Shown here piece after piece: positions 1 to 64,000 of a stretch of 64,000 nt of DNA. Made by a program: the position numbers and the translations under genes. Each line of letters starts with the position of its first letter. Position 1 is the first letter of the stretch. Below the pieces are notes generated by a model. It did no database searches, was not told where the DNA came from, and worked only from the letters and a program-made list of their open reading frames with translations. This DNA is from Macrostomum lignano (Eukaryota): the NCBI GenBank assembly GCA_002269645.1, contig NIVC01002064.1, forward strand, positions 1 through 64,000. The letters are read 5' to 3'.

Positions 1-835
1 AAAGGAGAAGGAATAGACTATTAGAAGAGAGGAGGGCGAGAGGGGGTATGAGAAAACATGGAAGAAATATAAGAGGAGGGAGAGACAAGTGGTGAGGAGA
101 GAGCAGAGAAGAAGGGAGGAAGAAGTGAGAGGAGGGGAGAAAGGAGGGAGAGGAAAGAGTAAAGGCGAGAAGAGGGGAGAGATGAGACAGAGGATCGATG
201 AGAGGAGAGTAGAGAAGAGTGAGAAGAGATGAGAGGAGATGAGAGATGAGAGAGCAGAAAGAAGATGACAGAGGGTCAAGAGGAGATGAGAGATTAGAGA
301 GGAGAGAGTAGAAAGGATAGAAAAGAGAGGAGATAAGAGGGGGAGAGAAGGGGTGGAGAGAAGAGATAGAGATAAGAGAGGGTGTAAGAAGAGGGAGAAA
401 GGAGAGATGAGAGAGTAAAGGGAAGAGGAGGAGAGAGGAAAGAGATGAGATTGTAAAGATGAGACAGATCAAAGAAGAGATGAGAGATGAAAAAGGTGAG
501 AGGAGAGTGCAGAGAGACGAGAGAAGATAATAGAGGAGAGAGAGTATAGAAAGGGAAAAGAAAAGAAGAGAGGAGTAAGGAAAGAGAGGAGTGAGAAGAG
601 ATGAAGAGAAGAGTACAGAGGAGATAAGTGAGAGAACGTATAAGAGAGTAAAGATGACAGATGAGAGAGCAGATGAACAGACGAGAGATGGGAAAGTGGA
701 GAGAACAGAGAGAGATAAGAGAGAAGAGATTACAGAGACTAGAGGAGAGAGGAGAGACAGGGAGAGAGAAGAGGAAACAGGAGAATGAAGAGGGGAGAGA
801 GTAGAGAGAGAAGAGAGATGGGAGAGGAGAGAGAG

Positions 836-918
<83 letters not shown>

Positions 919-1515
919 CAGAGCAGAGAGAAACGAGAAGAGATAAGAGAGAAAATATAAAAGAAGAGAAAGGAGAGATGAAAAGCGACGGAGAGAAGAG
1001 AGGTGAGGGAAGAGACGAGCGACGAGGGGAGAGAGAAGAGATAAAACAAGAAAAGAGATGAGAGGAAAGAGAGAGAGGAAAGAGGTGAGGAAGAGACGAG
1101 AGAAGAGGGGAGAGAGGAGAGAGAGAGGAAAGAGTAGAGAGAGAGATGAGAGAGTAGAGGAGAGAGTTAAGAGAAGAGAGAAAAGAATAGAGAGGAGAAG
1201 GAAGAGACGAGAGAAGAGAAGAGAGAGGAGAGAGAGAGGAAAGAGTAGAGAGGAGAGATGAGAGAGTAGAGGAGAGAGTTAAGAGAAGAGAGAAAAGATA
1301 GAGAGGAGAAGGAAGAGACGAGAGAGAGGGGAGAGAAGGAGAGGAGAGGAGAGAGAAAACGAAAAGTAGAGAGGAGAGAGGAGAGGAGAGAGAAAAGAAT
1401 AGGAAGAGATGAGATAAGAGAGATGAAAGAGAAGAGAGATGAGGGAAGATACGAAAGAAGAGAGGGGAGAGAGAGACGAGGGATGAGAGAGAAGAGGAAA
1501 CAGAAGAGACGATAG
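1..1515. repeat. AG-rich low-complexity purine tract, copy 1 (continues past window start)
   Basis: Almost only A/G on the + strand, with a (GA)n core near 825-910. It aligns colinearly with 3018-4570 (both begin AAGGAATAGACTATTAGAA and contain GATGAGACAGAGGATCGATGAG). Confidence 0.9.
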
Positions 1516-1813
1516 AAATTTTAAAGGATCCAAGGGACATAGGGAGAGTCAGGGAGAGGCCAGATTTGCCAATACATGTTTTAGAGTCAGACAGACATTG
1601 CCTGCATTCTGTGGAGTACGCCTAGCATTCCAGCAACAATATCAACGTTTGCCTCAAAACCTAATTTTACACAAATGTGCTCCATTTTATGTCTACCTCT
1701 ATCCTACTAACTATTAATTTGTTTGTGTATGGCCTTAGATTTCAGAATACATGCAAAAGTAGTTCCGGGGATTGGAATTCCCGGGTTCAAAATCCGCGGG
1801 TTTCAACAGCTTG

Positions 1814-4799
1814 TCTACATATAAAAATCAAAACTCTGTGTGTGTGTGTCTGTGGACAAATTCGTTCGCTATGGACTCCCAAACCACTCAACAAATACCA
1901 CCAATTTTTGCACCCACCCTAAACTCACTACGAAAATGTCTTAGGCTACCTTTAAATTTCCTAAATTTGAGTCTTCCTACCTAAAAGTACAAAAAACTGC
2001 TCAAAATGCGCGATTTTTTCACTAAATCCTCCATAGCGCCGCTCCACTTCTACCGATTCTCTTCAAATTTGACACAGATAATCTTTAACTATTTTGGCAC
2101 AATCATGTAAAATTTCGAGTATCAAAGTTAATCCTGAGCGGTGCTGTGCGCTTTTAAAGTTAGGCTGTTTTTTTCAGCGTAGCAACCACCCCAACCTCCG
2201 CCGCCTGCCTCTCTTACCCGATCTGGGCCCAGATGTGTAAAAGGGTTTCAAAATTGACTAACTTTCAGCTGCCATAAGTTTGCTCCACGTAAAGCGATTG
2301 ACTCCCAACTTGACACAATTCTTCATTGACTCATTCTCTATCTAAATGTAAAGTTTCAACTCTGTAACTCAACCGAAAAAGAAACTGTAAGCATGTGAAG
2401 TTTGTCTGCTTTTTCTTTTGTTTGTGCCACTCACTCACTCATTCCCCCAGAGCCAGACGAAGGGTCAGGCGATAGGGCTCAATGTACATAGCGAATGTAC
2501 AGTGTTTTGGAATAACTTTTTAATAGCCTTCTCTGTACCCCCGCGAGTGGAGGCGTGGAGTCGGTGGAGAGGAGAGAGTTTAGCGAGAGATTCAAACCAC
2601 TGTCGTCTGTATAGACACATCAGTTAAACAAGGATGGCAAATCAAGGCGATGTGGGATGGTTTGTAAAAATAGCAAAAAAATTAATGAATAACTGATTAC
2701 AATGCAAACTAAATTAGTTACACCATGCAAATTTTAACATTAAGATTCGCATAAGGTACTTTAAAATTTAAATGGCCTCCTAAGAAATGCGTATTTCCAT
2801 GGTTGTTAGACTGCTGCAGACTGTGGTGGTGGAGCTGGAGATACACAAATTCCTCTCAGGGCTGCTAATTGGCCAGAAAGATGACGTGATTAAAGCATGA
2901 GAAATGATAACAACCATGAGAGTACTACGTCCCACAAACTGGCTTTCGAAGCAGGGATCGGCAGATTTTTATCTCAATGGCCAGATAAAGAATCCAGCTC
3001 ATGGCTGCGGGCCAGATAAGAGTGAAAAGGAAAAGGAATAGACTATTAGAAAGGGAGGAGGGGCGAGAGGGGGATAAGAGAAAAGATAGAAGACAACAGG
3101 AGAGACGAGGGGGTTGAGGAGAGAGCAGAGAATATGGGACGAAGAAGCGAGAGGAGGGGAGGAGAAGGGAGAGGAAATAGTAGAGGTGAGAAGATGGAGA
3201 GAGAAGGGGGAGATGAGACAGAGGATCGATGAGAGAGGAGAGTGGAGAAGAGTGAGAAGAGATGAGAGATGAGAGAACAGAGAGGCAGATGAGAGAGGAT
3301 CGAGAAGAGAGATTAGAAAGGATAGAGAATAGAGGAGATAAGAGGGGGAGAGAGGAGTGAGAAGAGAAGGAGATAAGAGATGAGAGAGAGAGTTGAGAAA
3401 GAAGAGAGGAGAAAGGAGAGATGATAGAGTAAAGGAAGAGGAGGAGAGAGGAAAGAGATGAGATTGTAGAGATGAAGGAAGAGAGAGCAGAGTGCAGAGA
3501 GACGAGAGAAAAGAATACGAGTAGAGGGGAGAGAGTATAGAAGAGGGAAGAGAAAAGAGAAGTAAGGAAAGAGAAGAGTCAGAAGAGGGGAAAGAGAAGA
3601 GTACACAGTAGAGAGGAGAGTAGAGATGACAGAAGAGAGAGGGGAATGAGAGAGCAAAGATGAGAGTAAACAGACGATATAAGAGAGGAGAGAGGAGAGT
3701 GGAGAGAGAAGAGAGAAGACAAGAGAGGGAGAGTATAGAAGAGAGAAGAGAAGAGACGAGAAGAAAGAAGAAAGGAAAGAGAGTCCTGAGTCAAAAAGGG
3801 AAGAGAGGAGTACAAGGGGAGAGAGGTGAGAGAACATATGAGAGTAAAGATGACAGATGAGAGAGGGGAGATGAGAGAGCAGAAACGAGAAGTGAACAGA
3901 CGAGAGATGGGAGAGTAGAGAGAAAGAGGAGAGATAAGAAATAAGAGATGAGAGGTGGAGACAAGGGAGAGATGAGAAGTGAGTGAGGAGAGAGGAGGGG
4001 AAGGGGGAGAATCGAGATGACGGGAAATTGGTGAAAAGGGCGAGAAAGGAGAGGAAAGAGGGGAGAGATTAGAGAGAAGAGAGATAGGACAGGAGAGAGC
4101 AGAGAGAAGAGAGGAGAGAGAGAGAGGGGGGAGTCGAGAGAGAGCAGAGAGAAATAAGAAAAGATAAGAGAAAGAGAAGATAAAAAAAGAGAAATGAGAG
4201 ATAAGAGAGCAAAGACGAGAGAGAAGGGAGGTGAGGTAAGAGACGATAGAAGGGATGAGAGGAGAGAGTGGACAGAGGAGAGGAGAGAGTTGAGAGAAGA
4301 GAGGAAAAAGGAGAGAGTAGAGATGAGGGGAGCGTTGAGAGAGGGTAGAGTAAGGAGTGAGAAGAGGGTAGAGGGAAGAGGGAAGAGAGAGTAGAGAGCA
4401 GAGAGAAATGAGAAGAGATAAAAGAGGAGAAAGGAGATATGAGACCAGAGACCAGAGAGAAGAGAGGAGAGGAGAGAGAAAATAATAGAGGGGAAAGGGA
4501 AGAGATGAGAGAAGAGGGAGAGAGGACAGAGGAGAGAAGAAAGAAGAAAGAGGAGAGAAGAGGACAAAGGCCAGAGTTTGCTTGAAATTCTTGATTTGCT
4601 TGAAGCACCCCAGCCAACAATATCAATGCTTGCTTCAAATCCTAATTTTATATGAATGTACACTCTATTTTATGTTTAACTCTATCCTAACTATTAGCAA
4701 GTTTTTGTTTGAGTTTGACCTCAGTTTTAGAATACATGCAAAAATAATTCCAGGGAATAAAGTTCCCTGGGTTCAAAATCTGCAGGTTTCAACAGCTTG
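1814..4799 (+). mobile_element. Probable non-autonomous Helitron-like unit (~2.99 kb) in a head-to-tail array
   Basis: Starts TCTACATATAAAA followed by a (TG)n microsatellite. Ends with a GC hairpin remnant (CCCTGGGTTCAAAATCTGCAGG) then CAGCTTG. The same end precedes it at 1779-1813 (CCCGGGTTCAAAATCCGCGGG...CAGCTTG). The terminus is CTTG, not canonical CTRR. Confidence 0.45.
3018..4570. repeat. AG-rich low-complexity purine tract, copy 2
   Basis: Diverged colinear copy of 1-1515. The downstream AT-rich flank 4600-4800 also matches 1620-1815. Confidence 0.9.
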
Positions 4800-5074
4800 T
4801 ATAATATAAAGGAAAACTCTTTAGCTTATATAACAATAATCTATAAATAGCCTTTAGATAACTTTTATTGCTATTTATCATTTTCACTATATATATAGAG
4901 GCAAGGGGTTGTGTGCACATTGGCGCACTTTAAGTGACATAGGCACACAACTGGCAAGAGGCATTACTTGCCATTCCACCGACTCCCCTGAGCAGGCATA
5001 CAAGCGCGCAGATATGTACGCAGGCACACACTCACACAGGAGTGTACAGCGGCCCTAACTTAAATTTATCGTTA

Positions 5075-5246
5075 GGCATGTACACTTCACTGCACCTTGG
5101 GGGCTGGCTCTCAAGACTAGTAATTACACGAGCAGAGCCAAGCCGAGATTTCAATTCAGCCCCAAATTAATGTGACTGCACTTGGAATCAAGCCAGCCTG
5201 GGTCACTGGCATACTGAGCCTATGCTAGACTGCTAGGCTATGGCCC
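5075..5246 (-). mobile_element. Degenerate tRNA-derived SINE, family 2
   Basis: Minus strand reads TAGCCTAGCAGTCTAG (A-box-like) ... GGCTTGATTCC (decayed B box). The + strand 18-mer GGCATGTACACTTCACTG at 5075 recurs at 9629, followed in both places by TAATTRCACGAGC. Confidence 0.5.
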
Positions 5247-6598
5247 CCTATCATCATTTTCACTAATAAGTAGTTTAACTTAAGATCTAGGATTAATTTA
5301 AAATTAACTTCAAAACCTCACTGAAGTAGCTTTCAACTAAATTCTACAAGTCTATTATGTAAGAAAAATATATAAAATGAGAATTGAGTGACATTATTGA
5401 AATATAGGCCACAGTAACTTTTTCTTTGCCTTTGCTTTATAAGATATTTTGTAGGAGATATCAACTCCTACAAAATTTATGCATTGAATATGAAATTGAG
5501 CAATAAAGATAATAAATTCTGGATAAATATTTGTCTATATATGCTACTACTAGATGTAGGTTATTGAAAATTCAGTACTTCTAGCAAATTCAGTATGAAA
5601 ATCTATGGAACTCTATGAAATCTATGAATCACGAAAATTAAAGTCAAACCGAGATTGAAACTTTAGCAAATAGCCCTAAATTATGAAAAATATAGCCTAG
5701 TTTAGTATAAACATAATCAACCAGGGAACCAGTGAGACCCTTACCAACCGTCCACCCAGACTCGTATTTGTTTCTTCTTTTCGCTTGCTGAATTTTCAAA
5801 TGCCATTTTCCTACGGATAGAAGTTAAAGTTAAGTTAACAAAAACCAAAAGTGAATTTAACTTTTACTGCTAGAGCCTATTTTTTTAATCTAAAGAGCTC
5901 TACTCTACTCCCGGTCAATTTCGAAAATATAGTTAAAAGTTGAAAAAGCGCCAAACTGACTCTTAGAACGCCACGATAATAAAAGCGTACTGCGTTTGGT
6001 AGGTAAATCACGATTGCAAATATCCCTCTCTCGTATAGTCTTCTCTCTACATGCACGATGCATGCGGCATGGCTGAGAGTATTGCCACAAAAATTACTTT
6101 TGGAATATGGGCTATGCCTGAACTTATATCTTTCTAGCAGCCGAAAAGTTTTGAGACAGGCAAATCCCGCAAACCTACAAAATCTGATTGGACTTTCCAA
6201 TTGTGCCAAATTCATGTTGAAATATTAGTATCGCCCACAAATATCAAAATAAAAATCGCTTATAGGTTTTCTATAAGCGTTACTATTATATATATCTGTC
6301 ACTATACTGTAGCGCAGCATTTTGGATTTAAAAAGTGAATTTGAAAGCAAGCAATACATGGAGTAGTGCATACAGGTAACAACGGCGATAAGGGGAGTAT
6401 CGCTTTTATAAATCAGATTGCACGTTGCAATGCCACTGGGTTAGTGAAGCTGGGTTAGTGAGCTACTGTTACTTTGGAAATCACTCCCGGGAATTCTTAG
6501 AACTTTTAATTTAGCATTTCATTGCGACTCCACACGACAATCGTCACTGCTGTATACGCCATCCCGGATTTATGAGAAGAACAATGGTGCCCGCGCCC

Positions 6599-7889
6599 GG
6601 TGACCGGACATTTCGTCAACCGGCATTTCGTAAACCGGCATTTTTTGCCCACAAAAAATTAACTTATTATGCTGTAAAATCAGTAGATAAAAATGTTTCT
6701 CAAGTTGAAAGAAGTAACTACGGGATTTCTTATTCCTTAAAAATATTTAAATTTTGTTTTAAATTAGACTTGTTTTAATTGTTTGCATTTCTTTTTTTGT
6801 GATTTTGCGTGTGTGTGGCATTTTGTCGGCAAATTGTGTCGCTCGCTCAGAATAGTTGCGAGCGGCTCAGTTGATTCGATATCTAGCTGCTCGCACATAA
6901 AATTAGCCCTTTTCAGACCCAGTGTTAATTTCGCTGATTTACCTATTACCAACATATTATGCTTGATATACCATTTGGTTTTCTTTTGGAAGATAATTGC
7001 CTTGGGCCTTGGCCCTTGGGGCTTGAAGTTTGTAGAATTTTAGGGCCTAGGCTACGTATCAGATGATTTAAGGCGTTCTTCTCAAAGTCAAATCATTTGT
7101 TAAACTATTTTTTCAATGTTTTTGCAACTTTCATTACCTGAGAAGCTGATTTTAGCATGTTTGGATACTCCCCAAGACCCCAAGCTATTATTAAAACAGT
7201 GCTAATTTTTAGGGCCTAGTTTAAATGTGTAATAAAAATGAATATTTGCTGTAACATAAGCTTTTATGATTATGTTTATTATGATTATGAATTATTATGA
7301 GTTTTTTCTAAGAAAGTCATTTCTTTTCAATAGCACAATAAGCCATTTAAAAATGGTTTTATTTACGAGCAAAGTAAAACCAAAAATACTAAAAGAAATA
7401 ATTAATTAATTCCTTAATCAGTCAATTATATTCAATTACTCAATTACACTATAAATATGAATAATATAAAAAACTTTCAACTTTCTCCAACTTTGTGCAT
7501 TTGTTGCCACCTTCCTTGGTATGAGTGCACATAGGGTGACGCATTTGCATAGAATATTTGCATCAAAACATTTAACCTAATGGACATGCAGTCTAGTATT
7601 GCAAAAATTCAAAATTTGTTCATTTTTTTAAAAATAAGGCAATTAATAAAACAAGTCATTGATATAATAATAATTGTAAGCTATATACAAGATATGCAGC
7701 TATATTAGCTATAGCCTATATACATATATCATTCATATAATGAAAATTTTAGTCACTTCGTCAACAAGCAAATGGGAAGGACCTAGGCATTGGTCACTTC
7801 ATCAACCACCAATAAAGTCGCCTCCCAACACTTTGGTCACTTTGTCAACCAAGTTGACGAAATGCCAATTGACAAAATGACCATTACCC
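6599..7889. mobile_element. Possible non-autonomous DNA transposon with imperfect terminal inverted repeats
   Basis: Left end GGTGACCGGACATTTCGTCAACCGGCATTTCG; reverse complement of right end GGGTAATGGTCATTTTGTCAATTGGCATTTCGTCAAC. Subterminal CATTTCGTCAAC / TCACTTCGTCAAC repeats. No target-site duplication identified. Confidence 0.4.
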
Positions 7890-8286
7890 ACCTGGTCCAC
7901 TTGGCTTAGAGACAAAATAGTCTATGACCAAATTGTTCTATGGGCAAAATGTCTATAGCCAAAAAGATTTATAGGCAAAACAACTAGTTGTTGGGAATGC
8001 TAGCACTTATACCTTGGCATAATCCATTCTCATTTTAAAAAAGTAGCAATTATTTACTTTTATTCATTTAATTATTTTCTATGAAAGTTTGTAGTTCCTA
8101 TCCCATTTAATAATATTTACTATTAAAGTAGAGTATATAGAACAAAATTATTAAAAACTAAAATGACTTAAGCAAGAAAAAAAACTTATATGATAAAAAT
8201 AACAAGGAAATTTTCCCAAAGCAAAGTATATGCAGGAATATATATAGGAAGTAATATGCATTGAACTGGGATTATCATACCCACAC

Positions 8287-8592
8287 AATAATAATTGATT
8301 ACACCTGCCCCAATTAGGCCAGATGTGCCACCAACAGCTTAGCCACAGCTATTGCATGGTGCATCTGAAAGCTATATACTTCTATTAAGTCTAAGGACTG
8401 GGAGGGGGGTTGCCACACACATCCTCAATTACCCCAGCTGATGCTGGCACCCGTTTTATAGCTGGGTGAACTGAAGCAATGCAGAGTTAAGTGTCTTGCT
8501 CAAGGACACAAATTGTTCTAGTGGGATTGGGAATCGAACCCCCAACCTTCAAGTCATGAGTCTGATGCTCTAAGTACTAGGCTACAAGCTCC
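8287..8592 (-). mobile_element. tRNA-derived SINE, family 1 (CORE-like), near full length
   Basis: Minus strand: A box TAGCCTAGTA, B box GGTTCGATTCC, then TTGAGCAAGACACTTAACTCTGCATTGCTTCAGTTCACCCAGCT (CORE-SINE-like block) and an (ATT)n tail. Homologous copies at 9393-9618 and 25950-26100. Confidence 0.75.
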
Positions 8593-8991
8593 TAGGCTAC
8601 ATACCTACAATAATGGCTTAAGAATACCTGTGTGTAACATTCTATTATAAATATACTAGTTCAAGAAGGAACAAGTTAAGCTAATGCCACTTGCAACTAT
8701 TTACAACTTTGGGGCTTATGAAATAAAAGAAAATAATATGGAAATTAAACTTTCACTGCACAGCTATGCAAAAATATACCAGTATAGCATGCTAAAGTGT
8801 AATAAATTAAAAGAATGATAATCTTCACTGCCCCAGATCAAATGCAATCATTGATTGGGTGATAAAAAAGTGATTTTTTGCCAGGAAATAGGCCTCCAAA
8901 AACTTAATCTTTGAGCCTTATGTCCTGCTATATTACTGTGGTCCTTGACTAGCATCAGTGCACATGATCTAAATTACCCAATTTTGATGCC

Positions 8992-10035
8992 ATGGGCGTC
9001 GACATCTGCCACAAGAATGACCGCAAGGTGCGCCGCACCAATCCAAAATCCGACGATGTCTATCTGCGCCTGCTGGTGAAACTCTACCGATTTCTGGCCC
9101 GCCGGACTGGCGCCAAGTTTAACAAAATCATCCTGCGCCGCCTGTTCATGAGCCGGGCCAATCGCGGCCCCCTGTCTCTGGCCCGCCTTGGCCGCATGCT
9201 GCGCAAGCCAAATCGGGAGGGGCGCATTGTTGTCACAGTTGGCACAGTTACTAACGATTCCCGGGTGCAGACAGTGCCGAAGGTTTGTGTTGTTTGTTTA
9301 ACTTCAGTGCTTATACTAGTAATGTTTGCCGCACCCCCTGTTGGGGAGGCAACAAATAACGGAATAATGAATTTGAATCGCATTTCGCATTTATAATAAT
9401 TATTATTGATTACACCTGCCCTAATTGGGCCAGTTGTGTAACCGACAGCTCAGCCGCAGCTTATTGGCTGAATACCTGAAAGCTGCGTACGGCTGTTCAG
9501 TCCAAGCACTGGTGGGGTCGCCACACACAGCCTCAATTACCCCAGCTAATGCTGGCACACATTTTACAGCTGGGTGAACTGAAGCAGTGCAGATTTGAGT
9601 GTCTTGGCTCAAGGACACTTAGTTCAAGGGCATGTACACTTCACTGTGCCTTCAAAGGCCTTAATTGCACGAGCCTGGGCCTCTGGCGCATTAATTAGAG
9701 CAGCATAAATTACAGACTGCACTTACGCTGCACTCTCCCGGCCTCCTCTCCGCCAAATCCAGGTGACCCTGTGCGCGCTCCGCGTAACCGAGAAGGCCCG
9801 CGCCCGGCTGCTAGCTGCCGGCGGCGAGATCATCACCTTCGACGAGCTGGCCAGACGGGCCCCCAAAGGCCAGAACACGCTGCTGGTGCAGGGCACGAGG
9901 AAGCGGGCCGCCCAGCGGCATTTCGGCCGGCCGCCGGGAGTGCCGCACTCGCACACTAAGCCGGTGGTTCGGTCCAAGGGTCGCAAATTTGAGAAGGCCC
10001 GCGGCCGCCGGGCTTCGCGCGGATTCACCAACTAA
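8992..10035 (+). CDS. RPL18: 60S ribosomal protein L18 (eL18), 2 exons, 187 aa
   Basis: Exons 8992-9282 and 9763-10035, phase-0 intron GTTTGT...CCAG. Diagnostic motifs [22 protein letters not shown] and [26 protein letters not shown]. AATAAA at 10129-10134. Confidence 0.97.
9393..9700 (-). mobile_element. 5'-truncated family-1 SINE abutting a family-2 SINE fragment inside the RPL18 intron
   Basis: 9393-9618 aligns with 8287-8510 (ATTGATTACACCTGCCC...CAGCTGGGTGAACTGAAGCA...AAGGACAC). 9629-9675 aligns with 5075-5135. Confidence 0.7.
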
Positions 10036-10361
10036 TTGTCAAATTGATACAAGAGAGACCGTTCGTTTGATTATAATTGGCCTGGTTGGTGTTTGGTGCG
10101 CGCTGTTCAATGATTTTGATGGCTGCTGAATAAAAAATTCAATGAAACCCTTCTATCTGGGCCTCTGGATCTGCGCGGCCTGTCTTTGGAGACAAAAAAC
10201 TTCAAAATGATTATTTTGTTTTGTTTTTTCTTTCTTTTTTCGTTTAAGTACTGTCTTCCTACTCACAAGTAGTGGGTGAAGAGTTTCGTTTTTTTTTAAT
10301 GACAATACAACTCAGAGATGAAGTGACTGTCTCAAACTTGCCAGACTGTCTGTCTGTCCCA

Positions 10362-11431
10362 GACTTCACCGACGCTGCCATTGACTCCACCGACACTGCC
10401 ATTGACTCCACCGACGCTGCCATTGACTTCACCGACACTGCCATTGACTTCACCGACGCTGCCATTGACTTCACCGACACTGCCATTGACTTCACCGACA
10501 CTGCCATTGACTTCACACCGACACTGCCATTGACTTCACCGACACTGCCATTGACTTCACCGACACTGCCATTGACTTCACCGACACTGCCATTGACTTC
10601 ACCGACGCTGCCATTGAGTCCACCGACACTGCCATTGACTTCACCGACGCTGCCATTGAGTCCACCGACGCTGCCATTGACTTCACCGACGCTGCCATTG
10701 AGTCCACCGACGCTGCCATTGAGTCCACCGACACTGCCATTGAGTCCACCGACGCTGCCATTGAGTCCACCGACACTGCCATTGAGTCCACCGACACTGC
10801 CATTGAGTCCACCGACACTGCCATTGAGTCCACCGACACTGCCATTGAGTCCACCGACACTGCCATTGAGTCCACCGACGCTGCCATTGAGTCCACCGAC
10901 ACTGCCATTGAGTCCACCGACGCTGCCATTGAGTCCACCGACGCTGCCATTGAGTCCACCGACACTGCCATTGAGTCCACCGACGCTGCCATTGAGTCCA
11001 CCGACACTGCCATTGAGTCCACCGACACTGCCATTGAGTCCACCGACACTGCCATTGAGTCCACCGACACTGCCATTGAGTCCACCGACACTGCCATTGA
11101 GTCCACCGACACTGCCATTGACTTCACTGACACTGCCATTGACTCCACCGACACTGCCATTGACTTCACCGACACTGCCATTGACTTCACTGACACTGCC
11201 ATTGACTTCACCGACACTGCCATTGACTTCACCGACACTGCCATTGACTTCACCGACACTGCCATTGACTCCACCGACGCTGCCATTGACTTTACTGACA
11301 CTGCCATTGACTCCACCGACACTGCCATTGACTTCACCGACACTGCCATTGACTTCACCGACACTGCCATTGACTTCACCGACACTGCCATTGACTTCAC
11401 CGACACTGCCATTGACTCCACCGACACTGCC
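10362..11431. repeat. 21-bp minisatellite (CACCGACACTGCCATTGACTT), about 50 units
   Basis: Direct reading; a central block carries the variant ATTGAGTCC. Confidence 0.95.
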
Positions 11432-11742
11432 TTCAACTTCATCAAATCTAATAATTTTAATTTCCTGTCTATTTTTGCGTTTCAACAGGTTTAACTTCCA
11501 AGCCAGGAAATTCGTTATAATTAAAGTAACTCAACCCAGCACAGCATGGAGAAGTTTTTCTTTCGGATTGCGACTTCGTAATCGGATTCCGAAGTCAAAA
11601 AAATTTTTGAAAGAGGCTTTTAATATTACCTGATATGAAAGCGGGAAATAAGTGTGCAACTCATTCATGCAACTCATTCAGGGAAGCATGCAATGGAGCT
11701 TCCGGACTTTCTCAGTTGCAAACTGCTGCTGGCTATAAGTAA

Positions 11743-11985
11743 TGTCTGTCTGTTTACGATCGTCTGTGTCTGTCTGTTTGTCTGTCTGTGTGTCTGTGTG
11801 TCTGTCTGTCTCTGTCTGACTTAGTGTCTGTCTGTCTGTCTGTCTGTCTGTTTACGATCGTCTGTGTGACTGTCTGTCTGTCTGTTTACGATCGTCTGTG
11901 TGACTGTCTGTCTGTCTGTCTGTTTACGATCGTCTGTGACTGTCTGTCTGTCTGTTTACCATCGTCTGTCTGTCTGTCTGTCTGG
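11743..11985. repeat. (GTCT)n microsatellite interrupted by TTACGATCG
   Basis: Direct reading. Confidence 0.9.
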
Positions 11986-13259
11986 GCAAATGCATTTCCT
12001 GCAAATCCCATATACTAATTTTAGTCAAAGCGGCAAATATGAGTACAAAGACATTTATCAAGTTTTGGAGGCAGACAATAAAACGGATGAAAACACATAC
12101 TAAGATTGCCCAGGGCACCTTGCAGTCAGTCTGTCGAGCCAGCAGAGTGAGATTTATTCGTGTGTTGTTTGCTGACAAATTCTTGCATTTTTTCATTGTG
12201 GTTACACTGCTGGCTACTGCAGTTACTAAGTAATTATTAGTCAACACTAGTCAGTAGTGAGCTACGAGTACATGTATAGACCTCTCCAGTGTATTTATAT
12301 TTATATGTGCTTGGCTAGACCGCACGAAATAGCGAATATAAAAAACCGACTAATTGATAAATTAAAATACAACAAAATAGCCAGTATAAACTATAGTGAA
12401 AATTTATTTTATGCTCTACTGATAGTAGACACACGAGTACAATAAAAATCCACGAAGAAAATAATCAATAAAATGTATCCAATACAGTAGCTGTTCAACT
12501 AATCTAACACACGATACCGCATTCGAGCTAATAAAGAGCTCTTTAAAAAGAGAGTCAAATAAACAAATTTTGGTTCAGAATTAAGAGAGAAAAATAGACA
12601 AATATTGACTGAGAAAGTTTATCAGTTGTAAGTGAAGCAATCTTGCTTATTTATAAAAGTACAGGCTATCGAGTGAGAGAGTTCTTTATAGTAGAGGAGG
12701 AAAAGTAAGACACATGAAACTACAGCGATAACTTACTGTTTGCTGCTTTTATTCATAGTTTTGTTCCGTGAGAGATGAGACATGCCTTTTTCGGGAGTTA
12801 TATAACAAGGCCCAGACACAATGCAGGCACACATTTTTTAATCCGTCATATCTACTCAAAGCCTGGGACCTTAGGCACTCCGGATAGGTCTAAAATAATT
12901 GACTGCTATAGCAATTCAACTGTGCAATCATTTTGGTCTGAGGGTCACAGGGACCGATCAAGATATCTCTTTGGGGATCAGCTGTTTTGCTCCAGCAGGG
13001 ATTATTTTATCGTTTCATTGAATTTTAGAGAAATAGCTCTCTCAAAATTCGAGTTTTATCCCGGTTCCATGTCCCGGATCAACTGCTAAATGGAAACAAA
13101 AGCTTCGTATTTTGAACGCACATACTCTCGTCATCAGCCTTAAAAATTGATTATTAATTGTCAATAGATAGCTAAACAACTGGGCAATCTCGCGATAAAA
13201 TTTTATCGCTAACTCTATTTCACTTCGCAACATCCTTGTCTGAAAAACTGCTCGAGCAC

Positions 13260-14267
13260 TCAGTTGAACAGCCGGTTGATGACGTCGGCGGTCAGGTAGA
13301 AGTTGGACACGGCCAGCATCTTCACGGTGCCGTTTATTTTGGAGTAGGAGCCAGTCAGAGCGCGCCAGCCGATCTTCATGCAGAAGTTGTCGATTTTGGC
13401 ATAGTTGACGTTGTATAGAGACACTTGGCTGTCGGGAATGAAAGACCCGTCAACGAACAGTCGGGTCCTGTTCATGATCATCGAAATATCGAACGTGGCG
13501 CCGACTCGGACGAACTGGTCACTTCGAATTGGGAGCACCTGGTTAGTGGAGATCAAGTTCCGGTGTCCGGTTTGAATGTAGAGCTTGCGAGTCGAATCGA
13601 GCAGGTCCCATTCCCATAAGTGGAGCCAGACTTGATTGTAAGAGCTGCAGTCTGTGAGATCGATGAACGCGTTCGAACTCGGCTGCCTCTTCAGCTCCAT
13701 CAGAAACGTGAAGCTGTTGCTGAAGTTGAATCCGCTGGTGTCGCTTACCCACATCCTGGATGTCAGGCCGTCCATCTTGGCGCCCTCGTCAGTCCAAGTC
13801 ACTCCGGTGTGCTCGATCACGTTCTTCTGTCCGCCATCGCTGCACACGAGGTTCTCGAGCTGCTCGCCTCTGCCTCCGAGCCACACGGCCGCAAAGTGTC
13901 GATTGGCGGTGAGCACGTCAAGCTCGGAGTCCACCACGAGCTCGCACGAGTTGGTCTCGTCCGATGGCCAGCCAGCGGGGCTGCTCAGGTTGAGCAGGTG
14001 GCAGACTCGGCTGAAGAGAAACAGCAAACAGGTGGCAGTTCGCGAGTTCCATTGGGCCACCGCTATGCCTGGCAGAGTTTGCTGACGACTCAGAAAGACG
14101 CACTGCAGAATGGAGACGGCCGGGCTGGGGAGGGTCCAGTCTGACAAGGACTTGTTGAGGCAGATGCGTTGGATTACCGGGTAGCGAGTTCCAGAGTTGG
14201 TGCCAGCGGTAGAGATGCAGAGCAGAACAGACGCAACAAAGGCAAGCAGCAACCGGTGGAGAGCCAT
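13260..14267 (-). CDS. Intronless secreted protein, 335 aa: signal peptide + PAN/apple-like Cys region + C-terminal laminin-G/concanavalin-A-like domain
   Basis: Unbroken GC-rich ORF from ATG to TGA. Hydrophobic N-terminus MALHRLLLAFVASVLLCISTAG. PAN-like spacing (ICLNK...LQCVFL...WNSRTATCLLF). LamG-type features: VRVGATFD, TRLFVDG, MKIGW and the terminal INGTVKMLAVSNFYLTADVINRLF. Confidence 0.75.
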   Translation of the reverse strand: MALHRLLLAFVASVLLCISTAGTNSGTRYPVIQRICLNKSLSDWTLPSPAVSILQCVFLSRQQTLPGIAVAQWNSRTATCLLFLFSRVCHLLNLSSPAGWPSDETNSCELVVDSELDVLTANRHFAAVWLGGRGEQLENLVCSDGGQKNVIEHTGVTWTDEGAKMDGLTSRMWVSDTSGFNFSNSFTFLMELKRQPSSNAFIDLTDCSSYNQVWLHLWEWDLLDSTRKLYIQTGHRNLISTNQVLPIRSDQFVRVGATFDISMIMNRTRLFVDGSFIPDSQVSLYNVNYAKIDNFCMKIGWRALTGSYSKINGTVKMLAVSNFYLTADVINRLFN

Positions 14268-14336
14268 GATTCTCTTGATTTGAAAATTGGTTTTCCGTTT
14301 GAAAATGCTGAGTATTTGATGGGCTTAAAATGCTGT

Positions 14337-14350
14337 ATCGCTATGGTAAC
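14337..14350. promoter_or_regulatory. Candidate RFX X-box
   Basis: ATCGCTATGGTAAC matches the RTHNYYWTRRNRAC consensus at all 14 positions, 70 bp upstream of the ATG at 14267. Confidence 0.45.
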
Positions 14351-15148
14351 AATCACAACAGCAGCTCAGGCTGATTCGCACGTGGGTGGATGCGTGACGG
14401 AAAATCTATCGAGCGATTTAAAAGCTTCAAACAATAAAATAAAAGAGTTAAATTATTTATCAACAGGGGACGACAATGAAGAGATGGACTGAGGGTTGGC
14501 TGTCATACAGTTAATGGCTTTGCAGCATCCCTCTTAGCCTTCTCTCCTCTGCTGCGGCAGGAGAGACCAAGCCGCCAAAATCCCGTGGGAGTGGGGAGCT
14601 TGCAACTAGGAGGGGAAGGGGGTCGTTATGCTTCATGTATCAAGCATTTATTTCACTTAGCAGCAACTGCATCAGGGGAGGTGGATTGCACTTTCAGCTT
14701 TGGAGGCCTCAGCTGAGTTTAAAATTGTAGTGCCGGTGCTGAGGCACGCGGACGCATCAACTCGAATGGTCGCTATCTCAGATTTTCATTTAAGGGAGAA
14801 AGCAACCTGCAGGGGCGTCAGCACTTGCCAAACCTGCTGGAAAGAGCAGGCACCTATTTACCACAGTATACACCAGAATGAATAGTAGTAGCTCGTAAAT
14901 CAATCATTGGGAATGTTTAAAATGTGGCAAATTCTATCCTCACCGTTTTTTAAACCTTCTTTAGGCTTGATTACGAGCGTAAGCCCTACGCTGTACATGC
15001 AGCGATAAAGTTTCATTCATGCATCTGCGGATCCAACCACAAAGTGTCTCAGAATCCGCACCGTCAGCATTGGTGCATTTGAAACGGACTGTTGCATTGT
15101 TGGATTATTGGCAACGGATGCCCTACACTCCCCTGAACGGATGTTGAT

Positions 15149-16476
15149 TGTCTGTCTGTCTGTCTGTCTTAGTGTCTGTCTGTCTGTCTTAGTGTCTGTC
15201 TGTCTGTCTTAGTGTCTGTCTGTCTTAGTGTCTGTCTATCTTAGTGTCTTAGTGTCTGTCTATCTTAGTGTCTGTCTGTCTGTCTTAGTGTCTGTCTGTC
15301 TGTCTTAGTGTCTGTCTATCTTAGTGTCTGTCTGTCTGTCTGTCTGTCTGTCTTAGTGTCTGTCTATCTTAGTGTCTTAGTGTCTGTCTATCTTAGTGTC
15401 TGTCTGTCTGTCTTAGTGTCTGTCTGTCTGTCTTAGTGTCTGTCTATCTTAGTGTCTGTCTGTCTGTCTGTCTGTCTGTCTTAGTGTCTGTCTATCTTAG
15501 TGTCTGTCTGTCTGTCTTAGTATCTGTCTGTCTGTCTTAGTGTCTGTCTATCTTAGTGTCTGTCTATCTTAGTGTCTGTCTATCTTAGTGTCTTAGTGTC
15601 TGTCTATCTTAGTGTCTGTCTGTCTGTCTTAGTATCTGTCTGTCTGTCTTAGTGTCTGTCTATCTTAGTGTCTGTCTATCTTAGTGTCTTAGTGTCTGTC
15701 TGTCTGTCTGTCTGTCTGTCTTAGTGTCTGTCTATCTTAGTGTCTGTCTGTCTGTCTTAGTATCTGTCTGTCTGTCTTAGTGTCTGTCTATCTTAGTGTC
15801 TGTCTATCTTAGTGTCTGTCTATCTTAGTGTCTTAGTGTCTGTCTATCTTAGTGTCTGTCTGTCTGTCTTAGTATCTGTCTGTCTGTCTTAGTGTCTGTC
15901 TATCTTAGTGTCTGTCTATCTTAGTGTCTGTCTATCTTAGTGTCTGTCTATCTTAGTGTCTTAGTGTCTGTCTATCTTAGTATCTGTCTATCTTAGTGTC
16001 TGTCTATCTTAGTGTCTTAGTGTCTGTCTATCTTAGTGTCTGTCTATCTTAGTGTCTTAGTGTCTGTCTATCTTAGTGTCTGTCTATCTTAGTGTCTGTC
16101 TATCTTAGTGTCTGTCTATCTTAGTGTCTGTCTATCTTAGTGTCTGTCTATCTTAGTGTCTGTCTGTCTGTCTGTCTGTCTGTCTTAGTGTCTGTCTATC
16201 TTAGTGTCTTAGTGTCTTTCTATCTTAGTGTCTGTCTGTCTGTCTTAGTATCTGTCTGTCTGTCTTAGTGTCTGTCTATCTTAGTGTCTGTCTATCTTAG
16301 TGTCTTAGTGCCTGTCTATCTTAGTGTCTGTCTATCTTAGTGTCTTAGTGTCTTAGTGCCTGTCTATCTTAGTGTCTGTCTATCTTAGTGTCTGTCTATC
16401 TTAGTGTCTGTCTATCTTAGTGTCTGTCTATCTTAGTGTCTGTCTATCTTAGTGTCTTAGTGTCTTAGTGTCTTAG

Positions 16477-16533
<57 letters not shown>

Positions 16534-16572
16534 GCCTGTCTGTCTGTCTGTCTGTCTTAGTGTCTTAGTGCC

Positions 16573-16668
<96 letters not shown>

Positions 16669-16684
16669 CGCCTACCTGCCTGTC
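15149..16684. repeat. Compound (GTCT)n / GTCTGTCTATCTTAGT satellite, ~1.5 kb
   Basis: Direct reading. Confidence 0.95.
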
Positions 16685-17413
16685 TTTCTACTGAACTGCA
16701 CTATTTATACCCTATTTGTTTATTCGCCTTTTTCTCCCTACTCCGAGCGGAGCGTCCACATTATCGCCCTGTCCAATATATTTTACGTTCACCAGAATTT
16801 GATTAATCACCTTCGCGAAATACCCCTGACTAGAATCGTGGATGCTGCGAAGAAGCGAAGAAGCCGCTGTAAAAAATCTTTCCAATCCAGTGAATATCGG
16901 GGCTCCGCCCCAGACTCTGCAGGTCAGGCGATTCTGTTTCGTATATGCACACCCGAAGCCAATGAAAGCTAGTGCTGCCATGCAAGGCTGGTTATGCTAA
17001 TCTTAATCTGTTCGTGAGAACTCGGATTACTGACTTGGCTTTGAGTAAACTGCGTGGTACCGCGAATTCAGCGGTTCTCAATTAGATATTAATAGCGTTT
17101 ATTCTTAAATATTAAAGTATTAATTATGAAAAGTACATCTTTGCGTTTTTGTAAACTTTCGATGTTTTCAAAGTATCTAAAAGAAGCACAAAACAAAATT
17201 TGACAGCACATTAACTACAGCCTAAAACATAGACTAGGGCGTGCACACGTTTTCGTCGGACATCGAACTTCTACAAAGTTTTGCTGTCCGAGAAATTACT
17301 TCGTACAAGTTGAACAGCCATCGGAGTGGATTGAGGAGTCATTGGTAGAGCAAGTTGGGTCGTTGGTTACTAATTTATTTACACGTACGAATAGTCAGTT
17401 GCCAGACATGTAG

Positions 17414-17865
17414 TCAGGCATGGCATGTGCAGTCTGCGCTGGTGTCGAGCAATTTTTTTTCAACTTTGCCGTCCACTGCAGACTTGCTGACAACCACAAC
17501 ATCTTTCTCGCCGTAGACCTCGACGTGGAACAGGGTCTCCCGCTTGTGGCTCATCTCCACTTTGGCCAGCTTGGCCAGCCGGCAGCTGAGGATGCTGCTG
17601 ACTATGCAGACCAGACACTCGGTGCCGGAGGCGCCCAGCGCGCACAGAAGCAGCACGTCAAGGTTCTCCTTCTGGTAGGTGTGCCCGTCGGTGGTGTGGT
17701 TGACCAGACCGAGCCGCAGCAGCTGGATGCTGATGACAGCTGTCAGGAGTGACACCACGGAAAAGGCCGAGAAGCACAGGATCTGCCGGGGTTTTCAACG
17801 AGAGGATTGATGTAGTGTCTGTCCGGCTCTGGGTGCACCTGTCTCTGCCTGTCTGTCCGTCTTCC

Positions 17866-17926
<61 letters not shown>

Positions 17927-17969
17927 GCCTGTCTGTCTGTCTGTCTGCCTGTCTGTCTGTCTGTCTGCC

Positions 17970-18018
<49 letters not shown>

Positions 18019-21000
18019 TTCTTTCCGCCTGTCTGCTTGTGTTTATGTTGTTCTGACCCAATTTTTTTTTGTATTTATCTGCCCATGTTGTTTTGTCCTT
18101 CTTAGTGCTGTTCTCCGATCTGCGCCCGATCGCCCGCCTTGTCCGAGATTAACTCGTGGCAGCTTCAAGCATGTCACCCCTGGCTACCTCTCACTTGGCA
18201 GCAGCAAAAGCCCGACGCCGGGTTAAATTTCATTCGGATTGAACAGTAGCTGTAGGCTCGGGCAATTTATTCGTAGTTATTGATTAGGATGCACACACGC
18301 TCGTTCAGAAAGTTCATCTCATCGTATTTTACAGACGGACATCGAGTCCTCACTGATATCCATGCAGAGCTCAATCATGCAAATGGCTCTTTATCGAAGA
18401 AGGGTTTCTTAGTTCGATTCCGATTTGACTTTGAAGTTCTCATGTAGTCTTTTTCCTCGGCCTAACAACATGCTTTCAAGCCTAATCTCTTTTGAAGTCT
18501 TTTGATCTTTCTCTCCGTGTCGTGTTTAATATTGGATGAGCCCTCTAGTCAGCTGACATTCAGGGCTAGCGACGTATTTAAAAAGGACAGACAGCAGGCA
18601 GGTGAAACTATGTAATTTGAAATTAGAACTTACAATGTAAATTGTCTGCCGCCTCACGCATGCCACTCCAATCATGCCGGTTACAAAGAACTGAAATTTA
18701 TTTTATAAAAATTGATTGCAAATAATGAAAAGGGGGTGAGGCGGCTGGATAGTGAAGTGGCTGGGGAGTGAGATTGCTGGAGAGTGAGGTGGCTGAGGAG
18801 TGGGGTGGCCGGAGAGTGAGATGGCTGGGGAGGGAGGTGGCCGGGGAGGGAGGTGGCCAGAGAGCGAGGTGGCCGGAGAGGGAGGTGGCCGGAGAGTGAG
18901 GTGATTGGAGAGTGAGATGGCTGGAGAGTGAAGTGGTTGGAGAGTGAGGTGGTTGTAGAGTGAGGTGGCCGGTGAGTGAGGTGGATGGGGAGTGAAGTGG
19001 CTGGGTGCCGTGGGTGGGGAGTGAGTGGCTGGGGAGTGAGGTGGCTGGGGAATGAGGTTGCTGCGAAATGAGATTGCCGGGGAGTGAGGTGGCTGGAGAG
19101 TGAGATGGCTGGGGAGGAAGGTGGCCGGGGAGGGAGGTGGCCGGAGAGCGAGGTGGCCGGAGAGTGAGGTGATTGGAGAGTGAGGTGGCTGGAGAGTGAG
19201 ATAACTGGAGAGTGAGGTGGCTGAGGAGTGGGGTGGTTTGGGAATGAGGTGGCTGAGGAGTGGGGTGGTTTGGGAATGAGGTGGCTGGGGAATGAGGTGG
19301 CTGGGGAATGAGGTTGCTGGGGAATGAGGTGGCTGGGGAATGATGTGGCTGGGGAGTGAGGTGGCTGGGTAGTGAAATTTCCGGAGAGTGAGGTGGCTGG
19401 AGAGTGAGGTGGTTGGGGAGTGAAGTGGCTGGGGAGTGAGGTGGCTGGGGAGTGAGGAGGCTGGGTAGTGAAATTTCCGGAGAGTGAGGTGGCCGGGGAG
19501 TGAGGTGGATGGGGAGTGAAGTGGCTGGGGAGTGAGGTGGCTGGGGAGTGAGGAGGCTGGAGAGTGAGGTGGCCGGTGAGTGAGGTGGATGGGGAGTGAA
19601 GTGGCTGGGGAGTGAGGTGGCTGGGGAGTGAGGTGGCTGGGGAGTGAGGTGGCTGGGGAGTGAGGTGGCTGTGGAGTGCTGTATAAAATAGCTACAGTTA
19701 GTATGGAGCTCCGGGCAGATCTGCGCTGTAAAATAAAGGAAACTACACGACCGCTGAATATTCCTGGCCCTTCAAAGTGCATGCTCACTGACTATAGCAC
19801 TTCTCACTTTCTTTCTTATTAAACCGGCACGCATATTGATTGCCAGTGGCACTCGTCAAGTTGGCCAGCTCGAGTGAGCCTTCGGGCGCGTCGGATTCAA
19901 GTGCCGGCAGATCTTCAGTTACAGCTAGCTAAAGTACTCTGCTTTGAGTTGAAGATTGAAGCGAAGATTTTTCCACTCTCAAATTTCGTCACCATGCAGC
20001 TCAAGTGGCACGGCGGGTCGGGGGGAGGAGGGACGACTGGCTCATGCGATAGGAAGCTGTCGAATATTGAAAAATTGCGTTGAATTCGGTTGACTTTGTC
20101 GAAGTGGACAGATATTTACCACCGCATCGCAAATGCATGTGCTTCTTATGTAAGGCATACAGTGCATTCTCCATTGCGCATAACACATGTCTCATCACTT
20201 AACTGGTACTGGTTGACAATGTGCCAGCTTCTTGAGTATAATCTTTCCCGTTTCCTGCAGTCAAATCGCACCCCTTCCGCTTCTTCAGTATAATATCTCC
20301 CCTATCTTTTCTCAGATCTAATTTCTCCCCTATCTTTTCTCAGATCTAATTTCTCCCCTATCTTTTCTCAGATCTAATCTCTCCCCTATCTTTTCTCAGA
20401 TCTAATCTCTCCCCTATCTTTTCTCAGATCTAATCTCTCCCCAATCTTTTCTCTGATCTAATCTCTCCCCTATCTTTTCTCAGATCTAATCTCTCCCCTA
20501 TCTTTTCTCAGATCTAATCTCTCCCCTATCTTTTCTCAGATCTAATCTCTCCCCAATCTTTTCTCTGATCTAATCTCTCCCCTATCTTTTCTCAGATCTA
20601 ATCTCTCCCCAATCTTTTCTCTGATCTAATCCCTCCCCTATCTTTTCTCTGATCTAATTCCTCCCCTTTTCTACCTCAGATCTAATCTCTCTCCTTTCTT
20701 ACCTCAGATCTAATCTCTCTCCTTTCCTTTCTCAGATCTAATCTCTCCCCTTTTCTACCTCAGATCTAATCTCTCTCCTTTCCTACCTCAGATCTAATCT
20801 CTCTCCTTTCCTACCTCAGATCTAATATTTCTCCTTTCCTACCTCAGATCTAATATTTCTCCTTTCCTACCTCAGATCTAATCTCTCTCCTTTCCTACCT
20901 CAGATCTAATCTCTCCCCTTTTCTAAATCAGATCTAATCTCTCTCCTTTCCTACCTCAGATCTAATCTCTCTCCTTTCCTACCTCAGATCTAATCTCTCT

Positions 21001-21451
21001 CCTTTCCTACATCAGATCTAATCTCTCTCCTTTCCTGCCTCAGATCTAATATCTCCCCTTTTCTAAATCAGATCTAATCTCTCTCCTTTCCTACCTCAGA
21101 TCTAATCTCTCTCCTTTCCTACATCAGATCTAATCTCTCTCCTTTCCTACCTCAGATCTAATCTCTCCCCTATCTTTTCTCAGATCTAATCTCTCTCCTT
21201 TCCTGCCTCAGATCTAATCTCTCCCATATCTTTTCTCAGATCTAATCTCTGTCCTTTTCTACCTCTTTCCCCAACGTTTGACCTAGCGAACTCACAAATC
21301 CGCCAGACCAGATGGGCGACACCCGGTGCGCCATCCAGACCACAGCCTCGATGGTGGAGATGGTGCCCAGCACGATGGACAGCGAGCCGAGCGCGATGTG
21401 CGTGATGGCCAGCACTAGCACAGTCAGCAGCACCGACTGGTAGAGGTTCAT
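17414..21451 (-). CDS. TMEM196: TMEM196-like four-transmembrane protein (CD20/MS4A-related), 3 exons, 193 aa
   Basis: Exons 21451-21296 (MNLYQ...SPIWSGGF, donor GTGAGT), 18690-18634 (57 nt, FFVTGMIGVACVRRQTIYI, TTTCAG/GTAAGT) and 17782-17414 (ILCFSAFSVVSLL...SCRLA...TGA), all phase 0. SPxWSG and CRLA match the TMEM196 family as remembered; the symbol is tentative. Confidence 0.8.
17840..18035. repeat. (GTCT)n microsatellite in intron 2 of the TMEM196-like gene
   Basis: Direct reading. Confidence 0.9.
18735..19678. repeat. 16-bp G-rich minisatellite (GGGGAGTGAGGTGGCT), intron 1 of the TMEM196-like gene
   Basis: Direct reading. Confidence 0.9.
20293..21262. repeat. 28-bp minisatellite (CTCTCCCCTATCTTTTCTCAGATCTAAT), intron 1 of the TMEM196-like gene
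   Basis: Direct reading; the unit shifts to a CTTTCCTACCTCAGATCT variant from ~20660. Confidence 0.95.
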
Positions 21452-22289
21452 GCGAAATCTTTGCAAATTGTTAATAAAGCAAGTCAGGAAGCCAGACAAA
21501 CAAAGCAACGGCGGACAAAGTGGCGCATTAGACAGTGCTGAGTAATAAGAGCTGCTAGCAGTCAAGGGAACAGAAGTCAGCAGAAATTAATGAATATACA
21601 CGCACGTATATACACAGTTGAGAAATGGAGAGGCAACGGGAGAACTCAATAGAGTGGAGATAGACAGAGGCAGAGGGGAATAAGGAGAAACGCGAAAACA
21701 CAATCACGCCCCCGTGCGACATTCGCGCACGCGCGAGAGAGCTAGACTTGCCCTTTAATCAACAGTGAGCTGCTTAGGGAGGGTGAGGCAGCAACGCACA
21801 AGCCCGCACGGCCTTGTGAATGCCCAGTAATAGAGAGCGCGGAGAGATGAGGCGCTGGGGAAGCTGACGAAAAGGGCGGCTGCAGTTGGTTAACGCTGAG
21901 GACTAGTGCTCCGGATCGATAAGTCTCATTAATACGCCGGCCTTACAGATTCCTCAGTCCTCCTTCTCATTTTTGCATAGCTAGCGACTGCATAGGGATG
22001 CGACTTGCCGCCTCGGACATAATCAGAATCCCTCTAATGGTCCCCCGAACAGAGGTGAAGCCAATGCACTGACGCGAAAGGAAGGCAAACAGGGCCGACG
22101 GCACGGGAAACTGCAGGCCCGCGTGTCCGAAAGACTCGAAGTGTCCCGCTGTGTAGCTGGTGTCGGATTTTTCACATCGTAAAACTCTATGCGTAACGAC
22201 GCTGATCAAATAACTGCTGCCCCAATATGCTTGCTTGTCTACGAAGTTACAAAGGCTATAGAATAGAGTTTAATAACTACTCGAACAGC

Positions 22290-23582
22290 TAGGGACACAG
22301 GGACAGCCAGACACACAGGGGACAGACAGAGACACACAGGGACAGCCAGGGACACACAGGGGACAGCCAGACACACAGGGGACAGACAGAGACACACAGG
22401 GACAGCCAGGGACACACGAAGAGACAGCCAGAGACACGCAAGGGACAGCCAGAGACATACAGGGACAGCCAGAGACACAGGGACAGCCAGAGACACGCAA
22501 GGGACAGCCAGAGACACACAGGGAGTCAGGGACAGCCAGAGACACACAGAGACAGCCAGAGACACAAAGAGACAGCAAGAGATACAAAGAGACAGCCAGA
22601 GACACAAAGGGACAGCCAGAGACACACAGGGACAGCCAGAGACACACAGGGACAGCCAGAGACACAAAGAGACAGCAAGAGATACAAAGAGACAGCCAGA
22701 GACACAAAGGGACAGCCAGAGACACAAAGAGACAGCCAGAGACACACAGGGACAGCCAGAGACACAAAGAGACAGCAAGAGATACAAAGAGACAGCCAGA
22801 GACACAAAGGGACAGCCAGAGACACAAAGAGACAGCAAGAGATACAAAGAGACAGCCAGAGACACAAAGAGACAGCCAGAGACACAAAGGGACAGCCAGA
22901 GACACACAGGGACAGCCAGAGACACACAGGGACAGCCAGAGACACAAAGAGACAGCAAGAGATACAAAGGGACAGCCAGAGATACAAAGAGACAGCAAGA
23001 GATACAAAGAGACAGCCAGAGACACAAAGGGACAGCCAGAGACACACAGGGACAGCCAGAGACACACAGGGACAGCCATAGACACAAAGAGACAGCCAGA
23101 GACACACAGGGACAGCCAGAGACACACAGGGACAGCCAGAGACACAAAGAGACAGCCAGAGACACAAAGGGACAGCCAGAGACACACAGGGACAGCCAGA
23201 GACACACAGGGACAGCCAGAGACACAAAGAGACAGCAAGAGATACAAAGGGACAGCCAGAGATACAAAGAGACAGCAAGAGATACAAAGAGACAGCCAGA
23301 GACACAAAGGGACAGCCAGAGACACACAGGGACAGCCAGAGACACACAGGGACAGCCAGAGACACACAGGGACAGCCAGAGACACAAAGAGACAGCAAGA
23401 GATACAAAGGGACAGCCAGAGATACAAAGAGACAGCAAGAGATACAAAGAGACAGCCAGAGACACAAAGGGACAGCCAGAGACACACAGGGACAGCCAGA
23501 GACACACAGGGACAGCCAGAGACACAAAGAGACAGCCATAGACACAAAGAGACAGCCAGACACACATGGACAGACAGACACA
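22290..23582. repeat. 20-bp minisatellite (GACAGCCAGAGACACACAGG) with higher-order variants
   Basis: Direct reading; alternates with GACAGCAAGAGATACAAAGA. Confidence 0.95.
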
Positions 23583-24273
23583 CGACTGCGACATAAAAAT
23601 AACACGTGATGGAAACTAATTAGGGCTGACGTGACGCTCATTGTGAACCCAGTTTCTGTCCAGTAAGCAAAAATTACACGCAATTCACCGAAAGCGTCAA
23701 TATTTGAAAATTTGTGACAGCTGCAGTACATTGAAAAGAAATCGTCACAGCTGCTGAAATATCTGCTTTATTAAATCCATAAAAAACTTGGTGACACAAA
23801 AATTCTGTTTTAAAGCATAACTTTCTTTCCATAGAAACAAAAGTATAGTGGATGGGCTGGACACAGACTACTTACAAGTAGCAATAAATGTATAAAGTTA
23901 AGAGTTTAATAATTAAGCGATGCTTATTAAAACGAGATTATTTGTTAAGAGTGAAAATGTACTTTAATTCACAAAAACAAGCATATGTGCTGCATATAAA
24001 TAAAGTAAACAAAATTGTTGGACTGTTCTTTGTTTGACATTTAAAAATGCGAATAATGCACAGGCGGCTACTTTAGTGTCAATGTTTTCACAATCTACTG
24101 AAAGTAGGATTCTCAGTGCTTGAACAGACGCATCTAATAAAAATGATAGCTTTACTTAAAGTTGTATCGAGTGAAGTTTTTTTTCAAAGAAATGTTTTGC
24201 TGCTTTCCAAACTGTTTCTTGAGTAGCTCATATTCATATTTGATGATATGAGGTAGCTCATACTTAAAGAAGA

Positions 24274-24573
24274 TTACGACGAAGCTGAACCTTCGTAACA
24301 CCGTTCGCATAGGAACTGGCCAGCCCGCATGTACACAATGAGGCCGGTGCTGTCGCTGTAGGTCTCTCGGCACTTCTCTCTCAGGTAGAAGCCGCACCGG
24401 CCGCACCGCAGGCAGCACAGGTGAGTCTGCTGCTGGCCGAGACTTCCGTTATTATCTTCATCATTTCCGTCAACTCCCGACTCCAGCCAGGGCAGCGACT
24501 GCGGAAGCTGCTGTGAGCACTGCTCACACCGATTATTATTAACATGGCGCCCATTGTCTAGTGCAAAGTCCAT
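24274..24573 (-). CDS. Small single-LIM-domain protein with expanded spacers, 99 aa
   Basis: ATG to TAA ORF, GC-richer than its flanks. Ligand pattern CEQC-X31-HLCC-LRC-GRC-X28-CERC supplies all eight LIM zinc ligands. HxxCLxC..C..L.E and YxxxGxxLCxxxY resemble LMO-type LIM fingers. Confidence 0.6.
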   Translation of the reverse strand: MDFALDNGRHVNNNRCEQCSQQLPQSLPWLESGVDGNDEDNNGSLGQQQTHLCCLRCGRCGFYLREKCRETYSDSTGLIVYMRAGQFLCERCYEGSASS

Positions 24574-24704
24574 AGTGTACTTTTCCTAAATTACTCGGAT
24601 CATGAACGATAATAGCAGAGTGCTATAAAGAATTAAATGGTATAAATTTGAATGCCTTTCAATTTGTCTTTCTGTCTCATTCTCACCTCTGAAATAAGAA
24701 TCTT

Positions 24705-25437
24705 GTCTTTGGAAACCTCACACCTGGAATGTGAGAGTCTTTGGAAATCTTAACCTTGGAATGTGAGAGTCTTTGGAAATCTCAACCTTGGAATGTGAGA
24801 GTCTTTGGAAATCTCAACCTTGGAATGTGAGAGTCTTTGGAAATCTTAACCTTGGAATGTGAGAGTCTTTGGAAATCTCAACCTTGGAATGTGAGAGTCT
24901 TTGGAAATATTAACCTTGGAATGTGAGAGTCTTTGGAAATCTCAACCTTGGAATGTGAGTCTTTGGAAATCTTAACCTTGGAATGTGAGAGTCTTTGGAA
25001 ATCTCACATCTGTATTTTGAGAGTCTTTGGAAATCTCAACCTTGGAATGTGAGTCTTTGGAAATCTTAACCTTGGAATGTGAGAGTCTTTGGAAATCTCA
25101 CATCTGTATTTTGAGAGTCTTTGGAAATCTCACATCTGGATTTATGAGAGTCTTTGGAAATCTTAACCTTGGAATGTGAGAGTCTTTGGAAATCTCACAT
25201 CTGTATTTTGAGAGTCTTTGGAAATCTCACATCTGGAGTATGAGAGTCTTTGGAAATCTCACATCTGGAGTATGAGTCTTTGGAAATCTCAACCCTGGAT
25301 TATGAGAATCTCTGAAAATCTCAACCCTGGATTATGAGAATCTCTGAAAATCTCAACCCTGGATTATGAGAATCTCTGAAAATCTCAACCCTGGATTATG
25401 AGAATCTTTGGAAATCTCAACCCTGGATTATGAGTCT
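24705..25437. repeat. 30-32-bp minisatellite (TGAGAGTCTTTGGAAATCTCAACCTTGGAATG)
   Basis: Direct reading. Confidence 0.9.
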
Positions 25438-25949
25438 TTAAAGATCTATACCATGAAATACGAGTCTTTGAAAGCACAGGTACAAAAAATAACAAAAGAA
25501 AAGAAAGAAACATCAATGTAGTCGTCAACAAAACACCCAAATTTTATTACTAGAAGCAATTTCAACTCAATACAGAAAACTCTCGTAGCCCAAACAGTGC
25601 AGCTAAAATAAACCCAGTTCCTAATGAACACAGTCAAGCAGAAATGTATACAAAGCGGTATTTAAATGGTACATTAGAATAAAAACAAGATATACGATAT
25701 TACGAAACACACAACGGCACAAACTTTGTACACAAAAGTTAATCTGATGTACTTTTACCAATGAAGATTTTCATATCATTTCTCAGCCGTGCAAAGCATT
25801 GGAGAGCTATAAAGCATGACAAAACAACACAAACGGGCATCTCAGAGCGCAGAGAGACGGGAGAGGTGCAGTGCCGATGAAAACGGTAATCCAGGCCAAC
25901 AAGCATCTCAGAGTCGTTGCAGGTAACACAGATGATGCATCTGAACATT

Positions 25950-26100
25950 AGCTAATGCTGGCACCCATTTTACAGCTGGGTGAACTGAAGCAATGCAGAG
26001 TTAAGTGTCTTGCTCAGGAACACAAATTGTTCCGAGTGGGTCGAGAACCGAACCCCTGACCTTCAAGTCGTGAGTCCGACGTTCTAACCACTAAACTGTA
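25950..26100 (-). mobile_element. Family-1 SINE, head and core only, CpG-intact copy
   Basis: Aligns with 8438-8585. Minus strand TTTAGTGGTTAGAACGTCGGACTCACGACTTGAAGGTCAGGGGTTCGGTTCTC is a tRNA-like head. Confidence 0.75.
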
Positions 26101-26921
26101 TTTATAAAAACTCTAGCTAGTCTACTTGAGTTAGTAGAAAGATAAGCGCTAACACAACGACTCTTGGACGACCTTTCTCGCGACTCAAAAGTTGCCTCTC
26201 CGTCGCATTGCAGTCGTTTGAGTCGTTAAAAAGCCACAAGAGTGGCCAGAGTCGCTAGTGAGTTGTTCGCAATGACTCTTTAGCACGGTAACATTTTCAA
26301 CGGCAGTGTTAATGCAGGAAAAAAGCTTAGTGAAAAAACAAATAATGCACGCGTTCCATTAATACTCCAGCGATTGGAAAGGCGCCAGTGTTTACTTCAA
26401 AAGCGCAGGTAAAAAAGGTTACAGTTTTTAACTAACCCAAGAGCATCAAAGTGGCGCACAGATTTTATGGTTGAGGTTTTTTAATGACCAACTTTAAATT
26501 AAACACAATAAACGATAGTTAATCGCTTAATTAAACTGCAGCGACAAGAGACGTCTCGAAGGAAAATTTTCAGTAGTATACATTTTCAGCCTATAGCTTA
26601 CTTACCGAAGTTTCCGCTCGACTGACTAATAATATAATACTTATGCCCAAAAAATGACAAAAATGACAGAACCTTTTTGCTTGCTCTCACTCTATATGGA
26701 AAATTAGGAATATAGTGATTGTTAAAACAGCCATTATTTGACTGGGCGATGTTTTATTTCACAAGAGGCGCCAGCACCAGAGGTGAGGCAGGGTGTTTAT
26801 CTGTGACTGAGCACAACTATACAGCGCATATGGCATCTTAGAGCATAAGCGCTTATAGAGCTAATGTTTTTACCCAAGAGTCTCGGTACACCACGACTGA
26901 GCAACACTAGAAGCAGCAATA

Positions 26922-29900
26922 TCAGTTGCAGCCCTGTTCTTCTCCCCGGCTTTCCTGCCCCTCAGCAGCTTGTCCAGCTCGACCGTCCGGCATGAGCAGC
27001 TTGTCGTACAGCTGGCCGAACACGGCCCGATTGTGCGCGCACAGCCGCAGGAAAGCGCCGGCCACCTGGGCTAATTCAGCTTCAACGGCTGAATAGCCGG
27101 TTGGCAGGCGGACCTGCCTGGCCTGCAAGTCTTGGAGGCCCTCGCGTAGGAAGTCCATCAGGCGGCTGTGCAGCAGGCGGGCGGCCGCGTGCACCGGCAG
27201 GTCGGCCAGCTGGGCGGTCAGCAGCTGGCACTCCTTGTCGTTGACTCGGTAGTCGGCCGATTCTGCCGATTTCGCCAGAGTGTCGGCCAAGCCGGCGGCC
27301 GCCGAGTCCAGACGGTCGGCCGGACAGTCGGCCAGGACGGCTGCGGCGGCTGCTGTGGCGCGGGCCTGACAGTGGATTAGAGCGATGATTAGGGGATTAG
27401 GGTGATGATTAGGGGATTAGGGCGATGATTAGGGGATTAGAGCGATGATTAGGGGATTAGAGCGATGATTAGGGGATTAGGGCGATTTTAATGGGGCGGA
27501 TCGGGGGAGTCTAATGGGGGCGGATCGGGGCGATTCTAATGGGGGCGGATCGGGGCGATTCTATTGGGGGCGGATCGGGGGATTCTAATGGGGCGGATCG
27601 GGGCGAGTCTAATGGGGGCGGATCGGGGCGAGTCTAATGGGGGCGGATCTGGGCGATTCTAATGGGGGCGGATATTGGGGGCGGATTAGGGCAATTCCTA
27701 TAAAGCATGAAGGCAATTTGTTACTAAAAAATCACTGCTACTGACTAAGGAGCGTGGCGGAGCGGATTAGGGCGATCCTCATCATGGGTAGAATATGGCA
27801 GCACAGCACGATTAACATAGCAACCCCCGTCCCCTACCTTAAACGCCGGCCTCCGGTCTTCGGGCAGCCGCTGGCCCAGCGCGCCCATGGCCAGCAGCAC
27901 GCAGGCGCAGACGCAGTGCAACTGAGCCAGCCGATCCCGGATGCCCACCAGCTTCTGCGCGTCCATTACCAGCGTCTCCGGCCACCAGTCCGCCTCCGGC
28001 TGCGGCCGCGACTGCCGCCAATCTACTAGACGGAGCAGCGCCTCGGACACCACGCGGCTGGGCGTTCGTTCAGCGGCTGGCAGGGCAGCGGCCGACTCGG
28101 ACAGCCAAGCTCGAGTCCGGCGAAGCCCATCAACGCCTACGGCAGCCTTGAGGGGGATAGAATATAATAAAATAGTACGCTATCGAATGTACTGTTACAG
28201 CTAGATGACAGTACTGTTACAGCTAGATGACAGTACTGTTACAGCTAGATGACAGTACTGTTACAGTTAGATGGCAGTACTATTACAGCTAGATTACAGT
28301 ACTGTTACAGCTAGATGGCAGTACTGTTACAGCTAGATGACAGTACTGTTACAGCTAGATGACAGTACTGTTACAGCTAGATGGCAGTACTGTTACAGCT
28401 AGATGACAGTACTGTTACAGCTAGATGACATTACTGTTACAGCTAGATTACAGTACTGTTACAGCTAGATTACAGTACTTTTACAGCTAAATTCCGAATT
28501 TGAAGTCCGAAGGCACTAAGCCTTAGCTAATTAATTAGATTTCACAATTTAATGAACCATAATTGTACCTGCGAAGCCAATAACTGTTCGAATTTCTCTC
28601 TCTCGTAAGTCACAGCCTGCTGTCGAATATAGGGGCGCATCTGCTGCATAGTGAAGTTGGCCATGTCCAGCTTCATCAGGTCCAGCAGGCGGAACAGCTC
28701 CCTGAACAGGGCCACAGGCTCCTGGATGGCAGCGCACGCTCGGATGGCCTCGTCCCGAGCCGGGGCGCACATTTTGCCCATCAGGTCGAGCACGTAGTTC
28801 GAATAGTAGTTGATGTCGAATGCACCGTGCTCCACCTGCAGCCCGAGTGTTTTTGTCGAGTTGCTAAGTATAGCAATGAATAGTATTTACCGGAATCTCT
28901 CACACATTAATGGAATCTCATCCATAATTAACCGAAACCTCACTAATAACTAACTGGAATCTTAATCGTGACTAAACGGTGCCTCACTAATCACTAACTG
29001 GAATCTCACCCATGACTAACCGGAATCTCATTCATGACTAACCGGAATCTCATTCATGACTAACCGGAATCTCACCCATGACTAACCGGTATCTCACTAA
29101 TGACTAACTGGAATCTCAATCGTGACTAAACGGTGCCTCACTAATCACTAACTGGAATCTCACCCATGACTAACCGGAATCTCATTCATGACTAACCGGA
29201 ATCTCACATATGACTAACCGGTATCTCACTAATGACTAACTGGAATCTGAATCGTGACTAAACGGTGCCTCACTAATCACTAACTGGAATCTCACCCATG
29301 ACTAACCGGAATCTCATTCATGACTAACCGGAATCTCACATATGACTAACCGGAATCTCATCAATAACTAACCGGAATCTCAACCATGACTAACTGGAAT
29401 CTCATCCATGACTAACTAGCATTCATCTGACTAAACGGAATCTCATATCTATAACTAACCGGAATCTCATCCATGACTAACTGGAATCTCACATATGACT
29501 AACCGGAATCTGGGCTATGAGTAACCGAAATCCCACCGGAATCTCAAGCACTGACCATAAAAGTACAACAAATCTTACCTTCTGCCTGATAAGCTCCAAA
29601 TCCAGCACCTCTTCAATCTGCTGACGTGCCCGTTCATTATTAGGCAACAGCGATAGCAAAATAGTTTTAATCTCGCCGATCAGCGTCACAGCCTGACTGT
29701 AATCCGGCGGTTGCTTGGCCAAATTCTCGGTCAGCATGTCCCAGAAGGCGCGGTGCATTGTCTCGCGAACCCGACGCTCGAGCTCCTCGGGTGACGCTGC
29801 CGACACCGCCGCCGCCGCCGCCGCCGCGCCACCAGACGAAGCTGCCGACGATGCCTCAGAGGCGGAGGTGGCCGGCGGTTCGAATCGAAAATTATCATTA

Positions 29901-30220
29901 GTAGCGACCTCGTGCGCCAGCACCAGATTATTGAACGCCTCCTGGGCCTCCATGAGTTTCTCCAGGGTCACGTAGACGTCTGGTGAGCGGCCGAACTGCT
30001 GCTCGGGATTGACAAATCGGGGCGACCGGGGCGACCGCCGATCGTCTGGTTGACTTGCTGCCTGCGCCTGATCCCGGTGCTGGGGATCTGTACTGCTCTC
30101 CGAGTCTCTGTGCTCTCTGGCGCGGCCGCTGCCGCCTCCGCCACTTCCGTCGCCGATTGGTTTGGCTTCCGAGGCTTCGCGATTGTCACCGGCTGAGTCT
30201 TTGGAAGCTTTGTCGCTCAT
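26922..30220 (-). CDS. TCP11L: T-complex protein 11-like (TCP11/SOK1 family), 4 exons, 553 aa
   Basis: Exons 30220-29579, 28835-28569, 28146-27838 and 27365-26922, all phase 0 with GT-AG. Family motifs ETMHRAFWD, EVLDLELIRQ, MCAPARDE, LDLMKLDMANF, YEREKF, PETLVMD and HNRAVFG. Confidence 0.92.
27372..27690. repeat. Two adjoining G-rich arrays (20-bp GATTAGGGCGATGATTAGGG; ~24-25-bp CTAATGGGGGCGGATCGGGGCGAGT), TCP11-like intron 3
   Basis: Direct reading. Confidence 0.85.
28192..28488. repeat. 22-bp minisatellite (GTACTGTTACAGCTAGATGACA), TCP11-like intron 2
   Basis: Direct reading. Confidence 0.9.
28895..29510. repeat. 22-bp minisatellite (TGACTAACCGGAATCTCACCCA), TCP11-like intron 1
   Basis: Direct reading. 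Confidence 0.9.
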
Positions 30221-30257
30221 GCTGCGGCTTTACATGAACAGCGTCATTGTGGGGAGC

Positions 30258-30815
30258 TGAATGTACATTGTGAGGGAGTAAGTGTACATTGTGGAGAGTG
30301 GGTGTACATTGTGAGGAAGTTAGTGTACATTGTGGGGAGTGAATTTATACGGTGCAAGAGTGATAGTCTGTATGTTCACGAGATACAGAGGTGTTAGCTA
30401 GGAGACAGTGTACATTGGCTGAATTTGTGAGGTGTTGGGTAGGAGACAGTCAGTGTACATTGGCTGTTTGTGGGGTGTTGGCTAGGAGACTGTGTACATT
30501 GGCTGAGTTTGTGGGGTGTTGGCTATGAGAGAGTGTACATTGGCTGAGACTGTGGGGTGTTGGCTATGAGAGAGTGTACATTGGCTGAATTTGTGGGGTG
30601 TTGGGTAGGAGACAGTCAGTGTACATTGGCTGTTTGTGGGGTGTTGGCTAGGAGACAGTCAGTGTACATTGGCTGTTTGTGGGGTGTTGGCTAGGAGACA
30701 GTCAGTGTACATTGGCTGTTTGTGGGGTGTTGGCTAGGAGAGAGTGTACATTCGCTGAGTTTGTGGGGTGTTGGCTAGGAGACAGTGTACATTGGCTGAG
30801 ACTGTTGGGTGTTGG
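30258..30815. repeat. GTGTACATT-based array (~21-bp units grading into 42-46-bp units) just upstream of the TCP11-like ATG
   Basis: Direct reading. Confidence 0.85.
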
Positions 30816-31782
30816 CTAGGAAGAGGTCAAGTAAGGCTGATTTCATGTTTTGCCTTCCACTGTCATTCTGTTTGCGCACAAAGAAATGACGAGGCAACAA
30901 TTAGCCTGTATTATTTAGTAAGCTTGATCTGCTGTATAAATATATATATAGGCTCGCATAATTTATATAGATACGCAGTTGAAGGAATGATACGAGAAAC
31001 GACAAATCGTTGATTTATTCGCAACTATTTTATATATTAAAGGTCGTAGTGGTAACAAGTATATAAATGAATAATAGTGTCGATAATGAGAAATAAATAA
31101 GCCGGCTTATTTCTTCGGGAATGTATAGAGGGTCTGTTCCGGTGTTCTACAATTCAGAATTATTAATGTAAATTAAATGTGAGCAGGAAAATTTCGCTTT
31201 TTAGCAAACATGTCTACATTAATTAATATGCTAGAGTAAAGGGCCCGTGTGTGAATAGAATTATAATAAAATTACACACACGCGTATTAATTACCTAATT
31301 ACAGTGCAGGCACTTGAGTATCATAGGTAAATATCATCAACTTACTATCAACAAACACTTGGAAGTAGGTCGGTAATTAATACAAAGATGCTAAAATGAC
31401 GTTTGGTCCGTGTGAAAAATAAACAAAAATAAAAAGGTAAGTCCCTTCTCTGCTGGTGCTGCCAAAAACAGATTAGTTAGAAAAGTGTTTTTTGAAAAAT
31501 GAAAATAACATTAGCACACGCACACACAGGTATACAGTATCAAATGACAGCGGGGGGGGGTTAAAATTAAATACGTTATTAGGCATTGGGTTCTGTACAT
31601 ATTCTAGACACACCGACAGTTTAAACCTCAGAAATTAGTAAAAATAGTGCCGCGCGGCGGTTGTTAATTTACGCGCGAAGCTCATTAACTGGGGCATGAG
31701 AACATCACCTGGATTTTAATTAGCCAACAATATAGTGGGTCGCTGGCTGTTAATGGGAACGTGAGGGACAATATCATTCTGG

Positions 31783-32465
31783 CTGGATTGGTGCCTGAGA
31801 CCCATAGATTGGTGTCTAGCACCCATAGATTGTTGTCTAGAACCCATAGATTGGTGTCTAGAACCCATAGATTGGTGCCTGAGACCCATAGATTGGTGTC
31901 TAGAACCCATAGATTGGTGTCTAGAACCCATAGATTGGTGTCTAGAACCCATAGATTGGTGCCTGAGACCCATAGATTGGTGCCTGAGACCCATAGATTG
32001 GTGTCTAGAACCCATAGATTGGTGCCTGAGACCCATAGATTGGTGTCTAGCACCCATAGATTGTTGTCTAGAACCCATAGATTGGTGTCTAGAACCCATA
32101 GATTGGTGCCTGTGACCCATAGATTGGTGCCTGAGACCCATAGATTGGTGTCTAGAACCCATAGATTGGTGCCTGAGACCCATAGATTGGTGTCTAGAAC
32201 CCATAGATTGGTGCCTGAGACCCATAGATTGGTGTCTAGAACCCATAGATTGGTGCCTGAGACCCATAGATTGGTGTCTAGAACCCATAGATTGGTGCCT
32301 GAGACCCATAGATTGGTGCCTGAGACCCATAGATTGGTGCCTGAGACCCATAGATTGGTGCCTGAGACCCATAGATTGGTGTCTAGAACCCATAGATTGG
32401 TGCCTGAGACCCATAGATTGGTGCCTGAGACCCATAGATTGGTGCCTGAGACCCATAGATTGGTA
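31783..32465. repeat. 21-bp minisatellite (CCCATAGATTGGTGCCTGAGA)
   Basis: Direct reading; two alternating variants. Confidence 0.95.
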
Positions 32466-32917
32466 GATAGAAATTAAAGAGGTAATTTGAGGAGTAAAAC
32501 ATTCGAGATACAATTAAAAAGCATAACTACTTACAATATAAATAAAGTGATTTTTGACAAAATCAATGTGGTCAATTACAAATTGGCATGCTATGTATTC
32601 GGGAAATAAAAAAGCACAATTCGATAAGGTTAAGGGCAGCGCGAAGATTATAAAAGCAGCAACTTTCTGCCAATTCATCAAGCCTAACAGTAGATTGGCG
32701 TGCAGGATTTCGAGAATGAGCATTTTGCTATGCATTTTTTTATCAAGTGCAACTAAAAACTGGCATTAGGAATTGACATCGGAAATCCAAATTACTCCAA
32801 ACATGAATTAACAGCTTCAATTAACAAAGTTATAATAAAACAAATACCTATTTTTAAGAAACAATTCACAATAGAATGGTGCCGTGGCTTGAAAAATCAC
32901 ACAGGCCTTCAATAAAA

Positions 32918-33737
32918 TCTGCTGTTATAACAGATTTCTTAGAAACAAACAACCCCTCCCCCGCAGACTGACAATGGCAGCTGCTGTTATAACAGATTTC
33001 TTAGAAACAAACAACCCCTTCCCCAGCAGACTGACAATGGCAGCTGCTGTTATAACAGATTTCTTAGAAACCAACAACCCCTTCCCCACAGACTGACAAT
33101 GGCAGCTGCTGTTATAACAGATTTCTTAGAAACCAACAACCCCTCCCCCGCAGACTGACAATGGCAGCTGCTGTTATAACAGATTTCTTAGAAACCAACA
33201 ACCCCTCCCCCGCAGACTGACAATGGCAGCTGCTGTTATAACAGATTTCTTAGAAACAAACAACCCCTCCCCAGCAGACTGACAATGGCAGCTGCTGTTA
33301 TAACAGATTTCTTAGAAACAAACAACCCCCCTCCGAAGACTGACAATGGCAGCTGCTGTTATAACAGATTACTTAGAAACAAACCCCCCTCCGGAGACTG
33401 ACAATGGCAGCTGCTGTTATAACAGATTTCTTAGAAACAAACAACCCCCCGCAGACTGACAATGGCAGCTGCTGTTATAACAGATTTCTTAGAAACAAAC
33501 AACCCCTCCCCCGGAGACTGACAATGGCAGCTGCTGTTATAACAGATTACTTAGAAACAAACCCCCCTCCGGAGACTGACAATGGCAGCTGCTGTTATAA
33601 CAGATTTCTTAGAAACAAACAACCCCCTCCGCAGACTGACAATGGCAGCTGCTGTTATAACAGATTTCTTAGAAACAAACAACCCCTCCCCCGCAGACTG
33701 ACAATGGCAGCTGCTGTTATAACAGATTTCTTAGAAA
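32918..33737. repeat. ~58-61-bp tandem repeat (GACTGACAATGGCAGCTGCTGTTATAACAGATTTCTTAGAAAC + variable C-rich segment), ~14 units
   Basis: Direct reading. Confidence 0.9.
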
Positions 33738-33936
33738 TGAGTCGCACTAAAATTTATAAGATTAGTTGTTTAATAAGCTTGTTTACTTGACTAAACTGAT
33801 CGAGTATAGTTAGATTTTGTCACAACTAATTAATTGAGCGCTGAATCTAGTAAACTCCACAATAAGCACAGCAACTTTAGAAAAAAAGAAAGTTATTAAA
33901 AGAAGAAACTGTCAGTAAAAAATGGCTCGAATACAG

Positions 33937-36219
33937 TTACTTAGCGGCCAGGGCCTGCAGATCCTTTTTAAGCCGGTCCAAGTCCACCGTCACGGCCATG
34001 TATTTCTTAGACATCTGGTCCAGATCCTCCTTCAGCAGAGCGATGTCCTGCTGGGCGGTCCGTTTGAATCGTTGCAAATCTTGCAGCTCCCGACGCCGCT
34101 CCTCATCCTGCTGTTTAAGCTGTTCAATCTCGTCGCGGAGGCGCTGCTGCTGCTCTTGATAGTCAACTGACATCGAGACGCTGTCGGCTGGTTGCGGGAC
34201 TGCTGGAGGTAAACGCTTGGGCTCCGCCTGCGGAGTCGATTCATAATAGTGCTATTACGTAACCATGTCTGCTATTACGCAACCATGCCTGTTACTACGT
34301 AACCATGCCTGCTATTACGTAACCACAGCTGCTATTACGCAACCATGCCTGTTACTACGTAACCTTGCCTGCTATTACGTAACCACAGCTGCTATTACGA
34401 AACAATGCGTGTTATTACGTAACCATGCCTGCTATTACGTAACCACGTCTGCTATTTCGTAACCATGCCTGCACTAGTTAGCGCAAAGGTAAAAATAAAA
34501 CATTTAATTTTCAATTGTTACATACCACATCAGGTCCATTGCGAGCCGGGTCAGCCACGGGGCGCTGGAAATTGCATTGGAATGGCAGCTGATGTATTTT
34601 TTTGGGTGAGGGCACCGGGTTAGGTTATGCAACACCTACGTAGATAGCTAAGACTAATATACTTGTGGGATTGGGGAATGTGCAGCAGTTCCCTGTGGTA
34701 TTGGGGAATGTGCAGCAGTTCCCTGTGGTATTGGGGAATGTGCAGCAGTTCCCTGTGGTATTGGGGAATGTGCAGCAGTTCCCTGTGGTATTGGGGAATG
34801 TGCAGCAGTTCCCTGTGGTATTGGGGAATGTGCAGCAGTTCCCTGTGGTATTGGGGAATGTGCAGCAGTTCCCTGTGGTATTGGGGAATGTGCAGCAGTT
34901 CCCTGTGGTATTGGGGAATGTGCAGCAGTTCCCTGTGGTATTGGGGAATGTGCAGCAGTTCCCTGTGGTAATGGGGAATGTGCAGCAGTTCCCTGTGGTA
35001 TTGGGGAATGTGCAGCAGTTCCCTGTGGGATTGGGGAATGTGCAGCAGTTCTCTGTGGGATTGGGGAATGTGCAGCAGTTCCCTGTGGTATTGGGGAATG
35101 TGCAGCAGTTCCCTGTGGTAATGGGGAATGTGCAGCAGTTCCCTGTGGGATTGGGGAAGGATCTCTATAACGCAGATGGATGCAGACTCACCAGGCCAGG
35201 CTTAATCCCGACCTTGGGCGGCGTAGGCGGCGGCGGCGAGGGCTTGACGGCAGGCTGAGGCGGCAGCGGCCTCTCAACGAGGTTGGCAGGCGCAGGGCGG
35301 ACGGCCGCAGCAGGCGGAGGCACCGGCGGCTTGTACGGAACAACGAAATTGTCCGGGAAGACGCCGATCCGGCCGTCGATTTCGCCGCGCCACCAGCCTT
35401 CGTCCTCGACTTGGCGACTCAAGACTCGGACAATCTGGCCGGGCTCCAAGCTTAACTCGTCCCGACTGGTGGCCTCGTATTTGAACTGGACTTGAACGAG
35501 GTCCTCAGGCTGCTGAGGCTGCTGAGGCGGCGGCGCAGCAGGTTTGCCAACTCCGGCGCGCTGGTCCTCGGCTCGCTTCAGAGTGATGGGCTCGCCAGCG
35601 AAGATATTGCCCAGCCCGACGCCGCCAACAATGTGATTGGCGCGCTGCTTTGGGCCGACACCGCCGCTAGGATTGGCCGCATGGGCGGCGGCGGCTTTGC
35701 CGCTGAAGTCCAGACAGGAGTTGGGCACGACAACCCGGCCGCCATATTGTTTCCCGGCGTACACAGTCGACTGCTGATCGCCGCGCTTGGCAACAAACAC
35801 AGACGCGCCTGTGAGATTGAATAGTTTTTTAACCGGATATGTATCGAAAGTTCAAATTAATTACGATACACAGCGGGTAAACAGCGGGAGTAACTATAAC
35901 GAATGCCGAAAACGAAACGCCTCGCCATCTAATCAGTTATTAGCGAAGCAGATTTTCTAAATAAAAGCAACTGAAAAATGAGTGCCTTACCCGCCGGAAT
36001 CCGCTGGTGAGGCACTTTCAGCGCTGCCTTGCTGCACTCGACAACAAAGTTGTCAGGGAACAGGCCAGACTTGCCCGACGACTCCTTTCGACCAGTCATC
36101 CAGCCGTCATCGTTGGCCGGCTGCGCGTCAAGAATGATGTCGCCCGGCTCGATTGTCAGCTCGTCTGACTCGGTTGCATCATAGGCGAATTCGGCCACAA
36201 AACAGGAGCTCTCAGACAT
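33937..36219 (-). CDS. SH3KBP1: CIN85/CD2AP (Cindr)-family adaptor: two SH3 domains, Pro-rich region, C-terminal coiled coil; 4 exons, ~391 aa
   Basis: Exons 36219-35991 (SH3, phase 1), 35808-35192 (SH3 + PxxP), 34564-34526 (39-nt micro-exon, less certain) and 34227-33937 (coiled coil). SH3 motifs DELTI..GW..G.FPDNFV and DELSL..GWW.G..G.FPDNFV. Family linker GVGLGNIFAGEPITLKR. Confidence 0.85.
34250..34470. repeat. 20-bp minisatellite (GCTATTACGTAACCATGCCT), adaptor intron 3
   Basis: Direct reading. Confidence 0.85.
34663..35157. repeat. 30-bp minisatellite (GGGGAATGTGCAGCAGTTCCCTGTGGTATT), adaptor intron 2
   Basis: Direct reading; highly homogeneous. Confidence 0.95.
35873..35937 (+). other. 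28S rRNA-derived fragment (helix 69-71 / R2 target region), copy A, in adaptor intron 1
   Basis: GCGGGTAAACAGCGGGAGTAACTATAAC (26/28) and AAACGCCTCGCCATCTAATCAGT (20/23) match the conserved eukaryotic LSU sequence GCGGGTAAACGGCGGGAGTAACTATGAC-TCTCTTAAGGTAGCC-AAATGCCTCGTCATCTAATTAGT (reference from memory). The central 15 nt are replaced. Confidence 0.8.
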
Positions 36220-36279
36220 GGCTAAGCATGAATTACGGCAAATATTGTTTAATTATCATTTATCATTAATCATAAAGTT

Positions 36280-36345
36280 GTGGGTAAACGGCAGGAGTAA
36301 CTATGACAGTATTAAGATAAGTAAATGCTTTGTCATCTAATTAGT
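36280..36345 (+). other. 28S rRNA-derived fragment, copy B, ~60 bp upstream of the adaptor ATG
   Basis: Ungapped 55/66 match to the same LSU segment: flanks 26/28 and 21/23, centre 8/15. Confidence 0.85.
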
Positions 36346-36349
36346 GCAC

Positions 36350-39300
36350 AGATACATACATTTTTACTGTTTTTTTCAATTTTACTATTTTCAATAGCCA
36401 CACTAAATACTGTCTGTAAAATTCTTATTTACTCTACTAGGGTTATTAAAAAATTGTAATAACATGCTAAAAACTTCTAAAACCAAATTAGAAGAAAGAT
36501 ATATCAACAACTAAGTTATGAAAAAATACTAAATCTTGCAATTGATTTAATGTAAATGTGCAGTTTCAGGAGTAATAGATCACTGAAATACCTTAAAAAT
36601 TAAACAAGGTCTAAGTTTTTTAAATAGTTCTTGTGATATTGTAAGATTCGTATCATACTAGTAATTCAAGTCATTATGCTTGAAATACAAAGTCATTATG
36701 TATTTTTAATTGTTGAATTATACTAAACAAGTTATAAACAAGTTATACCTTGTTTATTATATAAGTATCTATAGGTTGATGTAGGTTAACTATATAAACT
36801 TTAAATTCTAATATATATTTTTATTTTTTATATTGAGTTAAAATACATTGAGTTGTTTAAATCAATTGGTAATTTTTCTAAATATACTTTAAATTAAATA
36901 ACAAAAAATATAAGATAGGCTTATGTCCAACAGTAATACAATATTACTATAGCATTTATCATACCAGTTAAGCCAAGCCAACAAGCAGGCAATTGAATCC
37001 AGAATAAAAAAATTCATGCATTCAGAGCCTCTCTGCTTGCTGTTGATGTTAAAAACTATGTCAAAGCAGCAAGCATTTTGAATCCTAACAATGTGCGTTT
37101 AAAAGTAAGCAGAAGTTTTTGTTTTATTTAATTGAACTATGGCATAAAACTGCATATGTGGAACAACTTTAAAACAACAAATAACCAAAACCAAACAGGT
37201 CTTAGCTTTAACATTTAGCTATTGTGCCATGTTTCTACTAATATTGCCTCTTTATAATGCTGATTATAGGTTTATACTTTTAATCACTGATTTTAATATA
37301 ATTCACAGGTGGTGCTTTGTTCATTAGTCTAAAAATTGTTCTGGCATGTCTACATTTAGTCAACAACCTTTTTTAAATGTTATTTATGCATGATTTTAAA
37401 GTTAGAATAAAATAAACATTCTAGACTAGTATTTTTAGCTTTTGATAAAATAGGTCATTATCAAAAAGGAACTATACATTTTTTAAATGAAATGTCCTTA
37501 AAAAACATGTATAACTGAATACTAAAGGGAACTGAAGGACTACCCAAGATAGACATTGGGTCTGTGTCTTATCAACAAAAGTCAAAAGCAATAATAATTT
37601 TTGTAATAAAAATGAAAGTCTTATTTTGTAATATATTTTTTGAAAAAATTGTTACAATATTTTTCTAAGAAACAAGGCTTTTTATCCTACTTGAGTAGTC
37701 CTTGGAAAGAACCATGTTGGATGCACATCAAAATAGCCACATATAACATTTTTAGCTATCATGCTATATTTGTACAATGCAACATTATAGCAATATCATT
37801 TTGCCAATTATAAAGTAGATAGTAAAATAGCAATAAATATGAGCAAATTAAAATAGATAGGCCTAGCTAGTAGAATGGTATTAATAAAGTAACAAATGCC
37901 ACTGAAATCCATGGCTCAATACATGCAAACAATAAAAACAAGCAAAAGCAAAAACAAAAAATGTGCCAAAAATGTAGACTATAAAAATTTTATATACCAT
38001 TATAATTCTATCTTTTGTATCAAATTATGCACAGTAAAAATTTACTTTTACATTTGTTTTATCAGGCTGTTTTGCAATGTGGCCCTTTTGTCTTTTGGCA
38101 AGGAAGCACAAGAAATGCCCACAAACTAACTGCCCACCAAGACTTGCCTATAGGAGATTTGCCCATTGAACTTTGACTATTGAGCTTTTCCCATTGAGAT
38201 TTGCCCACAATGCATTTTGCCTATAAGTGAATTGAATTGCCTGTGGCGATTTGCCTACTGAGATTTGCAATTTTCTTGCTAGTGAATTGCCTGCAAGCAA
38301 AAATTGCATGCCAAGTTTTTTTCCTGCCAAGTTTTGCCTACAATGCCTACTTCTTTTTAGCTTGCAGTCTATCCCTTTTGCAATTGTCTGAATGTCTGTT
38401 AGAAGCCCATACATACCAACTGTCATGACCGACTGTACTGTACACATAGCATAGGAAATCTGTGAATTTGTTTCCTTGTTAAATCGGAACCAAAAAGTTG
38501 ACTAAGTCTACAAAGTTCAGATAAAATTTTGAAAGCAAAAGACTTACTATTAATAAGTATCAGAGAATACTAACAATCAAGATCTCTGTAGGACTCACAC
38601 GGTTAAAAAAAAGAAAGTTTTGTTTTACTTTCTAAATGCTAACAACAAGAATCTTTAAATCGCTGAATATTCTTAATATTTAATACATTTAACATAACAT
38701 CAAGAGCAATTTCTTAGCCAACATGCATATACCATCCTAGAAAAATTTCTGAGCAAATGGTGCAAGTTTGAAGAAAATCGGTTGAGCCATTATTACTGAA
38801 ATCTATTGCAAAGCTATGCTATATAGTTACAGACAACTCATTTTTAGTAGGCCTATATAGATTTTTAGTATATTGGATTTTCTTTGGCTACAACCAGTGT
38901 TGGGCACCATATGAAAATAACTTTAGCCAATCAGTTTTTACTAACATCAAAACCAATGTTAAAAGTACATAAACATGTGTTTGATTTTGCATGATGACTC
39001 ATTTACCCCTCAGGCCTCACCCCTTGGTCAGCTACCCTATAATTTTGTTCTCCAGTATACAGCCACCCTATTCCCACTATATACATTTTAACATTGTTTT
39101 TAAGTTAACTGAAAATTAATTGATAATTATAATAAGTATTAATCCATTAAAGTTAGCCATAGCAAATACCAAAATCTTGCACTTTTTCAAAACAGACTTC
39201 ATAATGTACTGTCTTAGCTTTTCTATCTTTTTAGCAAAACACAGAGGTTATCTAAATGATTTATAAGTTAAAAAGTAGTAAATAATAATTGTAAAAACTG

Positions 39301-42300
39301 TTATATAGGCCTATAAAACTACTTAAAGTAAGCATATAGTATGCAGGGCCCCTGCCGTTTTTCTATAAAAATAGTTACCAATTAGTTGAACTTGAATGTA
39401 TGGCAAAACTAAGACGCAATTTCTTTTGTTTTAATACTCATATTTTTCATATTATTTTGCGTGAATATATTTTTGTTTTAATCTACGAGTAAAAGTAGTA
39501 TAAATAGAAGCAAATTTGGCAGAAGGAGAACCAACCTTGCACATTGCGGTTCACTAACAAAATAGTTGATAACGAATAGTAAGAGTTCCGAGAAAATAAG
39601 AATTGAAAAAGTGTTTTCTGTGTTAATTCCTTTTAAGAAGTAAGAGCGAAATAGATTGAAATGTATACAGTACATACTATTGAGAAGCAGCAGTATTGAG
39701 TAGTAAAAGAATACGAAGTAGATCTGAAGTGATACATGTAAGAATAACTGGAGGCTGTGACCCTCTGATCTCGGTAACACCTATAGGACTTGCAAAGTAC
39801 ATAAAATACATATACCAGTATAGCCAATGTACCACTTAGGCCAAAAGTATAGTAAATGCTACTGGAATCCGAATATACACTACCAGAATAACAGAGGAAT
39901 AAAATCTTTAAAGGCTAATAGTTTCCAAGAATAATACTCAGACTAAATACTTAGACTAAATACTAAGATATATACTCAGATCAATTCTAAGAAACATTTA
40001 TTGGATTATTATAAGATTGATAAACTCATAATTTATTAATAGGATAATCCTGGTGCCAGCTACCAACATTTATAAAATAGGAGTTTAGCCCTTTGACAAC
40101 TTTAGTGATAGCTGTGGAATCATTTGAAGAGACAGAAGAATCAGCCCTTTGACAATTTCAGTAAGAGGAAACACCCCTGTGACAACGGTGGCAAGATAAA
40201 GACTAGGCAGAGGCTCAGAATTAGGACTTTATAAGACAGAGCCAAGAGGCCTAGTACAATAGAACGTGTAAAAGAATTACCTGTAACTTTTTTACTTAAA
40301 ACTCAAAAGCTAATTAGTAAATGATAAAATAGAAATAAAAAGATTTTTTCAATAGCATTAGCAGGTGCAGTAGAAAATTATGAAAGATTGGCAAAGAAGT
40401 GAATCAAAGCAATTGATACTCACGTGCAAGCAATAAAGTTCACAATTTCAATTTAATATTAAAGTTCATTAGTAAGAAGTTGATATATTTCTATGATCAT
40501 TGTCATAAACAATGAGATTAATTAGGCATTTATATAAATTTAAATTTATTTGTAATGTTGTAACATCTTATCAGACTTATATATTTCTTCTTTCTTTGTG
40601 TCTTTTGTCATTAACAATGAATTTGTCATTAACTCACAAAATTATTAATGCAAATTTGCTAATCTATTAGTTCAAAAAAATCTTAATGATAGTCCATTAA
40701 TGTTAATAAAAAATCTTAATGTTCATTAATGCTTATTAACAGATTAATGCTTATTAAATGGATTGGTGCCCAACACTGGCCACAGTTGCTTTTAAGCATT
40801 ACTTTATTACTATGACTAGGCTATGCTACTAGTACAAAATCACTTGTTATATTATAGTACATTGTAGGCCTATCATACATTCTTTATACAATCATTTAAA
40901 TATAAGCCTAAATATATATAGATAAAACATTTTGTGATAGGCATCTTTCTTCTCTGTATTATAAATTCCACTGATGCCACTAGCTGTGACAGGGTACTTT
41001 CCTCTGTCTTTTTAAATATCCTATAAGCTATAAGCCTACTAAATCCTATTATCCTATTAATCTATAGTTTTAGTAATATTCTAGTAGCATTCTTAGTAGC
41101 ATTCTGTTAATGTTCTTAATAGCATTCTGGTAGCATTTGTATACTATGTGGCCTAAGTGGTCTTATTGGTATATATACTGTTTTCCAGTCTGGGCATTAT
41201 CAAGATTAGAGGGTCTCTTAACCTTCTAGCAAGTTCTTTGAATGTTTGAAACACTCTTAGTTATCCCACTAGTAAAATGATTAGTGCTTTAAAAATCTAA
41301 GAATGATTTAATGAACACTTATTATTAGACTAGCTATAAACAATCTAATCACATGAGCAAGTTGGTTCTCTCTCTAAACTTTGCTCCTATTTATACTAAT
41401 TGAAACAAGTATATATTTTTTATTATTTGATTTTATTATTATTTGACAATTTGAAAATATTTAGAAAAGTAAAACATAATAAATTTTTCACATGTAAGTT
41501 TGAATTTAAGCTTTCTAAGAAACCCTATTACAATTTTTGCTGAAGTGCAATTTTCCCGAAATGGCTAGGTCTACTTGTTAGCACTTGTTATTTGCATGGT
41601 ACCATATAAATATTTATTGTCATTATTTATACACTATGCCTAACTAAAATAAATACTATAGTTTTATATATTGTATAGTGCTTATGGCCATGCTCCAGTT
41701 ACATTTGACCACAAATCCATCCTTTTGAAATGGAATGAGTCATATTCTTATTATTTTCCTTTGGAACACTCTGTATTTTATATTATTAATAGTAAAAGCT
41801 AATAGAAAAATTCTTAGCTATAAACACAAATCATACCTAAACTACTCATTAATAGAAATAAAAGATAAAGGGACAAATATTGAATAATCCCTAATAAGAA
41901 AAATAATTAATAATTATGGTAGTAATACCATAATAATTATGGTAATACTATAATGATACCAGAGAAGGTTGCATATTTTGCTATTTGAATTGATGGATAT
42001 CAGTTTGCCAATCAGGTTTTCAGCAGAAAGGCATTTGGTAAATTGACTTTTGGCAAAAAGGTTTGGCAAATTGTCTAGTATTCTATTATCTTATAGCCTA
42101 TATATATACTACACTTATAACTATATCTAGTAAAAGTAGAACTATCATATAAAATATTAAGATGATCTATAATATTATTAAATTCTATTTTTAGAGCCAA
42201 GTTTTTTCATGACATGATTATGAATATACTTTGTTGAATTGATAGCCAATTAGCGATTTACCAAAAATATATATAAGTAGACTTAGGCCTAAGGAGAATT

Positions 42301-45000
42301 TAAGCAAATAAGTAAGAATAATATAAACAATACATAAAAGTAATTCCCAAAAAGTATAGATAGTGAAACCCCTTTAAATGGTACAAAAATAATAGGTAGG
42401 TCAAACTGAATTTAGCCTAAATTCCTTTACAATTAACTAATTTAATTATCTACCCTATTAATTTATTACAAACTTAGTCAATTGACAATAAGACATAGGC
42501 CATTCAAACTAGCTAACTAACAAACCTTATCACATAATAAATCTTGTTGGTAGACCTATCTATACTAATAGATAATCTAAAGTGCATAGATGATAGCTCT
42601 TTTCCATGTAGCAATACTTTGCACACAAATAATATAATGTTGCTCAATGGTATCAATCACTTTATCTTAGTCATGATGCTATGGTGAAGTTCTATTCAAT
42701 GTAAGCATATAGTTATCTTAATTAAATAGCTTTTTACTTTATTTGGTTAATCTGATATTCAAAATGTTCCTGCCAGTTTTTCTAATATTGCTATTTAGTT
42801 AGCATTAATTGCCATTTGCAGATTTCAAATTGGCTACCATTTGGGCTAGGTAGATGGCTATAGCAATGCTAAAGGGCTACTATAGGCTATAGCTACAATT
42901 CCCTTGGCATTGCTATTGAGTATTGATTTTGTAGAAGCTGTTCCCTTGCCAATTTTGGTTGGAGCAGCATTTTTTAGGATCACTGCCTAACCTAACCTAT
43001 ATTTTGAACACTTTCAGCATGCCAAGATTTGTTTGGACTCCATTGTTACTAACCATTGGCAATAGGAACCTTTATAGGGCTAGCCTCTGAAGCAATGCCA
43101 ACATATTGAATTGCAGCATAGCCTAATAGATTTAATGATACAAATGCAACTTTGCCAAACTTTAGGTTCCAATTTCCATTAGAAAGAGTGTACAAAAATG
43201 ATAGGCAAAAGCTTAGGATACTACCATCTTTTCGTTTGGGTAGATAGTGTGTTCGATCACATTTCCATTGATATCAATCATTGTGCCAGCTTGCTGAGGT
43301 ATTAGTTTAGTGGGCAGAGCATTTCAAATTTGATAATTAGTCATGCATCATATCACTGAGTAGCCTGTTATATAGAAGCAAAATTTAAAAACATGTCAAA
43401 ATAGTGATAGACTACAATCTATACTTTGATTATATTAGTTACTTATATAGATATGGAATAAAACATTTTTAAATATAACAAGAAACCTAACTTCTTTTAC
43501 CATTTCCTAACTTGTTATAACAAATATTCTTTTACTAATAGAGCAATTTGGAACTACTGACAATAGCCATGACAAGTCCAATTTTCCAAGAGTTGTTCAA
43601 CTCTCGCAAGAATAAGGAGCTTAATATCAAAGCCATATGCCTAAACCCTAATAATGAAAATATGCAAATATTTTAGTTTTAGTTTGAAAAATTGAGAATT
43701 AGTTCTTATAAAAGATTGATTAAGTCTTTTTTAAATATTGATACTATATATCATGTGCTTATTCAATGAAACTACAAGTAAAACCATAATAGTTGATTTA
43801 TAAATAAAGTAAATTATAGAAAATCTATATTATATAAATTGGATTGCATACTTTATCATACCTGGCATTTGGCTACTCTATATCAAATTCTTTGTTCCAA
43901 TTGTTTTGCAATTGTGTTGCTTTTCCTAGAAATATAGGAATTTTGTCTTTCTTATATTTGGAAAAATCATATGTGGCAATATTCATATTGATAATTGCTT
44001 TGATTCTAGTGCTATATAAGACTAGGGTTCACTTCCTTTGGCCAATTGAATGTTGCTAGCTCCAACCTTGAATACCCATTTGCTATCCCATTCTGAGTTC
44101 TTACTAGACTTATCTATCAAATTAATATAGTAGAACTATTATAATACATTAAGGAAACCAAGCATATATTTTGCCAAACTTCAAAGCTATCCCCTTTGCT
44201 TGCCCCTTGTACCTTTGGTCTTTTCCTTTAAGAATATGCCCTACCTCAAAAATTTCTTGTTATGCCAATGCACTTTTGTTGCTATAGACTGCAAATTGGC
44301 CAGGTCTAGCCAAAATTTCAAAAAACTTTTTGCACTCAAGCTTTTATAAAAACTTTCTTATCAAAGCTTATATATAAGCTTCCTGCTTTAAAATTTAGAC
44401 TAGACCATGTGATTGGAGTCTCATATGCACTTGAAACATGCAGACATGATCTAGCAGTGGTAGATATACTAAAGTATAATTTATTATGCATAAAATGCAT
44501 TTTTTTATCTACAAGTATCCAAGGTAAATTATTATAATAATTATCTACAATGTCCAAGGTAAATGCACTTCAAGCACTTTCCTTATTCTTATTCCTATTC
44601 CATATTCCATATCCATATATTTGCAGCCAAATTTGTTACATTAGTATTCAATTAATAAACAAATTAAATAAAAATAGCAAACAATAAGTTTTGCATAAAA
44701 AGTTAAAAGTACACCATAGAAATACTATTATCAGATATTTTCATGGACTATATACAAGCATATATGGCTTTTAATTATTGTATTAAAAGAGACTGTAAAA
44801 AGTAAAAGCAAAAATACTAAATTGTGTAGCATCATAGTTCCTTTTCTTTTTTATACAAGTCTGATAATATCCTAAAGTGGTATTATATAATATTGATTAG
44901 ATAATCTTGATAATCCTAATCTTGATAACCTTGATATTAGATCATCTTCCCTAGGATTATAATGCTAAATATTCAGTGTCTCTATAGCAAAAATTACTTG
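36350..45000. other. AT-rich, strongly CpG-depleted block, probably decayed repeats
   Basis: No credible ORF. By eye only about 6 CG dinucleotides in 40321-45000, while GC, TG, CA and TA are abundant. Confidence 0.6.
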
Positions 45001-46194
45001 GTACTTAAAATTTCGTGATGAGCTGTTCATCTGGTCTCAGCTGCTCCAACTAATGAGCTTCTTAGTAATTTACCTCCCTATTATACTGCATTATTTAAAA
45101 GTACATGTTGGACTTAGCCTTAACTCCTATTGAAACTTGCTGAACTGCTCTGTAGAAATAAGATTCGCTTCTCTAATATTCGAGGCTGGGTCTTTGTGCT
45201 GCCAAAAACTTACTGTCAAAGATAATTTTTCACGAGTTGCCAGCTGAACATTCTTGCCTTCAAAGTATCCACTAGAAGCTTTAACTGTCTTGTCAGCGTA
45301 TTTAACACCTGAATCTCAGCTGCACACTTGTCCATCGACAGCTGCTCAGCAAGATTAGCCTGTCTGCAGATGTGAATTTTTCCTCTGCTGATTCACAGAA
45401 TGGCAGCGTCCGCAAAGGGTGACTAGATTGGCAAAAAAACGTTTCAGTATTCCAGCGTCCATATCATGCAAGAGCTGTCGGCACTTTTAATCAGATGGGC
45501 AGTAGGTCGACGCGCATCTTTAAAGTCATTTTTAGACAGCAGCTGTCAACAGATGCGTTTTTGTGAATTTTTTTGCAAGTCTTTTATACGATTTACACTT
45601 GCACTACTCAAACCTGGAGTAAATTTCACTTGGCTACTCAACAAATTGAAATTGGCACAGTGAAAGCTTCAATGGGCTGTGAGCACCTATCAAAGTTAAT
45701 AATTAATTCAAATTAGTCTTGCTAATGTTAGCACAAATTGAAAAGTAGAAGATGTACATCTATGTGGGTGACTGGTCTAATTGATATTAGTTTGTCTAAT
45801 GCTGTTGTGTCAATCAGTCTACTCTATTTGTTAAATAATTCATTTCCCATAAAACTGATTGCATACGTTGATTAAATCGCGATTATGACTCAGCTCACAA
45901 AATGCTCATGCAAAATTCTGATAAAAAATAATTAACTTACAAGCTGATTTTATTAAAAGTCGTAAGTTCCTTGTGAGATCAGAAATGTTCAAAGGCTAAA
46001 TACAATAATCAATCTCTTTAATTGAATATTTGAAACGCACTGGCTAGTTATAATTAAATGGATTCGAATTGCAGCTTAGCACACGCTAAGCAGGCTGCTA
46101 AATTTTCTGGATTTCCTGTTAGTTTGAGCATCAATCACTCTCTGTGCAGCGGCGATTTCCTTATATGCCTCTCCTCTTCCCTCCCCCTGTGCCT

Positions 46195-46201
46195 TATAAA
46201 T
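46195..46201 (+). promoter_or_regulatory. Candidate TATA box of the nuclear receptor gene
   Basis: TATAAAT ~110 bp upstream of the ATG at 46309. Confidence 0.3.
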
Positions 46202-46308
46202 ATTGAGTTAGTTGCTAGGGACAGGTGCTTAGCTAATAGCTTAGTTCGCACACCTTGTCGCCTTCATGCAACTGTTTTTTCTTCTTTCTGAAGCAGTTTC
46301 ATAGAATA

Positions 46309-48763
46309 ATGCATACTGAGGAGCAGACGCCACCAGCCGGCATAGCCCACTCCGGCAATGGCCATAGCAACGGCCCTAGCAACGGCGTCAGCAATAATAA
46401 AAACAACAGCGTTAAAAAGCATCGAAAGCAGCAACAGAGAAAGAAGAAGCAACAACAGCAACAGCAGCAGTGCCGAGTGTGCCATAGGCGCGCATCTGGG
46501 CATCACTATAGCGCGCTGACCTGCGAAGCTTGCAAAGCGTTCTTTAAGCGCACTGTGAACTCCTGTCTGACCTACTTCTGCCCGGTGCAGCGCTCCGGCT
46601 CCCGCTGCCCGGTGCGCGTGCGCAACAAGCGGCAGTGCCCTGCCTGCCGGTGGAAGCGCTGTCTCGAGGCTTCTATGCAGGTTCGAGTCTGTTATTGGCA
46701 TATTTCTCAATAGTGTACTTCTCGATTTCAAAATCGGTGTATTAGGATTTCAAAATCGGTGTATTAGGATTTCAAAATCGGTGTATTACGATATCAAAAG
46801 CGGTGTATTAGGATTTCAAAAGCGGTGTATTAGGATTTCAAAAGCGGTGTATTAGGATATCAAAAGCGGTGTAGTAGAATTTCAAAATTGGTGTAGTAGA
46901 ATTTCAAAATCGGTGTATTAGAACTTCAAAATCGGTGTATTAGGATTTCAAAAGCGGTGTATTAGGATATCAAAAGCGGTGTATTAGGATTTCAAAATCG
47001 GTGTATTAGGATTTCAAAATCGGTGTATTAGAACTTCAAAATCGGTGTATTAGAATTTCAAAAGCGGTGTATTAGGATTTCAAAAGCGGTGTATTAGGAT
47101 ATCAAAAGCGGTGTATTAGGATTTCAAAATCGGTGTATTAGAACTTCAAAATCGGTGTATTAGAATTTCAAAAGCGGTGTATTAGGATATCAAAAGCGGT
47201 GTATTAGGATATCAAAAGCGGTGTATTAGGATATCAAAAGCGGTGTATTAGGATTTCAAAAGCGGTGTATTAGGATTTCAAAAGCGCCACTCCAAATCAA
47301 CATTGGCAGATCCGTCTTGTCCGCTCTGCATCGCCCGTCCAGCCGCCTTTGCCGCCATCGTCAGTGATCACCGCACCAGCCGACAACGCAGCCTCCAACG
47401 GCGCGAACTCAAGTGTCAGCAACGCGGCGTTTTCAATGGCTTCCCGCCAGCCGCCAGCGTACATCCAGCAGCTGATAGCCGAGTCGGCCGCCAAGGAGTC
47501 GGAGGCGGCTGCCGCGCTGGCTGCCGCCGCTGAAGCCGGCCTAGGCAGAGAAATTGTTCAGCAGCTGCGCTGCACCTGCATCGACGAGCTGGTGAGCGAC
47601 ATCGACATGTCGGACTCCAGCCTAGCCGGCGTAGCCAGCCAATCAGAGCGGCACGCCTTGCTGTTGGGCATCTGCTTCAACAAGCACGCCAACGATCTGG
47701 TGGCTTTTGCCAAGCATTTGACCGGATTCGCTGCCCTGCCGATGCCAGATCGGGTACAAATGCTGCAGCTGCGCTGGCTTAACCTGGTCGCTTGGCAGGT
47801 GAGACCTTGGCTGCGTGGGAGGGGATTAGTACTTTGCGGACTGCTGTAAATTAGCAAGATTAAGAGTGGAACAGAGTGAGCACTGAGCAAGATTAAGAAT
47901 GGAACAGAGTGAGCACTGAGCAAGATTAAGAATGGAACAGAGTGAGCACTGAGCAACATTAAGAATGGAACAGAGTGAGCACTGAGCAAGATTAAGAATG
48001 GAACAGAGTGAGCACTGAGCAAGATTAAGAATGGAACAGAGTGAGCACTGAGCAAGATTAAGAATGGAACAGAGTGAGCACTGAGCAAGATTAAGAATGG
48101 AACAGAGTGAGCACTGAGCAAGATTAAGAATGGAACAGAGTGAGCATTATAAGCAAAAAGCAAAAAGCCAAGCGCCTGCATTCCTCAATCCAGATCGTCT
48201 ATCAATCCACGCCCTACGACGGCCACCTAAAGCTGTGCCGCAATTTCTGGATTCGCGACGATGCGCCCTCCCTGTTCGCCGGCCGGATTCCCGTTAGAAG
48301 CGGCCGCCTGCTGCGCTGCTTTGCCAATTTGCTGACTCGCCTAGGCCTCACCGAGGCTGAGTTCCTACTATTGAAGGCTGTCTTTTTGTTGGAGGCGCCG
48401 CCGTCTTATAACTGGGAGGATCGGCCAGCCATTGACAGGCTGCAGGAGCGCTACATTGCCGAGTTCCGCTCCGTTTGTCCCAGCGCCACCCGCCGGGCCC
48501 GTCTGCTATCGCTGGACGGCCTGCTAGAGGCTGTCCGAGTTCTCACGGTTGGCTACTGGTTGAGAGTGCTGCAGCGTACGCCATACACTCCACCACCCTT
48601 AGTAACGGAGATGCTCACCTTCTCGTTAGGCAATGTGCCGCACGTGTCCTCAGATCTGTCCGATACTGCCCAGCCAAATCAGGCCAATCAGGATGTACAA
48701 GTTGTTACTGAGGCCTCGTCATCTGGCTGCGGCGGTCAGCTTGGGATCAACTCGATTCCGTAG
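46309..48763 (+). CDS. ERR: Estrogen-related receptor-like nuclear receptor (NR3B-like), 3 exons, 476 aa
   Basis: Exons 46309-46680, 47310-47798 and 48194-48763, all phase 0. First C4 finger C-X2-C-X13-C-X2-C with the ERR-type P-box CEACKAFFKRT. Ligand-binding domain motifs AFAKHLTGF, IVYQSTPYDGHL (ERR IVYRSLPYDDKL), EFLLLKA, AIDRLQE and AF-2 LVTEML. Confidence 0.88.
46728..47285. repeat. 22-bp minisatellite (TTTCAAAATCGGTGTATTAGGA), receptor intron 1
   Basis: Direct reading. Confidence 0.95.
47850..48145. repeat. 33-bp minisatellite (TGAGCAAGATTAAGAATGGAACAGAGTGAGCAC), receptor intron 2
   Basis: Direct reading. Confidence 0.95.
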
Positions 48764-48824
48764 AATTTGCGTGTTCCTGTCCGCTGCTACCTATTTATAG
48801 TTATCCAGATACAGATGCCCACTA

Positions 48825-49415
48825 CACAGGTACCCATCTACGGATATCCACGCATACCCATGTACGGATATCCACGCATACCCATCTACGGATATCCACG
48901 TGTACCCATCTACGGATGTCAACGCATACCCATGTACGGATATCCGCGTGTACCCATCTACGGATATCCACGCATACCCATCTACGGATATCCGCGTGTA
49001 CCCATCTACGGATATCCACGTGTACCCATCTACGGATGTCCACGCATACCCATCTACGGATATCCGCGTGTACCCATGTACGGATATCCACGTGTACCCA
49101 TCTACGGATATCCACGCATACCCATCTACGGATATCCACGTGTACCCATCTACGGATATCCACGTGTACCCATCTACGGATGTCCACGCATACCCATCTA
49201 CGGATATCCGCGTGTACCCATCTACGGATATCCACGTGTACCCATCTACGGATATCCACGCATACCCATCTACGGATATCCACGTGTACCCATCTACGGA
49301 TATCCGCGTGTACCCATCTACGGATGTCCACGTGTACCCATGTACGGATATCCGCGTGTACCCATCTACGGATATCCACGTGTACCCATCTACGGATGTA
49401 CGCATCTACGCATCT
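48825..49415. repeat. 24-bp minisatellite (GTACCCATCTACGGATATCCACGT) just 3' of the receptor stop
   Basis: Direct reading. Confidence 0.95.
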
Positions 49416-50479
49416 ATAGATCTGCGTAGGTACCAACCTTTCAGGTATCCAGTTACAGTAGCCGTTCTATCTAGATGCTACATGCATGCAGAATAATTAC
49501 TCATTAAAGATTTGATTTACTGTAGTGTGTCCAGAATTATTCCAGAATAATCAAAGCGCATCGAGTTCATGATGCTGTTTTCTGCTTAGAAATCATAATT
49601 TTAACTGCGTTTCATATTTTTTGTTTTATTACACTTAATCCCTGTAAGTCTAGTCTTTAGTTTGCCATATGTTAAGATTAACTGGATTAACTGTGCTTAA
49701 TCTGTAGCCACACTTTGTTCACCTGCTTGGAATTGAATTTATTAAAGTGTGAGTGTTACATTATTAAAATCGTCCGCAACCGCACGGACGCCCACATACG
49801 TACAGCTAGCTCCATAATTGAAGCACCAGAGAAAACTATATTAAAAACATTTTTTGTAAGCTACTGATACTAAGTAGTATAAAACTATGGCCCTCCGGCT
49901 GTTTCAAATTGCTTGCCAGCCCCGCTGTGTTGTCTTCTGGCGCTGATTTTATTCAATGTCAATGCTACTTGTTTCAGTAGTAAGTTATAAAAAGTATTAA
50001 ATAGTTAGTGAGCCATTCTTAGCGAAAAAGTGTTTGTTTATTCTGTGCTGTGGTTTAGCCTACTGAATAGTGAGTATGCATTAATTTTGTCATTAATCTG
50101 CCTTATTCAGACAGACAGTCCCAACAAATCTCTTTCCGATTTGGGCTCCGATTTAATTATTGCTTGCGTTGTACTTTTCTCTGTATTGTCTTTCCCTAAT
50201 CTTTGCCCGTTTGCTCGTGTCTAAATGCTCAGACTTCTGTTCGATCCAAATTTATTAGAATTTGTTTATTAACATTGCTTATCTATTATTTTTGTTATGA
50301 CCACGTACCCGGCTGTTCCAAAATTCTTCACTTTATGCGTCATCACGATCAGAAAATAAGAAATAAATAAAAAATCAAATGCCATTGTCAGTGATTGCTT
50401 TTTAACAACAACAAAAATCAAATTTGTGGTTTTTTATGGAATTAGTTTCTTGCGCTGCATATCGGCCACTTTCTCTCGC

Positions 50480-52620
50480 CTCTCCCTGCTTTCTTCCCTT
50501 ACCATCTCCCCTCTCCCTTCCCCTCTCATATCTCCCCTCTCTTCCCCTCTCATATCTCCCCTCTCCCTTCCCCTCTCATATCTCTCCCCTCTCTTCCCCT
50601 CTCATATCTCCCCTCTCCCTTCCCCTCTCATATCTCCCCTCTCTTCCCCTCTCATATCTCCCCTCTCCCTTCCCCTCTCATATCTCCCCTCTCTTCCCCT
50701 CTCATATCTCCCCTCTCCCTTCCCCTCTCATATCTCCCCTCTCTTCCCCTCTCATGTCTCCCCTCTCTTCCCCTCTCATGTCTCCCCTCTCCCTTCCCCT
50801 CTCATATCTCCCCTCTCCCTTCCCCTCTCATATCTCCCCTCTCTTCCCCTCTCATATCTCCCCTCTCTTCCCCTCTCATATCTCCCCTCTCTTCCCCTCT
50901 CATATCTCCCCTCTCTTCCCCTCTCATGTCTCCCCTCTCTTCCCCTCTCATGTCTCCCCTCTCCCTTCCCCTCTCATATCTCCCCTCTCCCTTCCCCTCT
51001 CATATCTCCCCTCTCTTCCCCTCTCATATCTCCCCTCTCTTCCCCTCTCATATCTCCCCTCTCTTCCCCTCTCATGTCTCCCCTCTCTTCCCCTCTCATG
51101 TCTCCCCTCTCCCTTCCCCTCTCATATCTCCCCTCTCCCTTCCCCTCTCATATCTCCCCTCTCCCTTCCCCTCTCATATCTCCCCTCTTCCCCTCTCATA
51201 TCTCCCCTCTCTTCCCCTCTCATATCTCCCCTCTCTTCCCCTCTCATATCTCCCCTCTCTTCCCCTCTCATATCTCCCCTCTCTTCCCCTCTCATATCTC
51301 CCCTCTCTTCCCCTCTCATATCTCCCCTCTCTTCCCCTCTCATATCTCCCCTCTCCCTTCCCCTCTCATATCTCCCCTCCCTTCCCCTCTCATATCTCCC
51401 CTCTCTTCCCCTCTCATATCTCCCCTCTCTTCCCCTCTCATATCTCCCCTCTCTTCCCCTCTCATATCTCCCCTCTCTTCCCCTCTCATATCTCCCCTCT
51501 CCCTTCCCCTCTCATATCTCCTCTCTCTTCCCCTCTCATATCTCCCCTCTCCCTTTCCCTCTCATATCTCCCCTCTCCCTTCCCCTCTCATATCTCTCCC
51601 TCTCTTCCCCTCTCATATCTCTCCTCTCTTCCCCTCTCATATCTCCCCTCTCTTCCCCTCTCATATCTCTCCTCTCCCTTTCCCTCTCATATCTCCCCTC
51701 TCCCTTTCCCTCTCATATCTTCCCTCTCCCTTTCCCTCTCATATCTCCCCTCTCCCTTTCCCTTTCATATCTCCCCTCTCCCTTTCCCTCTCATATCTCC
51801 CCTCTCCCTTTCCCTCTCATATCTCCCCTCTCCCTTTCCCTCTCATATCTCCCCTCTCCCTTTCCCTCTCATATCTCCCCTCTCCCTTTCCCTCTCATAT
51901 CTCCCCTCTCCCTTTCCCTCTCATATCTCCCCTCTCCCTTTCCCTCTCATATCTCCCCTCTCCCTTTCCCTCTCATATCTCCCCTCTCCCTTTCCCTCTC
52001 ATATCTCCCCTCTCCCTTTCCCTCTCATATCTCTCCTCTCTTCCCCTCTCATATCTCCCCTCTCTTCCCCTCTCATATCTCTCCTCTCCCTTTCCCTCTC
52101 ATATCTCCCCTCTCCCTTTCCCTCTCATATCTTCCCTCTCCCTTTCCCTCTCATATCTCCCCTCTCCCTTTCCCTCTCATATCTCCCCTCTCCCTTTCCC
52201 TCTCATATCTCCCCTCTCCCTTTCCCTCTCATATCTCCCCTCTCCCTTTCCCTCTCATATCTCCCCTCTCCCTTTCCCTCTCATATCTCCCCTCTCTTCC
52301 CCTCTCATATCTCTCCTCTCCCTTTCCCTCTCATATCTCCCCTCTCCCTTTCCCTCTCATATCTCCCCTCTCCCTTTCCCTCTCATATCTCTCCTCTCTT
52401 CCCCTCCCCTCTGCTTCAATTCTCCCTCTTCCCTCTTCCCTCTTCCCTTCCCTCTCTTCCTTTCCCCTCTCTTCCCCTCCCTGTTCCCTCTCCCCTCCCA
52501 TCTCTTCCTTTTCCCTCTCTTCCCCTCCCTTTTCCCTCTCCCCTCCCATCTCTTCTTTTTTCCTCTCTTCTCTTCCAGTCTTCCCTCTACCCTGTTCCTC
52601 TCTCCGTTTCCCCTCTCTCT
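50480..52620. repeat. 24-25-bp pyrimidine-rich satellite (TCTCATATCTCCCCTCTCTTCCCC), ~2.1 kb
   Basis: Direct reading. Confidence 0.95.
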
Positions 52621-53324
52621 TATCCGTTGCACAACTTGTGAAACTAGCAGTATTGCATTTCTTATCCTGTACTCCACTTGGCTCTCTTGCCCAACGCATA
52701 ATCATTTATGCTGCTATGACTAACTGGCAATATACGTAAAGTAGTGCAGAAAAGTTTCGTCTAATCCAGAAGGGACAAATTAATCGATATATCACCAATA
52801 CAGTGGTGTGTGCGCTGGCTCTGGCCTGGAGAAAAATGAGCACTAAGCAAAACTAGTGTGCATGTCTGGGTGCATGTTTGTGCACGTGTGCTCTGGCCTG
52901 AGTAGAGCAGAGAGCTGATTTCCCTTATTTGGCCAGCTCTGAGTAGGAACTGTGTTGCAAGACTGGCTGACTGACTGTAGCTATAGACGTGGGCGAATGG
53001 GGTGAGGGGTTTATAAGGGAGGCCTCGACGTACTTTGAAGTTCTTATACAGTTAGTCTTCTGAGCAGTATTTTGTTAATAATAAAAAGCCGCTTGAGCCA
53101 TGCGCCAGTCTGTTATTATTCAGTGCAGTCAGACTTCGAGCGCTGTTTGAGGCCCCTCGTGTCGCCTGTCTAGGCCTCGTACTCGTAATTACTGCTGTCT
53201 CGGGGGGCTCCGCTGCCTCCTCGGTCCCGTCCCACTGGCTATTAATTTCGCTGCGACACTCACACGGCTCTGCAGTTAGCCCCGAGGCTTTAAAACCGAT
53301 TTCTCCAATCATTAAATCATTCGA

Positions 53325-56300
53325 ATGTCAACTGGATTAAACCGGTTGGAGGACAAGTTTCGATTGGCGTTTGCCGGACTGGGCGAGATGCTCAACAGGT
53401 CTGACGGTGAGCCACTTTGATGCAGGATGCTATCTCCAGCAGGGATGCTGGGTATTGAGGGTCAGGAGGGAATCTCATGCTGGATACTGAGGGCGGTCAG
53501 GAGGGAATCTCATGCTGGATACTGAGGGCGGTCAGTAGGGAGTCTCATGCTGGATACTGAGGGCGGTCAGGAGGGAATCTCATGCTGGATACTGAGGGTG
53601 GTCAGGAGGGAATCTCATATTAGATACTGAGGGTGGTCAGGAGGGAGTCTCATGCTGGATACTGAGGTTGGTCAGGAGGAAGTCTCATGCTGGATACTGA
53701 GGGTGGTCAGGAGGGAGTCTCATGCTGGATACTGAGGTTGGTCAGGAGGGAATCTCATTCTGGATACTGAGGGTGGTCAGGAGGGAATCTCATGCTGGAT
53801 ACTGAGGGCGGTCAGTAGGGAGTCTCATGCTGGATACTGAGGGTGGTCAGTAGGGAGTCTCATGCTGGATACTGAGGGCGGTCAGTAGGGAGTCTCATGC
53901 TGGATACTGAGGGTGGTCAGGAGGGAATCTCATGCTGGATACTGAGGGTGGTCAGGAGGGAATCTCATATTAGATACTGAGGGTGGTCAGGAGGGAGTCT
54001 CATGCTGGATACTGAGGTTGGTCAGGAGGGAATCTCATTCTGGATACTGAGGGTGGTCAGGAGGGAATCTCATGCTGGATACTGAGGGCGGTCAGTAGGG
54101 AGTCTCATGCTGGATACTGAGGGTGGTCAGTAGGGAGTCTCATGCTGGATACTGAGGGCGGTCAGTAGGGAGTCTCATGCTGGATACTGAGGGTGGTCAG
54201 GAGGGAATCTCATGCTGGATACTGAGGGTGGTCAGGAGGGAATCTCATATTAGATACTGAGGGTGGTCAGGAGGGAGTCTCATGCTGGATACTGAGGTTG
54301 GTCAGGAGGAAGTCTCATGCTGGATACTGAGGGTGGTCAGGAGGGAGTCTCATGCTGGATACTGAGGTTGGTCAGGAGGGAATCTCATTCTGGATACTGA
54401 GGGTGGTCAGGAGGGAATCTCATGCTGGATACTGAGGGCGGTCAGTAGGGAGTCTCATGCTGGATACTGAGGGCGGTCAGTAGGGAGTCTCATGCTGGAT
54501 TCTGAGGGCGGTCAGTAGGGAGTCTCATGCTGGATACTGAGGGTGGTCAGGAGGGAATCTCATATTAGATACTGAGGGTGGTCAGGAGGGAGTCTCATGC
54601 TGGATACTGAGGTTGGTCAGGAGGAAGTCTCATGCTGGATACTGAGGGTGGTCAGGAGGGAGTCTCATGCTGGATACTGAGGTTGGTCAGGAGGAAGTCT
54701 CATGCTGGATACTGAGGGTGGTCAGGAGGGAATCTCATGCTGGGTGTCAAGATTGAGGTGAAGCGTCCTACTGAATGAGTCAATATGGGAATCAGCGAGC
54801 TAGCAGACTGACTTCCCAAGCAACCAAATCTCACCCCCAAGCAGCTCGCCGTCAGCAGCAGCAGGGCGCCGAACCCGTCTCGGTGCTGCGCGGGCCCCGC
54901 AAGCCGGGCGTCGGACGCCGCGACGGCCCAATCAGCCGCATCCTGGAGGACCTTGTGCACTTTAATAACAACCTGACACCGACTGCCAAGGACCCGGCTC
55001 TCTGGTGGTGCCCGCCCGCCGCCGCCGCCGGCTCCTGCGTCACCTTCGGTGAGCTCAGCCAGCGGGCCAACTTTTTGGCGCGCTGCCTGTTGCGCACCCT
55101 GCGCTCGCACGGCATCGACGTTTGCGGCGGCGGCGGCGGCGGCGGCGCGGCCCTCTGCGTCGTCATGCCATGCGGGCCGGACCGCCTGGCGCTGGAGCTG
55201 GCGGCGCTGAAGCTCGGCCTGCCGCTACTGGGCCTGGAGCAGCCGGAGGACGGCGACTTTGCCCGAATGCTGGTCGGCCTGCAGGCAGCGTTGAAGGCGG
55301 CGAAGCCGGTGGCCCTGGTGGCAGCGGCCTGTGCAGCGGCTCGCCTGCCCGAGCTTCGCAGCCTGGCGCCCGCGCTGGCCCTGGCGCTCCAGTTCGAGGA
55401 TCTGGCCGAGGCCGGCGAAGCTCTGGGCCTGTCCGACCGCGACCTGCAGGACGAGGAGCGGCCGGTGGTGGTGGCCGACGCGGACTCGGCCTGCTGCGCG
55501 GTGGCCATTGTGGTTGAATCCATGGGCGGCCGGTTGGTCAGCCTGACCCAGGGCCAGCTGCTGGCTGCGGCCAACTGGCTGCGGGACACCCTGCCCTGGC
55601 AGTGCCACGAGGTGCTGTGGATTGGCGACTCCTGTGACAGCGCCTACTGGCGGGTGCACGCGCTAAGCGCCCTGCTGAACGGCATCCCGCTGCTGATGTG
55701 CCCAGGCTGCGGCCGCTGGGACGCCTGGCTGAAGCTGGTCAGGGCTCAGTGAGTCTTTGGCAAGGCCTGCGGGCCGGTGTGGTTGACTGTTGATGGAGAA
55801 TTACAGTTAGCTAATGGGGGAATTACAGTTGGCTAATGTGGAATTATAAAAGCCCATGAGAAACTACAGATAGTTTAAAACAATATTTTACAGTTATTGA
55901 ATGACAGTTGATGGGGAATGAATGAAAGTTGATGGGGAATGAATAACAGTTGATGGGGAATGAATGAAAGCTGATGGGGAATTAATGACAGTTGATGGGG
56001 AATTAATGACAGTTGATGGGGAATTAATTAAAGTTGATGGGGAATGAATGACAGTTGATGGGGAATGAATGACAGTTGATGGGGAATTAATGACAGTTGA
56101 TGGGGAATTAATGACAGTTCATGGGGAATTAATGACAGTTGATGGGGAATTAATGACAGTTGATGGGGAATTAATGACAGTTCATGGGGAATTAATGACA
56201 GTTCATGGGGAATTAATGACAGTTAATGGGGAATTAATGACAGTTGATGGGGAATGAATGACAGTTGATGGGGAACGTCAGACCATTGACGTCATTGACT

Positions 56301-59300
56301 GTTACCTAAGAGTGACATCGCCGTTCATTCTGCCATCATCTGTTTGCCCGCCATCGAAATGCAGCTACGCCACCAGGCTGGTGGCCAGCCCCAGCTTCCT
56401 GACGGATCTGCTCAGCCACACGGCCAACCGGCCGGCTGCCCGCGCCCAGCTGGCCTCGCTAGAGACCGTCCTGGTCATCGGCGAGCCGCTGTCGCCGCGC
56501 ACGGCAGATGAATTCTACAGGCAGCTGGGCGCCGGCCGCACCCTCGGCTGCCTGTACGCCAGCGTGGAGGCCTGCGGAGCCGCCGCCTACGGCATCTACC
56601 GCTGCCCGGCCGACGTGGCCGAGGTCCGACAGCTGTCCGACAGTCTGCTGGCTCTGTCCGAGGCCGCTCCAAATGTCCGGCTGGCCGTCACCGACCAGCG
56701 CGGCAGGCCGCTGCCGGCCGGGCAGCTCGGCGAGATCCGCCTGCTGCTGCTCAACGACGTCGACTCCGACGACGGCAGGGACATCGGGTCGGAGGCCGCT
56801 TGGGCGTCGGCGCTGCGGACTGGCGATCTCGGACAGGTGCCGGGTGCCACCGGCCACCTGCTTTGCTACGGCCGGTCCGACCCGGCCGCTCTGGCCGCCG
56901 TTGAAGCCGCCGCCGGCATCGGCTGGCAACTGCTGGCGGCGCCGGGTAGCGCCGGGCGCCTATTGGCGATGGCACCAGCGCCGGAGTGTCGGCGCTTCTC
57001 TACGGCGCCGCTGATGCGTGAAATTTCTATGAAATTTGAGATTAAAGGTTTGGGAGAATTTTTGTAGTCTTTTTGTGACCCCGTGACCTCCTCATTTTAT
57101 CGCCTGACCTCTCCAATTTGGCGCCCTGTGACCTCAGTTTGGCGTCCTATGACCTCAGTTTGGCGTCCTATGACCTCAGTTTGGCGTCCTATGACCTCAG
57201 TTTGACACCCTGTGACCTCTGTTTGGCACCCTGTGACCTCAGTTTGGCACCCTGTGACCTCAGTTTGGCTTCTTATGACCTCAGTTTGGCACCCTGTGAC
57301 CTCAGTTTGGCGCTCTGTGACCTCAGTTTGGCGCTCTGTGACCTCAGTTTGGCGCTCTGTGACCTCAGTTTGGCTCCTTGTGACATTCCTAATTTGGCGT
57401 CTCGTGACCTTTATGTGTGCTTCCTATACGTAGACTTCCAATGTTACGTCATTTTTGCAACCTTCACTTGTCCAACCCGCCTGCCCAGTCGGTGTCCTCG
57501 CCGACTGCTCCGCGGTGCCCCGACGCCGTCTGTGGGAGCTGCCGGATCTGCGGGCCGTGCGCCAGCCCGCCTTCGCCGATGACGACCTGGGCGGCGGCGG
57601 CAGTGACGGCGGCAAAGGCGGCAAAGAAGCTGAGGACAGCGGTGGCAGCGACGCCTGGACGGCGGCAACTCGGCAGCTGGTGGAGGCGGCAGCGACGCCC
57701 GCTGGCGGGAAGCGGCCAGCCGGAGGCGGCGGTCTCGGCCGGCTGCTGAGCTGCCCGGAGCCGCCGCCGCAGGCTGACAGTCGCTGGCCGGCCTGGGAGA
57801 GCCACCTGCTGCACACGGAGGCCACCTACCGGATGGAGGGCCCGGACTTCGCCGGCAGCGTCGGCAGCTTTCGCCTGCTGGACGTCGGCGGCTCCGGCCG
57901 GGTGGCCGCCCTGGTGGAATTCCGCGTCATCGAGACCGGCATCGCCGGAGCCGCCGCCGACGCTGGCGAGGCCGGCTTCGACTCCGCCGCCTGCGCTGCT
58001 GCCGCGAAGGCTGAGCAGCAGCAGCAGCTTTCGCCGGCCTCGGAGGAGCTCGGCTCCGTCTGCCGGGTTCTTCGAGTTCGATTTCCGAGCTTCGCTGGCG
58101 GCGGCGGCAGCGGCGGCGTCAGGGCGCTTCGCTTCCTGCGGCTGGCCGACCTGGCGGAGCACCTGCTACTGCACTGCGCCCAGCTGCTTGGCTGCGGCCT
58201 GGCGATCCGCGTGGCGGACGATTTGGTTACTCAGGTTGGGCAGAAACTGGGACTGGGAATTCTCTCGATTGCCTGCCTATCCGCTCACGGCGTGCTTGGG
58301 GATGTGCTTGTCAGTCTCCGGGGAGCTGTCTCAAAATTCGACATTTAGATGGAATTTCCTCACCCAAAATGCCCCAACCCGAAATTCCCCTAACCCGAAA
58401 TCTCCCCAACCCGAAATCCCCCTAACTCAAAATTCCATCCAACCCGAAATTCCCCCAACCCGAAACTCCCCCAACCCGAAACTCCCCCAACCCGAAATCC
58501 CCTAACTCAAAATTCCATCCAACCCGAAACTCCCCCAACCCGAAACTCCCCCAACCCGAAATCCCCCTAACTCAAAATTCCATCCAACCCGAAATTCCCC
58601 CAACCCGAAACTCCCCCAACCCGAAACTCCCCCAACCCGAAATCCCCTAACTCAAAATTCCATCCAACCCGAAACTCCCCCAACCCGAAACTCCCCCAAC
58701 CCGAAATCCCCCTAACTCAAAATTCCATCCAACCCGAAATTCCCCCAACCCGAAACCCCCCAACCGGAAACCCCGAACCCGAAATCCCTCTAACACAAAA
58801 TTCCATCCAACCCGAAATCCCCCAACCCGAAACTCCCCCAACCTTAAACTCCCCCAACCCGAAATTCCCCCAACCCGAAACCCCCCAACCCGAAACCCGA
58901 ACCCGAAATCCCTCTAACTCAAAATTCCATCCAACCCGAAATCCCCAACCCGAAACTCCCCCAACCCGAAACTTCCCCTAACTCAAAATTCCATCCAACC
59001 CGAAACTCCCCCAACCCGAAATCCCCCTAACTCAAAATTCCATCCAACCCGAAACTCCCCCAACCCGAAACTCCCCAACCCGAAACTCCCCCAACCCGAA
59101 ACTCCCCCAACCCGAAACTTCCCCTAACTCAAAATTCCATCCAACCCGAAACTCCCCCAACCTGAAACTCCCCCAACCCGAAACTCCCCCAACCCGAAAC
59201 TTCCCCTAACTCAAAATTCCACCCAACCCGAAACTCCCCCAACCCGAAACTTCCCCTAACTCAAAATTCCCCCAAGCCGAAATTCCTCTCCCACTCAACC

Positions 59301-59620
59301 CGCAGACCCTGTGCCAGGAGCTCGGCTACAGGGTGGCCTCAACCCGCCAGCCGGTCTCCATGGGTCCGAATTTCGACGCCGTCTCCAACGGCTGTTTCAG
59401 CAGGGCGGCCGGCATTGGCGGCAGCCGCAGCAGCGCCAGCAGTCGCAGTAGCAGCGTTAGCAGCAGTGGCGGCGGCGGCGGCGGCGGCGGCCGAGGACGC
59501 GGTCAGGCCTGGGAGGCGGCCACCGTGTCGGAGCTGCACGCCCAGTGCCGAAGCTCCGCCGCGGTGCTGCTAGTTCGGTCGGTGCCCCGACTGACGTCCG
59601 AGGAGGCCTCCAGCCAGTGA
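53325..59620 (+). CDS. ebony: Ebony-type NRPS homologue (degenerate adenylation domain + amine-binding GNAT/aaNAT-like C-terminal domain; carrier domain not found), 5 exons, ~907 aa
   Basis: Exons 53325-53406 (phase 1, less certain; alternative ATG at 54775), 54821-55748, 56365-57017, 57489-58234 and 59306-59620 join in frame (2724 nt). Ebony-like blocks: SVLRGP, TFGELSQRANFLAR, AKPVALV, RLVASPSFL, GEPLS...F...G.RTL..LYASVE, RPLPAGQLGEI, RTGDLG, and C-terminal EHLLL.CAQ..G..LAIRVADDLVTQ.LCQELGY. Confidence 0.82.
53455..54745. repeat. 35-bp minisatellite (GGTCAGGAGGGAATCTCATGCTGGATACTGAGGGT), first intron of the Ebony-like gene
   Basis: Direct reading. Confidence 0.95.
55900..56277. repeat. 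21-bp minisatellite (ATGACAGTTGATGGGGAATTA), Ebony-like intron 2
   Basis: Direct reading. Confidence 0.9.
57108..57385. repeat. 21-bp minisatellite (TGTGACCTCAGTTTGGCGCCC), Ebony-like intron 3
   Basis: Direct reading. Confidence 0.9.
58360..59285. repeat. C-rich array of ~16-bp units (AACCCGAAACTCCCCC) with periodic TAACTCAAAATTCCATCC, Ebony-like intron 4
   Basis: Direct reading. Confidence 0.9.
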
Positions 59621-60249
59621 CTCAACGGCATCTCAGTTAATTTTTATTTATTTTATATATTTCGCTTATATTCTAGAGTTCAACAAGTTCAACTAAATGA
59701 CAACTTAATAACTGAGTTATCAAGTTGTCCTTGGCTTGATGTCCTTGCTGTCTGCACACTGCTTTTTTAGAATGGAATCCATTAAAACTTCGGTTTTGCC
59801 ATAGACTATTTTCGGTCAAAGAATGTAGAGCCTAAAAATTCTAATTTTTTAAAGCGAAGTTAAACCTTCAACTAAAAGTTTGAAGGTGTCGTCTTTCTAC
59901 TATCAGCCTGTTGTTCCTGAATGCAATGCTATCAGGTTTTGAGACGCTAAAAACACCAGGTGTCATCTCGGAGTCGCCCGTTTCGATTTTATAATTAAAC
60001 TATTTTAAACAGCTACGAGTAGAAAATCTATGGCTATTTCGATGCTTTCATATTTCGTCTATGGCGAAAAGCTTATTTAAGCGATAATTGCTGCAACTGG
60101 TCTATCTGGTGTTTTTTAGAATGCCTTAGTGCAAGTTATTCCCCTCTTGTTTTATTTTTTGTGGTCGCGAACGGCTGAGGACTCGTTTATGGGGTCGGGG
60201 TGTGGCCGAAACCGCTCGAGGCCATATAGACAAGTGAAATAAACGGGAA

Positions 60250-61100
60250 TAATTTTATTTATTACCCACTTGGAGCCTGGCCATGGACTACAGAAACAAA
60301 CGTTTATTTGCAGCTTTTATTGCGCCAGGCAAAAAATACGTTTCTATAGTCTATGGCCGGGCCCCAAGTGGGTAATAAGTACGTTTCTGTAGTCTTTGGC
60401 CGGGCCCCAAGTGGGTAATAAATACTTTTCTGTAGTCTATGGCCGGGCCCCAAGTGGGTAATAAATACGTTTCTGTAGTCTATGGCCGGGCCCCAAGTAG
60501 GTAATAAGTACGTTTCTGTAGTCTTTGGCCGGGCCCCAAGTGGGTAATAAGTACGTTTCTGTAGTCTATGGCCGGGCCCCAAGTGGGTAATAAATACTTT
60601 TCTGTAGTCTATGGCCGGGCCCCAAGTGGGTAATAAATACGTTTCTGTAGTCTATAGCCGGACCCGAAGAGGGACAATAAGTACGTTTCTATAGTCCATG
60701 GCCAGCCCCAAGTAGGGTAATAAATACGTTTCTGTAGTCTATGGCCGGCCCCCAAGTAGGTAATAAATACGTTTCTGTAGTCTATGGCCGGGCCCCAAGT
60801 GGGTAATAAATACGTTTCTGTAGTCTATAGCCGGACCCGAAGAGGGATAATAAATACGTTTCTATAGTCCATGGCCAGCCCCAAGTAGGGTAATAAATAC
60901 GTTTCTGTAGTCTATGGCCGGCCCCGAAGTAGGTAATAAGTACGTTTCTGTAGTCTATGGCCGGACCTGAAGAGGGATAATAAATACGTTTCTATAGTCC
61001 ATGGCCAGCCCCAAGTGGGTAATAATTACGTTTCTGTAGTCTATAGGCGGGCCCCAAGTGGGTAATAAATACGTTTTTGTAGTCTATGGCCGGACTCCAA
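60250..61100. repeat. 43-bp tandem array (TTCTGTAGTCTATGGCCGGGCCCCAAGTGGGTAATAAATACGT) preceded by one inverted unit
   Basis: About 17-18 forward units at 60340-61100. 60252-60300 (TTTATTACCCACTTGGAGCCTGGCCATGGACTACAGAAAC) is the reverse complement of a unit. Confidence 0.85.
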
Positions 61101-61434
61101 GCCGGGAAAAATCATTTATATGCTCCTGTGTGTTTCGACTTTTTATTTTTTCATTAATTTTGTTTCTCGATAAATATCTATTCAATCAGTACGAACACGC
61201 AGGCACTGTATTTCCCTTTCTGTTAATTTTTGTTTTTTTTCAACTTTCGTGTTTGTTTCGCTTTTCTATGCTGCAAAGTTGAGCCATTTTTTTACTTGAA
61301 AACTATTTGCAAACCAATTCCTATTTCCAAGTGTAGTGCCGCTGCCTCTGCCTGTCTGTTTAATAAATTCTGCGTTCCAGAATGGTTGTTTATCTGTAAG
61401 GAAATTCCCTAAGGAAAATGCAACTGAGAAATCC

Positions 61435-62267
61435 ACTGACTGACTGACTGACTGACTGACTGACTGACTGACTGACTGACTGACTGACTGACTGACTGAC
61501 TGACTGACTGACTGACTGACTGACTGACTGACTGACTGACTGACTGACTGACTGACTGACTGACTGACTGACTGACTGACTGACTGACTGACTGACTGAC
61601 TGACTGACTGACTGACTGACTGACTGACTGACTGACTGACTGACTGACTGACTGACTGACTGACTGACTGACTGACTGACTGACTGACTGACTGACTGAC
61701 TGACTGACTGACTGACTGACTGACTGACTGACTGACTGACTGACTGACTGACTGACTGACTGACTGACTGACTGACTGACTGACTGACTGACTGACTGAC
61801 TGACTGACTGACTGACTGACTGACTGACTGACTGACTGACTGACTGACTGACTGACTGACTGACTGACTGACTGACTGACTGACTGACTGACTGACTGAC
61901 TGACTGACTGACTGACTGACTGACTGACTGACTGACTGACTGACTGACTGACTGACTGACTGACTGACTGACTGACTGACTGACTGACTGACTGACTGAC
62001 TGACTGACTGACTGACTGACTGACTGACTGACTGACTGACTGACTGACTGACTGACTGACTGACTGACTGACTGACTGACTGACTGACTGACTGACTGAC
62101 TGACTGACTGACTGACTGACTGACTGACTGACTGACTGACTGACTGACTGACTGACTGACTGACTGACTGACTGACTGACTGACTGACTGACTGACTGAC
62201 TGACTGACTGACTGACTGACTGACTGACTGACTGACTGACTGACTGACTGACTGACTGACTGACTGA
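61435..62267. repeat. Uninterrupted (ACTG)n microsatellite, 833 bp
   Basis: Direct reading; no variant unit seen. Confidence 0.97.
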
Positions 62268-62933
62268 TTTAACGTCAAAAGTTAGAAGAATGTAAATCTT
62301 TCAAATTGAACACCTCCCGTACAATTCAAGTAATTTCATATTCCATAGATTTGCACGGACTGTTACAATGCAAGCAAGGCACATGTAGATTCAACACAGA
62401 TCCTTGTCAACATAAGTGGGACATTCAACTGTGCAGATAAGCATTAAACAGAAGAAACGTGAAGCAAAATATAAATCATTGTAGATGAGTGACCGTCAGC
62501 TTGTCAGCTGCCAAAAACAGCAATTTTGTCCATACCTTACTACTGTAGTAGTAGTCAGAAGACACTGCCTTCATAGAAAATTTTACTGACCTACTGATTT
62601 TGCAAATTTAGTACATTTAGACTAGCCAGTTTGTGCCCCTTTTGGGGAAGACACAGGATATCCCTTCTGTGAAATTTAAATCCCCTTTCTGCCATGTTCG
62701 CTCCCAATACCATTTTAAAATAGCAGTAAATTGACCAATTTCTACACAATCTGAGCTATCCAGTTCAAAAATACTTTTTATGACCAAATTTGAAGCGCGA
62801 CTTGAGTCCTCTCAACTACTGCAATTAGCGGTCCTGGCTACTAATTGCACAACAGACAGACAGCTCGGGCAAAGACCGTAGAAGTAGACAGCGAGCTGTA
62901 AATCATAAGAAAATTAAAAATTAATTAATTAAA

Positions 62934-63093
62934 ATGTCTGCGTGGGCAAGCAGCCGGCCTTTCTGTGCGCCCCCCGTTCTGTTGAAGAGTTTTGTCGATC
63001 ACCGCCTCGGAAAGGTCGACCAGAATTCTGCAGTGTTGAAGATGGAAAATGTTGCTGCAACTCTTTTTAGGACAATAGACAGCCACTTTCATG
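62934..63093 (+). CDS. Possible first coding exon of a gene continuing beyond the window
   Basis: AAAATG start, 53 open codons (MSAWASSRPF...TLFRTIDSHFH), then G|GTTGGG (the same donor hexamer as at 58235), followed by a tandem array as in other introns here. Confidence 0.3.
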
Positions 63094-63149
63094 GTTGGGA
63101 TCATTTTTCATAGATGGGATCTTCACTAGTAGTAGTTGATAGCATCTGA

Positions 63150-64000
63150 CTAGAGATAGGATCTGGAATTGGAGGATGGGATCTGGAATTTGAGGATGGG
63201 ATGATGGGATTGGATAATGGGATCTGAGATTTGAGGATGGGATCTGGGATTGCAGGATGGAATCTGAGATTGGAGGATGGGATCTGGGATTGGAGGATGG
63301 GATCTGGGATTGCAGGATGGGATCTGGGATTGAAGGATGAGATCTGGGATTGGAGGATGGGATATTGGATTGGATAATGGGATCTGGGATTGCAGGATGG
63401 GATCTGAGATTGGGGGATGGGATCTGGGATTGCAGGATGGGATCTGAGATTGGAGGATGGGATATGGGATTGAAGGATGAGATCTGGGATTGGAGGATGG
63501 GATATTGGATTGGATAATGGGATCTGAAATTGCAGGATGGGATCTGGGATTAGAGAATGGGATCTAAGATTGCAGGATGGGATCTGGGATTGGAGGATGA
63601 GATGTGGGATTGGAGGATGGGATCTGAGATTGCAGGATGGGATCTGGAATTGGAGGATGACATCTGGGATTGGAGGATGGGATCTGGGATTGGAGGATGG
63701 GATATGGGATTGGAGGATGGGATATGGGATTGGATAATGGGATCTGAAATTGCAGGATAGGATCTGGGATTAGAGGATGGGATATGGGATTGGATAATGA
63801 GATCTGAAATTGCAGGATGGAATCTGGGATTAGAGGATGGGATCTGAGATTGCAGGATGGGATCTGGGATTAGAGGATGGGATCTGAGATTGCAGGATGG
63901 GATCTGGAATTGGAGGATGAGATGTGGGATTAGAGGATGGGATCTGCGATTGCAGGATGGGATCTGGGATTGAAGGATGACATCTGGGAGTGGAGGATGG
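63150..64000. repeat. 20-bp minisatellite (GGGATCTGGGATTGGAGGAT), runs to the window end
   Basis: Direct reading. Confidence 0.9.

What the first reader, a model, noticed from the sequence alone, without database searches (positions are those of the whole stretch)
53325..59620. Ebony-type NRPS turned probable pseudo-enzyme: no P-loop, no catalytic lysine, no carrier domain
Seen: an intact ~907-aa spliced frame colinear with Ebony. Where Ebony has AIVLYTSGSTGVPKGVRL this reads AIVVESMGGRLVSL; YGSTE is YASVE; NGKVDR is CSAVPR. The ~100-residue thiolation domain with GGNS is replaced by a short Gly-rich linker before the amine-binding C-terminal domain. Known: Ebony and the schistosome NRPS join beta-alanine to biogenic amines, the schistosome product beta-alanyl-tryptamine is a male pheromone, and the A3 loop, A10 Lys and phosphopantetheinyl Ser are required. 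Inference: a retained non-catalytic paralogue that may bind or sense amines or beta-alanyl conjugates, regulate an active NRPS, or act in trans through its C-terminal domain.
Basis: partly seen in the sequence, partly recalled or inferred. Interest (0 to 1): 0.8.

Follow-up and report, generated by a model that had tools for sequence, protein, structure and literature searches.

The report
Catalytically dead Ebony-like flatworm gene
A flatworm (Macrostomum lignano) gene descended from the Ebony family of small peptide-making enzymes has lost every catalytic part yet still keeps an open, spliced reading frame, so it is probably a non-catalytic "pseudo-enzyme" of unknown role and modest interest.

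Summary
The observation largely holds. Window 53325-59620 (+) is the Macrostomum lignano gene BOX15_Mlig000265g3. It has five GT-AG exons and 909 codons, and it matches a GenBank model that was built from RNA-seq.

Residues 40-500 fold confidently as an adenylation core. The catalytic parts are gone:
- The P-loop (A3), the A4 Asp, the A8 hairpin and the A10 Lys are lost.
- No carrier domain or C-terminal adenylation subdomain is detectable.
- Only the last third (~50 residues plus a terminal strand) of the Ebony C-terminal domain is recognisable.

The adenylation core alone cannot prove Ebony ancestry. Three other lines support it:
- An N-terminal family signature.
- The C-domain remnant.
- A phase-0 intron at exactly the position of the only intron in nemertean and annelid ebony-like genes.

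The gene does not look like a decaying pseudogene:
- The frame has no internal stops, against 9-20 in the other frames.
- GC3 is 85%.
- Its ~99% identical homeologue shows 12 synonymous against 6 non-synonymous differences (omega ~0.18). That copy, as assembled, also carries two 1-bp frameshifts.

Still open: any active paralogue, orthologues, the expression site and the function. This is a new variant of a known kind, of moderate interest.

The parts
53325..53406 (+). Exon 1 (codons 1-27 plus 1 nt). It encodes an N-terminal helix that Ebony proteins lack.
   Evidence: Same start as GenBank protein P0001. Donor GT.
54845..55748 (+). Exon 2. An alternative NAGNAG acceptor at 54842 adds one Ala. 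It encodes residues 28-328, including the N-terminal SVLRG signature and the A1-A4 region.
   Evidence: 100% identical in L004.
56365..57047 (+). Exon 3 (residues 329-556). It carries the A5, A7 and A8 relics.
57489..58234 (+). Exon 4 (residues 557-805). It holds the A10 relic, the Gly/Ala-rich low-confidence region and the start of the C-domain remnant.
   Evidence: One synonymous difference from GenBank at 57508.
59306..59620 (+). Exon 5 (residues 806-909 plus TGA). It holds the end of the C-domain remnant, the Ser/Gly-rich insertion and the terminal strand.
54880..56878 (+). Adenylation-core (ANL N-terminal domain) fold, residues 40-500. It spans intron 2.
   Evidence: Pfam AMP-binding 69.9 bits (cut-off 29.9). 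Ebony-family HMM 100.7 bits. AF2 pLDDT 80-97. Foldseek against NRPS A domains E ~2e-22, TM to N-domain-only structures ~0.8.
54880..54957 (+). N-terminal Ebony-family signature SVLRG...ISRILEDLV (residues 40-65).
   Evidence: HMM of the family N-terminus: 11.8 bits, E 1e-5. 0 of 3000 shuffles reach it; their maximum is 4.9.
55489..55542 (+). A3 (P-loop) relic ACCAVAIVVESMGGRLVS, where the family has (L)YTSGSTGxPKGV.
   Evidence: It lies inside continuous exon 2, so no alternative exon can restore it.
55618..55662 (+). A4 relic WIGDSCDSAYWRVHA, where the family has KTxLxFVDSxxE. The invariant Asp aligns with Tyr295.
   Evidence: The register could be off by 1-2 residues.
56543..56587 (+). A5 relic LGCLYASVEACGAAA, where the family has NxYGSTExxGDVT. 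Tyr, Ser and Glu are kept. Gly, Thr and GDVT are lost.
56810..56833 (+). A7 motif retained: ALRTGDLG (family YRTGDxG).
56864..56896 (+). A8 relic CYGRSDPAALA. GRxD is kept. The QVKIRGxRV hairpin is deleted.
57044..57532 (+). Presumed A10 position KVGVLADCSAVPRRRL (it spans intron 3). The family GK(I/V)DR Lys aligns with Ala565/Pro.
   Evidence: MAFFT colinearity only. No HMM signal for this subdomain.
56879..58120 (+). Residues 501-767 (spans intron 3): a Gly/Ala-rich region with no confident fold. It takes the place of the A subdomain, the carrier domain and the N-terminal part of the Ebony C domain.
   Evidence: AF2 pLDDT below 50 with both alignments. No PP-binding or AMP-binding_C match. 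The 'GGNS' column lands on GPDF or on GGGG depending on the alignment.
58139..59344 (+). Remnant of the Ebony C-terminal domain, residues 774-818: RLADLAEHLLLHCAQLLGCGLAIRVADDLVTQ|TLCQELGYRVAST. Intron 4 splits it in phase 0.
   Evidence: HMM E 0.002. 0 of 3000 shuffles. hhalign P 0.009. AF2 alpha-beta-alpha-beta at 768-821 with pLDDT 78-86. The intron position and phase match Tubulanus, Owenia and Capitella ebony-like genes.
59354..59554 (+). Ser/Gly-rich low-complexity insertion, residues 822-888.
   Evidence: Sequence. pLDDT below 50. The GGC repeat length differs between the copies.
59555..59617 (+). C-terminal strand and helix (residues 889-909). Probably the last strand of the Ebony C domain.
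   Evidence: AF2 strand E891-897 with pLDDT ~87. The homology is inferred.
53460..54743 (.). Intron 1 tandem array (35-bp unit, ~37 copies). It is 560 bp longer here than in GenBank NIVC01000441.1.
58362..59286 (.). Intron 4 tandem array (16/65/145-bp periods). Introns 2 (55900-56275) and 3 (57117-57384) hold 21-bp arrays.

Best explanation
This is the M. lignano gene BOX15_Mlig000265g3. It is a lineage-specific, fast-evolved descendant of the Ebony family of one-module NRPSs (adenylation domain, carrier domain, Ebony-type C-terminal domain).

**What is lost.** All steps of the Ebony cycle have been disabled:
- ATP cannot be held by a P-loop.
- The Asp and Lys that position the amino-acid substrate are gone.
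- The A8 hairpin and the mobile A subdomain are unrecognisable.
- There is no carrier domain or phosphopantetheine Ser.
- The acceptor half of the C-terminal domain is missing.

**What remains.**
- A well-folded adenylation core (residues 40-500).
- About 270 residues of Gly/Ala-rich, probably disordered sequence.
- A ~50-residue alpha-beta-alpha-beta remnant of the Ebony C domain.
- A Ser/Gly-rich insertion and a final strand.

**Reading.** The gene is transcribed and spliced, and its frame and amino-acid sequence are under purifying selection. It most likely acts as a non-catalytic protein (a pseudo-enzyme). The A-core would serve as a scaffold or ligand/partner-binding module, and the disordered tail as a linker or interaction region.

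**Shown:** identity, gene structure, Ebony ancestry, loss of motifs and domains, ORF maintenance, omega below 1.

**Inferred:** that a protein is made, that it is non-catalytic in vivo, and any binding or scaffold role.
For: **Gene model**
- It matches the GenBank protein.
- That annotation is purely RNA-seq/transcriptome based.
- The exons are identical in an independent record, L004, apart from one synonymous change.

**A-core**
- Pfam AMP-binding 2.3e-19.
- NCBIfam's best match is the NRPS-type TIGR01733 at 43.6 bits. Acyl-CoA ligase models reach at most 19 bits.
- AF2 and Foldseek agree on the fold.

**The comparison family is true Ebony**
- The P0027 C-terminus hits the Drosophila Ebony structure 6DYM at 1.2e-14.
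- The family profile retrieves insect ebony at ~800 bits.
- NCBI names these proteins 'ebony-like'.

**Ancestry**
- The best whole-database hits are Ebony-like proteins.
- N-terminal signature, E 1e-5.
- C-domain remnant.
- A phase-0 intron sits at the same aligned residue as the only intron of the Tubulanus and Owenia genes, and as the implied intron in Capitella. Chance of this is about 4/2727.

**Loss of catalysis**
- P0001 keeps 58 of 149 family-conserved positions. A3, A4, A8 and the A10 Lys are gone.

**Constraint**
- 0 stops in frame; shuffles average 16.
- 12 synonymous against 6 non-synonymous differences, omega 0.18, p 5e-4.
- In the C-terminal half, codons 500-909, the count is 6 synonymous to 2 non-synonymous.
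- dN 0.30% against 1.06% in non-coding sequence.
Against: - The selection test rests on only 18-19 substitutions between ~99% identical copies. It therefore speaks only for the recent past.
- The homeologous copy (L001) carries two 1-bp frameshifts and a stop at codon 149 as assembled. One copy may already be dead, or the assembly may be wrong.
- No orthologue exists in 1.84 billion representative proteins.
- Nearly half of the protein has no predicted fold.
- The A-core alone cannot be placed inside the Ebony clade.
- There is no protein-level or expression-site evidence, and no partner or ligand is known.
Confidence: 0.55

Rival explanations
1. A gene on its way out. After duplication, or after the pathway was lost, the Ebony-like gene lost its function. 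It is still transcribed but makes no useful protein, and the open frame is a leftover.
For: - All catalytic motifs and two to three domains are lost.
- Low-complexity GGC/AGC expansions vary between the copies.
- The homeologue has two frameshifts as assembled.
- No orthologues were found.
- About half of the protein is unfolded in the models.
Against: - The protein is only ~20% identical to its family (members of different phyla within the family share roughly 30-40%), yet it has 0 stops in 909 codons. The other frames have 9-20.
- All four introns keep GT-AG.
- GC3 is 85% against GC2 of 56%.
- Omega is 0.18, and the C-terminal half is also rich in synonymous changes.
- In the homeologue, the segment between the two frameshifts is still stop-free in the original frame.
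Confidence: 0.27
2. It is still an enzyme, using the ANL core in a non-canonical way. For example, it might work without a P-loop, or in trans with a separate carrier protein or an active NRPS.
For: - The A-core fold is well kept.
- The A7 TGD motif, the A8 GRxD and the A5 Tyr/Glu are retained.
- There is evidence of purifying selection.
Against: - The P-loop, the A4 Asp, the A8 hairpin and the A10 Lys are all lost together.
- From established ANL/NRPS enzymology, each of these is needed for adenylation or thioester formation.
- The A subdomain that carries A8-A10 has no detectable fold.
Confidence: 0.06
3. It is not Ebony-derived. It would be a degenerate member of another ANL lineage (an acyl-CoA synthetase or another NRPS), possibly acquired from GC-rich bacteria.
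For: - HMMs built from bacterial NRPS or acyl-CoA-ligase hits score the A-core as well as Ebony HMMs do: 93-111 bits against 69-103.
- The NJ tree puts it on a long branch outside the Ebony clade.
- The CDS GC of 71% is above that of neighbouring genes, at 56-60%.
Against: - Those bacterial sequences were pre-selected as the best hits and share the Ala/Gly/Arg-rich composition.
- The gene has four spliceosomal introns.
- The phase-0 intron is shared with spiralian ebony-like genes.
- It has the N-terminal family signature and the Ebony C-domain remnant.
- Its length and domain order match Ebony.
- The high GC3 follows the same trend as its neighbours.
Confidence: 0.06
4. Annotation artefact. 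Unrecognised or alternative exons would restore the P-loop or the carrier domain.
For: The large repeat-filled introns could in principle hide small exons.
Against: - The A3 relic lies in the middle of a continuous 904-nt exon.
- tblastn with seven Ebony proteins finds nothing else in the 64-kb window on either strand.
- The introns are almost wholly tandem arrays.
- The model equals the RNA-seq-based GenBank model.
Confidence: 0.03

Closest known systems
Drosophila Ebony (beta-alanyl-bioamine NRPS; C-terminal domain structure PDB 6DYM)
   Same: - Single-module layout and similar length (909 against ~879 aa).
- NRPS-type adenylation core.
- N-terminal S(I/V)L(K/R)G...FE signature.
- The A7 TGD and A8 GRxD motifs.
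- The last alpha-beta-alpha-beta of the C-terminal domain.
   Different: - No P-loop, A4 Asp, A8 hairpin or A10 Lys.
- No detectable A subdomain or carrier domain.
- About two-thirds of the C-terminal domain is missing.
- Long Gly/Ala and Ser/Gly low-complexity insertions.
- Only 58 of 149 family-conserved positions are kept.
Spiralian ebony-like genes (Tubulanus polymorphus XP_074657403.1 = P0027; Owenia fusiformis P0042; Capitella teleta P0188)
   Same: - They are the best database relatives.
- They share a phase-0 intron directly after the ...VT(K/C/Q) residue of the C domain.
   Different: - Those genes have one intron and all the catalytic motifs.
- The Macrostomum gene has three further introns (codon 27 phase 1, codon 328 phase 2, codon 556 phase 1), all filled with tandem repeats. 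It has none of the catalytic motifs intact apart from A7.
Flatworm NRPS of Schistosoma mansoni and Schmidtea mediterranea, which make beta-alanyl-tryptamine (PMC11214079)
   Same: Same phylum, and described there as similar to Drosophila ebony. They are presumably the nearest functional relatives.
   Different: These are active enzymes with reproductive signalling roles.
Pseudo-enzymes in general (for example pseudokinases)
   Same: The fold is retained, the catalytic residues are lost, and there are signs of purifying selection.
   Different: No binding partner, ligand or phenotype is known. The protein is so far confined to one species, and a large part of it is probably disordered.
AASDH / ACSF4-U26, the other animal NRPS-like beta-alanine-activating protein (PMC10531068)
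   Same: An animal protein with an NRPS-type adenylation domain.
   Different: - AASDH has a different C-terminal architecture (from general knowledge; not examined here).
- It was not seen among the top hits whose names were checked.
- The shared intron and the C-domain remnant point to Ebony, not AASDH.

Membership tests
Ebony-type beta-alanyl-bioamine NRPS (as a working enzyme) | Adenylation domain with intact core motifs A3 (P-loop), A4 Asp, A5, A7, A8 and A10 Lys | tested here: not met
   A3, the A4 Asp, the A8 hairpin and the A10 Lys are lost. A5 is partly kept. A7 is kept.
Ebony-type beta-alanyl-bioamine NRPS (as a working enzyme) | Carrier (PP-binding) domain with the GGxS phosphopantetheine Ser | tested here: not met
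   No Pfam PP-binding match at E up to 1. No hit with the family T-domain HMM using --max, or with hhalign. AF2 pLDDT is below 50. The aligned position reads GPDF or GGGG.
Ebony-type beta-alanyl-bioamine NRPS (as a working enzyme) | Complete Ebony C-terminal (amine-selecting, 6DYM-type) domain | tested here: not met
   Only residues ~768-821 and 891-897 are recognisable. There is no direct PDB hit to 6DYM.
Ebony-type beta-alanyl-bioamine NRPS (as a working enzyme) | Conjugates beta-alanine to biogenic amines | not testable with these tools
   This needs biochemical assays.
Ebony gene family (descent, not activity) | Family-specific sequence features outside the generic A-core: the N-terminal signature and the C-domain segment, in colinear order | tested here: met
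   N-terminus 11.8 bits, E 1e-5, 0 of 3000 shuffles. C-domain segment E 0.002, 0 of 3000 shuffles. hhalign P 0.009.
Ebony gene family (descent, not activity) | Shared intron position and phase with family members | tested here: met
   A phase-0 intron follows ...VTQ in P0001 and ...VTK/VTC/VTQ in Tubulanus, Owenia and Capitella.
Ebony gene family (descent, not activity) | The A-core groups with Ebony in a phylogeny | tested here: inconclusive
   In the NJ tree the distances are saturated (~2 substitutions per site) and bootstrap support is 2-4%. Group HMMs do not discriminate.
ANL superfamily (Pfam PF00501 AMP-binding fold) | Pfam match above the gathering score, and the ANL N-terminal domain fold | tested here: met
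   69.9 bits against a cut-off of 29.9. Foldseek E ~2e-22, TM ~0.8 to N-domain structures.
Pseudo-enzyme | Homologue of an enzyme with catalytic residues missing, yet under purifying selection | tested here: met
   Motif loss. ORF maintenance. Omega 0.18 with p 5e-4, but from only 18 substitutions. dN is below non-coding divergence.
Pseudo-enzyme | Expressed as a stable protein with a non-catalytic role | not testable with these tools
   There is only indirect RNA evidence: the GenBank models of this assembly derive from RNA-seq.
Pseudogene | Frame-disrupting mutations or lost splice sites | tested here: not met
   There are none in the window copy or in L004. The homeologue L001 does carry two 1-bp indels as assembled. 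Whether these are real or assembly errors cannot be told.

The most novel reading that the evidence does not exclude
Macrostomum keeps an Ebony-derived dead enzyme as a dedicated binder or sensor. For example, the A-core pocket or the surviving cofactor-side remnant of the C domain could bind beta-alanyl-amine signals such as beta-alanyl-tryptamine, or it could regulate an active NRPS. That would link the protein to flatworm reproductive signalling.
Probability: 0.06. Interest if true: 0.75.

Novelty: new variant of a known kind. Interest (0 to 1): 0.38.

Why it matters
Ebony-type NRPSs have recently become important in flatworm biology, because their product beta-alanyl-tryptamine controls female maturation in schistosomes and planarians (PMC11214079). 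A member of this family that has lost all of its chemistry but is still kept as a coding gene would be the first candidate pseudo-enzyme of the Ebony lineage. It would offer a natural experiment on what an adenylation core can do without catalysis.

It also serves as a caution for annotation. The gene is labelled only 'AMP-dependent synthetase/ligase' or 'hypothetical', and homology transfer could wrongly count it as an NRPS. If it proves to be a slowly dying duplicate, it is of local interest only.

Tried and rejected
1. **Word-indexed protein searches.** Searches with the full protein and with alignment A1 were swamped by Ala/Gly-rich words. They returned actinobacterial NRPSs and missed even the 99% identical P0002, so they were useless for finding paralogues.
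2. **Search with the cleaned family alignment A2.** It confirmed that the family is Ebony. Only the best 120 of 2061 hits are listed and no flatworm is among them, so the question of an active Macrostomum paralogue stays open.
3. **NJ tree of A-cores and group-specific HMMs.** Neither can place the A-core. Distances are saturated and the bacterial hits are pre-selected for similarity, so the A-core was dropped as evidence for Ebony ancestry.
4. **HMMs for the A subdomain and carrier domain, and hhalign.** No signal. The MAFFT placements of 'GGNS' (on GPDF, on GGGG) are unstable and were not used.
5. **Hidden exons.** tblastn with seven Ebony proteins found none.
6. **Horizontal transfer.** Considered because of the 71% GC and the bacterial hits. 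Rejected on the introns, the shared intron position and the family-specific N- and C-terminal signals.
7. **Literature.** Nothing was found on this gene or on a Macrostomum NRPS. The Ebony C-domain structure paper is not held.
8. **Rfam.** Nothing in the window.


Full report
**What is there**

The region 53325-59620 on the + strand holds a five-exon gene. The exons are 53325-53406, 54845-55748, 56365-57047, 57489-58234 and 59306-59620. All introns are GT-AG, and a NAGNAG alternative acceptor lies at 54842.

Its 909-aa product is identical to GenBank 'hypothetical protein BOX15_Mlig000265g3' of the flatworm Macrostomum lignano. The same locus in GenBank contig NIVC01000441.1 (L004) has identical exons, apart from one synonymous C/T at 57508. 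Its intron-1 array is 560 bp shorter there.

GenBank gene models for this assembly were derived only from RNA-seq and transcriptome assemblies, with ORFs called by TransDecoder (PMC5730564). A spliced transcript with this structure therefore exists. Each intron is filled with its own tandem-repeat array.

**The adenylation core is real, and it is dead**

Fold evidence:
- Pfam finds only AMP-binding: 69.9 bits against a cut-off of 29.9. The match covers only the part of the profile after the P-loop.
- The best NCBIfam model is the NRPS-type amino-acid adenylation domain TIGR01733, at 43.6 bits. Acyl-CoA ligase models reach at most 19 bits.
- AlphaFold2 gives a confident ANL N-terminal domain for residues 40-500, with pLDDT 80-97 using a 96-sequence alignment.
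- Foldseek matches NRPS adenylation domains at E ~2e-22.

Motif comparison, using alignments with Ebony-family proteins:

| Motif | Ebony family | P0001 |
|---|---|---|
| A3 (P-loop) | (L)YTSGSTGxPKGV | VAIVVESMGGRLV |
| A4 | FVDS...E | SAYW...H |
| A5 | NxYGSTExxGDVT | CLYASVEACGAAA |
| A7 | YRTGD | LRTGD (kept) |
| A8 | GRxDxQVKIRGxRV | GRSDPAA (hairpin deleted) |
| A10 | GK(I/V)DR | SAVPR |

Of 149 positions that are at least 90% conserved in 109 full-length family members, P0001 keeps 58. Most of these are Gly, Pro, Leu or Trp, the kind of residue that holds a fold together. By established ANL/NRPS enzymology, losing the P-loop, the A8 hairpin and the A10 Lys together rules out the normal adenylation and thioester steps.

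**Beyond residue 500**

- No AMP-binding_C or PP-binding domain is detectable by Pfam, by family-specific HMMs run without filters or by profile-profile comparison.
- AlphaFold2 gives pLDDT below 50 for residues 507-767 with both alignments.
- Different alignments put the family 'GGNS' on GPDF or on a GGGG run. In neither case is there a Ser in a carrier-like context.
- The region is about 270 residues long, so it is not a 'short linker'.
- Of the Ebony C-terminal domain, only residues ~768-821 are recognisable. This is an alpha-beta-alpha-beta unit with pLDDT 78-86, and it includes ...LAEHLLLHCAQLLGCGLAIRVADDLVTQTLCQELGYRV. A last strand at 891-897 is also modelled.
- That segment scores E 0.002 against the family HMM and no shuffle out of 3000 reaches it. 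Against a 109-sequence HMM, one shuffle in 3000 does. hhalign gives P 0.009.
- A 67-residue Ser/Gly-rich insertion separates the two pieces.
- By GNAT topology (my inference), the surviving piece corresponds to the cofactor-side half. The half expected to hold the amine acceptor is the part that is missing.

**Is it really Ebony-derived?**

The comparison family is certainly Ebony:
- Its C-terminal domain hits the Drosophila Ebony structure 6DYM at 1.2e-14.
- Its profile retrieves insect ebony at about 800 bits.
- NCBI names the nemertean members 'ebony-like'.

For P0001 itself, the exhaustive search of 1.84 billion representatives gave Ebony-like proteins as the best non-self hits. The top one was P0003, at 3.4e-17 and 26% identity over residues 91-459.

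The A-core cannot settle the matter, however:
- In an NJ tree it sits on a saturated long branch.
- HMMs built from bacterial NRPS or acyl-CoA-ligase hits score it as well as Ebony HMMs do.

Three independent features do settle it in my view:
- The N-terminal family signature S(I/V)L(K/R)G...(L)H/S-R-I-(F/L)-E: E 1e-5, with 0 of 3000 shuffles reaching it.
- The colinear C-domain remnant.
- Gene structure. Intron 4 of the Macrostomum gene is in phase 0 directly after ...DLVTQ. The only intron of the Tubulanus (…NQVTK|DLAHLYFGYE) and Owenia (…HYVTC|DMAEHTFGY) ebony-like genes is in phase 0 at the same aligned residue. The Capitella model reads through a GTACGT donor at …NPVTQ, with the next exon downstream. 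Given four introns among 2727 possible sites, the chance of such a coincidence is about 0.0015.

No further Ebony-like coding pieces exist in the window.

**Decaying or retained?**

The reading frame:
- It has no internal stop in 909 codons.
- The five other frames have 9-20 stops, and composition shuffles average 16 and never reach zero.
- GC by codon position is 73/56/85%.
- At ~20% identity to its family, a neutrally drifting sequence would not have stayed open.

The homeologous copy on NIVC01000525.1 (L001; annotated as the 540-aa P0002):
- It is ~99% identical.
- The two copies differ by 12 synonymous and 6 non-synonymous substitutions. That gives dS 0.016, dN 0.003 and omega 0.18. The binomial test against the neutral 2.7:1 expectation gives p 5e-4.
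- The C-terminal half alone shows 6 synonymous to 2 non-synonymous, counting the L004 difference.
- Unique non-coding flanks differ by 1.06%, against a dN of 0.30%.

Against this, the homeologue as assembled carries a 1-bp deletion in exon 2 and a 1-bp insertion in exon 3, which give a stop at codon 149. Between these two sites the original frame is still stop-free. The assembly is PacBio-based, and 180 Mb of it lies in duplicated blocks at least 95% identical. I therefore cannot tell a real dead copy from an assembly error.

**Verdict**

Its description of the C-terminal part is too generous. The 'non-catalytic but retained' reading is the best supported (about 0.55). A gene in slow decay is the main rival (about 0.27).

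Three things are not supported: that it is a paralogue of an active Macrostomum NRPS, that it binds amines, and that it acts through its C-terminal domain. No orthologue, expression site, partner or ligand is known.

This is a new variant of a known kind, an Ebony-derived candidate pseudo-enzyme, and it is of moderate interest.

Noticed in passing
window 53460-54743, 55900-56275, 57117-57384, 58362-59286: Each of the four introns is almost entirely one tandem array, with a different unit in each (35 bp; 21 bp; 21 bp; 16/65/145 bp). The intron-1 array is 560 bp (16 units) longer in the window than in GenBank NIVC01000441.1.
   Followed up: partly
L001 (NIVC01000525.1) 5534-12723: A homeologous copy of the gene, ~99% identical. 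It has a 1-bp deletion in exon 2 (CCC to CC) and a 1-bp insertion in exon 3. The GenBank model (P0002, 540 aa) therefore starts in a wrong frame. These may be real inactivation or assembly errors.
   Followed up: partly
window 54842/54845: A NAGNAG tandem acceptor at exon 2 (cAG|CAG) gives 910- or 909-aa products. GenBank uses the downstream one.
   Followed up: yes
window ~46255-48763 (+): A nuclear hormone receptor gene (zf-C4 1.5e-19; weak ligand-binding domain match) lies directly upstream on the same strand. It also precedes the homeologous copy. The 'g3' in the locus name may mean the genes share one transcriptional unit.
   Followed up: partly
window 48830-49397: An ORF here hits Pfam Cornifin at 6e-25. 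It is the translation of a 24-bp tandem array, so it is almost certainly a repeat artefact and not a gene.
   Followed up: partly
window 29489-30220 (-) and 35165-35800 (-): Exons of a T-complex protein 11 (Tcp11, 1.2e-25) gene and of an SH3-domain protein (4.7e-14) lie on the minus strand.
   Followed up: no
window 50504-52406: A CT-rich 26-bp array of 76 copies with extreme strand skew (GC skew -0.84) lies just upstream of the gene. It also aligns to the homeologous locus (L001).
   Followed up: no
window 61435-62267: A perfect (ACTG)n microsatellite: 208 copies at 100% match.
   Followed up: no
window 36001-46000: A 10-kb AT-rich block (GC 28-33%) in an otherwise 44-62% GC window. No long ORFs or large tandem arrays were seen there.
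   Followed up: no
window 53325-59620 versus neighbours: The CDS is unusually GC-rich (71%, GC3 85%). Neighbouring coding exons are at GC 56-60% and GC3 60-75%. This fits the Ala/Gly/Arg-rich composition and the GGC-repeat expansions.
   Followed up: partly
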